DNA from: Candidatus Hodarchaeota archaeon | GTDB lineage: Archaea; Asgardarchaeota; Lokiarchaeia; Sigyniarchaeales; SOKP01 | DNA length: 64,000 bases | Assembly: GCA_048886685.1 (NCBI GenBank) | Contig: JBHLKM010000010.1 | Location: forward strand, 55,946 to 119,945 | Direction of reading: 5' to 3' | In this document: positions 1-64,000 of the stretch, piece after piece | How positions within the stretch are numbered: the stretch's first letter is position 1 | How the letters are laid out: every line of letters starts with the position of its first letter | The notes under the pieces: generated by a model | Database searches by the model: none | Seen by the model: the letters and a program-made list of their open reading frames with translations, nothing else | What the model was told of the DNA's origin: nothing | Translations under genes and position numbers: made by a program

Positions 1-141
1 TAATTCTTCAGGAATATAAGTACAATAATAACCTACAATTTTTTTACCCTTCTTTTGCCAATCTTCGATATAGGGATTAAATATAGATTTGGAAAGAGTA
101 AGAAAAGGATCTTTAAGTAAATTTATAAAAATACACCTCAT
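1..141 (-). CDS. 2-hydroxyacyl-CoA dehydratase family subunit (HgdB/FldC/BcrC-like), N-terminal part, runs off the window
   Basis: Manual translation gives MRCIFINLLKDPFLTLSKSIFNPYIEDWQKKGKKIVGYYCTYIPEEL, with the typical GKKxVGYxCxYxPEE motif. The ATG overlaps the TGA of the upstream gene (ATGA). Not in the ORF track. Confidence 0.75.
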   Translation of the reverse strand, partial: MRCIFINLLKDPFLTLSKSIFNPYIEDWQKKGKKIVGYYCTYIPEEL

Positions 142-626
142 AAACTCTTTTTATATACATTATGCTTTCCAATCATAAGACACCGTGCTAATTTTAATGC
201 AGCAACATAAGAACCTTTTATCTTAGCCTTTCCTGGAAGAATATACTTTAAAAGTTTTATCAAGCCAAATATATTATGTTTTGAACGAATAATATCGCTA
301 ACTACATCAAGAATTTTATCTTGCTTAACATTGATTAGGATAGTTGACACAGGTTTATTAGCTCTCCCCATATAACAATCAAAATTCTCTTTATCAGGTG
401 TAAGGATAAAAGTGATATACCCATCTAAATCTTTTAAGTATAACTCAATTTCTTTACCTTCAAGTTTACCGATTTTCTTAAAAGGAGCCTCCTGCCCAAA
501 TAAATCGACCAGCATCTTAGCTAATCTGACAATATTGAGAATTTTCGTTTCTTTAATTAAATTTTCAGCTTTAATGGTTCGATCATTACTTATTATGCTT
601 TCGATTTGATTTATTATTGCCACCAA
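138..626 (-). CDS. hypothetical protein, SCP2 sterol/lipid-carrier-like fold
   Basis: 162-aa ORF; C-terminal GKAKIKGSYVAALKL resembles the SCP2 GKxKxxG motif; resembles 48497..48892. Confidence 0.5.
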   Translation of the reverse strand: MVAIINQIESIISNDRTIKAENLIKETKILNIVRLAKMLVDLFGQEAPFKKIGKLEGKEIELYLKDLDGYITFILTPDKENFDCYMGRANKPVSTILINVKQDKILDVVSDIIRSKHNIFGLIKLLKYILPGKAKIKGSYVAALKLARCLMIGKHNVYKKSL

Positions 627-750
627 TCATAGAGAATTACAATAATATGTCTTTTTAAGTATATAAAGATTCTTTAAAGACCTTGAGATATTGGTTTAAT
701 TACTTATAAGTCAAATACAAGAAAGAATGTTTTGTATAGCAAAATTATAT

Positions 751-2043
751 CTAATACGGATATAACTCTATTTTACGTCCTTTTTTCACTAATTTTATTA
801 TATTTTCTTCTGATAACTTATCAATGTGATATTTTATAGTAGTACGAGAAAGGTTAAGCAGTCGAGAAATCTCAGAAGAATTTATTCCGGGATTTTCTTC
901 AATAATATTTAATACTTCTGAGGTCGTTTTTGATTTTAAATTGAGATATTTAAGATTATCATCTGTTTCAAATGAAGATAAAATTGGATAATAAATAGTA
1001 TATTGCCCATATTTTTCTTTTTTAATAATATGATTTTTTAATAGCACATCTAAATGCCATTGTAATTGTCCTTTCTGTAGGTCACAGTTTCGTAGCAATT
1101 CGTTATGATGCACTCCCGGATTATTAAGAATTTGATTTAATATTTTTATACGATTTTCATTCTCAAATATATCTGAGAGAGATAAATAAGATTTTCCCCT
1201 TTTAAAATGGTGTTTCCTTAGAAAATAACCTTTATATTCTTTAATCGTAAGTACTTCCATAATGGATAATAATAAAATCGTTGTTATTGAAATAGAAATT
1301 ATAATTATTCCTATAGTAGATTCATCATCACCAAAAACAGGTTCTCTATATGATTCAACTAACCTACCTAGAATAATAGATAATAAAACGAGAGAAATTA
1401 CAATTAAAACAAACTTAACCAAGAAAAAGCGACTATAATTTTTACCCCGCTTACTACTATAGTTTAAATTTCTGTTTAATCTTAAGAATGGAAACATGAA
1501 AGGCACTTCATTTGCATACTCTAAGAAGTTATTACCATATTTAGCTTTTAGGGCAATTTCTTCAATTTTTGCCAAAATTATATAGGCTAATAATTCACCA
1601 ATCCAAATATAAAATATGAGGGTATAACCATTGAAATCACCAATATCAAATTCGAAAATTGGACTAGTTTGAAATGCTATTAATGTCATTCCAAAAGTCA
1701 TAATAATGAAGGCGAGATATTGAGGGTGTCTCAAGTATTTATACGGTCCCGTTTGAATTAACTGCTTTCTATGAGTTAATTGATAAATTAAAGAGTAAAT
1801 GTACATGATGACCCCAAATATTATAAAATAAATAGCGTGATTTTGAAATAGGAATTGTACGTCATATCGTAGAATTCTTGGATTTTGAAAGAAATAAATA
1901 AAGTAGGTAATTAATGGTACACTCATTATACCTTTCCATATAGTAGTACACGGCACATATTGGAATATTGGAATTAAAATTGAAGAAATACTAGTAGAAA
2001 TCGATTCTATTTTACTTTTGATCTTACTTTTCTTAAAATTCAT
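751..2043 (-). CDS. fusion: ICMT/PEMT-family membrane methyltransferase + 2 TM helices + tandem winged-HTH regulator domain
   Basis: LIQTGPYKYLRHPQY and EEIALKAKYGNNFLEYANEVP are ICMT motifs; C-terminal ENENRIKILNQILNNPGVHHNEL...QWHLDVL and IIEENPGINSSEISRLLNLSRTTIKYHIDKL are two wHTH units. Confidence 0.8.
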   Translation of the reverse strand: MNFKKSKIKSKIESISTSISSILIPIFQYVPCTTIWKGIMSVPLITYFIYFFQNPRILRYDVQFLFQNHAIYFIIFGVIMYIYSLIYQLTHRKQLIQTGPYKYLRHPQYLAFIIMTFGMTLIAFQTSPIFEFDIGDFNGYTLIFYIWIGELLAYIILAKIEEIALKAKYGNNFLEYANEVPFMFPFLRLNRNLNYSSKRGKNYSRFFLVKFVLIVISLVLLSIILGRLVESYREPVFGDDESTIGIIIISISITTILLLSIMEVLTIKEYKGYFLRKHHFKRGKSYLSLSDIFENENRIKILNQILNNPGVHHNELLRNCDLQKGQLQWHLDVLLKNHIIKKEKYGQYTIYYPILSSFETDDNLKYLNLKSKTTSEVLNIIEENPGINSSEISRLLNLSRTTIKYHIDKLSEENIIKLVKKGRKIELYPY

Positions 2044-2295
2044 TCTAGATTACCTGAAAACTGGCGTGAGCTATTCTTTTCCAATTTTACTTCTATTTAA
2101 CTTTAAGAATGGAAACATGAAAGGCACTTCATTTGCATATTCTAAGAAGTCATTCCCATATTTAGCTTTTAGGGCAATTTCTTCAATTTTTGCCAAAATT
2201 ATATAGGCTAATAATTCACCAATCCAAATATAAAATATGAGGGTATAACCATCGAAATCACCAATATCAAATTTGAAAATTGGACTAGTTTGAAA
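1482..2295. repeat. near-identical ~190-bp direct repeat (1482-1674 vs 2103-2295) inside the duplicated ICMT genes
   Basis: Compared by eye: offset 621 bp, about 5 mismatches. Confidence 0.9.
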
Positions 2296-2664
2296 AGCAA
2301 CCGATGTTAATCCTAAAGTAATTATAATAAAAGCAAGGTACTGAGGATGCCTAACGTATTTATATGGACCTGTTCGAATTAACTGTCTCCTGTGAGTTAG
2401 TTGATAAATTAGAGCATAAAAATAAAATATAAGGCCGAAAATTACAAAGTAGAATCCAAATGTATCTGTTAAAAAATTATAATCATATTTGAGAATTTTT
2501 GGATTTTGAAAAAAGAAACCTAAATAAGTGATTAATGGGACACTCATGATACCAAACCATATAGCCGTACAAGGCACATATTGGAAGAGTGGAATAATGA
2601 ATGATGAAATACTAGTAGAAATCGAGCTTAATTTAATTTTGATTTTATTTCTTTTTAGACTCAC
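2071..2664 (-). CDS. isoprenylcysteine carboxyl methyltransferase / PEMT family membrane protein
   Basis: LIRTGPYKYVRHPQY...EEIALKAKYG motifs; paralog of the N-terminal half of 751..2043. Confidence 0.8.
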   Translation of the reverse strand: MSLKRNKIKIKLSSISTSISSFIIPLFQYVPCTAIWFGIMSVPLITYLGFFFQNPKILKYDYNFLTDTFGFYFVIFGLIFYFYALIYQLTHRRQLIRTGPYKYVRHPQYLAFIIITLGLTSVAFQTSPIFKFDIGDFDGYTLIFYIWIGELLAYIILAKIEEIALKAKYGNDFLEYANEVPFMFPFLKLNRSKIGKE

Positions 2665-2718
2665 TAATAAAAACCTTTAAAATACTAATTGTACTTATAC
2701 AATAAGAAATAATTTTAT

Positions 2719-2749
2719 TTATAAAGATTTAAGGTGCACTTTTCGAACA
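2719..2749 (-). promoter_or_regulatory. 31-bp promoter/operator element, copy 1 (minus strand TGTTCGAAAAGTGCACCTTAAATCTTTATAA)
   Basis: Identical to 3962-3992; ends in a TATA-like TTTATAA about 55 bp upstream of the 2664 start. Confidence 0.75.
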
Positions 2750-2836
2750 GAAACATCTTTACCTTCATTAACGTGGCTAGCTACATTAAGAAATCACTCA
2801 TTATCAATCTTTAATTTGTAAACATATATAATTATT

Positions 2837-3913
2837 CTATTTTTTATATTTATACATAATAATAATGACTGTTACTAAAGCTGTAATAGTAGCTATGATA
2901 ATAACCAGGATTATGAAATCTGGATTTTGAGATGAATTTACATTTGTAAGTTCGATTAGTTCTAACCCATCATCTAAATCAGTTAAAAACACTATATTAT
3001 TTTCAATAAAGAGATTTCTTGTGTGTCCTCCATCATTAAATCCGCTTATCTTCCAAGGATTAGTGGGATCACTTATGTTAACGATTTCAAGCCCATCATC
3101 ATCGTCTGATAGGAAAGCTAAATCATCTAAAATGAACGTAAAGTATACGTTCCCTCCATTATTGAATGATCCTAAAGTAATCGGATGGAATGGATCGCTC
3201 ACATCTAAGATCTCTAAACCATTTGAACAGTAACTGAGATACGCAATATTCTCTACGACCTTAACACTATACGCACCCTCCCCATTAAAGCATCCTCCGA
3301 TTTCAAAAGGATTGAATGGATCTGAGATGTTGATTATTTCAAGCCCCGCATGATATTCTGCTATATAAGCTAAATCCCCATTAATAAAAACCCCGTTTGG
3401 ATTTCCTCCATCATTGTATTCACCAATTTTAACTGGATGTCTAATATCGCTACAATTAATAATTTCTAGGCCATTTTCTATACTCACTAAATAAACAAGA
3501 TCCCCAGTAGTAAAAACATCAGAAATATGTCCCCCATTATAGAAATCACTTATCTTAGTAGGATTTAATGTATTTGATATATTGACTATTTGCAATCCAC
3601 TAAAACAATTAGCTAAATAAGCGATGTCATTGAGAACATCGATACTGTGAGTTACTCCGAGGTCGAGGTGACCCAACTCGGTTGGATTTCGAGGATCAGA
3701 AACATCAATAATTTGTAACCCCTCTTCAGTTCCTCCGATATAGGCTATTTCATCGATTACAACGACATCCCAGGCGAATACAGTATCGAATTGTCCGATC
3801 TTTTGAGGATATATATTTAAATCAGCGCCTACATTGTAACCGTTTGAAAAAACCATAATAAATATTATAATTATAAGAAGAAATTTCTTTAAGCAAAGTT
3901 TCTTTGAACTCAT
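2837..3913 (-). CDS. LVIVD-repeat (beta-propeller) surface protein with signal peptide and C-terminal TM anchor
   Basis: Repeated GLQIIDVSDP/GLEIINISDP units; hydrophobic N-terminus; C-terminal TM helix followed by KYKK. Confidence 0.9.
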   Translation of the reverse strand: MSSKKLCLKKFLLIIIIFIMVFSNGYNVGADLNIYPQKIGQFDTVFAWDVVVIDEIAYIGGTEEGLQIIDVSDPRNPTELGHLDLGVTHSIDVLNDIAYLANCFSGLQIVNISNTLNPTKISDFYNGGHISDVFTTGDLVYLVSIENGLEIINCSDIRHPVKIGEYNDGGNPNGVFINGDLAYIAEYHAGLEIINISDPFNPFEIGGCFNGEGAYSVKVVENIAYLSYCSNGLEILDVSDPFHPITLGSFNNGGNVYFTFILDDLAFLSDDDDGLEIVNISDPTNPWKISGFNDGGHTRNLFIENNIVFLTDLDDGLELIELTNVNSSQNPDFIILVIIIATITALVTVIIIMYKYKK

Positions 3914-3961
3914 TTTTCATCAATTATCTTTGAAGGTTTATTTTAATTTTTGAAAACATAA

Positions 3962-3992
3962 TTATAAAGATTTAAGGTGCACTTTTCGAACA
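3962..3992 (-). promoter_or_regulatory. 31-bp promoter/operator element, copy 2
   Basis: Identical to 2719-2749; about 49 bp upstream of the LVIVD gene start. Confidence 0.75.
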
Positions 3993-4136
3993 TATTAACA
4001 ATTATGTTTTTTCAAAAGGCTCAAAACTTTTAAAAATTGAATCCTTTCTCAAATACTCCTTCTTAACTTGACAGTGAGAAATTTCTTCATTGTAATAAAT
4101 GCAATTACTACATGTAAAAATATTATTAAAAATAAT

Positions 4137-4943
4137 TTATTCTAGCTCATCTAATCCAAGAGTTTTTATATTTGGGCGTGGTGGAACTCGATAATATATT
4201 TGTCTTGGATATCCGAGGATTATAACTCCCAAAACATGCCAATTTTTACCAACATATTTTTCTCGGAGTTCTTTGTTCGAGTTTAAAACACCATGGGCTA
4301 ATCCTATCCAGCAAGATCCTAACCCCAGAGATTGAGCACATAACATTCCATACGTCAAAGCTATTGTAGAATTCATTGCATCCATTGGATTTCTTGAATG
4401 TATTATCATTACATGAGGGGCATTGTAGAATATAGTATCTATACCCCGTTCTTTAGCTTTAATAAAGTTTTCACTGTACCTTGGATTATTTAAAGCAATT
4501 ATTGCGTCCATGACCACATCTGATAGATTTTTGATTTTATCATCATCTGAAATTATGGTACAATGTAGTGTTCGGATGTTACCTCCTGTTGGGGCATATT
4601 TCATGGTATCTAAAACTTTTTTTAATACTTCTTTTGGAACTTTTTTCTTCTTAAACCCCCTTATTGACCGTTTAGCAATCATAAATTTGTGAATAGTTTC
4701 GTATGAGATTAATTTACTAGGATCTTGAACTTCATCAAAAGATAATAATTCTCCAATATTCTCATACTTAATCGCATCAGACTTACACATTGCAATGCAA
4801 CGTCCACAAGAATCACAAAGATTACTAGGATCTTCAAAAATAATTTTGTTTAGCTCTTTATCACGTCTGAAATATCTTATGCATGCAAAACGACATATTT
4901 GACAATTGTCGCATTTTTCATAATCTATTCCAAGTATTGGCAT
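4137..4943 (-). CDS. nitroreductase family protein with N-terminal 4Fe-4S ferredoxin domain
   Basis: Two CxxCxxCxxxC motifs; KRSIRGF, APTGGN and GLGSCWIG nitroreductase motifs. Confidence 0.9.
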   Translation of the reverse strand: MPILGIDYEKCDNCQICRFACIRYFRRDKELNKIIFEDPSNLCDSCGRCIAMCKSDAIKYENIGELLSFDEVQDPSKLISYETIHKFMIAKRSIRGFKKKKVPKEVLKKVLDTMKYAPTGGNIRTLHCTIISDDDKIKNLSDVVMDAIIALNNPRYSENFIKAKERGIDTIFYNAPHVMIIHSRNPMDAMNSTIALTYGMLCAQSLGLGSCWIGLAHGVLNSNKELREKYVGKNWHVLGVIILGYPRQIYYRVPPRPNIKTLGLDELE

Positions 4944-5023
4944 AATTACCAGCTTTTTCTGATTTTAAATAATTTTTTTACTTTTTAAAAAATAAAGATT
5001 ATTGTTATAATTTAACCTTAAAA

Positions 5024-5995
5024 TTATCTTTTTTTAATTTCAAAATTCACATCTTCAAATTTAGTATGGATTGTGCGATATATTTTAAATTTTCCATCTT
5101 CTACGGCATGATTTATAATTTCATCTATATCTGATTCATTCAAAAACTTCTCCGAAATAATTCTGTCAATCTTTGAATAAATGAGCTCCTTAATTTTATA
5201 TTTAAAACGATTTTTTTTCTTAGTATTAATCAATCCGGATAATTCGACATGCTCTTTATGATCCATTATGTTTTGAATAAGTTCATCAATACCCTCTCCG
5301 TTAATAGCATCTGTCATCGATACGGGAGGTCTCCAGCCACTTTGAAAGGTTGAATCGTCAAGCATCACTTCTATTTGTACAGCAATATCTTCTCCACCTA
5401 AATCTTTTTTATTAATATCATAAATATCCCCAATTTCTATAATTCCTGCTTTTTGCATTTGTATCGCATCGCCATACCCTGGGACTAGAACTATAACAAC
5501 TGAATAGGCTAAATTATAAATATCAAACTCTGCTTGACCAACTCCAACAGTTTCGATAATAATTAAATCCATTCCAAAAGCTTCATATAATAGACTAATG
5601 TCAAAGACAGCTCTTGAAATCCCTCCCTTATATCCTCTGGATGCAAGACTTCTCATAAACACATTTGGGTGTAAAGAGATATTTGTCATCCTGACTCGAT
5701 CTCCTAAAAATGCACCACCACTAAAAGGAGAGGTAGGATCTACACATATAATTCCAATTCGCTTTCCTTCATTCAATAAGGTTTTACAAATTGCTCCAGT
5801 TAAAGTACTTTTTCCAACACCAGGAGAACCAGTAATCCCAATAATATATGAATCATGTTTTATATCTTCAAAATGTCGAAAAATCTCATGAGCTTTATCG
5901 GGTTCATTTTCGATTATTGTAATTAATCTAGCTAAGGCGATTTTATCCCCGTTTCTGAAATTAGTAATTAAGTTTTCTAAATCATATTGCGTCAT
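5024..5995 (-). CDS. meaB: acyl-CoA mutase-associated GTPase MeaB/ArgK
   Basis: GITGSPGVGKST, VDPTSPFSGGAFLGDRVRM, ETVGVGQAE. Confidence 0.95.
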   Translation of the reverse strand: MTQYDLENLITNFRNGDKIALARLITIIENEPDKAHEIFRHFEDIKHDSYIIGITGSPGVGKSTLTGAICKTLLNEGKRIGIICVDPTSPFSGGAFLGDRVRMTNISLHPNVFMRSLASRGYKGGISRAVFDISLLYEAFGMDLIIIETVGVGQAEFDIYNLAYSVVIVLVPGYGDAIQMQKAGIIEIGDIYDINKKDLGGEDIAVQIEVMLDDSTFQSGWRPPVSMTDAINGEGIDELIQNIMDHKEHVELSGLINTKKKNRFKYKIKELIYSKIDRIISEKFLNESDIDEIINHAVEDGKFKIYRTIHTKFEDVNFEIKKR

Positions 5996-6139
5996 AGATT
6001 AAATGCATCCGTAGATTTAACTTAAATTCAATAGACAAAATTAATAACTAAAATTCTACATAGGTTTTTTATTTATTGATTTAAAACCATATCATTTAAC
6101 TAAAATCTACTAGGACGATTTTTTCTCTTAAAACGTCTT

Positions 6140-6973
6140 TTAAGTTATATCCACGCGCTCTTCGAACCTGGCAATCAACTGATCAATACGACTATAATCA
6201 TCTATAGAAATGGAAATTGCTCCGTTAGGGCATACCCTTTCACAACGACCGCATCCCATACAGTTCTCCTGATTAATCATTGTCTTGTTGTTTTTCATTT
6301 TCAATCCGTCATATATACAGAATTTAAAACATTTCCCACAACCTTCACAGAGATCTCTATTTACTCTTACTTCAACACCCTCCATTTTTTTTACAATTTT
6401 TTTATAATCGGATGGGCCATATTTCATTAGACTTACAACGCAGCAGCAAGAGCAACAGTGACAAATAGACATAAATTGATCCTCATACTCTAACACCCTA
6501 TATATAACCGCATCACCTCTCAGTTTTCCTAAATGGGGAACCAACCCATTTTCATATGCCAAACGTTCTCGCTCTAAAGCTTCCTCCTTCGTTGCAATAT
6601 ATGCTCCGGGCCACCTAGATAAATCCATGTTAGCGGCTCCTTTCCCCATCCAAGTACAGCCCAGATGAACATTGTGATTTTCACACTTATTGGCTATACG
6701 GCATGGACAATCCATCAAAACTATGGTCCCCGCCTTATTAATAAAGTATTCTGTGACTTTACGTGGCACTATCTGATCCTCATAAGTGCCCAAAGACAAA
6801 TTTACTGGTATAGGACTACCTGTTTGTTTTTCAAAATCATCATAATGGGCGCGTTTTCTGTATATACGTTTTATTATTGGCAATTTAGCAAACTTGGACA
6901 ATTTCTTCACTTTACTCGCCCACGGGGTGTTCATCTCGATTGGCTTTAAATCTAACTTTTGATTTCTCCTCAA
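6140..6973 (-). CDS. 4Fe-4S binding protein with Cys-rich domain
   Basis: CPCR...C and ICHCCSCCC, plus two C-terminal ferredoxin motifs. Confidence 0.85.
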   Translation of the reverse strand: MRRNQKLDLKPIEMNTPWASKVKKLSKFAKLPIIKRIYRKRAHYDDFEKQTGSPIPVNLSLGTYEDQIVPRKVTEYFINKAGTIVLMDCPCRIANKCENHNVHLGCTWMGKGAANMDLSRWPGAYIATKEEALERERLAYENGLVPHLGKLRGDAVIYRVLEYEDQFMSICHCCSCCCVVSLMKYGPSDYKKIVKKMEGVEVRVNRDLCEGCGKCFKFCIYDGLKMKNNKTMINQENCMGCGRCERVCPNGAISISIDDYSRIDQLIARFEERVDIT

Positions 6974-7179
6974 TTGATCACCTTCAATGACAATTTAAAT
7001 ATTAAATATGTAAATGATTATTAAAGCTTATTAAATAGAGGGAAAATAAAAACTCAAATCTGTTCTCTTTCATGGTTATGTAATCTTTCTTGGCTTGTTG
7101 CTCTATTAGGATCTTAAAGTCTTAAAGGAAATTATTCAAAGGTTCGTTAAAAGAAATTAAAGAAAAAAATGGATTTAAA

Positions 7180-7581
7180 CTATTTTTTTACATTAGTTTT
7201 TATAAATTCTACAATATCCGATGTCATTGACCCTGGACCATAAACATTTGCCACACCCATTTCTCTTAATTTTGGAAAATCTTTTGCAGGGATGACTCCT
7301 CCCAATAAAATCATAATGTTATCAATTACGCCTCGTTCTTTTAATAAATCAATAACTTCTTGAGTATACGCAAAGTGAGCTCCAGAATGAATGCTCAACC
7401 CAATAACATCTACATCTTCTTGGATTGCTGCCTCTACAATTTGTTGAACATTTTGGAAACCTCCGAAAATAAGTTCCATACCAGCATCTCTTATAGCTCT
7501 TGATACGACAATACCTCCGCGCCAATGCCCATCGATGCCAGGTTTTGACATTAGCACTCTAATTTTCTTTTCAGACATCAC
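7180..7581 (-). CDS. acyl-CoA mutase small subunit (cobalamin-binding)
   Basis: DGHWRG (DxHxxG), GLSIHSGAH, GGVIP. Confidence 0.93.
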   Translation of the reverse strand: MMSEKKIRVLMSKPGIDGHWRGGIVVSRAIRDAGMELIFGGFQNVQQIVEAAIQEDVDVIGLSIHSGAHFAYTQEVIDLLKERGVIDNIMILLGGVIPAKDFPKLREMGVANVYGPGSMTSDIVEFIKTNVKK

Positions 7582-7596
7582 ATATACACCTCAAAT

Positions 7597-9273
7597 TTAA
7601 ATTGCTAAAGGAGGTTCCCAAACACCCCAAATTTCTCTATAAATATCACAAATTTCGCCTACGGTGGCTCCTTCTTTTGTAGCTTCCATAACCACTGGCA
7701 TAACATTTTCTTCTTTCTCACATACATTTCGCAATTTATCTAAAATTTTCTCAAGTTTTGCATTATCTCTTCGAGCTTTAAGTTTTTCAATACGTCGAAC
7801 TTCAATGTCAATCGCTTCTTTATTTGTTCTAAATACATCAGTAACAGTGTCATAAGGAACTTCATATTTATTAACACCAAGCATGATCTCATCTCTTGCT
7901 TCAATACGCATCCTTCTCTTATGAAAGGCATCTCTCATTTCCTTATATAAGAATCCAGTTGAGAGTGCTTTATCGATTGTACCAACTTTTTGAATTTTAT
8001 CTATATATTTCCATACACGTTCTTCAACTTCATCGGTTAACCATTCAATAAAATATGAACCTGCGAGTGGATCAATAGTGTTATGAATTCTTGTTTCGTC
8101 CGATATAACTTGTTGAGTCCTTAAGGCAACTAAGGCAGCTTCTTCAGATGGTAAGCAAATAGCCTCGTCATAAGAATTAGTATGTAGTGATTGACATCCA
8201 CCTAAGTTTGCTTCCAAAGCTTGAATTGCTGTTCTTATTATATTTATCTTAGGTAATTGAGCTGTTAAAGAAGATCCTGCAGTTTGGACATGGAATCGAA
8301 AACCAAGGTTTCTCGGATCTTTAGCTTCATATTTATCTTTCATTAATTTGTACCATATTCTCCTTGCAGCTCTGAACTTTGCAATCTCTTCAAAGAAATC
8401 TTTATGTGCTGCTAAGTGAAAAGCAAGGCGACCCACAAAATCATCAACTTTCCATCCTCGGTCAATGAGGTTATCGATATGAGAGCAAGCACTAGCAAAA
8501 ACAAATCCAAGTTCTTGGACAGCATCAATCCCTCCTTCGCGATAATTATATCCTGTAAAATTGATCGGGTGCCACCTAGGAACATTTTTCATAGGAACAG
8601 TCCACTCAATGAAATCACATGCTAAGCGTAGAATGTGATTTGGAGGACAATTTTTATAGGGTATATAACCTACAGTCATGGTTAAAATGTCATTTTGTGT
8701 TGTACCTGTTAATTGGCTTATGTCATATCCTCGCATTTGTGCCATATTAAAGTACATAGCACATACCGGGGCAGAAGTGAATGGTTCAACGACTAATGCT
8801 ACGCTAATTTTGTCAATAGGTATATCTTCAGTTAAAGCAAAAAGACTATCTATGCAATACAGCGGTACTCCTGATGTTCCAACTTCTGGCGCTCCTTCTG
8901 GATTAGTAGGGTCAATCCCGTTAAATGTTAAGGCATCAACCGCTGCGCTAAACCCAGTTTCACCATTTTCATAAAGAAATTTCCATCTTTTATTGGTTTC
9001 TTCAGGAGTTCCATGACCTGAAAAAAGTCTCATTGTCCATAAACGCCCTCTATACATAGAGGGATAAACACCACGTGTATAAGGTGGTACTCCAGGAAAA
9101 CTGATATCACTTAAATATTCTTTATCTTTTATATCTAAAGGTGTATAAAGGTTCTTAATAGGAATCTCAGAGTCAGTTACAAATTTAACATCTCGTTCTT
9201 TCAGACTTTCATAAAGTTTTTCCCACTTTTCTTTTTCTTCTCTAATTTTTTCTAAATAGTTTTTATCAAACAA
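7597..9273 (-). CDS. B12-dependent acyl-CoA mutase large subunit (MCM family, atypical specificity residues)
   Basis: FPGVPPYTRGVYPSMYRGRLWTMR, FFEEIAKFRAARRIW, GGCQSLHTNSYDEA. Confidence 0.93.
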   Translation of the reverse strand: MFDKNYLEKIREEKEKWEKLYESLKERDVKFVTDSEIPIKNLYTPLDIKDKEYLSDISFPGVPPYTRGVYPSMYRGRLWTMRLFSGHGTPEETNKRWKFLYENGETGFSAAVDALTFNGIDPTNPEGAPEVGTSGVPLYCIDSLFALTEDIPIDKISVALVVEPFTSAPVCAMYFNMAQMRGYDISQLTGTTQNDILTMTVGYIPYKNCPPNHILRLACDFIEWTVPMKNVPRWHPINFTGYNYREGGIDAVQELGFVFASACSHIDNLIDRGWKVDDFVGRLAFHLAAHKDFFEEIAKFRAARRIWYKLMKDKYEAKDPRNLGFRFHVQTAGSSLTAQLPKINIIRTAIQALEANLGGCQSLHTNSYDEAICLPSEEAALVALRTQQVISDETRIHNTIDPLAGSYFIEWLTDEVEERVWKYIDKIQKVGTIDKALSTGFLYKEMRDAFHKRRMRIEARDEIMLGVNKYEVPYDTVTDVFRTNKEAIDIEVRRIEKLKARRDNAKLEKILDKLRNVCEKEENVMPVVMEATKEGATVGEICDIYREIWGVWEPPLAI

Positions 9274-9447
9274 TCTTAAATCACGTCAACTTGCTAATTG
9301 ACTTTAAGTAATTTAATAAAAGATGTTTATATTTATTTTTTTAAATTGGATAATCAAGAACAATGAGATATTCATAATAACTCATTAGAGCCCTCATTCT
9401 TCGATTTTTAAATAAATTAAATATTATTTTATCGAAGTTTTTAGATT

Positions 9448-10104
9448 TTAAGTTGTGGTTATAGCAAAATCAAAATCCTCAGATTTATAAATCCTTATTC
9501 CCCTATCTTCGAACCCTAGTGATTTTAAAAAATTATATGATGCGTAATTATCAATATAAACTTCACTTCTTAATTCAATGATATTTTTTTTCTTAAAAAA
9601 TTCCCAAGCCGTAAGAGCCATGATTTTTCCCAGACCTTTTCTTTGAAAACGAGGAATTACACCCATTGCAACGATTATACCATATTCCTGTTTTGGTCCT
9701 TCAAAATCTAATATCATAAAGCCAGCATCTATTCCATAAACTCTGGCTATAAATATGATTAAATCAGGATCGTTATATAAATCTTTAACGTCATCTATAG
9801 TTAAAGCTCGAAAAGGTTCATGAGAGGTTAACCAAGCTCTATTATACAAGGTTATAAGATTTTCGAGATCATTTTCTTTCACTTCTCTTATTTTTGCTTG
9901 AATAATATTGCGTTCTACATTTTCTTTTAAAACAGTTTCTACTTCTTTGGTTATCTTGTTTAATGGTAACACCATTTGGATATATTTCATTTCAAAATCG
10001 AGATTTTCTTCAATACTTTCTAACTTTTCTAAATTTTTTGGATTTTTCTCTAAAGTCAAGAAATAATTTCTGATTTTTCCTCTTCTATCTTTTTTATCAA
10101 TCAT
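9448..10104 (-). CDS. GNAT family N-acetyltransferase
   Basis: VIPRFQRKGLGK and NYASYNFLKSLGF. Confidence 0.88.
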   Translation of the reverse strand: MIDKKDRRGKIRNYFLTLEKNPKNLEKLESIEENLDFEMKYIQMVLPLNKITKEVETVLKENVERNIIQAKIREVKENDLENLITLYNRAWLTSHEPFRALTIDDVKDLYNDPDLIIFIARVYGIDAGFMILDFEGPKQEYGIIVAMGVIPRFQRKGLGKIMALTAWEFFKKKNIIELRSEVYIDNYASYNFLKSLGFEDRGIRIYKSEDFDFAITTT

Positions 10105-10422
10105 TTTAATTTAGTATTTTATAAATTCTCGTATTTCATTTGTTGAGATTTTTTATTATTTTTCATTCTGTCCCTATTTATTTTTGATTCATTTTATATA
10201 AAATTATATCATAAATTTTCATTTAAAGAGAAATAACAAATCATTTCTTCTCTTAATATTTAGATCATTAATTATTAAGAATATTACATATAAATCAACT
10301 TTTGGTCATTGATTTTTATTTAAAGACTTAAATATAATCCTTTTATTATCTTTAATTGAAAAAAAAAAAAAGATAAGAATGTAAAAAAAATTATTTCAAT
10401 TAAAAAAAAGAAGTGATGAAAA

Positions 10423-11067
10423 ATGGAAGAAGTAAAAAATATCGAAAAATTGGCAAATGAGAATACAAATATAGCTAAAGACGAAAAGCTAAAAGCACAA
10501 GAAATGAAAAATTTAACAAAGCAAGAAGTAAAAAGAGCAAAAGCTAGAGAAATGTTAGTTAAAAATGAGCTTGAATTAGCAAAGATAAGAGAAAGATTAG
10601 CTGAGAAAAGTAAAAAGTTAGTAGAAAGAAAAGAAAAGGTAAAAAATCTTCTAAAATTTTCTGAGGCTACTTTAAAAGCTGAATTAAATCAAGCACGATA
10701 TAATGAAAAAGTTGCAGAGATTCAAAAAGACGTGGCTGAAATTCAACGAAAGATTGCTAATATCGAAACTGAAATTGTGGAGGTTAAAGTAAAACTAGCA
10801 AACATGAAACTTGATGAAGCCAAGGAAAGAGATAATCTAGCAAAAAAGCAATTCGCTTATGTAAAATTAGTAAATAAAAATGCCCCTGGTGAGAAAGTAA
10901 CAAAAGCTGAGGAAGCATACCTTAAACAACAAAAAGAATTGACTAAATTTGAAACTGATGCTATGCAAATAAATAAAAATCTCGTGGAAAAACAGAATAA
11001 ATTAGCTAATCTTAAAAAAGAACAATCGGAAAAATTAGCAGAAAGGGAAAAAATTCGACCGGAATAA
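10423..11067 (+). CDS. all-helical coiled-coil protein, paralog 1 of 3
   Basis: Strong heptads (VAEIQKD VAEIQRK IANIETE); homologous to 14947..15615 and 17047..17703. Confidence 0.85.
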   Translation: MEEVKNIEKLANENTNIAKDEKLKAQEMKNLTKQEVKRAKAREMLVKNELELAKIRERLAEKSKKLVERKEKVKNLLKFSEATLKAELNQARYNEKVAEIQKDVAEIQRKIANIETEIVEVKVKLANMKLDEAKERDNLAKKQFAYVKLVNKNAPGEKVTKAEEAYLKQQKELTKFETDAMQINKNLVEKQNKLANLKKEQSEKLAEREKIRPE

Positions 11068-11175
11068 ATCCTCTCAAAAATAAATAGAAAATATTTGCTT
11101 TTATTTCTTTTCAAAATATTAAAAAAGAATAGAGTGGAAAAAAAAATTTAAAAATAAAAATTAGTTCTTTTTATA

Positions 11176-11823
11176 ATGAATCCCGAGGATATAATTGTAT
11201 ACATTAGTTTAGGAGTTTCAATTGCAGTTCTTTTCTTTATAATCTGGGATCACATAAAAGATGATAGAATTTTAGCGCGTGAGGTTCAAGATTTTTATAG
11301 CGACATAGAAATGTTAATTTTTACTAATCTCCAAGTGAAATATTACGAAATACTTCAAACAAATCAGGGAGAAATGAGTGAACAAGAATTAAAAACCTTA
11401 GTAAAAAATAAAAATCGAGATGTCATCCAAAAAAACTATTTAAATACTAAAATCAGTCAAAATTTTAAGTTATATGCCCAGTATCTTGGATTAACTTACA
11501 ATAAGGAAAATAATACCTATTTAAATGGAACTATCTATGTTTTAAAAATTGATGGTGCTCTATTAAAAAGAAACATCGAATCTAATACTGAAGAAATAAT
11601 AGTTACATTATATACAGAAATCAAACCTCAGCAGATTTCAGAATTAAATGTGTATCTTAATAGTCTACGCTTTTATTGGAAAAAAAAATATTATAAAGCT
11701 ATTTTTCGACCTCATTTACATCAAACAATAATTTTTGAGGATTTACTCGGATACATAAAACCTTTAGAACAAAAAAAGCAAAAATATTTCAGTATAGTTC
11801 GAAGAAAGGGAAGTAGAATATAA
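11176..11823 (+). CDS. hypothetical protein with N-terminal TM anchor
   Basis: 215-aa ORF with one hydrophobic N-terminal helix. Confidence 0.7.
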   Translation: MNPEDIIVYISLGVSIAVLFFIIWDHIKDDRILAREVQDFYSDIEMLIFTNLQVKYYEILQTNQGEMSEQELKTLVKNKNRDVIQKNYLNTKISQNFKLYAQYLGLTYNKENNTYLNGTIYVLKIDGALLKRNIESNTEEIIVTLYTEIKPQQISELNVYLNSLRFYWKKKYYKAIFRPHLHQTIIFEDLLGYIKPLEQKKQKYFSIVRRKGSRI

Positions 11824-11862
11824 TTATAAAAAACTCATAAAAAAGTTCTATCCCTATCACTC

Positions 11863-12786
11863 TTACGAAATTTTATATTTATAAATAATATCATAGACAT
11901 CCTTTGCAAATTTTGGTTGAAAATCAAATATTTTTTGTGAATTAAATGTTAATAACCGAAATTTAACAATTATGCTTATATTATAATCAACAATATCAAA
12001 TTGAGGTCTAATTCGAAAAATATTTTTTTGATTGTATAATTCACAAAGTTGTGTTATTTGATTAATAATTACTTGAAATCCTCTATAGGGAAAGGCCATT
12101 CTAAATGTATAGTTGAATAATTTTGGATAGTATTTAGTTGTAAAGGAGTCATAAGCTCTTTTTAAATTCTTTTCAAATTCCTTTCTAGATTTCAAATTAT
12201 CTACGAGTAAATCTTTAAATCCTATATCTTGAGGTGCTAAAATCTTACTCTTAAAATCATCAAAAGTCTTCTTTTTTCCTAATTTGATTGTATAATTGAC
12301 GATCTTAGACGTAAGAACTTGAGTATTTGATTTTTCAATTATTAGATTGTCAAATGTTTCTAATTTCACCTTGGTTAAATTTATTGCTCGAATTATTCCT
12401 TTATCTCCTTCAATTTTGACTAAATCATTGACTTCAAAAGGTCTTGTTAACATTATCACAATACCTGAAATAAAATTTGCAAATATACCACTTGAAGCAA
12501 AAGCTATTGCAGTACTAATTGCTCCTGTAAGTACAGCAGTGTAGGTTGGGTCAATTTTGGATATAATAGGAAAACCCTCAATGATAAAGAACACAATGAT
12601 AAGAACCGTAATGATTTTTAAAGCAAAATTAAAAATAATTTTTTGTTTTAAGGGTATTTTTGTACTTTTACTAAATATCCTAGAGATTAATTTGTTTAAT
12701 AAATATAAACTAATACCTATAATTAAGATGTATACCAATGCTTCCAAATCTGAACTAAAAATTGCCATTTTTAACTTTTCCCTCAT
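11863..12786 (-). CDS. mscS: MscS-family mechanosensitive channel
   Basis: 3 TM helices then FANFISGIVIMLTRPFEVNDLVKIEGDKGIIRAINLTKVKLETFDN. True start may be the ATG at 12768. Confidence 0.85.
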   Translation of the reverse strand: MREKLKMAIFSSDLEALVYILIIGISLYLLNKLISRIFSKSTKIPLKQKIIFNFALKIITVLIIVFFIIEGFPIISKIDPTYTAVLTGAISTAIAFASSGIFANFISGIVIMLTRPFEVNDLVKIEGDKGIIRAINLTKVKLETFDNLIIEKSNTQVLTSKIVNYTIKLGKKKTFDDFKSKILAPQDIGFKDLLVDNLKSRKEFEKNLKRAYDSFTTKYYPKLFNYTFRMAFPYRGFQVIINQITQLCELYNQKNIFRIRPQFDIVDYNISIIVKFRLLTFNSQKIFDFQPKFAKDVYDIIYKYKIS

Positions 12787-13672
12787 CTAATTCATTGACA
12801 TTCAAACCATAATTTATTTCCTTTTCATAGATCTTATAAAGAATTTCTTTTATTAACGGGTCAGTATAGGTTAAAATTAAGTTTGGATCCTCAGTAATAA
12901 TTTGTATTGTAATACTTAATCTGTTAACGATACCACTGACTGTATTATTAGCATAAAAATATGGTTTTGTTCCAAAAATGGGTTCATACTTCTTAAAAAT
13001 GGGATTTAATAGTGTTTCAAGTTTTTCTGAATCCACTGAACCTAGAAGTTCAACTACTTTAATGTATCGTGTTATTTTTTTTTCGTGTGTTATTATTTTT
13101 CTTAATTTTTTAACCACTTCTGAAATTTCTATTTTCGTTTCTTTTTTAATAGGGATATGAGTATAACGAACTACTGATGAATTGAAGGCAGTCTTATTTG
13201 GAATATAAGTAATAGATCCATCAAAATCTAATAATTTCAGATTATTTAACGTAATTTCCTTTACAATTCCATCAACTTGATTAATTCTGACTAAATCGCC
13301 AGCCTCGAAACCTTCTGATGATAAAAGCATCACTCCTGATGCGATATTGTTTATTATATTTTGAAAAGTGAGAGAGATTGCGACCACCAGAAAAGAAATA
13401 ATCGCTACAAAATAAATTGGTGAAATAATAAAAATTAACCAAAATGGAAATAATAGCCATATTACATTTATAATTATCATAATTATATAACGAATGAGAA
13501 GAGTTTTAATCAAACTCTGAAGTACATCAATTAAAATCGATCTTAGGACATAGGCTACCAAATTCAGAATTAATACATTTAATAATAATTGTTCAAATCC
13601 AAAAAAAATATAAATCACAACAATTGTGCTTATAAATATCATCCATACAGCGATTTTATAAACCCTTTTCAT
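12755..13672 (-). CDS. mscS: MscS-family mechanosensitive channel
   Basis: FQNIINNIASGVMLLSSEGFEAGDLVRINQVDGIVKEITL...DGSITYIPN. Confidence 0.85.
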   Translation of the reverse strand: MKRVYKIAVWMIFISTIVVIYIFFGFEQLLLNVLILNLVAYVLRSILIDVLQSLIKTLLIRYIIMIIINVIWLLFPFWLIFIISPIYFVAIISFLVVAISLTFQNIINNIASGVMLLSSEGFEAGDLVRINQVDGIVKEITLNNLKLLDFDGSITYIPNKTAFNSSVVRYTHIPIKKETKIEISEVVKKLRKIITHEKKITRYIKVVELLGSVDSEKLETLLNPIFKKYEPIFGTKPYFYANNTVSGIVNRLSITIQIITEDPNLILTYTDPLIKEILYKIYEKEINYGLNVNELDEGKVKNGNF

Positions 13673-13816
13673 AAGAAAGCCCTTATGTCTACTGAAATTA
13701 TAATTCTAAGCATTATATGTTTAATTTAAAAAAGATTAAGAAAACTTTAATTTTAAAAGTTGGCTTAATAAATTATTGTCATTAAAATTCTTTATTATTA
13801 ATTGATGTGAGATAAT

Positions 13817-14905
13817 TTGAAGAGGTTCTCTCGACCTTTCCGGAGGGTCATTCCTTCAATTAAAAGAAAAAAGAAGGTTGGTCTTCCACCGGGAACTCTT
13901 ATTTATACAGGCGATAAAAAAAAAGAAAAAACTAAAATTAAGGTAATAGAATATAGTGAGGATCATTATACTTACCAAGAATTTGCAGATATTCAGATTG
14001 ATCTTACTAAAATTGAAAAACCTTTAATTAAATGGATTGATATATATGGTCTTGCACAAGTAGAAGTTGTTGATGAAATTGGTCGTCAATTTAATCTACA
14101 TCCTCTTGTTTTAGAAGATATTTTAAGTCCAAATCAACGACCTAAACTAGAAGATTATGGAAATTATATTTTTGCAGTGTTTAATAAATTAAATTGGAAT
14201 GCTGAAGAAGAAGATTTTGAATATGAACAAGTCAGTTTGGTTTTAGGAGAAAATTATGTAATATCATTTCAAGAGCGTGATACTAGACTCTTTAATCCGA
14301 TTTATGAAAGAATTTATGTTCCAAAGGGAAGAGTTCGACTAATGGGTAGCGATTATTTATTTTATGTTTTAATCGATATTATCATTGATAATTATTTTGT
14401 TGTTTTGGAAAAAGTAGGTGAGGATATAGAAGATATTGAGGATATTTTAATAAAGAATCCTGAGCCTGAAACATTGCAACTTATCTACAAATTAAAAAGA
14501 TCTTCTATTGAGTTGAGGAAATCAATTTGGCCAATTAGGGAAGTGATTAATAAACTCCAACGTGAACAATCGAACCTGATTAGCAATGATTTGCAGATTT
14601 ATTTAAGAGATATATATGATCATATTTTCAGGATTAGTGATCTTTTGGAAAATTATCGGGATATTATTTTTGGAATGCTAGATATGTATCTTTCAAGTGT
14701 TAGTAATAAAATGAATGATATTATGAAAGTATTAACTATAATCTCTACAATTTTTATTCCACTATCATTTTTAGGGGGTTTTTATGGAATGAATTTTATC
14801 ATATATCAGAGTTTTCAATATGATTTGTTTATAATAGTCATAATTATGATGAGTTCTATCGCCACTTTGATGATTTTATTTTTCAAAAGGAAGAAATGGA
14901 TTTAG
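13817..14905 (+). CDS. corA: magnesium/cobalt transporter CorA
   Basis: GLPPGTLIYTG, LHPLVLEDI...QRPKLE, GFYGMNF. Confidence 0.96.
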   Translation: MKRFSRPFRRVIPSIKRKKKVGLPPGTLIYTGDKKKEKTKIKVIEYSEDHYTYQEFADIQIDLTKIEKPLIKWIDIYGLAQVEVVDEIGRQFNLHPLVLEDILSPNQRPKLEDYGNYIFAVFNKLNWNAEEEDFEYEQVSLVLGENYVISFQERDTRLFNPIYERIYVPKGRVRLMGSDYLFYVLIDIIIDNYFVVLEKVGEDIEDIEDILIKNPEPETLQLIYKLKRSSIELRKSIWPIREVINKLQREQSNLISNDLQIYLRDIYDHIFRISDLLENYRDIIFGMLDMYLSSVSNKMNDIMKVLTIISTIFIPLSFLGGFYGMNFIIYQSFQYDLFIIVIIMMSSIATLMILFFKRKKWI

Positions 14906-14946
14906 AAGTAAAATAAATTTAAAGATATAATTTCAGAGTTTAAAGT

Positions 14947-15615
14947 TCATTCTGCAAGAATGACTCCAGGATGTCTAATTTTTTCTCTTTCTGCGAGTTT
15001 CAATGAAAATTCCTTTTTTAAATCAGCTAGTTTATTTTCTTTTTTTCTTATATCCTTTTCCTTTTCTAAAACATCATTTTTCTGTTTTATTAGCCTCTTC
15101 TTTTCGGTTTCAGCATCATTTTTAACTTTTGAAAGTTTGTCTTCTGAGGTGGGTGCTTTAGCGATTTTTAAATATGCTAATTGCTTATTAGCTAATTTAT
15201 CTCGTGCTTTTGCAACATCTAATTTTTCATTGGCTAATTTTAATTTTTCCTCAGCAATTTGTCTTTCTACTAAAGCAATTTTTTTATTTATTTCAGCTAT
15301 TTCCTTTTGATTTTTTGCAATCTGTTCATTATAAATTGCATAATTATTTTCAATTTTAAGTTCTTCATCAGAAAAATCCAAAATATTTTTTTTTTTAATT
15401 TCAGATTTTGTCTTCGCTAAGATCCTTCTTTTTTCCGCAAGATCTTTTTTTTTCTCTGACAATTCAAATTCAATCTTAAACAATTTTTCTCTAGCTTTTG
15501 ATTTTTTAATTTCAACTATCGCATTAATTTTAGATTTTTGTGCGAGTTCTTTCTCATATTGTGCAATTTTAGAATTTTGCTGAGCTTCTTTCTCAATATT
15601 ACTTAAATTATTCAT
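14947..15615 (-). CDS. all-helical coiled-coil protein, paralog 2 of 3
   Basis: Shares KAREKL, YNEQIA, LANKQLAY and KLAEREKIR with the other two copies. Confidence 0.85.
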   Translation of the reverse strand: MNNLSNIEKEAQQNSKIAQYEKELAQKSKINAIVEIKKSKAREKLFKIEFELSEKKKDLAEKRRILAKTKSEIKKKNILDFSDEELKIENNYAIYNEQIAKNQKEIAEINKKIALVERQIAEEKLKLANEKLDVAKARDKLANKQLAYLKIAKAPTSEDKLSKVKNDAETEKKRLIKQKNDVLEKEKDIRKKENKLADLKKEFSLKLAEREKIRHPGVILAE

Positions 15616-15785
15616 TTCTTTTCACCATTAAAAATTGAGTTAATTAATTGAATTTAGTTACACTTTTTAGCTAGGAGAGATATTATTTAAATTTACCATA
15701 ATTTTTCATCTCTCAACTTTACTTTTTTTATAGAATTTTTAAAAAAATAAAACGATTTAGAATATCATATTTATAATTAAGATTT

Positions 15786-15977
15786 TTATCTTCTCTCCGT
15801 AATCACACTTATTTCTGAAATGGGAATATAAGAAATATTCTCATTTTTATCTTCTAATAATACAATGTCGAATTCATTTATAGATTTGATTCTTCCCGTA
15901 AATTCTTTACCAATCTCTTTAATGTAGATATAAACAAAATTATCGATTAAATCATCAAAAATTTTTCTTGGAATCAT
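15786..15977 (-). CDS. small Sm/LSm/Hfq-like fold protein
   Basis: 63 aa; LIDNFVYIYIKEIGKEFTGRIKSINEFDIVLL...YIPISEISVI fits the Sm1/Sm2 strand pattern; GAGAGGGG SD-like motif upstream. Confidence 0.65.
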   Translation of the reverse strand: MIPRKIFDDLIDNFVYIYIKEIGKEFTGRIKSINEFDIVLLEDKNENISYIPISEISVITERR

Positions 15978-16047
15978 TTTTCTTGATTTCCCCTCTCTTC
16001 TTTTATTTTAAATTTTATTCGATTAATTTATACATCAGTTTCTTTTT

Positions 16048-16617
16048 TTATTTAAGTTTAAATTCTAGATGAATTAAATTAGAGGTTTTTTCTTCCATTT
16101 TTGTTGTATATTCTAATTCAAAATATTCAGATAAAAGAGATTTATAAAATTTTGAGAAAAAATTTGAATAAACCTCATCCATCTCATGTAATCCCCTAAA
16201 AATAAAAGAATTTTCCCGAACTTGAATATCAAGGGTATTGAACCATTTTAATCCATTTTTACCGAAAAAATTAATTAAAAAAGCTGTATATGACTTAAAG
16301 GTATCTTCATTCATTGGTTTCGCCGTTGAGAATTTCATAATATCGGAAAATAGATCAGCAAAATCTTTTGCTATAATATCTAAAGATAAGTCGTCTAATT
16401 TGGATAGAATTTTGGAAAAAATTGACTTAGAAATCATAATCATTTCGTTAGTTTGATTCAACAATTCTAGATTAAGCCATTGTTCAATTGCATCTTTTGC
16501 AACTAGCCCCCGTGTCTTATTCTCTTGTTTAGCAATTAGTTCCAATTTATTTATTATTTCTTCTGAAAGCCTAAATCCGAGAAAATTGCTTTTTTTTTTG
16601 GGAGGTTTTTTCGTCAT
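16048..16617 (-). CDS. ribbon-helix-helix transcription regulator with C-terminal ligand-binding-like domain
   Basis: FLGFRLSEEIINKLELIAKQENKTRGLVAKDAIEQWL fits an RHH pattern. Confidence 0.75.
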   Translation of the reverse strand: MTKKPPKKKSNFLGFRLSEEIINKLELIAKQENKTRGLVAKDAIEQWLNLELLNQTNEMIMISKSIFSKILSKLDDLSLDIIAKDFADLFSDIMKFSTAKPMNEDTFKSYTAFLINFFGKNGLKWFNTLDIQVRENSFIFRGLHEMDEVYSNFFSKFYKSLLSEYFELEYTTKMEEKTSNLIHLEFKLK

Positions 16618-16668
16618 ATTAAGTTGTAGTTTATTATTTTAGTAAGACTCATCTTTTTATATCTAATA

Positions 16669-16744
16669 ATGATATCAAAGTATATAAAGTTGTCGGATCG
16701 ATTTATTGTTATCAAATGAAAACATTTAAATACTATGATATCAT
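16669..16744. promoter_or_regulatory. divergent promoters with three TGATATCA-type palindromic boxes (16670-77, 16707-14 imperfect, 16736-43)
   Basis: The outer boxes lie directly downstream of TATA-like TTTAAATA (+, 16725-32) and CTTTATATA (-, 16681-89). Confidence 0.65.
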
Positions 16745-16789
16745 TATGGAATTATAAAAATCAACTACTAAAATAAAGGAGAAAAAGAA

Positions 16790-16966
16790 ATGAAAGGAGA
16801 CCCCAAAACAAAGAAGAAGAAATATGATTATGAATATGATGATTACAATGATGAAGATGAGGAAGAGAATTTAGATGATGTTTATGAGGAAGAAGATAAC
16901 TGGGATTATGAGGAGGAAGATGAGGAGGAAGAAGAATTAGAGGTTTACGATGAAATTTACAGTTAG
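16790..16966 (+). CDS. 58-aa polyacidic, Tyr-rich peptide (not in ORF track)
   Basis: MKGDPKTKKKKYDYEYDDYNDEDEEENLDDVYEEEDNWDYEEEDEEEEELEVYDEIYS; SD AGGAGA at 16777-82; 30 of 58 residues are D/E. Confidence 0.75.
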   Translation: MKGDPKTKKKKYDYEYDDYNDEDEEENLDDVYEEEDNWDYEEEDEEEEELEVYDEIYS

Positions 16967-17046
16967 TCTAAATAAATTAGTAAATAGATATACTTTTTTA
17001 AAAAAAAAAGTTAGATCTAAAAAAAAAATAAAATGAGTTGATATAT

Positions 17047-17703
17047 ATGGAAGATACCAAAAGTATTGAAAAATTAGCTGAAGAAAATTCGAATCTAGCA
17101 AAGATGGAAAAAGATTCAGGAAGCGAACTGAAAACCTTAGCTAAACAAGTACTAAAAAGGGCTAAGGCTAGGGAGATGCTCGCTAAGAATGAAATAGAAT
17201 TAGCAAAAATACGAGAGAGATTAGCTGAGAAGACTAAGAAATTAGTTGAAAGGAAAGAAAAAGTAAAAAATCTTTTAAAATTTGGAGAGGAAATTTTAAA
17301 ATCAGAGAAAGCTCAAGCGATTTATAATGAAAAAGTTGCAGAAATTCAAACAAAGATTGCACAAACTCAGGAAAAGATTGCGAATGTTGAAACTGAAATA
17401 GCCGAAGTAAAAGTAAAACTTGCTAACAAAAAGGTTGATGAAGCTAAAGAAAGAGGGAATCTAGCAAATAAACAATTAGCTTATGTAAAATTAGTAAATA
17501 CTAAGGCTCCTGATGAAAAAATTTCTAAAGCAGAGGAAGCATATCTTAAGGTTCAGAAAGGTTTAAATAAACTTGAAACTGAAGCAATGGAAATAAATAA
17601 AAATATAGTTGAAAAACAGGATAAATTAGCTGATCTTAAGAAAGAGCTCTCAGAAAAATTAGCTCAGCGTGAAAAAGTCAGACCTACAGAAATGACTTCC
17701 TAA
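17047..17703 (+). CDS. all-helical coiled-coil protein, paralog 3 of 3
   Basis: Closely similar to 10423..11067 (KRAKAREMLAKNEIELAKIRERLAEK); the ATG at 17047 aligns with the paralog start. Confidence 0.85.
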   Translation: MEDTKSIEKLAEENSNLAKMEKDSGSELKTLAKQVLKRAKAREMLAKNEIELAKIRERLAEKTKKLVERKEKVKNLLKFGEEILKSEKAQAIYNEKVAEIQTKIAQTQEKIANVETEIAEVKVKLANKKVDEAKERGNLANKQLAYVKLVNTKAPDEKISKAEEAYLKVQKGLNKLETEAMEINKNIVEKQDKLADLKKELSEKLAQREKVRPTEMTS

Positions 17704-17820
17704 AAAACAATTTAAATAAGAAAACTAAGCCACTTTTTTTTTTAAATCTTTAATTTGAAATAATATCAAATAAGGACAGGATTTGGAAGAAGTATTGTTA
17801 ATATAATTGAAAATAAAAAG

Positions 17821-18033
17821 GTGGATCAACTTATAATGGTAAATTCCTTAATGTTTTTAATTTTACTTTCAATAGGGCTATTGATGTCTTCTTATATCAT
17901 AGGTATCATAGGAATTATCATAAATTTGAAAAAAAAACCATATCAATACTTCATATTCATTATTTTCATCAGCATTACTACGATTTTATTAATTCCTATA
18001 ATATTTGGATTAATCGAAGATTTAAATATATAA
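17821..18033 (+). CDS. small 2-TM membrane protein
   Basis: Two hydrophobic segments separated by KKKP. Confidence 0.5.
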   Translation: MDQLIMVNSLMFLILLSIGLLMSSYIIGIIGIIINLKKKPYQYFIFIIFISITTILLIPIIFGLIEDLNI

Positions 18034-18053
18034 TTTTTGTAATTTAAATAAAC

Positions 18054-18671
18054 CTATTTATGGCTTTTATGTATTTTTTCTTTTAATTGTTCGATTTCGA
18101 TATCTCTTTTTTCTATTTCATGGTTTAAATCTCCGCATTCAAGATCTAGATCATCTAATTTTTTAGTAATCTCTTTTATATCACCTTCAATTGTTCCTTC
18201 ATCAATTTCTTTTAATTCTTTACCAAATTTTTCAATTTTTTCTTTTTTTTCATGTAGTAATTCTTTTAAATGTTTAACTTCTTCTTCTTTTGCTATTATC
18301 TCTTGTATTATCAGTTCTCCTTCATCCATATCGATTAATTCTTCAATTCTGGTCATATATCTTTTTATTGCAGTCAATTTTAATTCTTTTTCTTCTTCTT
18401 TCTTGAAAAATAACGCAATATTACTATCTTCGCCAAGTTTCAAAATAATAATAGACATATCATCAGTTTCAAAAATTATTTTATTGTAATCTTCAAAAGT
18501 GAAATTGCAAATTTCATAAAGTCTTCTTATATGATTCAAGACTTCTGCTAAATTTTCACCCAATTTCGGTATATTAATATCTTGTTCAAATGTAGTTTGA
18601 AAAATAGTGCCATTATTATAAAACATAACAACATGTTTGACTTCAGGTAATGCTGCTTTTATTCGTTGCAC
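18054..18671 (-). CDS. roadblock/longin-like N-terminal domain fused to an acidic coiled coil
   Basis: VKHVVMFYNNGTIFQTTF...YNKIIFETDDMSIIILKLGEDSNIALFF fits roadblock/profilin-like topology; E/K-rich heptads follow. Confidence 0.65.
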   Translation of the reverse strand: MQRIKAALPEVKHVVMFYNNGTIFQTTFEQDINIPKLGENLAEVLNHIRRLYEICNFTFEDYNKIIFETDDMSIIILKLGEDSNIALFFKKEEEKELKLTAIKRYMTRIEELIDMDEGELIIQEIIAKEEEVKHLKELLHEKKEKIEKFGKELKEIDEGTIEGDIKEITKKLDDLDLECGDLNHEIEKRDIEIEQLKEKIHKSHK

Positions 18672-18693
18672 ATTTTTGAATACTATCTCTTGA

Positions 18694-20139
18694 TCACCTT
18701 ATTATGAGTTCTCTTAATTTATCACTAATAACATAAATATGAGATTTGATCTTTTTTGATCCAAATTTATTTAAAAAATATATTGCAACTAGAACTAAAC
18801 CTATAATCACTATAATAATAATCCCAATTTGAAAGTAAAAAATTAAAGAATAGTATAGTGAAAGAATAACTAATTGATAATTTGTTGTAATAAATCCTAA
18901 TTTGAAAAAGGATTTAAAAGTTATAGGACGCTTGTTCTGTTCAGCAATATTAACCACAAGAATATTATCACCAAGAGGAGTTAAATTATCCCCCCAATTA
19001 GCTCCAAATGCAAGACTGTAAAAGATTTGTTTTTTATTAATCAACGAAGCTGTTTCTGTCATAGTATCCGCGACTGGAATTAAAACCTTAGTGATTGGTA
19101 TATTATCAATACAACTACTTAAATAAGCTGAAAACCAAAGAATTAAGAAAAGTTGGAAAAAGAGATTAGTTCCTCCAATATTTTGTACAAAAATCCCTAT
19201 AACCTCAGTTGCCCCTGTCACCTCAAGACCTCCAACAATTATAAAAATCCCCAAAAGATAGAAAATCAACTCAAAATCTATTTTGTTTATAATATCTTTT
19301 GGTTCTAATCTAGTTATAATGATCAAAATAATAGCAATAATTAAAGCAATTATATCCGGAGAAAGAAGTGAAGAAGGAACGATTGTGAGTAATACCAATA
19401 AAACTATCAAAGATACTAATGACTGATATAAAAGCCTTTTATTTTGAACAACATTCCATACGTCAAATTCTTTTAATGCTTTTTGCCCCTCTTCTGGTAT
19501 TACTAACTCTCTTTTATAAATTAGAATGAAAAATAAGAGAGTAAATAAGAAAATTATAAAAGAAATTAATCCAACATTAATGAAGAATTCTATAAATTCT
19601 ATTCTTGCTGATGTTGTGATTAAAATATTTGGAATTGAAGAAATTGAAAAAATTGTACCACCTATATTTACTAATATTGCTTGAGTAAGAATATAGGGGG
19701 AAGGATTTATATTTAAAATTCTTGAAACTGTAATAGTAAGTGGAATTATAATGATAACTGTTAAAATATTGTTTAAAATTGCTGAAATGAGCACTGTTAC
19801 GCAACAAAATATAATCATTAAACGAATAGGTTTTCCTTTTGAGAGTTTAATTAGTTTTCCAGCAATAAATTGAAATGTGCCTGCTTCATGTGAGATTTGT
19901 ACAATCATCATCATTCCTATAATTAGAATTATGGAATGTAAATTTACAAAATCATCATCCTTAGAACTAAATAGAAGATCGACAATTATAGAAAAATCTA
20001 AATCTTCAAGAAAAATTAAAACAAAATAGGTGATAATTGCCCCTAATAATGATGCGATTGCTCTATTCATCTTTTCTGTTATAATAAAAAAAATAACTCC
20101 GATAAAACTTGAAAGTATTATGATAACACTTAGCAACAT
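18694..20139 (-). CDS. ArsB/NhaD/SLC13-type (IT superfamily) ion transporter
   Basis: Multi-TM protein; SAILNNILTV, IDFELIFYLLGIFIIVGGLE, SSCIDNIP. Confidence 0.85.
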   Translation of the reverse strand: MLLSVIIILSSFIGVIFFIITEKMNRAIASLLGAIITYFVLIFLEDLDFSIIVDLLFSSKDDDFVNLHSIILIIGMMMIVQISHEAGTFQFIAGKLIKLSKGKPIRLMIIFCCVTVLISAILNNILTVIIIIPLTITVSRILNINPSPYILTQAILVNIGGTIFSISSIPNILITTSARIEFIEFFINVGLISFIIFLFTLLFFILIYKRELVIPEEGQKALKEFDVWNVVQNKRLLYQSLVSLIVLLVLLTIVPSSLLSPDIIALIIAIILIIITRLEPKDIINKIDFELIFYLLGIFIIVGGLEVTGATEVIGIFVQNIGGTNLFFQLFLILWFSAYLSSCIDNIPITKVLIPVADTMTETASLINKKQIFYSLAFGANWGDNLTPLGDNILVVNIAEQNKRPITFKSFFKLGFITTNYQLVILSLYYSLIFYFQIGIIIIVIIGLVLVAIYFLNKFGSKKIKSHIYVISDKLRELIIR

Positions 20140-20231
20140 TTTTTTGATGTTCTTGTTTCAATTTCTGTTATTTTGAAATGATAATTAAAATTAAATGATA
20201 TGGTAATAAAAAATATTACTTATAATTCACT

Positions 20232-20369
20232 TTGCACTATAATAGATGAGAAAAGGCACCTACTCCTAAATACAAATTGGGAGAAAAAAATAATTTCACA
20301 CAAAAAGATAGTTTTATTTTTCATTGTTTGAGATGTGGAGCTGACCATTATCTAAAAGTTAAGTATTAA
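20232..20369 (+). pseudogene. possible decayed zinc-ribbon micro-gene
   Basis: Frame reads LHYNR*EKAPTPKYK...FHCLRCGADHYLKVKY; the first CxxC appears mutated (TAT...TGA). Confidence 0.3.
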
Positions 20370-20431
20370 ATTAATATAAAGTAAAAATTTCTAGGGAAAA
20401 AATTTAATAAGACTGTTTTTAAAACAAGAAT

Positions 20432-20752
20432 ATGGATGGTAAAGTTAATGAATACATAGAAAAGCAGAAATCTCCTCAAAAAGAGATTTGTCAGAAATTA
20501 AGAGAAATCATATTGAGTACATTCCCAAATATTATAGAAGAAATGAAATATGGTGTTCCATATTATGCAGATAAGTATTACATCGTTGCCTTAAAGACAC
20601 ATGTCAATTTGGGTTTCTCAATTAAGGGATTAACAAAAGAAGAGATAGAACTTTTTGAAGGGAGTGGTAAAACAACGAAGCACATTAAAATCAAGGCCCT
20701 TGAGAATATTGATGAAAAAAAGATTGTAAAGCTATTAAAAATGATAAAATAA
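20432..20752 (+). CDS. DUF1801 (YdhG-like) protein
   Basis: LREIILSTFPNIIEEMKYGVPYY...HVNLGF...GSGKTTKHIKI. Confidence 0.85.
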   Translation: MDGKVNEYIEKQKSPQKEICQKLREIILSTFPNIIEEMKYGVPYYADKYYIVALKTHVNLGFSIKGLTKEEIELFEGSGKTTKHIKIKALENIDEKKIVKLLKMIK

Positions 20753-20756
20753 TGAT

Positions 20757-22532
20757 TTAAAACAATTTAGAAAATGCACCTAATCCTATTACGTTTGAGA
20801 CTACTGCAGAGAAGAACAATTGAATAATCACAAAGGAACTTACTAATACAGCGCTAAAGGTTCTGGTATGCTCATAAATGATTGTATTACCGACCGTAAC
20901 TATTAGGAAAATAATAAAAGTAAATAATACAGAAGGTAAATACGAGTAGCTTCTGGCTAGCGTCATTAATGTGATATATATTATAAAAGCAGTGATGACT
21001 GTTATCTTTGCTATAGTTTTTTCAGATTTTACAAAATTGAGGAGAGGATATAGAATTTTTCTGAATAAAATTTCTATTGAGAAATAAATTGGAAAAATTG
21101 CTATAGAAATGAAAATATTTGTGATACTAGATGGCCACATAAAAGCAAATGGGTAGTAAAAGGAAAATAATAAATATACTAAAAGAAAATACAAAGCACA
21201 TATAGTCGTATAGACAAGTACATTCATATTAAATTCCTGCTTTATTATGTCCTTTAGATGCTTTCTACTAAATTTAATTTCCTGCCTCCATAGATGTATA
21301 ATGTATGCAACAAATTTTATTAACAAGAAGACACTACTAAAAACTAGAGATGCATAAAAAATCCCTATTAATCCGAAAAGATAACTAAAATATAACCAAT
21401 TTAATATGAAGAGCATAGAGTATATTATAATTTGAAGAATTTTAATGGAATTAACAACTTTTTTTTTAATTTTTTTCCCTATAGGTAACGGTTCTTCAAC
21501 TTTCTCAATATTTTGATTATCAATTGAACTAGTTAATCGAAAGAATTTAGCCGAATAGGATATTAAAAGGAATATTATTGCGATAAGTAAACCTAAGTTC
21601 AAAAATATTAGTACGTAATTCCACATAAACGTAATACTAATCTTTCCATTAATCATTTCGGAGCCAAAAAATGTTAACTCAAACCATTTGATTGAATCTT
21701 TTAGTACTTTATCAGAGAATAATTGGTGAGCTCCTCCGAGTAATGGTTTTGTTATATTTATAAGAGTACAATTTGTCAAACTTTTAGCTTTTACTGCATC
21801 TTGGTAATCCAAGACTTCATCTTTAGTATGCATTATTATTAACAGGTGTTCACTATTAGTGCTATTCAATAAATTAAGAGGAATGAATTCTTCATAACCT
21901 TGCCATTCAAGTCCAAAACGAGGTGGTGTGAAATTTAATAATGGTGCCCAAGCAACAGTCGCCTTAAATTCTGGATTCAATGCTTGATTCATAAGAACAA
22001 CCATGCCACCAAGTGAATGACCAATCAATCCGACCTGAGATTCATTTACATTCGAGTAAAAGGATAATGTTTTCAATTTTTCTAATAGTTTTGTACAATC
22101 TTGAGCAAGAGCAGGGGTATTGGTGGATACATCAATATTATTAATATTGCCTCCACTTTCACCATGTCCTTGATAATCCAAAGCTGCCACATAAAATCCT
22201 CGTTTAGTGAATTCTATAGGTACTCTGAGATCAAAATCCCGCTTGCTCCCAATGCCATGGCAGTAAATAATTAGTGGCTTTCCTTCCTGAAATGGTAAAT
22301 TTTTATTAGGATAATACAGATTCGCATAAAGAGTTGCTCCTGCTGAACGGAATTGAACTCTATCGTATTTTTTATAGCTTATAGATTTATTCACTTCTAA
22401 AGCTATGAGTGTAAAAACCAAGACAATTATTAATAAGATAATTTTCTCGAGATAGATAAGATCTTTACTATCAACTTTTTCATAAAAAAAATTGCTAAGT
22501 TTTCGTTTTAACTTCTCTTTTATATTAGCCAT
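20757..22532 (-). CDS. membrane-anchored alpha/beta hydrolase with C-terminal multi-TM domain
   Basis: HGIG, DYQGHGES, GHSLGG; multiple TM helices at the C-terminus. Confidence 0.85.
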   Translation of the reverse strand: MANIKEKLKRKLSNFFYEKVDSKDLIYLEKIILLIIVLVFTLIALEVNKSISYKKYDRVQFRSAGATLYANLYYPNKNLPFQEGKPLIIYCHGIGSKRDFDLRVPIEFTKRGFYVAALDYQGHGESGGNINNIDVSTNTPALAQDCTKLLEKLKTLSFYSNVNESQVGLIGHSLGGMVVLMNQALNPEFKATVAWAPLLNFTPPRFGLEWQGYEEFIPLNLLNSTNSEHLLIIMHTKDEVLDYQDAVKAKSLTNCTLINITKPLLGGAHQLFSDKVLKDSIKWFELTFFGSEMINGKISITFMWNYVLIFLNLGLLIAIIFLLISYSAKFFRLTSSIDNQNIEKVEEPLPIGKKIKKKVVNSIKILQIIIYSMLFILNWLYFSYLFGLIGIFYASLVFSSVFLLIKFVAYIIHLWRQEIKFSRKHLKDIIKQEFNMNVLVYTTICALYFLLVYLLFSFYYPFAFMWPSSITNIFISIAIFPIYFSIEILFRKILYPLLNFVKSEKTIAKITVITAFIIYITLMTLARSYSYLPSVLFTFIIFLIVTVGNTIIYEHTRTFSAVLVSSFVIIQLFFSAVVSNVIGLGAFSKLF

Positions 22533-22717
22533 TAGTTATTTTAATTTTATTTAATATATATCAAAAATAAATTTTAGCTTATTATAATGCTTTTTCATTA
22601 TACCTTATGTTGTTAAAGCGTTGATTTAAATCTAAAAAACTTTAAATAAGTCTGAGAATAAAATCCTAATATTAAAGAAATTTTCTAGTAATACTATGAG
22701 AAAAGGTAGTAATAATC

Positions 22718-23437
22718 ATGGAAGAAATGAGAACAAAAGATTCGGCATATGTTTACATATATGAACATATTTGGAAAGTATTAAGTGGTGCTGCTGTTTT
22801 AATAGTTCTTGGTTTAATTTTACCTGCAGGTTTTTCAGATTTGGGTCCTCTAAGTGATACTTACATGTGGATTTTTGGATTTTGGTTTTCAACATCAGAT
22901 TTTGTATCTCCCTCAGCCGGTTGGCCTAGTGATTTTTATGTAGAACCCCATGATGCAGCGTTAATGACTGGGGGAATAGTTGCTGTAATTTTATTGATTT
23001 TTGCATTAATAATCATTTCTACAGCATCTAGAACAGCAAAATATGAGGGAGTTGACAAGGTGGCTGCGGGAACTGGTTTAATCGGTGGGATTTTGGCTAT
23101 TATTGGTCCAGCTTTTTATTACTATTATTTAGACTCTGAAATAGTTGAGATGGGCGTGAGTGTTCATTGGATGACTTTTGACCCAAGTTTTGGATTTTAT
23201 CTTCCAATCTTAGGTGGTGTTTTAGGTATTTTAAGTGCTATTGCAATAGGTTATGCTTATACATTAGAAACTAAGAGGAAACCCGAAGACACAATTCCTT
23301 CTAAACCAACTCCCGATAAAATTGCAATGGATAAAGAACTGGAGGTAATTAATCAACAAGAAGTTCCTAAATTTTGTAAGAATTGTGGTACAAAATTGGT
23401 TGGGGAATATTGTCAAGAATGCGGTCAAAAAGCCTAG
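22718..23437 (+). CDS. 4-TM membrane protein with C-terminal zinc ribbon
   Basis: Four hydrophobic helices; CKNCG...CQECG. Confidence 0.8.
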   Translation: MEEMRTKDSAYVYIYEHIWKVLSGAAVLIVLGLILPAGFSDLGPLSDTYMWIFGFWFSTSDFVSPSAGWPSDFYVEPHDAALMTGGIVAVILLIFALIIISTASRTAKYEGVDKVAAGTGLIGGILAIIGPAFYYYYLDSEIVEMGVSVHWMTFDPSFGFYLPILGGVLGILSAIAIGYAYTLETKRKPEDTIPSKPTPDKIAMDKELEVINQQEVPKFCKNCGTKLVGEYCQECGQKA

Positions 23438-23499
23438 TTCTTGGCGGTCTTGGAAAGCCAAAATTTAATGTTATCAGAGTATTGATTAAAAGTTAAGAT

Positions 23500-25104
23500 T
23501 CAAATTATAGGAATAGAAAAGCTAAAAGTGCTTCCTTTATTCTTTCCTTCTGATTCTACCCAAATTTTCCCACCATGTAATTCTAAAATCTTTTTTGAAT
23601 TATATAGCCCAAGTCCAACACCATCAGTACCAATATCCCATCCTTTACCATATCTCTCAATTTTTCCAAATTGTGTGAATAATTTCTGTTTTTCTTCTTT
23701 TGTTAAACCAATTCCATCATCTTCTATAGATATTACGATGTCGTTATCTTTTATATCAGAATAGATCTTGATTTGACCTTTTTTTGGAGTATAATTGACA
23801 GCGTTGAGTAATAGGCTTGATATAACTTTATGGATCTTACTTTCATCAAATTTGGTTAATAATTTATCGTTTAAATTGAGAATTACTGAATGATTTCTCA
23901 TCTTTATAACTTCATTTAACTCTTCTAGAGTGTGCTCTATAAGAGAGGTTAAATCTCCTTCTTTAAGATTCAGTTTAATTTTGTTCTTTTCTAAACTTGA
24001 ACTTTCTAAGAGTTCATTGATGAGGTTTTCTAAACGTTCACTACCATTCATTATTGCTTTTAAGTAATCAAGTATATTTTCATCTAGATTTTCTTTATAA
24101 GTTCTTAATAATAAATCAGCATATCCTTTCACTGGTATTAATGGAGTTTTTAGCTCGTGTGATATACGATATAGTAATTCTGATTTCAAATTATTTATTT
24201 CTTTCAATTTGAGGTTTAACAGTTTCAGACTTTGCTCTAATTCTTTTTTCATAGCATTGTCTACAAATGGTTCCTCTAAATTAATTAGTTTTCCATTTTG
24301 GCTTTCAGCCGTTCTATATGGAGAAATAAATTTAGTTAAAGTGAAAACAGCAGGTTTACCCATAAAATAAAAACTCTTTCCGTAAGAATGAACCCATATT
24401 TTTGTTCCATTTTTATGATAAATCGGGTAAGTAATATCTAATGTTTCTTTAGATCCTCTTTCTATTTCTTGATAATTTAATTTTATTAATGTTCGGTATT
24501 CAACAGGAATCAAATCTAATACATTATAAACAGTCATGTTCATTAAATCTAAAAAAGAATGTCCTATTATGTCTGATAGATGGTGATTTACATATTTTAT
24601 TCTATTATCTTGAAAAATAGAAATTCCAAGTAAAGGGTTTTCATCTAAGAGTTGATCAAAGTCTAGATCAAATTTCATATCTTTACGATCATCTTTCTCC
24701 GTTTTATAACTTAATTCGATGATTTCTGTGTAATCTTGCATAGTTAATAGAATTGCTAATCTATCTCGATATTCAATTGCTTTCAACCATAATTTTACCC
24801 ATTTAATTCTTCCAGATTTTGAAATTAATCTGCAATTTAAGAATGTTGTTGCGTTCTTCCCTTGGTTTAAAGTAGAATTAAGATTTTCCTTTAAATGTTT
24901 CAAATCCTCAGGATGAGCGTCGTTAAAGAAGCCATATCTTTTCATAATTAATATATCATTAATAGGAGATTCAAGTATATTGGCTAATCCTTTATTAGCA
25001 TATATATTATACCCATCTTGAATTAATAAAACACCGATCAAATCATTATCTGAGGATATCATTTCGATTCCTTTAAAAATGAGATATGTGCTTTCTTTAT
25101 CCAC
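23500..25104 (-). CDS. PAS-PAS sensor histidine kinase
   Basis: ISHELKTPL H-box, NAVNY N-box, DDGIG and GVGLGL G-boxes; two PAS-like domains. Confidence 0.93.
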   Translation of the reverse strand: MDKESTYLIFKGIEMISSDNDLIGVLLIQDGYNIYANKGLANILESPINDILIMKRYGFFNDAHPEDLKHLKENLNSTLNQGKNATTFLNCRLISKSGRIKWVKLWLKAIEYRDRLAILLTMQDYTEIIELSYKTEKDDRKDMKFDLDFDQLLDENPLLGISIFQDNRIKYVNHHLSDIIGHSFLDLMNMTVYNVLDLIPVEYRTLIKLNYQEIERGSKETLDITYPIYHKNGTKIWVHSYGKSFYFMGKPAVFTLTKFISPYRTAESQNGKLINLEEPFVDNAMKKELEQSLKLLNLKLKEINNLKSELLYRISHELKTPLIPVKGYADLLLRTYKENLDENILDYLKAIMNGSERLENLINELLESSSLEKNKIKLNLKEGDLTSLIEHTLEELNEVIKMRNHSVILNLNDKLLTKFDESKIHKVISSLLLNAVNYTPKKGQIKIYSDIKDNDIVISIEDDGIGLTKEEKQKLFTQFGKIERYGKGWDIGTDGVGLGLYNSKKILELHGGKIWVESEGKNKGSTFSFSIPII

Positions 25105-25289
25105 TCTCTTATCCCCATGAATTTGTTATAATAATTTAGAAATAGTACCCCAAAATATAGGGAAAATATACAATAATTAATTATTATGTGTAAAAAATAG
25201 TGACAAAAACTTATGAATAATAGTTTTTTTATAACATTTCGTTCGATAAGAACAAAAATAAAAATCTAGGAATTACACCCTGAAATGTT

Positions 25290-26099
25290 TTAAATTCTAG
25301 AGATATAATATCTAAATTTTTCATCATCAATTTGCCATGACTGAAAAAAGTCAAATGGCTTTTTCGTGTCCCAAATGTTCTCAATATTTCTAATGCCATT
25401 GTAGAGATCTGTCAAAAGTGTTTTATCACATGGATATTTTTGATGTGAAGGATAAAGTTCAAAAATATTTTGTTTTTCGCATAATTCTATCAATTTGGAA
25501 AGAGTATTTAGAACTTTTGGAAACATTTCTCTTGTTGGTAAAAATGTGTCTCCGTAATAAGCGACATCACTAGTAAAAAGTTCACCTTTATTAGTAATTA
25601 GACAAATAGAGCCAGGAGAATGTCCTGGTGTATGAATTACTCTAACTTTTATTTCTCCTAAATTAAACTCGTGTCCATCATTGATTTTTTTGATGACTTT
25701 AGCTGGAGGGATTGAAAAATTCTTTTCCTTATATTTATTTACAATTTCACAGGGCGAATCTATTAGAAATGATATATCATATGATGTTGAGATTCTATTT
25801 GCTTCATTTTTATGAACATAAACCTCTCTAAATTCCTCATTTCCTAAAATATGGTCCCAATGAGTATGTGTATTGAGTACATATAGTTTTCTTCTAGCTA
25901 TTAAATCCTCTACAATTGGCTTTAAAGGGTAGAGTCCACATCCCGTATCAAGAAGAAGAGCTGAATGAGAGCCTAAAATCAAATATAAATTAAGAGGATC
26001 GTTTCTATAAACAGGGTGAACAATAGAAATATTTTCTTTTATTACAAACAAATAATCCTTATGTTTTGAAATTTCAAAATGTTGGCTTTCATTATTCAT
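25290..26099 (-). CDS. MBL-fold metallo-hydrolase
   Basis: THTHWDH and HTPGHSPGS. Confidence 0.9.
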   Translation of the reverse strand: MNNESQHFEISKHKDYLFVIKENISIVHPVYRNDPLNLYLILGSHSALLLDTGCGLYPLKPIVEDLIARRKLYVLNTHTHWDHILGNEEFREVYVHKNEANRISTSYDISFLIDSPCEIVNKYKEKNFSIPPAKVIKKINDGHEFNLGEIKVRVIHTPGHSPGSICLITNKGELFTSDVAYYGDTFLPTREMFPKVLNTLSKLIELCEKQNIFELYPSHQKYPCDKTLLTDLYNGIRNIENIWDTKKPFDFFQSWQIDDEKFRYYISRI

Positions 26100-26289
26100 A
26101 TTTCTAGTAATGTAAATAATAGATTTAAATTCACATATTTAAGATCTTATACTTTTAAAAATTCAATTAAAGCTTGAGATTTATAGATAAGTATACTCTT
26201 TTAGGCACTTTGAATTGGTAAAATATAATTATTATTATTAACTAATCTTTTCAATAATTTGATTTTGATATATTAAACAATTCATTGTT

Positions 26290-27462
26290 GTGAATGATAT
26301 GGATTTTGCTTTAAACGAACAACAGAAAATGTTAAGAAAAATCACAAGGGAATTTGCTGAAGAATTTATTGCTCCTGTAGCCGAAGAAAGTGATCAAAAT
26401 TCAAAATTGGATGATACTGTGTTTCAGAAAATGAAAGAAATGAACTATTTTGGCACGTGTATTCCAGAAGAATATGGAGGTGCTGGTCTTCATGATGATA
26501 CGATAAGTTTTTGCATTATAACTGAAGAGATTGGACGAGCAGATGCTTCATGGGGTATTACAACAGGTGTTCATTGTAGTGTCTGTGCATACCCCATTTA
26601 TAAATTCGGAACTGAAGACCAAAGACAACAATTTCTTATTGATCTTGCGAAAGGTGATAAAATAGGAGCTTTTTGTTTAACTGAAGCAAATGCCGGTTCA
26701 GATGCAGGAGGAGTACAATTGGGGGCCGAAAAAGATGGTGATGAATGGATTTTAAATGGGAGTAAGATATTTGCTACAAATGGGGGTATAGCAGGAACTT
26801 TACTGGTTGTCGCAAAAACAGGGGAGAAAGGTTCTCGAAAGGAGCTAACTATTTTTATTGTGGATACAAACACTCCTGGCTATTCAGTGGGAGTAAAAGA
26901 AGATAAACTAGGTGTACGGGCTTCAGATACTTCTGAACTTGTTTTTCAAGATGTTCATGTTCCACAGGGAAATATTTTAGGGAAAACAGGAGAAGGGTTC
27001 AAATTAGCTATGCAAATTTTAGATTTCGGTAGAATATCTATAGCCGCACAATGTGTTGGCTTAGGTCAAGCAGCATTAGAAGCTTCAGTTAAATATTCTA
27101 ATGAAAGAGTTCAATTTGGTCAGCCAATAGGAAGATTTCAAGGAATTCAGTGGAAAATATCTGATATGGCATGTGCTGTAGAATCTGGAAGATTATTAAC
27201 TTACAAAGCAGCATATCTGTGTGATAATGGAATGGATTATGGGTTAGCCAGTGCTATGGCAAAACTAGTAGCATCTGAGGCAGCAATGACAGCAGCTCAT
27301 AGTGCCGTTCAAATTCATGGTGGATACGGTTTAATGAAAGCTTATGCTGTAGAAAGATATTTCAGAGATGCTAAAATGGGTGAAATTTATGAAGGAACTT
27401 CTGAAATTCAGAGGTTGGTTATAGCAAACCAATTATTAAGAAAAGGTCCTAATATCTTATAG
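26290..27462 (+). CDS. bcd: acyl-CoA (butyryl-CoA-type) dehydrogenase
   Basis: FCLTEANAGSD, QIHGGYG, IYEGTSEIQR. Confidence 0.92.
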   Translation: MNDMDFALNEQQKMLRKITREFAEEFIAPVAEESDQNSKLDDTVFQKMKEMNYFGTCIPEEYGGAGLHDDTISFCIITEEIGRADASWGITTGVHCSVCAYPIYKFGTEDQRQQFLIDLAKGDKIGAFCLTEANAGSDAGGVQLGAEKDGDEWILNGSKIFATNGGIAGTLLVVAKTGEKGSRKELTIFIVDTNTPGYSVGVKEDKLGVRASDTSELVFQDVHVPQGNILGKTGEGFKLAMQILDFGRISIAAQCVGLGQAALEASVKYSNERVQFGQPIGRFQGIQWKISDMACAVESGRLLTYKAAYLCDNGMDYGLASAMAKLVASEAAMTAAHSAVQIHGGYGLMKAYAVERYFRDAKMGEIYEGTSEIQRLVIANQLLRKGPNIL

Positions 27463-27554
27463 GATAGTTATGGATTCTTACCCGAATCTTTTTTTCTATA
27501 AAAAATTATAATTTATTTAACTTAAATTAAATTTTACAAATCCGGAATCAATTT

Positions 27555-28361
27555 ATGAAAATTTTCGTCTGTATTAAACAAGTACCAGGAGTAGCTGAAG
27601 TAAGAATAGATCCTAATACGAATACTCTCATAAGAGAGGGGATACCATCGATCATGAATCCATATGATAAAAATGCTATAGAGCTAGCCTTGACGATAAA
27701 AGAAGAATTCGATGCGGAAGTCATTGCTATAAGCATGGGTCCACCTCAAGCAGAAGAAGTTTTGAGAGAAGCTTTAGCTATGGGGATTGATAAAGCATTC
27801 TTATTAACTGATAAAGCATTTGCAGGAGCTGACACATTAGCCACGTCATATACTTTATCGCTTGCAATAAAAAAACTATTAAAAGGAATTAGAGAAAAAA
27901 AGAATTATCTCGTTATACTTGGTGCTCAAGCCATTGATGGTGATACAGGTCAAGTAGGTCCGGAACTCGCTGAAGAATTGGGTATACCACAGATTACTTA
28001 TGTTCAAAAATTTAAACTGAGTGAAGAAAAAATAATTGTTGAAAGAGTATTTAGAAAAGAAGAAGTTGTTATCATTGAGACAGAGTTACCTGCTTTATTA
28101 TCAGTATTAAAGGAGCTGAATAATCCTAGACATCCAACTCTTTCAGGGATCGTAGATGCATACCATAAAAAGGAGGTAATTTATTTAAATGCGGAAGAAT
28201 TAAAACCAGATAAACGCAAAATAGGTTTAAATGGGTCAATGACAGAAGTTTGGAAAATTTTTATCCCTGAAAAAAAAGTTGATCAAATTATTATTAAAGG
28301 CACAAATGAAGAAATTGCTAAAGAATTGATTGATAATTTAAAAAATGATAAAATTCTCTAA
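27555..28361 (+). CDS. etfB: electron transfer flavoprotein beta subunit
   Basis: VCIKQVP, FAGADTLATS, GAQAIDGDTGQVGP. Confidence 0.95.
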   Translation: MKIFVCIKQVPGVAEVRIDPNTNTLIREGIPSIMNPYDKNAIELALTIKEEFDAEVIAISMGPPQAEEVLREALAMGIDKAFLLTDKAFAGADTLATSYTLSLAIKKLLKGIREKKNYLVILGAQAIDGDTGQVGPELAEELGIPQITYVQKFKLSEEKIIVERVFRKEEVVIIETELPALLSVLKELNNPRHPTLSGIVDAYHKKEVIYLNAEELKPDKRKIGLNGSMTEVWKIFIPEKKVDQIIIKGTNEEIAKELIDNLKNDKIL

Positions 28362-28372
28362 GAGGATAAAAA

Positions 28373-29572
28373 TTGAGCATATTTATTGATGATGAGCTTT
28401 GCACTGGCTGCGGTAATTGTGCTGAAACTTGTCCTTTTGTAGGGATTGAAATAATTGATAATAAAGCGATTATTACTGAGAATTGTAGCTTTTGCGGTAG
28501 TTGTTTAGATGTTTGTCCAGTTAATGCCATTCTAATTGAAAGAGAGGAATTTAAAGTTGAAAAGGTTGATCTCTCTCAATATAGAGGAATATGGGTCATA
28601 GCTGAGCACTACAAGAACATCATTCATCCTGTAGCATTACAACTGTTAGGAAAAGGAGCAGAACTAGCTAAAGAATTAGAGGTCAAATTAACATTAGTCA
28701 TATTAGGTGCAGATTTTGATGATCAATTAGAAAAGTTTAGTTATTATGGACCAGACGAAATAATTTATATAAAATCTCCAATCTTAAAACATTATTATTC
28801 TGATTTATATGTCCAAGCTTTAACAGAAATAATTATTGAGAATAAACCAGAAATCATTTTGATAGGTGCAACTCCTACAGGAAGAGATTTTGCTCCTAGA
28901 GTTGCTAAAAGGTTAAATGCGGGGCTTACAGCTGATTGTACGGGTTTAGAAATCGATCAAACTACAAGGAATTTGTTACAAACTCGTCCAACATTCGGAG
29001 GTACTCTCATGGCAGTAATTAGAACTCCAAATAGCCGCCCACAAATGGCAACTGTAAGACCTGGAATTTTTAAACCTCCTGAAAAGAAAAGAAAAAAGAC
29101 CGAAGTTAAGAAAATTGAATATAATTTCAAAGAAAAAGATTTAGTTACAAAAATCATCAAAATAATTGATAGGGAGAGAAGCTCTGTAAACCTTGAGGAT
29201 GCTGAGATCATAGTTGCAGGAGGTAGAGGAGTCGGTTCGAGAGAAAATTTTAAAATCATTGAAGAATTAGCTGAAGTATTGGGAGCAGAATTAGGTGGTT
29301 CACGGGTTACTGTAGAGTTAAATTGGTTAGATCAGGATAGACAAATAGGACAAACTGGTAAAACCGTTTCTCCAAAATTATATATTGCTTGTGGAATTTC
29401 TGGTGCGATTCAACATCTGGTAGGAATGCAAAATTCAGAAATTATTGTTGCGATTAATAAAGATCGAAAAGCACCTATTTTTAATATCGCACATTATGGA
29501 ATTGTTGGAGATCTTCATGAAATTGTTCCTGTTCTTATTGAAGAAATCAAGAAGAATAAAAAAAAAGAATAA
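28373..29572 (+). CDS. etfA: electron transfer flavoprotein alpha subunit with N-terminal 2x[4Fe-4S] domain
   Basis: Two ferredoxin motifs; QIGQTGKTVSPKLYIACGISGAIQH. Confidence 0.95.
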   Translation: MSIFIDDELCTGCGNCAETCPFVGIEIIDNKAIITENCSFCGSCLDVCPVNAILIEREEFKVEKVDLSQYRGIWVIAEHYKNIIHPVALQLLGKGAELAKELEVKLTLVILGADFDDQLEKFSYYGPDEIIYIKSPILKHYYSDLYVQALTEIIIENKPEIILIGATPTGRDFAPRVAKRLNAGLTADCTGLEIDQTTRNLLQTRPTFGGTLMAVIRTPNSRPQMATVRPGIFKPPEKKRKKTEVKKIEYNFKEKDLVTKIIKIIDRERSSVNLEDAEIIVAGGRGVGSRENFKIIEELAEVLGAELGGSRVTVELNWLDQDRQIGQTGKTVSPKLYIACGISGAIQHLVGMQNSEIIVAINKDRKAPIFNIAHYGIVGDLHEIVPVLIEEIKKNKKKE

Positions 29573-29649
29573 ATTCAATATCAGTATAATCTTAACATTT
29601 CACTTCAGGATTTTTAAATAGTAAGATTGAGAAAGACATAAGAAAAAAA

Positions 29650-29721
29650 GTAATGGAATGAATTTTTAGTCAAATTCATGTGGAGGAATAAATTATAGGC
29701 TAAAAACAAACATTCCATTAC
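29650..29721. ncRNA. candidate structured RNA, ~72-nt long hairpin
   Basis: GTAATGGAATG pairs perfectly with CATTCCATTAC; TTTTTAGTC pairs with GGCTAAAAA; lies in an ~800-bp intergenic region. Confidence 0.4.
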
Positions 29722-30382
29722 AGCTTAGAAAAAAAAAAATTTTTTTCTGTTACTATAATTAGCAATCTCTTCTTATAAATTTTATGGTAAATCGTCAATT
29801 TTATGAACGCCCTATTCCATAATTCTGTGAATTTTAGTGGTATGATAAAGTATTGCGATTAAGATTTTAATATCTCTCTATAACATCCGTATTTTAAAAA
29901 TAAAAGCTAAATCAACTCATAAATTTAATGAATAAAAAATAATTTTCTTAAAAATTAGGGAAACAAAAACATTTATTTCGAAAATTATTACCCGAATTTT
30001 TGATTTAAAAGTTTTTCTAAAATTTTTGATCAAAAACTAATAATAATTTTATTAAGATTTTAATAAGGATGAAATCTGAAAAATTCACTCTAAAACATTC
30101 ATTTTTTAAGCCATATAACCAAAGTATTCATTCTTTCAATTAAATTTACGTATTATTTATTAACAAGCAACAATTAAATCTTTTATTAAAAAAATCTCAC
30201 ATTTTTCTTGATACTTCTACGATAAAATATTCCACCAATATATTATCATATTTTTTTCCCCATTGTCATTTAAATTTTAATTGAGTAAGAGCAAATTTAA
30301 ATTGATAAATTCTATTTAATTCTTAGTTGAATTATACTTTTATCAAAATTTCAAGTAGAATCATCCAGAAAAAGGTTTTATT

Positions 30383-30901
30383 ATGACGAGTAAAGAATAT
30401 GGAAAAAAGCATTATGTTCCGTTTGTGGGTCTACTAGAGGATTATGTAGGAAGATCTCCTTGGGATTATTACAGTTGGGGTCATATTGCTTTTGGAATTG
30501 GAGCTTTTTCAATTTTTTCATTGATAATAACACTTTGGGAACTTTATATAGGACCAGCCACAATGCCTTGGTATTGGATTCTGATTTTCGTTATTATTGT
30601 TGGGGTTGGATGGGAAATCATTGAAAATACGATCTTATGGAAACTAGGAGTAAAATATGAAAACAGAAAAGATTCCTTTATCAATGCTTTCTTTGATATT
30701 GTATTCGTTACAGTAGGGGGACTGGTAACATGGTTACTTAAGTGGATAGTAATGGATGCTATGGGAGAATTAGGAAGATGGTTTTATGTCTCAGCAATGA
30801 TACTATTTGTTATTATCTTAATTGCCTACTTTATTGGATTTTATATAACCAATGAGAACACTAAAAAGTCAAGAAAAGATTTGGGAAGACTCATTAGCTA
30901 A
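30383..30901 (+). CDS. membrane protein, DUF2585-like
   Basis: DYYSWGH, WEIIENT and DSFINAFFD motifs within TM helices. Confidence 0.6.
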   Translation: MTSKEYGKKHYVPFVGLLEDYVGRSPWDYYSWGHIAFGIGAFSIFSLIITLWELYIGPATMPWYWILIFVIIVGVGWEIIENTILWKLGVKYENRKDSFINAFFDIVFVTVGGLVTWLLKWIVMDAMGELGRWFYVSAMILFVIILIAYFIGFYITNENTKKSRKDLGRLIS

Positions 30902-31114
30902 TTTTATAAATTATCTTATATTTATCCTTTTTTTTATTTTTATTCCTAAATAATGATTCTTTTGGGCTGAATAGCCTTTTCATCCCTTAATTGGATTTTA
31001 AATTATGGGAGATTATTCCCATTATTATTGATCATGTATAAGTTAATTAAAAACTAGTAATTAAGTAGAACTAGATAAATTTTTTATTAAATATAGTAAT
31101 TATATAAAGGTGCT

Positions 31115-31732
31115 ATGGAACTTAAGAGTTTTAACTTATTGATCGTCGGTATTGGTGGTCAAGGTGTTATTAGAACTGTGCAGATTCTTGCATGGGCGGC
31201 TCTATTAGAAAATTATAAAGTTCGAACCGCTGAAACACATGGTATGGCCCAGAGAGGTGGTTCTGTCTCTTCCTTCCTTCGATTTGGTAATGAAGTTGAA
31301 GGCCCTTTAATCCCTAACGGAAATTCTCAAGTTATTATAGCTCTTGAAGCTAGTGAAGCTGTACGTAATTTTAGGTATGCTAATTCAAACACTATTTTTC
31401 TTATAAATAACAATATCATTGTACCTCCTACGGTTCATTTATTGAATATGGATTATCCTGAACTAGATTCGATTAAAAAATTTTTAGGTCAAGTATCTTC
31501 AAATGTTTTTTTCGTTAATGGACATGAAGAAGCTTTAAAAGCAGGGGATATACGCACATTAAACGTATATATGCTAGGTGTTTTATTGGGTTCTGAAAGA
31601 TTACCAATCAAACATAAAACTCTTGAAAATTCTATAAGAAGATTTGTACCCCAAAAAGCACAAATTTTTAATAAGATTGCTTTTCAAAATGGAATAATAT
31701 ATGGAAAAAAAATAAAAGAGGAAATCAAATGA
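31115..31732 (+). CDS. iorB: indolepyruvate ferredoxin oxidoreductase beta subunit
   Basis: GIGGQG, AETHGMAQRGGSV. Confidence 0.93.
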   Translation: MELKSFNLLIVGIGGQGVIRTVQILAWAALLENYKVRTAETHGMAQRGGSVSSFLRFGNEVEGPLIPNGNSQVIIALEASEAVRNFRYANSNTIFLINNNIIVPPTVHLLNMDYPELDSIKKFLGQVSSNVFFVNGHEEALKAGDIRTLNVYMLGVLLGSERLPIKHKTLENSIRRFVPQKAQIFNKIAFQNGIIYGKKIKEEIK

Positions 31733-33633
31733 GTATTCCACATTTTGCTGTAAGTAATCCAGGTAGCCACGTGATACTATTAGGAAATGAAGCAATAGCA
31801 CGTGGTATATTAGAGGCCGGTGTTATTATTGGTGCAGGATACCCGGGAACACCATCATCGGAGATCCTATCAACTCTTGCCCAAATGTATCCATATTTTT
31901 CGCATTTAAAGATAGAATGGAGTATAAATGAAAAGGTTGCATTTGAAGTTGCATATGGAGGTTCAATGTCAAATGTGCGATCTGTGGTGTGTATGAAACA
32001 TGTTGGTGTAAATGTAGCATCAGATGCATTCATGACGGCGGCATATGCAGGTGCTCGAGGTGGAATGGTACTAGTTTCAGCAGATGATCCAAATTGTTAT
32101 TCATCACAAAATGAACAAGATAATCGACATTACGGTTTACATGCTTTAGTTCCCGTTTTTGAACCTTCGACACCTCAAGAAGCTAAGGAACTAATTAAAT
32201 ATGCATTTGATTTTTCTGAAAATTTTCATACTATAGTGTTATTTCGCACAACCACTCGATTAAATCATGGGAGAGGTGAGGTAATACTTGGAGAAATTGA
32301 AGAAATTAAGAGAGAATATGGATTTGATTGGGATCGATCCCGTTGGGTATGTTTACCTTCACATTCACGAGTGCTTCGTCTAAGATTATTAGAAAGATTA
32401 AAGGATATTTCTGAATTTGCAGATAATTTTCCATTTAATTTTTTAAAAATATCCAAAAAGAAAATTAATGGAAAGCGGATCGGCCTTGTTTCGGCTGGAG
32501 TTCCGTATGCTCATTTAATAGATGCTCTTAACCATTTTGACATAAAAAATGATGTATCAATTCTTAAACTAGGAATGGTATATCCCCCTCCAAAGGAACT
32601 AATTAAAAAATTATTTACATCAGTTGATAAAATTCTAGTTGTCGAAGAATTGGAACCTTTTATAGAAAATATGCTTAAACAAATAGCTTATGATGAAGGT
32701 TTATGTAAAGAAATAGAAATTCATGGTAAAGATATATTTCCACAAAACGGGGAATTTTCAGCAGGACTTTATCTAGAGAATATAGCTGATTTTATGGATC
32801 TAGAATATGAGGGTGTACCGGTTCCTAAAGATTTAATAATAATGCCCCCAAGACTTCCTATTCTATGTCCTGGCTGCTCTCATCGTGCAAGCTTTTACGC
32901 GATAAAGCAAGTAGAGAAGAATCTGAAAACAAAATTCGTTAATTCATCCGATATAGGTTGTTATACATTAGCAGTTTACAAACCTCTTGAAGGTTTAGAT
33001 ACGGAGGTTTGTATGGGGGGTTCAATAGGATTAGCGAATGGGATTACTAAAATTCAGAGTAAAGAAAATCCAGTTTTAGCCATTTTAGGAGATTCTACAT
33101 TTTTTCATTCGGGTATACCTGCTCTGATAAATGCTGTTCATAACCAAAACAATATATTGATAATGATATTGGATAATAAATCAACAAGTATGACGGGGTT
33201 TCAAGATAATCCTGGAACAGGAATAAAAATCACAAAGGAATCAGGTACAAAAGTAAATATCGAAGATCTTGTAAAAGGATGTGGAGTTTCAGCTGAAAAT
33301 ATATGGATAGAAGATTCTAATAATTTAACCAAGATGATTGAGAAATTAGAGGAAGCGGTTAAAGCTGATGGAGTTAGAGTTTTTATTTCTAGGCACACTT
33401 GCTCTTTAGTAGAAATGAATGAATTTAAGTTAAAACAAATTGTACCTCCTACTATAAAGGTTGATCCAGAAAAGTGTACAGGATGTCTCATATGTGTTAA
33501 TAAATTTGGCTGTCCTTCAATAATATTTAATGAACAAGAAAAAAAGGCGATAATAGAGCAGGATACATGTAGAGGGTGTAAAGTTTGTATCGATGTATGT
33601 ATTCACGATGCTATTTTTGAGGAGGAAGCATAA
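31729..33633 (+). CDS. iorA: indolepyruvate ferredoxin oxidoreductase alpha subunit
   Basis: GNEAIARG, GYPGTPSSE, SSQNEQDNR, LCPGCSHR, GDSTFFHSG; C-terminal ferredoxin. Confidence 0.95.
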   Translation: MSIPHFAVSNPGSHVILLGNEAIARGILEAGVIIGAGYPGTPSSEILSTLAQMYPYFSHLKIEWSINEKVAFEVAYGGSMSNVRSVVCMKHVGVNVASDAFMTAAYAGARGGMVLVSADDPNCYSSQNEQDNRHYGLHALVPVFEPSTPQEAKELIKYAFDFSENFHTIVLFRTTTRLNHGRGEVILGEIEEIKREYGFDWDRSRWVCLPSHSRVLRLRLLERLKDISEFADNFPFNFLKISKKKINGKRIGLVSAGVPYAHLIDALNHFDIKNDVSILKLGMVYPPPKELIKKLFTSVDKILVVEELEPFIENMLKQIAYDEGLCKEIEIHGKDIFPQNGEFSAGLYLENIADFMDLEYEGVPVPKDLIIMPPRLPILCPGCSHRASFYAIKQVEKNLKTKFVNSSDIGCYTLAVYKPLEGLDTEVCMGGSIGLANGITKIQSKENPVLAILGDSTFFHSGIPALINAVHNQNNILIMILDNKSTSMTGFQDNPGTGIKITKESGTKVNIEDLVKGCGVSAENIWIEDSNNLTKMIEKLEEAVKADGVRVFISRHTCSLVEMNEFKLKQIVPPTIKVDPEKCTGCLICVNKFGCPSIIFNEQEKKAIIEQDTCRGCKVCIDVCIHDAIFEEEA

Positions 33634-33637
33634 CAAA

Positions 33638-35014
33638 ATGGTCTCTTTTTTCTTTTATCCTGAAACTATCGCAATTATTGGTGCTACTAATAACCCTAAA
33701 AAATTTGGAAATGCTGTTACTATCAATATCCTTAAGAATAAAAACCTTCGATATGAAGTTTTTCTTGTTTCACATAAATCTCAAGAAATTGAGGGTTTAA
33801 AATGTTTTAAGTCGATATTAGAGATTCCGAAAGAAATTGATATAGCAATTATTTTAGTCCCTGCAAGAGTGATTGATGAAGTAATTAATCAATGTATAGA
33901 AAAGAGAGTTAAGGGTATTATAATTGTAACTGCTGGCTTTAGTGAAATAAATAAAGAAGGAAAAAAAAAAGAACTTGAGATTACTGCTAAGTGTAAAGAA
34001 GTGGGAATTCGTATAATGGGACCTAATTGCGTAGGAATACAGAATTTAGAAATTGGATTAAATGCTTCATTCATTCAAACTGCACCCTCTGGAGATATTG
34101 GCATGATAAGTCAATCTGGCTCCTTTGGATGTGCAAGTTTTTATGCTATGGAGAGAGAATATATTGGGTGCTCAAAATTTGCGAATATAGGTAATAAAAT
34201 TGATGTTTCTTTCACAGAAATACTGGAATTCTTTAAGTCAGATCAAAACACTCGAATAATAGGAATTTATATGGAGACAATTGAAAATGGGAGAGAATTT
34301 GTAAATACCGTTAAAAAAATCGTGGTAGAAAAACCAATTGTTATATTAAAAGGAGGTAGAACTAGTTTGGGTATGAAAGCTGCTAGTAGCCATACAGGTT
34401 CAATTGCCACTAATTATAAAATGTTAAAAACCTCTATAAAACAAGCAGGAGCCGCATTATGTGAAACCGCAAATGACTATATTACTGCTCTTAAGACTTT
34501 CTCCTATTTACCAATTCCTAAAGGGGAAAAGATTGGTGTTCTTACTAATAGTGGAGGAAGCTCAGTTTTATTTAGCGATAAAACTGAGGAGCTTAATTTG
34601 AAATTGGTTGATTTTTCTGACGAATTTAAAGAAAAAGCATCTCCCTATCTAATACCACTAGTAAAATTTGTTAATCCCCTTGATATGATTGGAGGTTCAG
34701 ATGAAGATACTTATTATAATATAACTAAAATTATGCTTGAAGATCCTAACATTGATATTGTTGTTGCGTGTGTTGTAATCCCTCCATTTTTAGAAATGAA
34801 ATCAGATGAACATTATAAAGGAATGATAAATGCATGGAATGATACTGGGAGAAAGAAACCTTTAATCCCTTTAATTATGTTTGGTGAAGAGTTTATAAGT
34901 TTAAGAAATCATGTAAGAAAAGAAAAAGCGACAATCTTTTTCACTCCTCATGATGCTGCTTTCGCAATAAAATTATTAATTGATAGAATGAAATATATTA
35001 AACAAATTTTATAG
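33638..35014 (+). CDS. acdA: ADP-forming acyl-CoA synthetase alpha subunit
   Basis: IAIIGAT, RIMGPNCVG, SQSGS, AASSHTGS (phospho-His), NPLDM. Confidence 0.88.
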   Translation: MVSFFFYPETIAIIGATNNPKKFGNAVTINILKNKNLRYEVFLVSHKSQEIEGLKCFKSILEIPKEIDIAIILVPARVIDEVINQCIEKRVKGIIIVTAGFSEINKEGKKKELEITAKCKEVGIRIMGPNCVGIQNLEIGLNASFIQTAPSGDIGMISQSGSFGCASFYAMEREYIGCSKFANIGNKIDVSFTEILEFFKSDQNTRIIGIYMETIENGREFVNTVKKIVVEKPIVILKGGRTSLGMKAASSHTGSIATNYKMLKTSIKQAGAALCETANDYITALKTFSYLPIPKGEKIGVLTNSGGSSVLFSDKTEELNLKLVDFSDEFKEKASPYLIPLVKFVNPLDMIGGSDEDTYYNITKIMLEDPNIDIVVACVVIPPFLEMKSDEHYKGMINAWNDTGRKKPLIPLIMFGEEFISLRNHVRKEKATIFFTPHDAAFAIKLLIDRMKYIKQIL

Positions 35015-35051
35015 AAATTCTAGTTAGGTATAAGAAATTGACAAAATGAAG

Positions 35052-35468
35052 CTATAAAATTATCGTAAATCCACTCTTCTGGAGAGTTTTCACTGCTTCT
35101 TCTATAATATCGTCCTCCACCCGGACTATAAGCATTGAATCATCTTTCACCAAAGTAGAATAGCAATAGTCAATATTGATATCATTATCACCTAATGCTT
35201 TTGGAATTTGATATAACGCATTAGGATTATCATTTAATCTAATTGCAATAACTTCTGTAGTAGAAAGGAGATAGTCATTTTCTTCTAAAAGAGTCATGCA
35301 TTGTTCCGGCTTATCTACTAAAACCAATAACAACCCATATTCAGATGTTTTAGCAACAGTTAGAGCTCTAATAAAAATTTTATTATCCATTAATAATTTA
35401 ATAAATTTTGCTAATACACCTGGTCTATCTTCGAGAAATACACTTAGTTGTATCATATTAAAGGTCAA
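35052..35468 (-). CDS. tandem ACT domain protein
   Basis: QLSVFLEDRPGVLA; second ACT domain DNPNAL...INIDYCY. Confidence 0.88.
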   Translation of the reverse strand: MTFNMIQLSVFLEDRPGVLAKFIKLLMDNKIFIRALTVAKTSEYGLLLVLVDKPEQCMTLLEENDYLLSTTEVIAIRLNDNPNALYQIPKALGDNDINIDYCYSTLVKDDSMLIVRVEDDIIEEAVKTLQKSGFTIIL

Positions 35469-35591
35469 ATTTTTATTAACTTTTTAGCTGTAAATTTTAA
35501 TATTGCCTTTTTTTTAAATTTAGTAATAATAATTAATTTACTATTATCATTTTTATTTCAGTAAGAAGTAAATTACTAAAGATCAACTTCC

Positions 35592-36350
35592 ATGACAAAA
35601 GATTTTTATGATAAGCATAAGAATTTTTCTTTTAGAACGTTAATAGATTATTACATTTCTCCAGGGATAAAATGTAAATTTGATCTTTTAAAGGCAAATA
35701 TTGATACAAAGAAAAAATTTAACTATGGGATTGATCTTGGTTCTTCTGGGAATTCATTTCTATTCTTTTTAGATAATATAAGTCAAAAATTTTCTTTAGA
35801 TATAGCAGAATTTCCCCTAGGACAATATATTAAGAAAAGTAATTGGCATCCTTTATGTGGTGACCTCATGAAATTACCTTATCGAGATGGTTCTTTTGAT
35901 TTCTTAAGTGCTATTGATGTATTGGAACACATAAGGAATGATGAATCTGCTGTTTCTGAAATAAGCAGGATTTTAAAGAAAAATGGGATCATTGTTATAA
36001 CAGTGCCCCATAGAATGAAATACTTTACCCAACAAGATATTTTAATTGGCCATCATAGGAGATACGAAATCAACAAAATAACTTCTCTTTTTGAACGATA
36101 TAACTTAAAAATGATTCGTACTTTTGGTGTATATGGGCAACTAATGAGGATTGCTGATATTCAGTCAACTAATCCTAAAAAAATTGAACAGAATATAATA
36201 AATTTACGAACCCGATACATGTTTAATGGCGGATTTAGGAAGATCTGGGATTTTTTTATGAAAATAAGTTCTACTATCATGAAGATAGATGCGAAATATC
36301 ATTCATTAAAGAATATTATGAATATTGGATTAATTTTTAGGAAGATTTAG
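35592..36350 (+). CDS. class I SAM-dependent methyltransferase
   Basis: IDLGSSG, LPYRDGSFD, DVLEHI, GHHRRY. Confidence 0.88.
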   Translation: MTKDFYDKHKNFSFRTLIDYYISPGIKCKFDLLKANIDTKKKFNYGIDLGSSGNSFLFFLDNISQKFSLDIAEFPLGQYIKKSNWHPLCGDLMKLPYRDGSFDFLSAIDVLEHIRNDESAVSEISRILKKNGIIVITVPHRMKYFTQQDILIGHHRRYEINKITSLFERYNLKMIRTFGVYGQLMRIADIQSTNPKKIEQNIINLRTRYMFNGGFRKIWDFFMKISSTIMKIDAKYHSLKNIMNIGLIFRKI

Positions 36351-36369
36351 GATCTTTAATTATGGTTCT

Positions 36370-36798
36370 TTAAGATGCCTCTTTTTTTAACTTATCAAAT
36401 AATTTCTTGTACTCGTCAATATATTTTTCTTCATTGGATTCATCGATTTTTTGTAAAAGTTCAATAGATTTAGTTAATACTTCAGACTTTTTCTTTATTT
36501 GTTCAAGAAATTGCTGCTTATTAAAATGAGCCCTTGAAATATCGATCTTATCTTTTACCTCTAAGATTGATGTTTCAATTTCTTTTTGTGATTCAATTAC
36601 GCTATTAATTACACCCAATTCTAGTTTTTTCTTTCTTTCGTCTAGCTTTATACAATTTTCACAAACAATTTCTTCGTCCTTTTCTTGCTTTCTTAATTTT
36701 TCTCCTTTATTCATCATAAAGGGATTCTTACAGCGCTCACACGCGACAAGCTCCAGCAAAAGCTTATCAGAGTTGGAATTGGGCATATTAAGAATCAA
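36370..36798 (-). CDS. zinc-finger (CxxC...CxxC) plus helical domain hypothetical protein
   Basis: CERC...CENC followed by a coiled coil. Confidence 0.65.
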   Translation of the reverse strand: MILNMPNSNSDKLLLELVACERCKNPFMMNKGEKLRKQEKDEEIVCENCIKLDERKKKLELGVINSVIESQKEIETSILEVKDKIDISRAHFNKQQFLEQIKKKSEVLTKSIELLQKIDESNEEKYIDEYKKLFDKLKKEAS

Positions 36799-36916
36799 AT
36801 AGTTCTTAATTTTAAATATTTATCTATAATAATTATCTTGTTTTTATAATATATTATTATTCCATTAAATCTCAGTTTTTAGAAAAGTAATAATACCGTA
36901 ATGTATTTCAAGTTAT

Positions 36917-37717
36917 ATGGATCTTGGAGTAATTATCATCTTACTAATTTTTGGATTAATTTTTGGGATGATTAGTTCTATTACAGGAATAGGGGGTGGG
37001 GCGTTATATATGTCATTGATGGTTTTGCTATTCACTATCCCTATTGATGAGGCAAGGGATACATCAACTTTTATAATAGTCCTTTTCTCTGGCGCCGCAT
37101 TTATCAGTTACTTCAGACAAGGAAAAGTAGATCTCAAATTATCTTTAATTTTCGCTTTCCTTGCATTATTGGGTGGTATTACAGCAACCATTTTCTTCCT
37201 TTTATTTCCAATTGATAATTATATTCTAAAAATAATTATTGCATCAGTTGTATTTGCTTCAGGACTCAATATGATACGCAAGGCTATAAAAAGTTATAAT
37301 TTAGATAAAAAAAATAATGATGTTTTAGAAATAGAATTCTCATTTGAGAATTATGATTATAAATTAAAATTGATAAAAGGGATTCCTCTGTTCTTTTTTG
37401 CAGGTTTCGTTGCATATGTAAGTGGTATTGGAGGAGGTATGTTATTTGTACCAATTCTCAGTATAATTTTTAACATTCCAATCCATTACACAACAGCAAT
37501 ATCTGCTTCTATGATTTTCTTTATCGGAATATATAATGCTGGTGTTAGAATGATTATAGGTGAAATTCACTATCTCATTGGGATATTAATAGGAATCGGA
37601 GCAATTACTGGTTCATTATTAGGTGCGAGAACATCGAGTAAAATCCCAAAAGACTATCTCCAATTTGGGGTGGCAGTAATATTAATAATTTTATCGATTA
37701 GGTTGTACTTTGTATAA
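36917..37717 (+). CDS. sulfite exporter TauE/SafE family
   Basis: Duplicated GIGGG motifs in a multi-TM protein. Confidence 0.9.
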   Translation: MDLGVIIILLIFGLIFGMISSITGIGGGALYMSLMVLLFTIPIDEARDTSTFIIVLFSGAAFISYFRQGKVDLKLSLIFAFLALLGGITATIFFLLFPIDNYILKIIIASVVFASGLNMIRKAIKSYNLDKKNNDVLEIEFSFENYDYKLKLIKGIPLFFFAGFVAYVSGIGGGMLFVPILSIIFNIPIHYTTAISASMIFFIGIYNAGVRMIIGEIHYLIGILIGIGAITGSLLGARTSSKIPKDYLQFGVAVILIILSIRLYFV

Positions 37718-37811
37718 GGTTAATTTATAAATTTATAAATTTTAAAACTTAATCTTTAATTGGATAGAGATTAATAAAAACATTAAAAATAACTATAGGA
37801 GGAGTAATTTC

Positions 37812-38042
37812 ATGGTAAAAGTAAAAGATATTGAAAATCTAATGGATGATTTTATGATTGAACCAGATGATAAATTTATTGATATAAAAAGATACCTTCT
37901 TAGTGAATTCGAATGGAAAGTAGATCCTTTAAAAAAATCTCAATTTATGATTAGAGGCATTCCTATAGAAGATGATATGAAATTAGGTGACCTTCTGAAA
38001 GCTTATTTGCCTGAAGAAATGGTTGTTCTGAAAGAACTATAA
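37812..38042 (+). CDS. 76-aa protein with probable ubiquitin-like beta-grasp fold, no C-terminal GG
   Basis: IEPDD..DIK...P...G.PIEDD..LGD parallels ubiquitin VEPSD..NVK...P...G..LEDG..LSD; strong SD AGGAGGAG. Confidence 0.55.
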   Translation: MVKVKDIENLMDDFMIEPDDKFIDIKRYLLSEFEWKVDPLKKSQFMIRGIPIEDDMKLGDLLKAYLPEEMVVLKEL

Positions 38043-38257
38043 ATTTATTATTATTAATAAACGCTCTATCTTCAAAAACAAGCTTTATTGCTTTTGAAAG
38101 AGCTATTATTTTGACTTCTCTTCCTGCTTATTCCATATGCATTTTTTTCAAATTATTGTATCAAAATATATTTTGATTTTTCTATGCTAAAAAATCTTAA
38201 ATCGTTTTAAGAATAGTATAAATTAATTTATCATAACGAATGAAGTGAATTTATGTA

Positions 38258-39073
38258 ATGAGTAGTGGCTTTAGGCTTCTTCGAGTAGAATATATCTTTT
38301 CTGTAATAATACCCTGCTTATTATGTGTATATTTGAACGATTATGATGTAGTTTCTCATACTTGGTTATTAGCTGGTTTTTCATTTTATGCAATTACTGG
38401 AAACACTCTTAATGATGTCATTGACATGAAAGATCCGAGAGAAAAAGAAACTCTAGAAAGAGTAAAAGGTTATGGGAGAAAAGAAATTGCTGTTCTTGCT
38501 GTAGCAAGCTTTATGCTAGGAACGATATGTTTCATGAATGAAATTTTAGAGAAACCAATTCTAGGATTTTATCTAGTGATAATCATATTTATGGTAGTTT
38601 TCTATTGTATGTTCAAAAAACTTGTTATTATCAACCATATTATTTTAGGAGTTTCTCATATAATTCTACCATATTTTATGATAAAAATTAACGCAGGGGA
38701 TGATATCATAAAATTATTTCCTAATATGGAGTTGGATGAGTCTTTAATATTAGCAACTATAACTGCAGTAGCTTTCACTGGACAAATGGTTCATGAAATG
38801 ATTGATGGAGATTCTCTAGCACAATTAAATCCAAAAGCATCTCAACTAATAATTTGGATTGCCTGTACAATTTCATTACTTATTGCTGTAATTTCCTTTA
38901 TTATTACTACATATTGGATATTTATACCAATCGTCTTTTTTCCATTAGGGATAATGTACATTTTTAGAAAACCAAGGAATAATTTATTAGGAAGAACCTC
39001 GTTAAAAGATACGGGGATTATATTAGGGAATTTAATGCTTATTTATATGATTATTCTAATTATAGCACCTTGA
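38258..39073 (+). CDS. UbiA prenyltransferase family membrane protein
   Basis: NDVIDMKD first Asp-rich motif and HEMIDGD second motif; multi-TM. Confidence 0.7.
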   Translation: MSSGFRLLRVEYIFSVIIPCLLCVYLNDYDVVSHTWLLAGFSFYAITGNTLNDVIDMKDPREKETLERVKGYGRKEIAVLAVASFMLGTICFMNEILEKPILGFYLVIIIFMVVFYCMFKKLVIINHIILGVSHIILPYFMIKINAGDDIIKLFPNMELDESLILATITAVAFTGQMVHEMIDGDSLAQLNPKASQLIIWIACTISLLIAVISFIITTYWIFIPIVFFPLGIMYIFRKPRNNLLGRTSLKDTGIILGNLMLIYMIILIIAP

Positions 39074-39182
39074 TTTCAGATTCAATTATTCTTTTTTTAG
39101 TAATTTGGGAAACAATAAGTTTGTAAAGAGTTTTTTATTTAAGTTTACTAATCCTAGATTAATAATTTACTTTAAACTACTT

Positions 39183-40247
39183 ATGTCACAAGAAATTGAT
39201 CTAATTAGTCATAAATTTCTAAAGAAAGCGAAATACCAGAAAATTATTAATGAAAAAATTACCCAATGTTTAACATGTGAAAGAAGATGTAAAATATCGG
39301 AAGGAACATTAGGTCATTGTCAAACTAGATATAATTTAAATGGAACTATCTATACCATTGTTTTTGGATGCAATGCGGGTCTTTCAAACAATCCTATTGA
39401 AAAAAAACCACTCTATCACTTTTTTCCAGGTACTAGAGCACTTACTATCGGCAGTTTTGGGTGTAATTTTGATTGTTTCTGGTGCCAAAATTATCATATG
39501 TCCCATCCTGGAAATAATATTTTAGAAATAATGAGTAAATATAACAGATTTATTTCTCCAAAACATTTTATTGATCTGGCTTTAAAAGAAGGCTGTCAAG
39601 GTACCTCTATTTCGTTTAATGAGCCTACTTTATTATTTGAATATTCATTGGAAGTTTTTAAACTAGCTAGGCAAAATGAATTGTATAATACTTATGTATC
39701 GAATGGTTATATGACAGAGAGTGTTTTAAACGATTTAGTAGGTGCAGGGCTTGATGCAATGAATATTGATATCAAAGGAGAAAAAGATATGGTTCAGAAA
39801 TATTGCGGTGTTAATGTAGAAAATGTGTGGAGAAATGCTAAATTAGCAAAAGAATTAGGGGTACATATCGAAATTACAACACTACTTATTACTAAATTAA
39901 ACACCAATGAATCCACAATAAGATATATATCAAAAAGAATTATCAAGGAATTGGGAGATGATACCCCATTTCACTTATCACGATTTTTTCCACAATTCAA
40001 GTCTTATGATCACGGTATTAATAATCCAACTCCTATAAATTACTTAAATAATGCATATAAAATAGCAAAAAATGAAGGTTTAAAATTTGTGTATCTTGGT
40101 AATATGCCTAGTAATGAATATGATAAAACAATTTGTCCTAATTGCTCTAAAATAGTAATTGAAAGAGCTTTTTTTGGTGTAAAGAAATTAGATTTGGATA
40201 TCTACGGAAATTGTAAATACTGTGGATTTCCAATTAGTATAATTTAA
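39183..40247 (+). CDS. amrS: AmmeMemoRadiSam system radical SAM enzyme
   Basis: PIEKKPLYHFFPG, GCNFDCFWCQN, NEPT, FHLSRFFP. Confidence 0.9.
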   Translation: MSQEIDLISHKFLKKAKYQKIINEKITQCLTCERRCKISEGTLGHCQTRYNLNGTIYTIVFGCNAGLSNNPIEKKPLYHFFPGTRALTIGSFGCNFDCFWCQNYHMSHPGNNILEIMSKYNRFISPKHFIDLALKEGCQGTSISFNEPTLLFEYSLEVFKLARQNELYNTYVSNGYMTESVLNDLVGAGLDAMNIDIKGEKDMVQKYCGVNVENVWRNAKLAKELGVHIEITTLLITKLNTNESTIRYISKRIIKELGDDTPFHLSRFFPQFKSYDHGINNPTPINYLNNAYKIAKNEGLKFVYLGNMPSNEYDKTICPNCSKIVIERAFFGVKKLDLDIYGNCKYCGFPISII

Positions 40248-40315
40248 TTTTTTCTTAAGTGTTTTCTAATTTTGGAACATTAAAAATATATTTTTGTGAA
40301 TAATAATATATTCAC

Positions 40316-41149
40316 ATGAGCGAAATTTCATTTGCAGATGTTGAAGGAATAAAATTATCTTATAGAATTAAGGGTGAAGGATATCCCATCTTTCTTATAC
40401 ATGGTTTTGCAAAAAAAGAATTCTGGATTGGGCAAATAGATGCTTTATCCAAAGAGTTTAAAGTGATTTGGTTTGATAATCGCGGAGTAGGAGAATCTGA
40501 TCGTCCAAATATGCCTTATACAATGAAGATGTTAGTAGAAGATTTAAAAGATTTAATGGATTTACTTGATATTCAAAAAACTCATTTAATAGGTCATTCA
40601 CTTGGGAGTTTTATAGCTCAAAACTTTGCTTTAACATATCCTGAGCGTGTTAATAAATTAATACTACTAAGTACAAATCCAGGGTTACCAGATAAAAAAG
40701 GTGCTGATATATTTAAAGACAATCAAATTGCTCTATATGAAGCAAGGATTGCAGATCCTATTGCTGGTTTCTATACCAAGATGAAAGTAAGATTTACACG
40801 CGAATTTCTCAAAATGATGAGAGCTGATCCTACGAAAAAATTACATGGAATCTTTTCTGCTGAAGATCTTATTAAGAGTGAAAATGAGAATCCTTGGACT
40901 CCTCAAGATATTATTAATCATTCTAATGCATTAGCAGATCATAATACATTAGATAACCTCCATAAAATTAAGCATGAAACCTTGATAATTGCTGGAGAAA
41001 AGGATAGATTAACCCCAAAAATATCAAATGAACAAGTTCATAAAAAAATTCCTAATAGTGAACTTAGAATTGTTTCAGGAGGGCATTATTTTCCATTAGA
41101 AAACGCACCTGAGGTAAACAAAATAATTTTCGATTTTCTTAAAAGCTAA
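40316..41149 (+). CDS. alpha/beta hydrolase (tandem copy 1)
   Basis: DNRGVGES, GHSLG, GEKD, GH. Confidence 0.92.
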   Translation: MSEISFADVEGIKLSYRIKGEGYPIFLIHGFAKKEFWIGQIDALSKEFKVIWFDNRGVGESDRPNMPYTMKMLVEDLKDLMDLLDIQKTHLIGHSLGSFIAQNFALTYPERVNKLILLSTNPGLPDKKGADIFKDNQIALYEARIADPIAGFYTKMKVRFTREFLKMMRADPTKKLHGIFSAEDLIKSENENPWTPQDIINHSNALADHNTLDNLHKIKHETLIIAGEKDRLTPKISNEQVHKKIPNSELRIVSGGHYFPLENAPEVNKIIFDFLKS

Positions 41150-41166
41150 GATACGTTCTACTTATT

Positions 41167-42012
41167 ATGACAGAAGCTTTTGCTGATGTTAATGGTATAA
41201 CAGTTTGCTATGGTATTCAAGGTGAAGGTTTTCCATTAATCCTTCTTCACGGTTTTGGCTCCAAAAAAGAGAGCTTTATGGCACAAATCCCTGATTTATC
41301 TAGGCATTTCCAGGTTATCACGGTTGATATGAGGGGGGCTGGAAAGAGCTCAAGACCAAATTACCATTATTCTATGGACATGTTTGCTGATGATGTTAAA
41401 GGATTGATGGACTACCTAAAGATTGATACGGCTCATTTAGTTGGTTTTTCATTTGGGGGGATGATAGCTCAAAAGTTTGTCTTGAAATATCCTTTACATG
41501 TAGCTAAACTTATTCTTATCAATACATCAGGTTTACTGAAGATACCCAAGGAGTATGATCCGGAACCTTATATTCAATTCAGAATAAAAAGTTTAGAATT
41601 AATTAAACATGATCCTGTTAAAGCTTTTTGGCAGAGTACTCAATTAGGATTTCCTCAAGAATTTAGGGAAGAAATGTTGGCAAATCAGAAGAAGAAATTC
41701 TACGGATTATGGTCTGTGGAAGATCTTATTGATTATTACACAACTGATCCTCCTACACCTCAAGACATTCGAAATATTGCATATTCTTTCAAAACTTTAA
41801 ATTTTTCTAATAGACTACATGAAATTAAGAATGAAACTCTATTACTTACAGCATCTCATGACGTTCTCGTTCCTAAAGAAAGAATGTTTGAGATGCACAA
41901 GTTATTAACAAACAGTATGGTTAAAGTAATAGAAAAAGCAGGTCATGAATCTCCAAAATCTAATGCACCGGAAGTAAATCAAGCCATCATTGAGTTTTTA
42001 GGAAGAAATTAA
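41167..42012 (+). CDS. alpha/beta hydrolase (tandem copy 2)
   Basis: HGFG, GFSFGG, AGH. Confidence 0.92.
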   Translation: MTEAFADVNGITVCYGIQGEGFPLILLHGFGSKKESFMAQIPDLSRHFQVITVDMRGAGKSSRPNYHYSMDMFADDVKGLMDYLKIDTAHLVGFSFGGMIAQKFVLKYPLHVAKLILINTSGLLKIPKEYDPEPYIQFRIKSLELIKHDPVKAFWQSTQLGFPQEFREEMLANQKKKFYGLWSVEDLIDYYTTDPPTPQDIRNIAYSFKTLNFSNRLHEIKNETLLLTASHDVLVPKERMFEMHKLLTNSMVKVIEKAGHESPKSNAPEVNQAIIEFLGRN

Positions 42013-42088
42013 CGCAAAATTATTAATTACTAAATTATTAGTAAATTTATCACTATTAGAAAATTTTAATCTTGGTTTATGGGGATTA

Positions 42089-42928
42089 ATGATGAAAGAA
42101 GCATTTGCATTTATAAATGGTGTTAATATTTGCTACGAGATCTATGGAGATGGAGATCCAGTATTATTAGTTCATGGATTTGGAGCAAAGAAGGAATCAT
42201 GGATTGCCCAAATAAGCCCTTTATCAAAGCATTTCAAAGTAATAAGATTCGATAACAGAGGCGCAGGAAAGTCGGATAGACCAGATGGTCCTTACACTAT
42301 GGAAATTTTCGCAGATGATATAAATTCATTATTAGATCATTTAGAAATTGAGAAAACCCATATCATTGGCTGGAGTTTAGGAGGGATGATTGTACAAAAT
42401 TTTATATTAAAATATCCTCAAAGGATTAACAAAATGGTGTTAATTAATACAAATTATGGTATACCTGATGAATCCGGGGCGGAAACATACAAAAATATGA
42501 GATTACAAAATTTAAAATTAAGCAAAGAAGATCCAGTTAAAACATTTTGGCAATCAATCCGAGCAGATTACCATTTCAAGTTTCGCAAGCAAATGGAAGT
42601 AGAACCTACAAAAAAGTGGTATGGTTTATGGTCAGCTGATGATCTAATCCAAGAGAGCATTATAGACCCCCCAACTGAGAAAGATATAATAGTTCAAGCT
42701 AAAGCACTGGCAACACACCATACTTTTGATAGATTACATGAAATTAAGAACGAAACATTACTGATAACTTCTACTCATGATAGAGTTACACCACAATCTG
42801 TTATGGAACAAATGCACGAGAAGATCTCAAATAGTACACTAAAAGTTATTGACAAAGCGGGTCATGGTTCACCCCGATCTCGAGCTCCAGAAATAAATCA
42901 AATGATAATAGAATTCTTAAAAAAGTAA
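42089..42928 (+). CDS. alpha/beta hydrolase (tandem copy 3)
   Basis: HGFG, GWSLGG, AGH. Confidence 0.92.
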   Translation: MMKEAFAFINGVNICYEIYGDGDPVLLVHGFGAKKESWIAQISPLSKHFKVIRFDNRGAGKSDRPDGPYTMEIFADDINSLLDHLEIEKTHIIGWSLGGMIVQNFILKYPQRINKMVLINTNYGIPDESGAETYKNMRLQNLKLSKEDPVKTFWQSIRADYHFKFRKQMEVEPTKKWYGLWSADDLIQESIIDPPTEKDIIVQAKALATHHTFDRLHEIKNETLLITSTHDRVTPQSVMEQMHEKISNSTLKVIDKAGHGSPRSRAPEINQMIIEFLKK

Positions 42929-43060
42929 GTAATTAAAATCTCTAATTTTTTCAAGAGAATAAAGCTCTAGATAAGTTTAACGTTTTGAATTTAAAAATGG
43001 TAATTTTAATAATGAGGTTTAATTTTACGATTTAATTTAGTAATATTCTTTTTTCGAACT

Positions 43061-44341
43061 ATGAATCAAAAATCAACTAATCAATCACATAGACAAGCAC
43101 ATCCTACCAAGGTTAAGTACCCCGAATTAAGCCCTTTATGGATTGGATTACTCATTGATGTTTTAGGTTTTTATATAATTATTCCCTATTTACCTGCCCT
43201 GATTAAATTTTTCAATACTACCCCTTTCGTGATAGGATTATTGCTCTCAACAAATGCTATGTTTTCACTTTTTTCAGCACCTATGTGGGGCAGGTTAAGC
43301 GATAAATACGGAAGAAGACCAATGCTTTTAATCGCTGAAGCTGGTACATTTACAGCATTTTTAATTCTAGCTTTTTCAAGTTCACTTATGATGTTTTTTA
43401 TTGCACGAATAGTAGATGGTATTTTTGGTGGAAACTTTCCTCTTACAAAAGCAATAATTACAGATAGAGTCCCTCCAAAAGATAGAGGGCTTCAAATGAC
43501 GAATGTAGGCGTGGTTATGACTATAGCGGGACTCGTTGCCCCAGGATTGGGTGGATTTTTATCTGTATTTAAAATTTTTGGTCCAGATTATCCTATGGCG
43601 CTTCCAGGATTAGTCGCTACGGGATTTTCGTTTTTAACAATTATTACAACTATATTTTTTATAGAAGAATCTTGGCCAAAATCTAAAAGGGAAAAAGCAG
43701 AACAACATATCAAAATAAAAATTAACCTTAGGGACAACAAAGAAGCCCAGTATTTATTAACTCAATTTGCTCTCCACACATTTTCATTTATAATGTATGT
43801 ATCGACACTTGCTCTTTTTATCGGACTAATATTGGGGCTTGACACAATAGGAGTAAGTTTACTTCTAACTGTTTCAGGTGTATCAAGAGCTATTGTACGA
43901 TTCACATTATTTAAACCGACAATGAGAAAACTAGGTGAGAAGAAAATGAAGTTTATGGGATTGTCTATCTTAGTAGTGACATTCTTTCTTGTTGGAATAT
44001 TTGGTACGCTTTATTCAGAAATTTGGATTTTTATCATTCTAATGGTTTTCGCGAGTTATGGAGTTTCATGCTCAAGAGGAATTTTAATTAGTGATGTAAC
44101 TCAAACGGTTACGCCAAAAGAGATTGGAAAGATTAATGGATATACTACAACATTTGATAGTCTTGCTCAAATAGTAGGTCCTCTTCTTGGAGCATTCATA
44201 TTAGAAAATTTTGACCCCTTTTTTTTTGGATTCGTTATGTCGATGTTAGCTTTGGGAGCCTTCATTATGACTTTTAAAAGTGTTGTTCCATTAATGCAAA
44301 AAGAACAATTTAAAGAAATGGAGAAAACTATAGAGTTATAA
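43061..44341 (+). CDS. MFS transporter (TetA/DHA1-like)
   Basis: GRLSDKYGRRP motif A, ARIVDG. Confidence 0.92.
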   Translation: MNQKSTNQSHRQAHPTKVKYPELSPLWIGLLIDVLGFYIIIPYLPALIKFFNTTPFVIGLLLSTNAMFSLFSAPMWGRLSDKYGRRPMLLIAEAGTFTAFLILAFSSSLMMFFIARIVDGIFGGNFPLTKAIITDRVPPKDRGLQMTNVGVVMTIAGLVAPGLGGFLSVFKIFGPDYPMALPGLVATGFSFLTIITTIFFIEESWPKSKREKAEQHIKIKINLRDNKEAQYLLTQFALHTFSFIMYVSTLALFIGLILGLDTIGVSLLLTVSGVSRAIVRFTLFKPTMRKLGEKKMKFMGLSILVVTFFLVGIFGTLYSEIWIFIILMVFASYGVSCSRGILISDVTQTVTPKEIGKINGYTTTFDSLAQIVGPLLGAFILENFDPFFFGFVMSMLALGAFIMTFKSVVPLMQKEQFKEMEKTIEL

Positions 44342-44425
44342 ACTCTTTCATGGAGTCTATTTTTTTCTTTTTTAATAAAATGATTTCGGAATAATTTTTT
44401 AAAGATCTTTGTTAATTATTATATT

Positions 44426-45238
44426 ATGAAAAAAAGCGATGAGGGTAAACAAAACAATTCTTCACCTAAAGATAGCGAAGAGAAGACAGTAGAACTTCCG
44501 GCGTTTGACTTCTTTAAGATTAATTTCATTAGCTTTCTCTTCCCTCTATATGTTTGTTTGGGGCTTTTTCTACTATTTGAATATTGCTTCATTAATTTAT
44601 TTTCAATTCATCCTCTAATCCACTTTTTAATTTTACCAGGATTTCTTTTTCTATTATATTATATTTATTTAATCGTATTAATCGAATTCAGTGCTCTATG
44701 GACTCGGAGTTGGAATAAAAATTCTCCACCACAACAAGGTGTTTTTGCAAGAGTTCTCGATAATATAAACAGTCCGGAAGGAAAATTGATTAAATATTAC
44801 CATAAACGAGGCTTTATTATAAAATATCCCATGTGGTTAACATCAAAATCACCATTTCCTTGGCTGGTTAACCGGACACTTCGGAGAATAGGTCATAATA
44901 AAATAGGACAAAATGTAATTTATTGTGATAGTTATGTAGGATTAGAATTTACAGACCTTGGTGATAATGTTTTTATCTATCCTACTACGGGATTATCAAG
45001 TCACGCGGTGAACACGATTTTTGGAAAAATAACTATGATGGAAATGAAATTAGGAAGGAATACTACTATATATCCGGGTGATGTCGTAGGCCCAAATGTA
45101 ATAACAGAGGATAATAATGTAATTTATCCAAATACAGTTTTACATAAAAATTGGAGAGGAAAACCTGGAAAATCTTATTATCAAGGGAGCCCTGGTCGTC
45201 CTATTGAAGTAAAAGAACTAAATGAAAAAAATTCTTAA
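44426..45238 (+). CDS. membrane-anchored left-handed beta-helix (acyltransferase-like) protein
   Basis: 2 TM helices then hexapeptide-like IGQNV/LGDNV/LGRNT repeats; ends YQGSPGRP. Confidence 0.65.
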   Translation: MKKSDEGKQNNSSPKDSEEKTVELPAFDFFKINFISFLFPLYVCLGLFLLFEYCFINLFSIHPLIHFLILPGFLFLLYYIYLIVLIEFSALWTRSWNKNSPPQQGVFARVLDNINSPEGKLIKYYHKRGFIIKYPMWLTSKSPFPWLVNRTLRRIGHNKIGQNVIYCDSYVGLEFTDLGDNVFIYPTTGLSSHAVNTIFGKITMMEMKLGRNTTIYPGDVVGPNVITEDNNVIYPNTVLHKNWRGKPGKSYYQGSPGRPIEVKELNEKNS

Positions 45239-46743
45239 TTTTTTGGGAATTTTCCATATTTTTGTAGAAATTCTCTATAACTATTTAATTTATCTAACAC
45301 ACTCCCTGCTAAATCCAAGCTTTCAAAAACGGGAACATTTCGATTCAAGAGTTTTAGTTTAAATTTATATCTACTCTTATATTCCTCAAAACCTTCATTT
45401 ATTTTAAGCATGACACAATACATAGGTTTAGTGCTAACGCTTTTTGCTTTTGAAATATATCTAATAAACTCTCTATTCAAATCTACCATCTCAAATCCTT
45501 GGATTACCTTATGGGAACGAAACATTTCTTCCATTAATTTTTGAAAATTTCCAAATCTTTCAGGATCCTTAATGAATACAATCGAAGAAATATTCGGATC
45601 TTTATTCAAAGCCATTATCGTACGGTAATAAATATTTGGTTGAATACCTGCACCACCCAAGTCCAGTGGGTTTGTAACGTTAGTATTAACATCTGGTAAA
45701 AACCTTTTCATTTTGCTAATAGTTTTCTCAGATAACATAGGGATTTTTAAATTATTTTTTTCAAGAATATCAATAGCTTCTATGGTTGAACCTCCACCTA
45801 TCCCAATAACACCGACATTTCTAGAATCTGGTAAACTTGTCAAGTTAAAAGCTGAAGCTAATGCTGCTAATTCATTGGAATTGCTTACGATGCAACTACC
45901 TGTTTGTTTACCTACAGTCTTCCACATTTCATTATTTCCCGCTAGTCCACCAGTATGAGATAATATTGCTTTTTTTGTAGCCTCACCGTATCCTGCCCTC
46001 CAAAGTATTACTGGTTTCCGATTTAAATTGCATTCTTTCACCGCTTTCATGAATTGTCTTCCTTGTTTTATAGATCTTAAATTCTCAACATATAGTCCTA
46101 TAATTTTTGTATATTCATCCTGATTAAAGTATTCTAAAAATTCTACTGGTGATAAATCTAAAGCATTTCCAATTGATATAAATTTAGAAACATATAAGCC
46201 GTATGAAACAGCCAATTGTGACATATTTTGGGCAATTCCGCCTGATTGAAAGACTCCTGAAAAATTACCTGCCTTCCTAGATTGAGAAAAAGCAAAGTGA
46301 AGACCTGCCTTTGGATTATAAACTCCTAAACAATTCGGACCAATAATTCTTACATTATATCGTTTCGCGACACTTAAGAGTTCCTGTTCAAGATCTTCTT
46401 TACCAACTTCACGAAATCCTGATGCAAAAACTGTTACAAAGGGAACCCCTTTTTTACCAATCTCTTCCATTAGTTCAGGACATAATCGGGCAGGTATAGC
46501 TAAGATTACATAATCTATTGGTTCTTCAATATCTAAGATCGAACTATAAATTTTATATCCAAATATTTCTTGACCAGTGAATTTAGGATTAAATAAATAT
46601 ATTGGCCTCTTAAACTTTCCTCTCATGCATCTAAGAAAGAAAGTCCCTCCTCTAAAGTCGGGTGATACTCCTATAACTCCTATTGCTCTTGGAAAAAATA
46701 ATCTTTCAAAGTCAATGTTGTTTAATTTTTTCACGTCAGACAT
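45235..46743 (-). CDS. ADP-forming acyl-CoA synthetase alpha subunit (CoA-binding protein)
   Basis: LFFPRAIGVIGVS, RIIGPNCLG, SHTGGLAG, NPLDL. Confidence 0.88.
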   Translation of the reverse strand: MSDVKKLNNIDFERLFFPRAIGVIGVSPDFRGGTFFLRCMRGKFKRPIYLFNPKFTGQEIFGYKIYSSILDIEEPIDYVILAIPARLCPELMEEIGKKGVPFVTVFASGFREVGKEDLEQELLSVAKRYNVRIIGPNCLGVYNPKAGLHFAFSQSRKAGNFSGVFQSGGIAQNMSQLAVSYGLYVSKFISIGNALDLSPVEFLEYFNQDEYTKIIGLYVENLRSIKQGRQFMKAVKECNLNRKPVILWRAGYGEATKKAILSHTGGLAGNNEMWKTVGKQTGSCIVSNSNELAALASAFNLTSLPDSRNVGVIGIGGGSTIEAIDILEKNNLKIPMLSEKTISKMKRFLPDVNTNVTNPLDLGGAGIQPNIYYRTIMALNKDPNISSIVFIKDPERFGNFQKLMEEMFRSHKVIQGFEMVDLNREFIRYISKAKSVSTKPMYCVMLKINEGFEEYKSRYKFKLKLLNRNVPVFESLDLAGSVLDKLNSYREFLQKYGKFPKN

Positions 46744-46893
46744 GGTATTCTGATTTAAATTTACAATAAAAGATAATTTATGTAGATTAATTAATAATTC
46801 CTAAAATATTTTAGTGTTTTGGTCTCAAAGATGTGATTTGAATATTAACTCAATGTGTTTTAATTAATAATTTCTTTTATTAGGGAACGATTG

Positions 46894-47631
46894 TTAACCT
46901 ATTTCATCTAAAATCTTTTTAACTTTATCAACTTCATTAGTAATAATTCCATCAATACCCAAATTTATTAATCTTTTAATTTTTGACTCAGAATTGACCG
47001 TCCATGGGAAAATTTTAAGATTGTTATTATGAGCTCTAGTGATAAATTTCTGAGTTATAAGTTTGTAGAACGGATTAACCGCATAAAATTTATTTTTAAT
47101 TGCTAAACTGAGTAATTTCTTCCTTGACAACCAACTTTTCATCCATCCAATTCGTGTTGGCCCCAACGATGCCAATTTAATTCCTGGTTCTAATTTATGA
47201 ATTGTTAACAAAACATCATGTTTAAAAGAACTAATTATTGTGGTATTTATTAAATTTGATTCCCTTAGTATTTTAACAATCTTTTCAGCAATTCCTCTTA
47301 CCTTTATCTCGCAATTTAATTTAATTTTCTCTTTAGCTAATTCAATTAATTCATGCAATGTTGGAATTGATTCACCCTCACCGCAGTCAAGTTTTTTTAA
47401 CTCTTCAAGAGTCATTTTTTTTATTATCCCAAACTGTCCTGTTGTTCTAAGGGTATTACCATCATGCATTATAACTATTTCTCCATCTTTACTTTGGTGT
47501 ACATCAAACTCAATGTAATCTGCATTTAGTTCTATTGCCTTTTCAAAAGCTTTTAGGGTATTTTCTGGAGCAATATTGCTGGCTCCCCTATGAGCAACTA
47601 TTAAAACATTTTTATTTCCATGAGGTAGGAT
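46894..47631 (-). CDS. glycerophosphodiester phosphodiesterase (start codon uncertain)
   Basis: The frame extends beyond the ORF-track start to IVAHRGASNIAPENTLKAF...YIEFDV...MHD; also PWTVN and DGIITN. Confidence 0.85.
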   Translation of the reverse strand: MLPHGNKNVLIVAHRGASNIAPENTLKAFEKAIELNADYIEFDVHQSKDGEIVIMHDGNTLRTTGQFGIIKKMTLEELKKLDCGEGESIPTLHELIELAKEKIKLNCEIKVRGIAEKIVKILRESNLINTTIISSFKHDVLLTIHKLEPGIKLASLGPTRIGWMKSWLSRKKLLSLAIKNKFYAVNPFYKLITQKFITRAHNNNLKIFPWTVNSESKIKRLINLGIDGIITNEVDKVKKILDEIG

Positions 47632-48039
47632 GGGCGATTCCCCTTTCTACTTTATTTTTCTTAAATTTATTTATAAAAAATAAATGTTTTATAATTTTTT
47701 TATTTATTTTTTAAAGGAATGCGCTAAAAAAGTGAATTTTAAGGCTCTATTTATTTAATTAGACAATCATTTTAATAAATTCAGAATTTTATTTTCATTA
47801 AATTCTCGTTAACTCAGAATTTTTTGAGCTCTATTTTTTGCACAAACTTAATTGGAAATTAATAATTCAAACATAAAATTTTTAAATGTGTTTTGGCAAC
47901 AGATAATCTAGATAAAAGTTAAATTTATAAGTGGTTTTTATTTTTTATATTTCTGACATAATTAGAAATAACCTAAAAAACAAAAAGTTTAAAAGTATAA
48001 AAAGACACATTACAGAATTAGGGTGCAACGTAAGAAATT

Positions 48040-48291
48040 ATGAAATTTTGCGACAATTGCGGAAATATGCTTATCCCAAAAAATGGAAAACTATATTGTA
48101 AAGCCTGTGAAGAGGAATTCGACTTAGGTAAAAATCAAGAGGAATATAAAATCCAAAAGAAAATCCGTCACGACGAAAAAGAATCTGCTCCGATAATTAT
48201 AAAGGAGGGATTAAGAGGAGAAAGAATATCTAGCGACGATCGAAAAGCATATGAAGACCTGTTTAGTGGAAGTGAAGCAGATGGTTACTAA
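48040..48291 (+). CDS. RpoM/TFS-like N-terminal zinc-ribbon protein lacking the C-terminal ribbon
   Basis: MKFCDNCGNMLIP...LYCKAC; no second CxxC pair and no QxRxADE motif. Confidence 0.75.
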   Translation: MKFCDNCGNMLIPKNGKLYCKACEEEFDLGKNQEEYKIQKKIRHDEKESAPIIIKEGLRGERISSDDRKAYEDLFSGSEADGY

Positions 48292-48496
48292 TTCAGTCTT
48301 TCTTCACAGAATTAGAGTTAGATCACTTATTCTTCCTTAATAAAAAAAAATCGTATTCTTTATAGATGTTTTAATATTTCTTTAACTCAAGTTTTAAATT
48401 ATTTATACTAATACGGGATAATTTCAGTATTTAAATTAGTTGAGATTTAAACTGAAAATATTAGAAAAAATATAATCTTATTATTTACTGATTAGA

Positions 48497-48892
48497 ATGA
48501 CTGAAGAAAAAAAGAAGAAACTCCGTGGTTTTGCAGGGATTGTATCTAAATTAATTTTACCTCTAAATGAAAACAAAAAATTTAAAGAAAGATTCAAGGA
48601 TACTGAAGTTAAAGTTCTATTGAATGCCAAAGATGGAAAATATGCAGCATTGCTAGTAATAGATAAAGGTACTATTCATGTAGAGGGAATGAAAAATATA
48701 CCTAAAAAGGATTTAAAAAAGAAAGTTGTTGGGTGGAATGGGCTATTACAAACAAAAACTTCGGTTTTTTTGGAGATTCTTGAAGGAGATAATATAAAAA
48801 TAGGAAAAGTTGTATGGAAAATTCTAACTTTTAGAATAAAAATAAGAGGAATAAAACATGTACTTATCCTACTCCAATTGTTTAACTTATAA
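48497..48892 (+). CDS. SCP2-like lipid-carrier protein
   Basis: ALLVIDKGTIHVE...KIKIRG pattern. Confidence 0.5.
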   Translation: MTEEKKKKLRGFAGIVSKLILPLNENKKFKERFKDTEVKVLLNAKDGKYAALLVIDKGTIHVEGMKNIPKKDLKKKVVGWNGLLQTKTSVFLEILEGDNIKIGKVVWKILTFRIKIRGIKHVLILLQLFNL

Positions 48893-48909
48893 CATACATA
48901 TTGCAAACC

Positions 48910-49332
48910 TTATAAGAAAATACTAACTAAAGAATTCATTTTTTCTCTAAGTTTTTCCTTATTTTTCTCATCTTTTAATGAGTTGAGGATTACATCCTTA
49001 TCATTATTGGATATTGAGGGAAAATTTTCAAGAAATTCTCTTAAATAGATGATTTTTTTTGTAGGTTTTTCTTGAATTTTTGAAATAAAATTATCAACTA
49101 GATTTTGCAAAATATTTGCTTGTTCTTTTCCTTTGGTATGTAAATGTTCTCCTTTAGTTTTTTCTATTTCTTGTAAAATACTATTGGATTCAATTATATC
49201 ACTCATAATATTCTTAAGAGTCTCATTTCTTGATAAAATTGATAACATAGAAAGGTATTTTTCTAAATCTAAATTTTTTTTCTCAATATCTTTAATCATA
49301 TTGAGAATTTCATCCTTTTTTCCTCTTTCCAT
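48910..49332 (-). CDS. hypothetical helical protein
   Basis: 140-aa ORF filling the gap between neighbouring genes. Confidence 0.65.
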   Translation of the reverse strand: MERGKKDEILNMIKDIEKKNLDLEKYLSMLSILSRNETLKNIMSDIIESNSILQEIEKTKGEHLHTKGKEQANILQNLVDNFISKIQEKPTKKIIYLREFLENFPSISNNDKDVILNSLKDEKNKEKLREKMNSLVSIFL

Positions 49333-49391
49333 ATATAAATTAAGTTTTCTCTAAATTTTTAAATTTAACTGAAAATAATTGTTAAATAGAA

Positions 49392-50123
49392 ATGCTTGAG
49401 ATTAGAAAAGAAAAGGTAAGAAAATTCCAAGAATTTATAGATTACAAGTTTAATAATGAAAAACTTCTGGTTGAAGCATTAACTACCCCAAGGCTGGGAA
49501 ACGAATTAAGGAAACCTAATTATGAATTTTTAGAAATACTAGGAGATGCTGTTATTAAAATTATTTTCATATTAAAATTATATTCTCTAGGGATAAAAGA
49601 TCCTGGTACTATTACAAAAATAAAAGCTTCCTTAGAAAGCGATAAATCCTTAAGAAAAGTTGCACATAAAATGAATTTAAAAGAGTTTGTATTAAAAACT
49701 GAGAAGCAGACAGTTAAAGGAACAAGAATATTAGCTGATATATTCGAAGCAATATGTGGTGCAATTTTTTTGGATTCGAAGAATAACTATACTATTGTTG
49801 AAGAAAAAATGATTAATCCTTTCTATACGGATTTAGATTCTATTATTGATGATTCAGTATTAAATAATAAAAATGTATTATTAGAATTCTTACAGGAAAA
49901 ATTCAAAACTAGTATTGTCATTAAACTTGAGTATAAAAAAGGTGGTTATGAGCATGAGCCAATTTGGGTAGCCAAAAATCCTCAAATTATTAAGAAGAAT
50001 ACCCAAGAGTTATTAATTAATCTCCCTAAAGATCTTAAATCTAATGAATTTGGAAATAAAAAGGATGCTGAAAAGGATATTTACCTCAAAATCTTAAAAT
50101 ATTTAAAAATGAGAGAAAGTTAA
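49392..50123 (+). CDS. rnc: ribonuclease III family protein with C-terminal dsRBD-like region
   Basis: YEFLEILGDAVI signature, LADIFEAICGAIFLD, NKNVLLEFLQ, HEPIW, GNKKDAEK. Confidence 0.85.
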   Translation: MLEIRKEKVRKFQEFIDYKFNNEKLLVEALTTPRLGNELRKPNYEFLEILGDAVIKIIFILKLYSLGIKDPGTITKIKASLESDKSLRKVAHKMNLKEFVLKTEKQTVKGTRILADIFEAICGAIFLDSKNNYTIVEEKMINPFYTDLDSIIDDSVLNNKNVLLEFLQEKFKTSIVIKLEYKKGGYEHEPIWVAKNPQIIKKNTQELLINLPKDLKSNEFGNKKDAEKDIYLKILKYLKMRES

Positions 50124-50183
50124 ACGGTTCCAATTTTAATTTTATATATTTTGTTTTTAGAAGGAATAATAAATCTGATTTTT

Positions 50184-50768
50184 TCAATTCTCTTTTAAGA
50201 ATTCAACTAATTTTTCTAAAGCTTGGCCTCTATGTGAGATTTTATTTTTTTCTTCTATAGATAACTCAGCAAAAGTTTTATCTGGAATGACATTTGGGAT
50301 GAATATAGGATCAAATCCAAATCCTCCTTTACCTCTGATAGCATTGGATACTTTTCCTTCAACTTTTCCTTCAAAAATTAAAGTTTTATCACTTGGTTTA
50401 AAATATAATGCAATCACTGCTAAGAAATGAGCTGATGAGTTACTAAAATCATTAATTAATTTAAGTACCCCCTCATTCCCGATAGTTTGTAAGACATATG
50501 AAGAATATACTCCAGGAAATCCATTAAGTGGCTTATCTACAAAAAAACCAGCATCTTCTATGAAGAAAGAACCTTCTAAATGACATCTTACACTATTTAA
50601 TTTAAATAAAGCTACATCTTTAATTGTTTTTGCTTGGATTTCAGTTGTTTTGATATCTCTTTGTTTTAAAGCATACTTTATATTCTTTTGCTTAAAAAAT
50701 GTCGAAAATTCTCGGAATTTATATGCATTTCCCGTAATAAAGTAAACAGTGTTTTCATCATTGTTCAT
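50184..50768 (-). CDS. rdgB: XTP/dITP diphosphatase (RdgB/HAM1)
   Basis: TGNAYK, EDAG, GFGFDPIF, KNKISHRG. Confidence 0.95.
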   Translation of the reverse strand: MNNDENTVYFITGNAYKFREFSTFFKQKNIKYALKQRDIKTTEIQAKTIKDVALFKLNSVRCHLEGSFFIEDAGFFVDKPLNGFPGVYSSYVLQTIGNEGVLKLINDFSNSSAHFLAVIALYFKPSDKTLIFEGKVEGKVSNAIRGKGGFGFDPIFIPNVIPDKTFAELSIEEKNKISHRGQALEKLVEFLKEN

Positions 50769-50993
50769 ATATATTATAATTATGCTATATTTTTAGTTAT
50801 TTTTTAAATTTAAATAAGAAGCTCAATAAAGATATTTTGATTTCAGTTTTAATTACCAATTAATTTTTTGATCTTGAAAATAAATTTAGTGCTTTTCCAC
50901 AGCTTCATCCAAAACTTTATTTTGTATATTTCTTTATTTATGGTATATTATTATTTTAAAAATCTGTAAAGAAAGAGATTAGATGAGCGAAAA

Positions 50994-51452
50994 ATGGCTC
51001 GGATGCATAGCAGAAAGAAAGGACAAAGTGGTTCCACGAGACCTGCCAGACTGGAGAAACCAGTTTGGGTGGAATTAAGCCCTGATGAAGTTGAAAATGA
51101 GGTTGTCAAGTTAGCTAGAAGAGGACATTCAAAATCAATGATAGGTACTATTATGAGGGATTCTCGTGGAGTTCCCTTAGTTAAAGTTGTTACGGGTAAA
51201 AAAGTAAGTCAAATTCTTGAATCAAATGATATAAAAGATCCACTTCCAGAAGACTTAACCAATTTAATAAGAAAAGCTTTAAATATTAGAAAACATCTCG
51301 AGAACAATCATAAAGATCTAGAAACTAAGAAGGGATTAAATAGAACAGAATCTAAAATATATCGCCTTATAAAATATTATAAAAAGAAAAAAGTATTAGC
51401 TGCCGATTTTAGATATGATCCAGATAAAATCAGAACTTTAGTTGCACGTTAA
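50994..51452 (+). CDS. rps15: 30S ribosomal protein S15 (uS15/S13e)
   Basis: MARMHSRKKGQSGS, LPEDL, ESKIYRLIKYY. Confidence 0.97.
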   Translation: MARMHSRKKGQSGSTRPARLEKPVWVELSPDEVENEVVKLARRGHSKSMIGTIMRDSRGVPLVKVVTGKKVSQILESNDIKDPLPEDLTNLIRKALNIRKHLENNHKDLETKKGLNRTESKIYRLIKYYKKKKVLAADFRYDPDKIRTLVAR

Positions 51453-51466
51453 GGGGAGGATTTACT

Positions 51467-52240
51467 GTGAGTTCAAGAGCAAGAAAAAAAAAACCAAAAA
51501 TTAAGAAAGTTACTTTTAAAGATAAATCTTGGTACCAGATAATAACACCGAAAATATTTAATTTTAAACCGATTGGTGAAATTTTAGGTGTCGAAGATAA
51601 TGTAATAGGAAGAACCATCGAAACTCTTCTTTTTGACTTCACTGGAAAATATACTGATATTAGTTTAAAGTTAAAATTTCAAGTTAATGATGTTAATAAT
51701 GAAGCAAGAAAATGTAACGCTATTTTTATTGGTCATCAATACACAAATGATTTCATTCGTTCACTAATCGGTAGAGGTAGTTCAAAAATACAGACTATAT
51801 TAAATTTAACTACTAAAGATGGATACATTTTTCGAATTACTACAATATGTACAACTTTAAAAAGAGCGAGAAATTCCCAAATTGTTTTGATTCGAAAAAT
51901 AATGAGAGAGATTTTATGGGAATTTGCAAAATCACTTAATCATGAGAAATTTATAGCAGGTGTAATTTATGGTGAATTTCAAAATCAAATACGTAGAGTG
52001 GCTAAAACAATCTACCCTTTAACCAACTGTGTGGTAGTTAAGAGTAAACTTCTCTCTATTCCTGAAGGTGGGGAAGATAGGATAGTACCAGATGATCAAT
52101 TCGATATTGTTGAAGTAGATATTAAAAGATCTCGAAAATCAGAAATAAGACGCTCTGAAAGAATAAATGTTAAGAAACTTGCTCAAACTAAAACTTCTAC
52201 TTCAGGGGATACAGATAATAACGAGGATGACGTAGAATAG
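51467..52240 (+). CDS. rps3ae: 30S ribosomal protein S3Ae (eS1)
   Basis: KSWYQIITP, GRTIETLL, TKDGY, IYPL. Confidence 0.93.
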   Translation: MSSRARKKKPKIKKVTFKDKSWYQIITPKIFNFKPIGEILGVEDNVIGRTIETLLFDFTGKYTDISLKLKFQVNDVNNEARKCNAIFIGHQYTNDFIRSLIGRGSSKIQTILNLTTKDGYIFRITTICTTLKRARNSQIVLIRKIMREILWEFAKSLNHEKFIAGVIYGEFQNQIRRVAKTIYPLTNCVVVKSKLLSIPEGGEDRIVPDDQFDIVEVDIKRSRKSEIRRSERINVKKLAQTKTSTSGDTDNNEDDVE

Positions 52241-52402
52241 CCTAATCCCTAATAAAACTATTACTTAATCTAAAATATCAATAAAATTAAGAATAAACTT
52301 CATTTTACACATAAAGTAATTTATTCTTAAAATCATATATTTATATAAAATCTATTCTATTATTTTTATAGCCCGTAAATTATTAAGAATTAGGGAAAAA
52401 TT

Positions 52403-54148
52403 ATGTCAAATCAAGAGGGAGATCGTAATAATCAATATAATTTTGATGATTTTTTGTTAGTTAGAGATAATTTTAACTATTACTCTGATGATAAGTTTTT
52501 TCAAGAATTAGTTAGAAAATATACTGGAGATGAGTTTGAACAAATTGATCGGGAGCTTAGAGCACTCTCGGATTATGTTTCATTTAGATTCAAAAATCTA
52601 GCCGAAAAAGCAAATGAGTTAGAAAATCGAATAAAAGTTACAAAACTAAAACACTACGATGCTCATAATCATAGGATTGATAGAATAGAACGTTGTTTGG
52701 AGACTGAAACATTAGAACAAGAAATTTTTAGTCTCGGTCTTTTTGATCCTATAAGAAATAGTCCTTGGAGTAGATTTGTTAAAATGTTTGTGCTATATGA
52801 GAATGGAGAGGCTGGTGTTATGTGCCCCGTGGCGTGTTCGCATGGAGCTGTTGAGCTTATGCAGAAGTTTAAGGATATTTTGGGTCCTGAAGCGAAAAAA
52901 ATTCTTGAACATATGAGAGATGGAAAAAATGGAGAATACGCTAGGGGAGCGCAATTTGTAACCGAAATACAAGGTGGAAGCGATATTCCTTCCAATCTTG
53001 TAGAAGCAGTTTTTGAAACTGAAGAGGGTGCAGATGGAATTTCAAATTGTTGGAGGTTATATGGGCAAAAATTTTTCTGTTCAGCAACTCATGCTGACTA
53101 TGCTATTGTTACAGCAAAACCAAAAGGTGTGGAATCTTCTACTAAAGTCGCGGCCTTTGTTGTACCTTCCTGGCTTCCTGGAAATAAAGAGAAAGAAATA
53201 AGAAACTCATATACTATTGATAGGTTAAAACAAAAGTTGGGAACTGCAGAGTTACCTACCGCAGAAATCACCTATAACGGAGCAGTAGCATATCCTGTAG
53301 GTCCTCTTGAAAAGGGTCTCGCTAATGTTGTTGGTATAGTCCTTTCACTTTCTAGACTTCATGTGGCTGTTGGAATGGCTGCTGGTGCTTTAAGGGTAGC
53401 AAGGGAAGCAATATTATATTCACAATTTAGAAGTGCTTTTGGAGTTCCAATTTCTTCATTTCCATTAATGATTAACCAAATAAAAGATTTAGAACATTAT
53501 TCTAAGAGAAGCGCTGCTGGAGCATTTAAAGTCTATTCAGAATATATTCATTTTGGAGAAGAATTGATTAGTGGTATAAGAGAATTGGAAAAAATAGATA
53601 ATATCGAAGAACGTAAACGCCGTTTCAGATTACGTGAATTAGTAATGCTGCAAAAAATCGTAGTTGCTGATGAAGCTCCAGCGATGATACGTAAAGCAAT
53701 TTCATTTTTTGGGGGTCATGGTATTATGGAAGATTTCTTATCTTTTCCACGATTACATCGTGATTCTATGATCATGGAATTATGGGAGGGGCCCAGGAAC
53801 GTTCTTCTAGCTCAGATTCATCGAGATCTCTCGAGAGTAAAAGAATGGTATCCTTTAGAAGACTTTTGTAGAGATTTACTAAAGGGAACTGATTCTGATA
53901 ATATGGAAAAATATATATCAGAATTCACGAGAATAATGTCTCATGAAAGTCTTCTTACAAATGATCAAAAAACATTAGCAATCTGTCGTGATTGGGAAGG
54001 ATTTTCGAATAAGCTATTTATTGCATATCAAGAACAAGCTCTTAGAGAACTTAATTATAAGGGTGAACCATTGAAATTTTCAAAATTATTACGTGAATTT
54101 AAAAAAAAGAAGAACCAAGAACTTCAAGTAGAAATGGTAGTTCAATAA
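52403..54148 (+). CDS. acyl-CoA dehydrogenase (AidB-like)
   Basis: TEIQGGSD, GQKFFCS, RLKQKLGT, LWEGPRNV. Confidence 0.88.
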   Translation: MSNQEGDRNNQYNFDDFLLVRDNFNYYSDDKFFQELVRKYTGDEFEQIDRELRALSDYVSFRFKNLAEKANELENRIKVTKLKHYDAHNHRIDRIERCLETETLEQEIFSLGLFDPIRNSPWSRFVKMFVLYENGEAGVMCPVACSHGAVELMQKFKDILGPEAKKILEHMRDGKNGEYARGAQFVTEIQGGSDIPSNLVEAVFETEEGADGISNCWRLYGQKFFCSATHADYAIVTAKPKGVESSTKVAAFVVPSWLPGNKEKEIRNSYTIDRLKQKLGTAELPTAEITYNGAVAYPVGPLEKGLANVVGIVLSLSRLHVAVGMAAGALRVAREAILYSQFRSAFGVPISSFPLMINQIKDLEHYSKRSAAGAFKVYSEYIHFGEELISGIRELEKIDNIEERKRRFRLRELVMLQKIVVADEAPAMIRKAISFFGGHGIMEDFLSFPRLHRDSMIMELWEGPRNVLLAQIHRDLSRVKEWYPLEDFCRDLLKGTDSDNMEKYISEFTRIMSHESLLTNDQKTLAICRDWEGFSNKLFIAYQEQALRELNYKGEPLKFSKLLREFKKKKNQELQVEMVVQ

Positions 54149-54158
54149 AATTTATTAA

Positions 54159-55451
54159 TTAAATGAGAGTGGATTTTTTTATAATTTTACCACTTGAATC
54201 TTGATAGTAGAGCGAATTGGGTGCTACATCTTCATTAACTAGAGTGTGTGCTCCGATAATAGAATTTTCACCTACCTTTTTTCCACACATGATACTTGCA
54301 TTGATGCCTGTTTGAGAATTTGGTCCTAAAATTGCGCCTAACTTTCTTAGTTTTGAATCAATTAATTTTCCATTTATATTCATCTTTATATTCTGATTAT
54401 CAAAACGGAGGTTGGACAATTTTGTACCAGCGCCAAGATTAACATTTTCACATATAATTGAATCTCCTACGTAATTAAAGTGTGGAATAGCTGAATTTGA
54501 AAAGACTAAAGAATTTTTTACTTCACTCATTCCAACATGACAACTATCATTAATAGATGTGTACGGTCGAATAAATGCATTCGGTCCAATTAAACAATTT
54601 TCACCAATATAGCAAGGTCCCTCGATATAAGATCCCGATTTGATAATTGAATTTTTTCCAATATAAACATTCCCAGAAATAGTAACATTTTCTTCAATCG
54701 TACCTAAAATTTGGGCTTCTAACTTTTTTAGTAGATAATTGTTTACTTCGAATATTTGCCATGGAAGCCCTAAATCATTCCAATAAAGATTTCTGATGAT
54801 ATAACCCTTGATTTTTCCACCTAATTCCCTAATTAAGATCTCCATGGAATCTGTAAACTCATATTCATTTCTAATAGATTTTTTTGTTCTTTCAATTGCT
54901 TCAAATATCAAAGAATTAAAGATATAGATTCCTGCATTTGCCAAATTTCCTAATTTCAAATTTGAAGAAGGTTTTTCAGTAATTTGTTCTACAAAACCGT
55001 CTCTATTTAAAGAAATAATTCCATAATTTTGAGGGTTATCAACTTCTAATATGGTTAATAAACCCTCAATTTTCTTTTTATTATATTCATTTAATATATT
55101 TTTAAAGATATCTGATTCTATATATAAATCTCCATACAACATTAGAAATGGTTCATCATCAATAGAATCTCTTACCTGATTTGCCGCGTGTGCTGTTCCT
55201 AGATACTCTTTTTGAGTGATATATTCAATTTTTACATCTAATTCGGTGATATTGTTATTAAAATGGTTCCGGATCACATCTTCTTTATAACCAATAATTA
55301 ATATGATATGGTCTATCCCAGCTTCTTTTAAACCTATAATTGTATGCTCCAACAGAGGCTTGCCAATGAGAGGAATCATAGGTTTTGGTTGTGAAGATGT
55401 TATAGGTCGTAACCTCTTTCCCTCACCTGCAGCTAATATGACAGCTTTCAT
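54159..55451 (-). CDS. glmU: bifunctional sugar-1-phosphate nucleotidylyltransferase/acetyltransferase
   Basis: ILAAGEGKRLRP...PKPM; LbH domain with HFNYVGDS, NLGAGT. Confidence 0.88.
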   Translation of the reverse strand: MKAVILAAGEGKRLRPITSSQPKPMIPLIGKPLLEHTIIGLKEAGIDHIILIIGYKEDVIRNHFNNNITELDVKIEYITQKEYLGTAHAANQVRDSIDDEPFLMLYGDLYIESDIFKNILNEYNKKKIEGLLTILEVDNPQNYGIISLNRDGFVEQITEKPSSNLKLGNLANAGIYIFNSLIFEAIERTKKSIRNEYEFTDSMEILIRELGGKIKGYIIRNLYWNDLGLPWQIFEVNNYLLKKLEAQILGTIEENVTISGNVYIGKNSIIKSGSYIEGPCYIGENCLIGPNAFIRPYTSINDSCHVGMSEVKNSLVFSNSAIPHFNYVGDSIICENVNLGAGTKLSNLRFDNQNIKMNINGKLIDSKLRKLGAILGPNSQTGINASIMCGKKVGENSIIGAHTLVNEDVAPNSLYYQDSSGKIIKKSTLI

Positions 55452-55478
55452 AAGTAAAATTAGATATTTTTTTATAAT

Positions 55479-56372
55479 TTACTTATCAAATTGATTAACA
55501 ACTTCATCAAGATGTTGCTTTAAGTGTTTAAAGGGTTTTAAATCCCCAGCAAATTCCTGGGTAAAAATGGTATCTAGTGCCATTTTAGATTTAAATTGTT
55601 TAAAAATATCCTTGATTTTATAGAAATTCCCAGAAGCAACAAAATCTAATGAATAGCCATTAATATTATCAAATAATATAATCATTTTGTTTTTGATATC
55701 TTCAGTATCAATGAGATGAATTTCTTTTATTCTTGTTTTTGCTCGGATTTGAGTATTCATTGAAATAGTTTCTAATTTTGCAGAAAGATCTGATGTGAAT
55801 AGTTCAATATTTTCATTGGTTTTTTCCTGTGTTAAATTCATTAGTAAATTTGTGTCATAAAGTTGAGATATAATAGGTAATCCCTGTGATGATATTCCTG
55901 CATAAAGGATTGAATTTTTATAATCATTCTCATTCTCGTCAAAAATTATCTCCTCTTCTAATGGTTCTGTATACTTTTCTTTCAAGTAGGTTGTAATTAA
56001 AGAGATTATCTCTTTGAATGTAGATTCTTCGGAAGCACTTTTTAATTCAGCTAGATTTTTATAGTGGAGATTGACTTGTTTACTAAATTCATTCACAGTA
56101 TTAGAAGATTCCTCAGAACCTACATTAAAATTACCAATAATACAAAAAAACAAGTTCTGCTGTTTCTTTGTAACTATATGCTTTACTATTATTCTTTCTT
56201 GTCCTATTTTATGATCCTTATAACAGATTTTTTTCAATCGCCAAGTATTTCTAGGATTGATACTACGCAATAATTTTTCTAAAAAAAGAATTATCTCAAA
56301 TGAATTATACTTTTTACTATCTGAACAATATAAAACATCTTCTTCTAATATAATTGCAAAGCCAGTGATCAT
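55479..56372 (-). CDS. hypothetical protein, probable tandem longin-like domains
   Basis: Two repeats of a beta-beta-alpha-beta-beta-beta-alpha pattern (MITGFAIILEEDVLY...; ILYAGISSQGLPIISQLY...). Confidence 0.5.
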   Translation of the reverse strand: MITGFAIILEEDVLYCSDSKKYNSFEIILFLEKLLRSINPRNTWRLKKICYKDHKIGQERIIVKHIVTKKQQNLFFCIIGNFNVGSEESSNTVNEFSKQVNLHYKNLAELKSASEESTFKEIISLITTYLKEKYTEPLEEEIIFDENENDYKNSILYAGISSQGLPIISQLYDTNLLMNLTQEKTNENIELFTSDLSAKLETISMNTQIRAKTRIKEIHLIDTEDIKNKMIILFDNINGYSLDFVASGNFYKIKDIFKQFKSKMALDTIFTQEFAGDLKPFKHLKQHLDEVVNQFDK

Positions 56373-56563
56373 AGAAAAAACTCTAAGAATGTTTGAAAAG
56401 ATAATTAATGAGCTCTTATATGGTTACTAACTTTTAAGAAATATATTTTTTTTTAAATTAATTAAATCTCAGAATTAAAATTTTTCCAAAATCATAGCTA
56501 TAAATTTATTAGCGATACAACTCTTAAGAAATTAATAATTGACGGAGTAATATTTTTATCCAT

Positions 56564-57370
56564 ATGAAACCACTGGAACTATCTGAAAGAGAAAAAGTTA
56601 AGAAAGCCGCGGAGTTACTTGCAAATTCTAAAAATTCTATAGTATTAACTGGAGCAGGAATTTCGACAGAATCTGGTATTCCTGACTTTAGAGGAGAAGG
56701 TGGAATTTGGGATAAATACAAACCTGAAATTTATGGTAATATAGAATCTTTTCTAAAAGATCCTTCAAAATTTTGGAAAATGGCAGAAGATATAGCTCCC
56801 ACTCTTTTTGATGCTAAACCAAATCCTGGTCATTTTGCTTTAGCTGAACTTGAAAAATTGAAAATAATAAAAGCGATTATCACTCAGAATGTGGATGAGT
56901 TACATCAAAAAGCTGGTGCAGTTATTGTTTATGAAGTTCATGGAAATATTAACAGATTTACTTGTTTTGGATGTGGTGCAAGTTATAATAAAGAACAGGT
57001 TTTAAAAAAGTTAAAAAGGGGAAAAAAATCAACACCTCTTTGTGATTATTGTGGAGCGCCATTGAAACCTTCTGTAGTCTTATTTGGAGAGGATCTCCCT
57101 AAATTTGAAAAATATATGTCTATTGATTTGGCAAAGAAAGCTGATGTAATGTTAATTGCGGGATCTTCCTTAACTGTGGCTCCAATATGTGACTTACCTG
57201 TATATACTCTAAGTGGAGGTGGTAAATTAATAATTGCGAATGACCAACCTACTCATTTGGATGATGCAGCAGAAATATTATTCAAAAATAAAACAGGTAT
57301 AATATTACCGTTAATTGTTGAAGAAATAAAAAAGATTAAAATAGAACACGAATCTGAATTTAACAGATAG
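56564..57370 (+). CDS. cobB: NAD-dependent protein deacylase (Sir2)
   Basis: TGAGISTESGIPDFRG, TQNVDELH, HG, CxxC pairs. Confidence 0.95.
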   Translation: MKPLELSEREKVKKAAELLANSKNSIVLTGAGISTESGIPDFRGEGGIWDKYKPEIYGNIESFLKDPSKFWKMAEDIAPTLFDAKPNPGHFALAELEKLKIIKAIITQNVDELHQKAGAVIVYEVHGNINRFTCFGCGASYNKEQVLKKLKRGKKSTPLCDYCGAPLKPSVVLFGEDLPKFEKYMSIDLAKKADVMLIAGSSLTVAPICDLPVYTLSGGGKLIIANDQPTHLDDAAEILFKNKTGIILPLIVEEIKKIKIEHESEFNR

Positions 57371-58954
57371 ATGTATAATGAAAATTTAATTGTTAAAGAT
57401 TGGAGAGTAATAGATTTTTCTTTTGGGTTGATATACCCTAATGTGTATAAGATAGGGATGTCATCATATTCTATTAGGTTGCTTTATGATTTAATTAATT
57501 CTTATGATAATATCGCTTGTGAACGTATATTTTTACCTGATAATATTAAATTTCCGGCATCATGTGATTATTCTTCAGAAAATTTTGTAAGATCAATAGA
57601 AAATAAAGTATTGCCAAGGGATTTTGATATCTTAGGCTTTTCACTACATTTTGAAAATGATTTTAGGAATATTTTATGGATTTTAGAAAAGGCGAATATT
57701 CCCATTACATTTCAAAAAAGACAAGAATTAATAAGAAATGAGAATTTTAATTTTCCTCTAATCATTGGAGGAGGTCCTGTAGTTACATCTAATCCTACCT
57801 CTTTAAGCAAAATATTTGATATTCTCTTTATTGGTGATGCAGAGCCAAATTTAGATATGTTTTTTAAATTATTCCAAGATTACAAAGACCAAAGAATATC
57901 TTATTCAAAATTTCTAAATGATTTAAAAATAATAGAAGGTATATACATCCCATCATTAAATAATAAAGCAAAAAGAGCTGTTCTTAAGAATTTAGATAAC
58001 TCTCCTATCCCAATTAACCAATTAATGGTGAAATTATCTAAATATGAGTCTATTTTTGAAAGAAACTTTTTTATTGAAACAAATCGAGGTTGTCCTTATC
58101 AATGTAAGTTTTGTATATCATCCTTTCATAATTCTCCCTTTAGAAATAGAAGCTATGAAAATATAATTACTGTAATTGATAACGCCCTAGAGATTTTAGA
58201 TTTTGATACATTTAGCCTAATAGGATCTTGTGTTTCATCTCATCCAAAATTCCAACAAATTTGTGAATATATAATCAGTAGGGGAAAAAGATTAACTCTA
58301 CCTTCATTGCGTATTGAGCACCTTACTCCAGAAATAATTCAAATTCTTGAATCAGGAGGTATAAAGACTATTACAGTTGCTCCTGAGGCAGGATCAGAGA
58401 GTCTAAGATATGCATTAGGAAAAATGATATCAAATGATAAAATAATTTCGGTTTTATCTCAAATAAAGGATTCAGAGATTAGAAATGTTAAGTTCTACTT
58501 TTTAATTGGTTTACCTAATGAAAATGAAAAAGATATAGAGGAAATAATTGATTTATTAAAATCTATTGATAAACTAGGTTTTAAAAGTAACTCGCTAAGA
58601 GTAAATATAAACCCTCTTATCCCAAAATTAAATACTCCTTATGAAAAAAAAATTAATTTTTACTTTGATAAAGAATTAAACAAACTGATTCTAAAATATC
58701 AGAAAATTGAAAAAGAACTAAAAAAATTACACTCAATCAAAATAAAATTCATGAAATATAAGACAATAGTGAAAAACGCGCGTCTTCAAACATTAATCTC
58801 TTTAGGAGATAATAAAGTCTCAGATGTTCTTATAAATTATTATCAAAATGGTGCAAATTTTGGAGCTTTAAAAAAAGCAGAGAAAAATCTCCACTTTTTG
58901 ATGGATAATTATCTATTAAAAATTAAAGAATGTTATAGTCCTTGGAAAATATAA
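57371..58954 (+). CDS. radical SAM protein (B12-binding-like N-terminal domain)
   Basis: RGCPYQCKFC, TVAPEAGSESLR, YFLIGLP. Confidence 0.88.
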   Translation: MYNENLIVKDWRVIDFSFGLIYPNVYKIGMSSYSIRLLYDLINSYDNIACERIFLPDNIKFPASCDYSSENFVRSIENKVLPRDFDILGFSLHFENDFRNILWILEKANIPITFQKRQELIRNENFNFPLIIGGGPVVTSNPTSLSKIFDILFIGDAEPNLDMFFKLFQDYKDQRISYSKFLNDLKIIEGIYIPSLNNKAKRAVLKNLDNSPIPINQLMVKLSKYESIFERNFFIETNRGCPYQCKFCISSFHNSPFRNRSYENIITVIDNALEILDFDTFSLIGSCVSSHPKFQQICEYIISRGKRLTLPSLRIEHLTPEIIQILESGGIKTITVAPEAGSESLRYALGKMISNDKIISVLSQIKDSEIRNVKFYFLIGLPNENEKDIEEIIDLLKSIDKLGFKSNSLRVNINPLIPKLNTPYEKKINFYFDKELNKLILKYQKIEKELKKLHSIKIKFMKYKTIVKNARLQTLISLGDNKVSDVLINYYQNGANFGALKKAEKNLHFLMDNYLLKIKECYSPWKI

Positions 58955-58976
58955 AATAAATAAAAAAAAAGAATTC

Positions 58977-59480
58977 TTAATCAATTTTTTTGAACATTTT
59001 TCTTACTGTCCCACAAACAGGACATTTTTCTGGCGGTTCTTCTTCATGAGTGTAACCGCATACTGGACATATGTAAATATCTTGCTTTTCTAAATCCTTA
59101 CCTTTTTCAACTGCTTCTAAAGCAATTTCGTAGAGTTTATGATGAATTTTTTCGACTTCATTAGCATAGTTAAAGGTTCTTTCAGCACCTTTATTATCTT
59201 CAGCTTTAGCATCTTCAATGAATTCAGGGTACATTTTTGTAAATTCATGATGCTCTCCCTCTACGGCTGCTTGAATATTTTCTTTAGTTGATTTTATACC
59301 TCCAAGTTCTCTGAGATGGTTATGAGCATGAACCGTTTCAGCAGCAGCAGCAGCTCTAAAAAGCTTTGCTACTTGTGGAAATCCATCTTTATCTGCCTTC
59401 TCAGCAAAAGCCAAATATTTACGATTTGCTTGCGATTCACCTGCAAATGCAGCTTTTAGATTTTCTTCTGATCTAGTCAT
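58977..59480 (-). CDS. rbr: rubrerythrin
   Basis: AFAGESQANRKY, ExxH motifs, CPVCG...CPVCG. Confidence 0.95.
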   Translation of the reverse strand: MTRSEENLKAAFAGESQANRKYLAFAEKADKDGFPQVAKLFRAAAAAETVHAHNHLRELGGIKSTKENIQAAVEGEHHEFTKMYPEFIEDAKAEDNKGAERTFNYANEVEKIHHKLYEIALEAVEKGKDLEKQDIYICPVCGYTHEEEPPEKCPVCGTVRKMFKKID

Positions 59481-60291
59481 ATTTTTTTCACATTGAAGAA
59501 ATTTTATTTTAAGATTATATTAAGAGATTTTTTAATTTGGGTTTTATAATTAATAAATTAAATTCTAATATTGTGGAATTCTCTTCTAAAATTAATAGTG
59601 CCAAATTTAAAAATATAAAGATAAAATCTAAAGCTTAATTTGATATTACAATTTTTATTTTGTTCACAACCTTATTTAAGTAATGTTCGGCTAAGCCAAA
59701 TTTTACATTTAAACTAAATATTAATATAATAAAATAAGTATCAAGCACATAATCAGAAAAAATAAATTTCTTATCTCTAAAAGTGAGGAACAATTTTAGA
59801 ATTGAATTATTATGAATTTTAACGCGGCAATCGACCTCCTTTAAAAACTTTTTCAAATCTAACTTGTCATAAGAAGAAAAAATTACATGTTCTCTGTCAG
59901 TTAGAAGAACTAATCCCTCTATATCGTCTATTGAAGTTAAATCCTTTAAACAGGCAATAATTATTAATTAATTTTTTCTTAATTTAGATCTCAAATTATT
60001 CAATTAATTTTCTATTTAGAGAAATAGATTTCATTAAAATAACGCTTGTGTAAAAGTTAATTCCAATATTTCCGATTTGTAAATAAATATTTCTTAGTAA
60101 TTTTTGGATTAAATGTGAGTTACGTCCCAATTTTTATATATTTTTGATATTGCAAAATCTGTATTTAGAGCATTGTTATTCATCGTTTAAGATGATCTGA
60201 CCTTAAAGTTTAAAAATAAGGAAGACGGAATAATATTTAAAATATAAATTTATTTAAAACTCTTTAAAATCATTATAGGAGGAATAAAAAA

Positions 60292-60489
60292 ATGGCTAAA
60301 AAAGCAGCTGTAGAGGCTCTGTTTGTAAAAAGTAAAGTTCGAGAGTACATCAAAGGAAAAGGATGCAATACAAGTGGAGACTTGATTGATGGTCCCGCAC
60401 TTAACAATGCTATTATTGAAATCCTTGACAAAGCTATTGGAAGAGCCAAGGCTAATAATAGGAAAACAGTTCAAGAAAAAGATTTATAG
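60292..60489 (+). CDS. short histone-fold protein (truncated alpha3 type)
   Basis: LFVKSKVREYIK...NTSGD...AIGRAKANNRKTVQEKDL; SD AGGAGG. Confidence 0.88.
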   Translation: MAKKAAVEALFVKSKVREYIKGKGCNTSGDLIDGPALNNAIIEILDKAIGRAKANNRKTVQEKDL

Positions 60490-60719
60490 ATTTCTTGCTC
60501 AAAACCTTAAACTAAAGTTTTTTTTTCATCTTATTTTCTCTCATAAAACTTTATCATTAAATCACTAATTTGATGGTGTATTTAGTTTTAAATTATCAAA
60601 ATTTTATCTTTTAACATAACTACACACACAACCACAATAAATAAAGAATAAAAATTCCTCCCCAAATCGCCTTATACCTCGGACTCCTTCTAGAGAATCG
60701 GAATTATTTATTCTTATTT

Positions 60720-61256
60720 TTACTTTTTCTCTGAACCTTGTTTAATTTCTTTATCAATAATAAAAAAACCCACTGAAATTACGCTTTTCAATCTTTGCAG
60801 ACGATCTTTAAGTGTTTTTACTCGATCAAAAGGTCCTGAGACCGCGATAATTTCTAAACATTTACCATATTCCAAATGAACATGCATAGTAGATATGATT
60901 ATATCAAAAAAGTGATGCTGAATATCAATCTTTAATATTTCATCTGTTTGTTGAATATTAGCATACATCGTCCCAGAACTATAATCATGCTCATGATCAG
61001 CAGTGTGAGAAGAATTATGAGAGTGTTCATGTTGTTTAATATCTGGATGTTCATGAGCCATAATAATTGTTATACATCCCACAACGTTTCCAGAACTTAT
61101 AGAAATATTTTCTTCACTGATCATAAAAGAATGCATTGCTTTCCGAATAGCATCTGATCTTGACATCCCTAACTTAAGTCTAAACGCCTCAAATAACTTA
61201 TATAACTTTTCAGGAAGAGAAATTGTAAATCGCTTATATTCCTCCATTTTAAACAA
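60720..61256 (-). CDS. nikR: nickel-responsive regulator NikR with His-rich insertion
   Basis: RFTISLP...SRSDAIR (RHH); QHHF...MHVHL...CLE nickel ligands. Confidence 0.88.
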   Translation of the reverse strand: MFKMEEYKRFTISLPEKLYKLFEAFRLKLGMSRSDAIRKAMHSFMISEENISISSGNVVGCITIIMAHEHPDIKQHEHSHNSSHTADHEHDYSSGTMYANIQQTDEILKIDIQHHFFDIIISTMHVHLEYGKCLEIIAVSGPFDRVKTLKDRLQRLKSVISVGFFIIDKEIKQGSEKK

Positions 61257-61288
61257 TCGTCATCTTTTTTTAGAAAAAGGATAAAAAT

Positions 61289-62026
61289 TCATTTTTTTAT
61301 AAAAATCGCAATTGGCACGCTAGCTTCTCGCCATTGAGCAATTTTTCCAGAATATTCTAAGTTTAACCTGCTTCTACCATGATCACCGATTATGATCATC
61401 AATGAATTTTTCCTTAGTTGCTTATAATTACTTAAGATCCATTTGTCAGTTCGATTTAATAATTTCTCTATTAAATCTTCTGGAGTTCTTTGCCTTAATT
61501 GCTGTTGCTGCTTATGTAAGTTCTCAAAATCTAGGTAATGCATCCAAGATAGGTCAAAATTATTAATTACTTTTGCTGATTCTACCCAAGTACTCATATC
61601 AGAGTCTTTAGCAATTGATTTAGTTCCTCCATCATAACGGTCTAAATCTTTTTTCCGTCCGATAAAACATGATTTTTTGTCGCTTTCATTTAAATGTTTC
61701 AGAAGGTGGAAACCATTAGGTTCCACATCAAACCCACCATACATTAATTGATGTAAAACTCCTAACGTATAAGGATTTCTTGTGCTTAGCAATAACATCA
61801 ATTCAGCGTTGCTAATCATGAATTTTGGCTTCATATAAGTTATTTCGAAGAGACCTAGGTTATCAATTAGATTTATACTAATACGTTCAACATTTTGATA
61901 AAGATTTAGAACTCCTTGAATTGGTTCAGGAATAGTTTTTTGAGGAGGGTCAACTTTTAATAATTTTAATATTGTTGCTGGTAGTTGGTTCATATAGCAT
62001 TTTAAAGTTTGAAGTTCTGAGCTCAT
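61289..62026 (-). CDS. alkaline-phosphatase-superfamily-like protein
   Basis: LIDNLG, LDFENLH and IGDHG metal-ligand-like motifs. Confidence 0.55.
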   Translation of the reverse strand: MSSELQTLKCYMNQLPATILKLLKVDPPQKTIPEPIQGVLNLYQNVERISINLIDNLGLFEITYMKPKFMISNAELMLLLSTRNPYTLGVLHQLMYGGFDVEPNGFHLLKHLNESDKKSCFIGRKKDLDRYDGGTKSIAKDSDMSTWVESAKVINNFDLSWMHYLDFENLHKQQQQLRQRTPEDLIEKLLNRTDKWILSNYKQLRKNSLMIIIGDHGRSRLNLEYSGKIAQWREASVPIAIFIKK

Positions 62027-62147
62027 AGCTGTGCCCTTAAATTGATTTATATTTAATAATTCTTAATATTATTAAAAAGATAATATAATTATAAAATTGT
62101 TATCACTTTAATTATTGAGTATTGTACCAATTTTAAAAAATGATAAA

Positions 62148-63428
62148 ATGAGAATATTATATATTGATTTGAAAAACTCTGGAATCTCTGGAGATATGTT
62201 ATTAGCAGCATTGTTAGGAATAGTTCCTGAACCAGAGGAAATTTTAAAAGATTTAAGAAAATTAAAAAATTATTTACCTGATGTTTCGCAATTAAATATT
62301 GATTTAAATAAAATAGATAGATCAGGAATTCAATTAAATCAACTGAAAATTGAGATTAAAGAAAATAAGGATCATAGGTCGGCAAAAACACTAAAAAATT
62401 CTCTTAATCAATATTTAAATGAAAATTCCTTTTCAGATTTAGCTAAAAATTATGCTAACCAAGTTTTAGATTCTTTAATCCAAGCAGAAGCAGAAGTGCA
62501 CGGTGAATTAGCTAGTAAAGTCCATTTACACGAACTTAGTTCAATTGACACATTAATAGATATTTTAGGGGTTACTACCGTACTAGATAAAATGAATAGT
62601 TTTGATGAAAATTTTAAATTTTTTTGTAGTAAGATACCTTTAGGAGGTGGTGAAGTTAACACCACCCATGGTTTGTTAACAATTCCAGCTCCAGCTACCC
62701 TAAAGATTTTAGAAAAGTCAAATTTAATAACTTTCGGAGGACCTATAGAATCTGAATTGGTAACTCCTACAGGTATTGCCTTATTAACAAGTTTGAGTCC
62801 TGTTTTTTTAGAGTATTTACCTGAGATGATGATTAGGAAATCCGCTTATAGTACTGGTCAGAATAAGTTTAAAGATTTTCAAAATATACTACGCTTATTT
62901 TTTGGAGAATATGAGGATTTAGAAAGTACTATACCTAATCATCCAATGCAAAAATATGTTGAAAAAGTGTCGATTTTAGAAACTGATGTTGATGATGTCT
63001 CGGGAGAGATACTTGGGAATTTCTTCAATGAATTCAAGGAGGAAAAAGTATTAGATCTTCAAATAATTCCAAGTTTAACGAAAAAAAATCGACCTAGTTA
63101 TATAATAAAGGTTTTATGTTATCCAGAATATACATTTGAATTGATTGAAAAAATTATCCATGAATTAGGGACTTTAGGGGTAAGATATAGTATAGTAAAC
63201 CGTGTATGTGTAGATAGAACTATAGAAAAACATATCATTAAAATTAATAAAAAGGAATATGATGTAAATTTTAAAGTCTCTTATATTGAATTGGGAAAGA
63301 GTAAAGAAATCATAAATGTCAAGCCAGAATATGAAGATCTTAAAAAAATTAGTAATAATTCTGGAATTTCAGTGAGAGAGATACAATTTATTATACAAGC
63401 TAAGATAAAACAACTATTTTACTCTTAG
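62148..63428 (+). CDS. larC: nickel pincer cofactor biosynthesis protein LarC
   Basis: SGISGDMLLAAL, AEAEVHG...HLHE, HGLLTIPAPAT, ELVTPTG, ETDVDD, PEYED. Confidence 0.93.
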   Translation: MRILYIDLKNSGISGDMLLAALLGIVPEPEEILKDLRKLKNYLPDVSQLNIDLNKIDRSGIQLNQLKIEIKENKDHRSAKTLKNSLNQYLNENSFSDLAKNYANQVLDSLIQAEAEVHGELASKVHLHELSSIDTLIDILGVTTVLDKMNSFDENFKFFCSKIPLGGGEVNTTHGLLTIPAPATLKILEKSNLITFGGPIESELVTPTGIALLTSLSPVFLEYLPEMMIRKSAYSTGQNKFKDFQNILRLFFGEYEDLESTIPNHPMQKYVEKVSILETDVDDVSGEILGNFFNEFKEEKVLDLQIIPSLTKKNRPSYIIKVLCYPEYTFELIEKIIHELGTLGVRYSIVNRVCVDRTIEKHIIKINKKEYDVNFKVSYIELGKSKEIINVKPEYEDLKKISNNSGISVREIQFIIQAKIKQLFYS

Positions 63429-63503
63429 ATATTATGGATGATAAAAATTATAAAAAATAAGAAAAAAAATTGGTTTATAAATAAATTTCAGTATTTTTCT
63501 GCC

Positions 63504-64000
63504 TTAATATTTATCAACATGAAATTTATTCAAGTAGTACTCATCTTCGACCATTTCTTTGGAAAATTCTTTTAATCGATTTATTTCTTTAGTAATATCT
63601 TTTACTTTTCTTAGTTTTCCTAAATCCTTGAATATTTCTGATGCTTCTTGAAATGTTTTTACGCTTTTATCATAATCCCCGGAGACTTCAAGATCTTCAG
63701 CTAGAAACACTAAACCTTCAGCAGTTTCTACCTTCTTACCTAATCTCTTTTGAATCTTTAGTGATTGATAATGACATTTCATACTTTCAGCATATTGTCT
63801 AAACACAGAGTAGGTTCTTCCTAATGCCCTTAGAACTAGAGCTTCTTGTTCAGGTAAATTATTTTCTCGGCAAAACTTTAAGATAGAATCTAAAAATTGG
63901 ATGTATTCCGTTTTATTCTTTAATTTTGTACGATCTATGCGTTCAAGTGCCCTTTCATAGTGATCTAAAGTATTCTCAATATCTTTTTCTTCAAAAAATT
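63504..64000 (-). CDS. tetratricopeptide-repeat protein, C-terminal part (5' end outside the window)
   Basis: Frame is open to the window edge; EALVLRALGRTYSVFRQYAESMKCHYQSLKI is TPR-like. Confidence 0.75.
   Translation of the reverse strand, partial: FFEEKDIENTLDHYERALERIDRTKLKNKTEYIQFLDSILKFCRENNLPEQEALVLRALGRTYSVFRQYAESMKCHYQSLKIQKRLGKKVETAEGLVFLAEDLEVSGDYDKSVKTFQEASEIFKDLGKLRKVKDITKEINRLKEFSKEMVEDEYYLNKFHVDKY

Follow-up and report, generated by a model that had tools for sequence, protein, structure and literature searches.

What do three copies of an unassigned helical protein do among mechanosensitive channels and ion transporters in an Asgard archaeon, and do the genes around them work as one system? 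The question was raised by positions 10423 to 20139 of the window, the 64,000-nucleotide stretch of DNA from Candidatus Hodarchaeota archaeon that was analysed. The original prediction proposed a single module in which coiled-coil polymers organise the membrane around channels, or in which divalent cations are stored. Each component of its gene list was found in its place. The genes are arranged in five alternating strand blocks and do not form one operon, and a fourth copy of the paralog family is located on contig C17, unlinked to the other three. DNA contigs from three runs of one study span the stretch, two of the runs being possibly its source, and no well-supported joint in these contigs speaks for misassembly. 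No report of this gene cluster was found in the literature, with subscription papers mostly outside the scope of the search.

Paralog A (10423–11067, plus strand, 214 aa), paralog B (14947–15615, minus strand, 222 aa), and paralog C (17047–17703, plus strand, 218 aa from ATG or 221 aa from a TTG at 17038) show pairwise identities of 73% and 47–48%. No sequence match was obtained in Pfam, NCBIfam, or PDB, and an Atlas feature search with paralog A gave no score above 0.77. In the genomes sampled, the paralogs constitute an orphan family restricted to Lokiarchaeia; in one large Lokiarchaeia family about two-thirds of the genomes carry 1–5 copies each, and other families sampled across the Asgard phylum have none. 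A quick IQ-TREE tree, read for clades only, sets paralog B apart in a clade of its own (27 rows, support 100) found mostly at the 3′ end of corA, while paralog A is a recent duplicate out of the paralog-C clade. Four distant members on metagenome contigs have unrelated gene contexts. The family is basic, with a mean net charge of +10 and a pI of 9.3–9.6; the tip (residues 136–162) contributes +4.2 and residues 21–76 of helix 1 contribute +6.2. An MscS_porin reading, given by 2 of 50 members at E 5e-4 (below the cut-off), was dismissed as coiled-coil noise since that domain is periplasmic and the paralogs carry no signal or transmembrane (TM) segment.

The AlphaFold model of the paralog (pLDDT 96) consists of helices 2–72, 81–151, and 156–209. 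The proposed "coiled-coil scaffolds" are modelled as three-helix bundles rather than simple coiled coils. The top 10 Foldseek matches and the top 7 of a whole-PDB VIA search are all BAR-superfamily domains, and the BAR alignments are collinear across most of the paralog chain. Matches to SNX1/5, arfaptin, and Lsp1/Pil1 have Z 11.5–13.5 and TM-scores of up to 0.60, although a Z of about 13 is also reachable by generic helical bundles. Arfaptin aligns over 191 residues (Z 13.5, rmsd 4.8), an SNX1-SNX5 chain over 181 (Z 12.9, rmsd 3.5), and Lsp1 over 171 (Z 11.6, rmsd 3.5). ESCRT-III chains are absent from the best 50 fold matches, and the model has three long helices.

A homodimer was predicted with an ipSAE of 0.84, compared with 0.00 for the best control, and a pLDDT of 91; at least 97% of the contacts are common to separate runs. 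The mark used for dimers was passed by 20 of 30 solved pairs and by 1 of 23 solved single chains, and the score above the mark may stem from likeness to solved BAR dimers. The predicted dimer is antiparallel with BAR geometry, consisting of six helices at the centre and free helix 2–3 tips, its two-fold axis passing near residues 43–45 and 202. The interface is built from helix 1 together with the beginning of helix 2 and the last part of helix 3, leaving residues 94–176 free, and the length estimated from the helix rise is approximately 135–140 Å. Conservation is not significantly higher in interface columns than in other columns (p 0.11).

BAR domains are antiparallel coiled-coil dimers with a basic curved face (PMC8687657). 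Like SNX1/SNX5, arfaptin, ACAP4, FAM92A, endophilin, and amphiphysin, the paralogs are modelled as antiparallel three-helix bundles of about 210 aa (Z 10–13.5, TM-score up to 0.6 across the superfamily), predicted to dimerise via helix 1 and the last part of helix 3 and to carry basic tips. Unlike these proteins, they lack sequence similarity to the superfamily, their alanine-heptad helices are modelled as unbroken, and both a partner domain (PX, PH, or SH3) and a hydrophobic helix at the N-terminus are missing. An N-BAR helix H0 is absent, as helix 1 begins at residue 2 inside the bundle and the N-terminus is polar; N-terminal aromatics number 0.3 per 15 residues, versus 1.3 in the other Asgard BAR family. 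The Pfam BAR and Vps5 profiles do not match the family, nor does the Pil1 profile match any of 50 members. With sequence connecting the paralogs neither to Pfam BAR nor to the recognisable Asgard BAR family, homology is unproven; the identity of 8–18% to BAR structures is compatible with a remote homology that escapes profile matching. The BAR-like fold, the predicted dimer, and the presence of Lsp1/Pil1 among the top matches lend model-based support to the proposed role as a membrane scaffold, and the paralogs look like membrane-scaffolding proteins.

Asgard BAR proteins have been described before, namely a Vps5-BAR (PMC10307638) and two BAR proteins in a Lokiactin co-immunoprecipitation (PMC13716822). 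They were inferred from profile matches and discussed as precursors of trafficking or actin coupling (PMC10307638, PMC13716822). The paralog family shares their phylum and fold class. It co-occurs in some genomes with the PF03114/PF16746-positive Asgard BAR family, to which it shows no profile similarity (probability 0.2–0.5% in a profile comparison). It was not found in genome G054. Another comparison is offered by PspA/LiaH modules, in which LiaH is anchored to the membrane by LiaI (PMC9239133). There, as here, a soluble helical protein of about 220 aa is followed by a small membrane protein and accompanied by a dedicated regulator; in contrast, the paralog helix layout does not look ESCRT-III-like and the regulator here is an RHH protein. 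PspA_IM30 (PF04012) has no match in the paralog family or in this genome.

The small membrane protein is a 70-aa two-TM microprotein (17821–18033, plus strand), which follows paralog C. Such a microgene lies directly 3′ of 27 of 107 family genes, versus 2 of 904 other genes, and does so in two separate clades, making it a candidate membrane anchor of paralog C. The second of the "two small membrane proteins" originally predicted is larger: a conserved 215-aa protein (11176–11823, plus strand) that has a single TM segment at its N-terminus and a soluble domain without an assigned family. It has no family or PDB match; in 19 genomes its gene is at most 6 kb away from a copy of the paralog family.

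Paralog C sits in an arm headed by a putative operator. The RHH-type regulator (16048–16617, minus strand) was assigned from Atlas neighbours carrying RHH_1 (score 0.91–0.93), and it has a C-terminal domain common to thaumarchaeal regulators. Its divergent promoter (16670–16743) contains four 8-bp TG-W4-CA boxes beginning at 16670, 16707, 16717, and 16736, arranged around two TATA-like elements at 16681–16688 (minus arm) and 16725–16732 (plus arm). The box pair was found at 29 of 31 RHH promoters, compared with 13 of 899 other upstream regions. The four boxes of the original prediction are real and conserved, and we regard them as a candidate RHH operator. The regions in front of paralog B, the permease, and the CorA and MscS genes have no such boxes. 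With the operator restricted to the RHH/acidic-peptide promoter and no shared operator or transcript seen across the five strand blocks, the proposal of a single co-regulated module is not supported, although a different regulator might still connect the genes.

On the plus side of this promoter lies an acidic peptide (16790–16966, plus strand, 58 aa) composed of a basic N-terminus, a D/E tract, and an HbYX-type C-terminus. The gene is present at 25 of 31 loci. In its homologs, which are related so that the counts are not independent, tyrosine occupies position −2 in 25 of 25 and the full HbYX motif is present in 23 of 25, whereas 58 of 3562 proteins (1.6%) in the genome background end in this way. 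The length of the acidic tract varies freely while the final residues are kept. The C-terminus resembles the tail of the genome's own Cdc48 (EELYR), proteasome subunits are encoded in this genome, and archaeal 20S proteasomes are stimulated by 7-residue HbYX peptides (PMC3493965). A search for PUB domains gave no match anywhere, with known controls also silent. Given a conserved end like the Cdc48 tail, the peptide resembles a proteasome ligand more than the chelator that had been suggested. Like the tails of PAN, Cdc48, and AMA it ends in hydrophobic-Tyr-X, but it appears from its sequence to be a free, disordered chain with no ATPase or ring. It is a candidate for a naturally occurring peptide that regulates the archaeal proteasome.

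Alternatively, the likeness to BAR could be convergent, the paralogs being soluble alanine-heptad three-helix dimers that bind no lipid and serve in proteostasis, as holdase or adaptor, alongside Hsp20 and the HbYX peptide. Alanine or another small residue occupies one heptad position in 65–71% of helix 1 and helix 2 columns. Chemoreceptor hairpins match residues 1–157 at Z 11.3, and two uncharacterised bacterial Atlas clusters fit better (TM 0.81 and 0.73) than Pil1/SNX (0.60–0.62), the closer one including some MCPsignal members. In several genomes the operator arm that encodes the HbYX peptide also contains Hsp20 or dihydrolipoyl dehydrogenase. Nevertheless, in the top ranks of two PDB searches BAR domains alone match all three helices, the predicted dimer geometry is of BAR type, and membrane proteins are the most constant neighbours of the family. 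We consider this explanation unlikely, though it carries appreciable weight.

The membrane neighbours are mainly channels and transporters. Two MscS genes overlap by 32 nt on the minus strand: channel 1 (11863–12786; 307 aa, about 3 TM segments, PF00924 E 3.5e-14), which comes second in a conserved tandem pair, and channel 2 (12755–13672; 305 aa, about 5 hydrophobic segments, E 9.7e-15), which is divergent from corA. The CorA Mg2+/Co2+ transporter (13817–14905, plus strand) passes TIGR00383 with 272 bits against a cut-off of 201; it contains the GMN motif, lacks the MPEL loop motif, and is the genome's sole close CorA copy. The permease (18694–20139, minus strand, about 12 TM segments) belongs to the IT superfamily, of CitMHS/ArsB/NhaD/P-protein type, and matches CitMHS and ArsB. 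Its downstream partner (18054–18671, minus strand) is a roadblock/helical-hairpin fusion identified by structure matches to Asgard Roadblock3 (E 1.2e-7) and MglB (4.8e-7), with the roadblock domain at about residues 1–115 followed by the C-terminal hairpin.

Around family copies, in a range of 6 kb, CorA was found in 38 of 60 genomes (7 lineages), MscS in 31, RHH in 31, roadblock in 30, and the permease in 26, compared with 7 for the flanking MCM. The CorA linkage is kept in 7 lineages, two other families among them, while the flanks are wholly changed. Linkage of the paralogs to CorA and MscS is conserved across genera. The outcome that the original prediction named as its refutation is partly borne out, as unlinked homologs also exist: of 83 family copies whose flanks are long enough, 28 have neither CorA nor MscS within 6 kb. 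Conversely, the transport core occurs without the paralog family, nearly complete in genomes G211, G054, and G057 and partial in G189, G236, and G041. Ten genomes of the same genus without the family mostly lack the core as well: 1 has CorA and 0 have the roadblock gene. Although conserved, the neighbourhood is not obligatory, and clustered channels and family copies each occur in the absence of the other.

This pattern bears on an eisosome-like machine, in which a paralog lattice would furrow the membrane, hold MscS, CorA, or the permease, and tune gating with tension. In fungi, Pil1/Lsp1 are paralogous stand-alone BAR proteins of eisosomes (PMC6723945), which act as tension buffers and as traps for transporters (PMC9045820, PMC7183764). 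Lsp1/Pil1 fit the paralog model with a TM-score of 0.59–0.60, and the paralogs, like Pil1/Lsp1, are stand-alone domains in two deep clades, with no longer fused form found in a weak search. The B clade stays next to corA, and small membrane proteins accompany the paralogs as they do the eisosome (MCC). The transporter link of the paralogs, in contrast, is known from genes alone, and the lack of a common operator, the five strand blocks, the core without the family, and the 28 copies without channels argue against an integrated machine, which we regard as improbable. A bolder version, in which a second, sequence-invisible Asgard BAR family would form an eisosome-like, tension-responsive coat anchored by the microprotein and working with MscS, CorA, and the permease, while the HbYX peptide of the same arm tunes the proteasome, strikes us as rather unlikely. 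Such a coat would represent a prokaryotic BAR-based membrane reservoir, with osmotic protection, not trafficking, as a candidate ancestral role of the BAR fold.

The genes could instead be mechanistically unlinked, habitat-related accessory genes gained and lost together at a chromosomal hot spot. Presence and absence within the genus are block-like, gene order varies (30 orders in 38 loci, a number inflated by truncated contigs), a common operator is absent, and unrelated passengers such as dihydrolipoyl dehydrogenase, HAD phosphatase, and methyltransferase occur. The CorA linkage kept across lineages despite changed flanks speaks against this account, which we judge just as improbable as the eisosome-like machine. 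Divalent-cation storage, with CorA importing Mg2+, the peptide chelating it, and the paralogs as container, is highly improbable: the peptide is about 52% D/E and one distant clade of the family lies near VIT1-family genes, but the paralogs are basic with no conserved His/Cys/Asp site, the peptide keeps its HbYX end rather than its tract length, and it is not co-regulated with corA.

The reading we tentatively favour, a little short of an even chance, is a two-layered accessory envelope/ion-stress island of Lokiarchaeia that combines a BAR-like membrane scaffold with a transport core. It retains the membrane scaffold of the original interpretation and drops the one co-regulated module. The older layer would be the transport core, comprising the MscS pair, CorA, and the IT permease with its roadblock partner, often with DUF308/HdeD; Hsp20 and DUF308 recur in family neighbourhoods. 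The added layer would comprise the soluble BAR-like family and the RHH-controlled arm, which encodes paralog C, the two-TM microprotein, the acidic HbYX peptide, and in some cases Hsp20. The dimers may bind the cytoplasmic membrane face through their basic tips and helix 1, the microprotein, or both, and brace or shape the membrane under osmotic or ionic stress. In parallel, MscS would release solutes while CorA and the permease take up or exchange ions, the dimers not being channel subunits. Through the acidic peptide, the arm could be coupled to the proteasome, or else to some other protein that binds Cdc48-type tails.

The family is invisible to BAR profiles, and its neighbourhood suggests a possible function in membrane and ion stress. 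The predicted BAR-like fold and dimer, recurring beside the channels and CorA, hint at a putative archaeal equivalent of the membrane folds with which yeast cushions osmotic stress. Claims on eukaryotic ancestry are limited by the confinement of the family to part of Lokiarchaeia. The paralogs are small, soluble, and easily expressed.

The remaining gene of the locus (15786–15977, minus strand) encodes a 63-aa protein, tentatively of Sm/Lsm fold, whose top 7 PDB matches are Lsm5/SmF, though weak (E 0.02–0.11). It is found near the paralog family in its own genus only.

The three paralogs belong to an undescribed, lineage-restricted family with a predicted BAR-like fold and dimer, and their stress neighbourhood is conserved but loosely knit. 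All genes listed in the original prediction were found in the window, which covers C10:55946-119945 of genome G000: paralog A (10423-11067, +), a 215-aa membrane protein (11176-11823, +), MscS1 (11863-12786, -), MscS2 (12755-13672, -), CorA (13817-14905, +), paralog B (14947-15615, -), an Sm-like protein (15786-15977, -), an RHH regulator (16048-16617, -), an acidic peptide (16790-16966, +), paralog C (17047-17703, +), a 70-aa two-TM microprotein (17821-18033, +), a roadblock fusion (18054-18671, -) and a permease (18694-20139, -). They form five strand blocks and therefore at least five transcription units. Identity is 73% between paralogs A and C and 47-48% between A and B. A fourth copy on another contig (C17:90424-91068) lies away from the channels, near methyltransferase-like and nucleotidyltransferase-like genes. 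The genome holds no close MscS genes beyond the island's two and no close CorA beyond its one. This CorA has GMN but no MPEL loop motif, a state it shares with a few relatives; most linked CorAs have MPEL, and the selectivity of this one may differ. The two divergent genes of the MscS tandem (11863-13672), preserved even in genome family f2 (L137), could possibly form a heteromeric channel; a third MscS is often convergent with corA.

Pfam, NCBIfam and PDB profile searches gave no family assignment for the paralogs. AlphaFold2, supplied with 50 homologs, predicted three unbroken helices (2-72, 81-151 and 156-209; pLDDT 96). All ten top Foldseek matches were BAR-superfamily chains (SNX1, E 4.8e-4; Lsp1/Pil1, TM 0.59-0.60). 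BAR domains also took ranks 1-7 in an independent search of 48,161 chains, with Z of 13.5 for arfaptin, 12.9 for the SNX1-SNX5 complex, 12.1 for ACAP4, 11.8 for FAM92A1, 11.7 for srGAP2, 11.6 for Lsp1 and 11.5 for APPL1, on a scale where unrelated helical bundles can reach about 13. The predicted homodimer is antiparallel (pLDDT 91, contact agreement at least 97%). Its ipSAE is 0.84, whereas the highest of three controls scored 0.00; among solved structures, 20 of 30 pairs and 1 of 23 single chains attain this mark, and resemblance to solved BAR dimers may add to the score. The predicted contact is the BAR arrangement: the chains meet through helix 1, the beginning of helix 2 and the last part of helix 3, and residues 94-176 stay free. 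The family is basic (mean net charge +10), and the charge is strongest on helix 1 and at the tip formed by helices 2 and 3.

The modelled paralog is thus built like a BAR domain. The label concerns build and not descent from a common BAR ancestor, because two uncharacterised bacterial clusters in the Atlas (TM 0.81 and 0.73) fit better than Pil1 or SNX (0.60-0.62), the helices carry an alanine-heptad pattern as in chemoreceptor hairpins, and profile comparison with another, Pfam-positive BAR family of Lokiarchaeia revealed no similarity (probability 0.2-0.5%). That family, of which no member was found in the present genome, occurs as a tandem form of ~450 aa in another genome family (PF03114, E 1e-14; L072:1486-2862, L073:817-2172) and as a single-domain form of 210-220 aa with an aromatic-rich N-terminus in 11 genomes of the present one's own family (L140-L150). 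An Hsp20-like gene adjoins two single-domain copies, and an ArsB-type permease adjoins one tandem copy. Asgard BAR proteins as such have been reported (PMC10307638; PMC13716822); our literature search found no report of the paralog family or the cluster.

Directly 3' of 27 of 107 family genes lies a gene for a two-TM protein of 50-90 aa, against 2 of 904 other genes; two clades have such a microgene, each with a different microprotein. A similar arrangement is seen with LiaI, the membrane anchor of the PspA homolog LiaH (PMC9239133), and by analogy the microprotein may serve as membrane anchor of the paralog. The acidic peptide, present at 25 of 31 RHH loci, had been proposed as a cation chelator. 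Among these mutually related homologs, the C-terminus is kept (penultimate Tyr in 25/25, HbYX in 23/25, typically DEIYS) while the D/E tract varies in length, and archaeal proteasomes respond to short peptides of the HbYX type with increased activity (PMC3493965); a putative proteasome or Cdc48-cofactor ligand is therefore the better reading. Of the genome's 3562 proteins, 58 have HbYX-type ends, including Cdc48 (EELYR); two further proteins have acidic HbYX tails (C25:30284-30931, DDDLYS; C21:18701-19501, EDIYK). This genome, whose contamination is 8%, has five complete genes for proteasome subunits plus a fragment (C16, C14, C5, C13, C6); archaea usually have two or three. The strongest alternative, a convergent soluble bundle in proteostasis, would suit the chemoreceptor-like heptads and the candidate ligand; set against the BAR-like dimer and the conserved linkage to transporters, we consider it possible but unlikely.

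Proteins homologous to the paralogs come under Lokiarchaeota/Promethearchaeota names. The family is present in 45 of 67 genomes of its own genome family and in a few from three other Lokiarchaeia families; no member turned up in any other family of the phylum that was sampled. CorA lay no more than 6 kb from a copy in 38 of 60 family-bearing genomes (from five genera plus two further families), MscS in 31, RHH in 31, roadblock in 30, permease in 26, a DUF308/HdeD protein in 19, the 215-aa membrane protein in 19 and the flanking methylmalonyl-CoA mutase in 7, all lower bounds given many short contigs, with half of the genomes from one genus. Ten family-less genomes of the own genus retain the island CorA once and the roadblock gene never, so the island behaves as a block there. 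In a quick tree, the B clade sits mostly at the 3' end of corA and the A/C clade behind the RHH promoter. Shared residence in an accessory hot spot, without any mechanistic link, would accommodate gene order and flanks that vary between genera; with linkage to CorA recurring across five genera and in two further families, it is improbable.

The tie to the channels is not obligatory. Among the 83 copies whose flank spans 4 kb or more, 28, mostly from divergent clades, have neither CorA nor MscS nearby. One genome (G211) has permease, roadblock, Hsp20, RHH, MscS pair, DUF308 and CorA together, and five others (G054, G041, G057, G189, G236) keep parts of this transport core; no family member was found in any of the six, so the core has the wider distribution of the two. 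Four TG-W4-CA boxes, to which we infer that RHH binds, surround two TATA-like elements in the 172 bp that separate the RHH gene from that of the acidic peptide. Two boxes spaced 2 nt apart mark 29 of the 31 promoters homologous to this one but just 13 of 899 upstream regions elsewhere; the pair scores once among 37 corA regions and once among 23 mscS2 regions, at the same locus, and was not found before the permease or paralog B. Judged from this distribution, the likeliest targets of RHH are its own unit, including the Sm-like gene, and the arm of acidic peptide, sometimes Hsp20, paralog C and microprotein; the channels do not appear to be under its control. The observation behind the original prediction is confirmed, and its membrane-system interpretation is supported in part: the predicted BAR-like dimer and the conserved linkage favour it, the operator's confinement to one arm speaks against a single co-regulated module. 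A tightly integrated, eisosome-like apparatus that works on the channels has a low probability.

By their established roles, MscS opens under tension to let solutes out, CorA takes up Mg2+, IT permeases transport ions or anions, and Hsp20 holds unfolded proteins. Our leading, still tentative, proposal is that BAR-like dimers would attach to the inner membrane face through basic surfaces or the microprotein and would brace or fold the membrane under osmotic or ionic stress, beside the transporters and not as parts of them. Its computed basis is fold, dimer geometry, charge pattern, linkage and operator extent; attachment and bracing are what we infer. Cation storage, which the acidic tract might have served, is very improbable given that the HbYX end and not the tract is kept.

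The permease-roadblock pair is preserved across the class. The roadblock partner (18054-18671) has a ~90-aa helical tail in the window, no tail in f2 (about 130 aa) and a total of ~300 aa in families f6 and f7 (loci compared: L121, L122, L056, L133). Decayed or truncated family copies in or beside the island (G011:C9:72040-72198, G028:C9:36121-36225, L132:15565-15759) suggest frequent duplication and loss. A dihydrolipoyl dehydrogenase gene stands right next to family genes in four lineages, 8 genomes in all (L106, L040, L045, L046, L049, L113, L055). Near a divergent clade (L058, L059, L066-L068) lie a VIT1 gene pair, ArsR-/Lrp-like regulators, a small GTPase and PhoU/DUF47-like genes that Pfam does not confirm; L059 also has CorA. 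A GNAT acetyltransferase (9448-10104), divergent from paralog A and with a 49% paralog on contig C3, is close to the family in few genomes. The methylmalonyl-CoA mutase large and small subunits and MeaB-like GTPase (5024-9273) are an ordinary island flank in some genomes, and three ~280-aa alpha/beta-hydrolase-like paralogs stand in tandem at 40316-42928.
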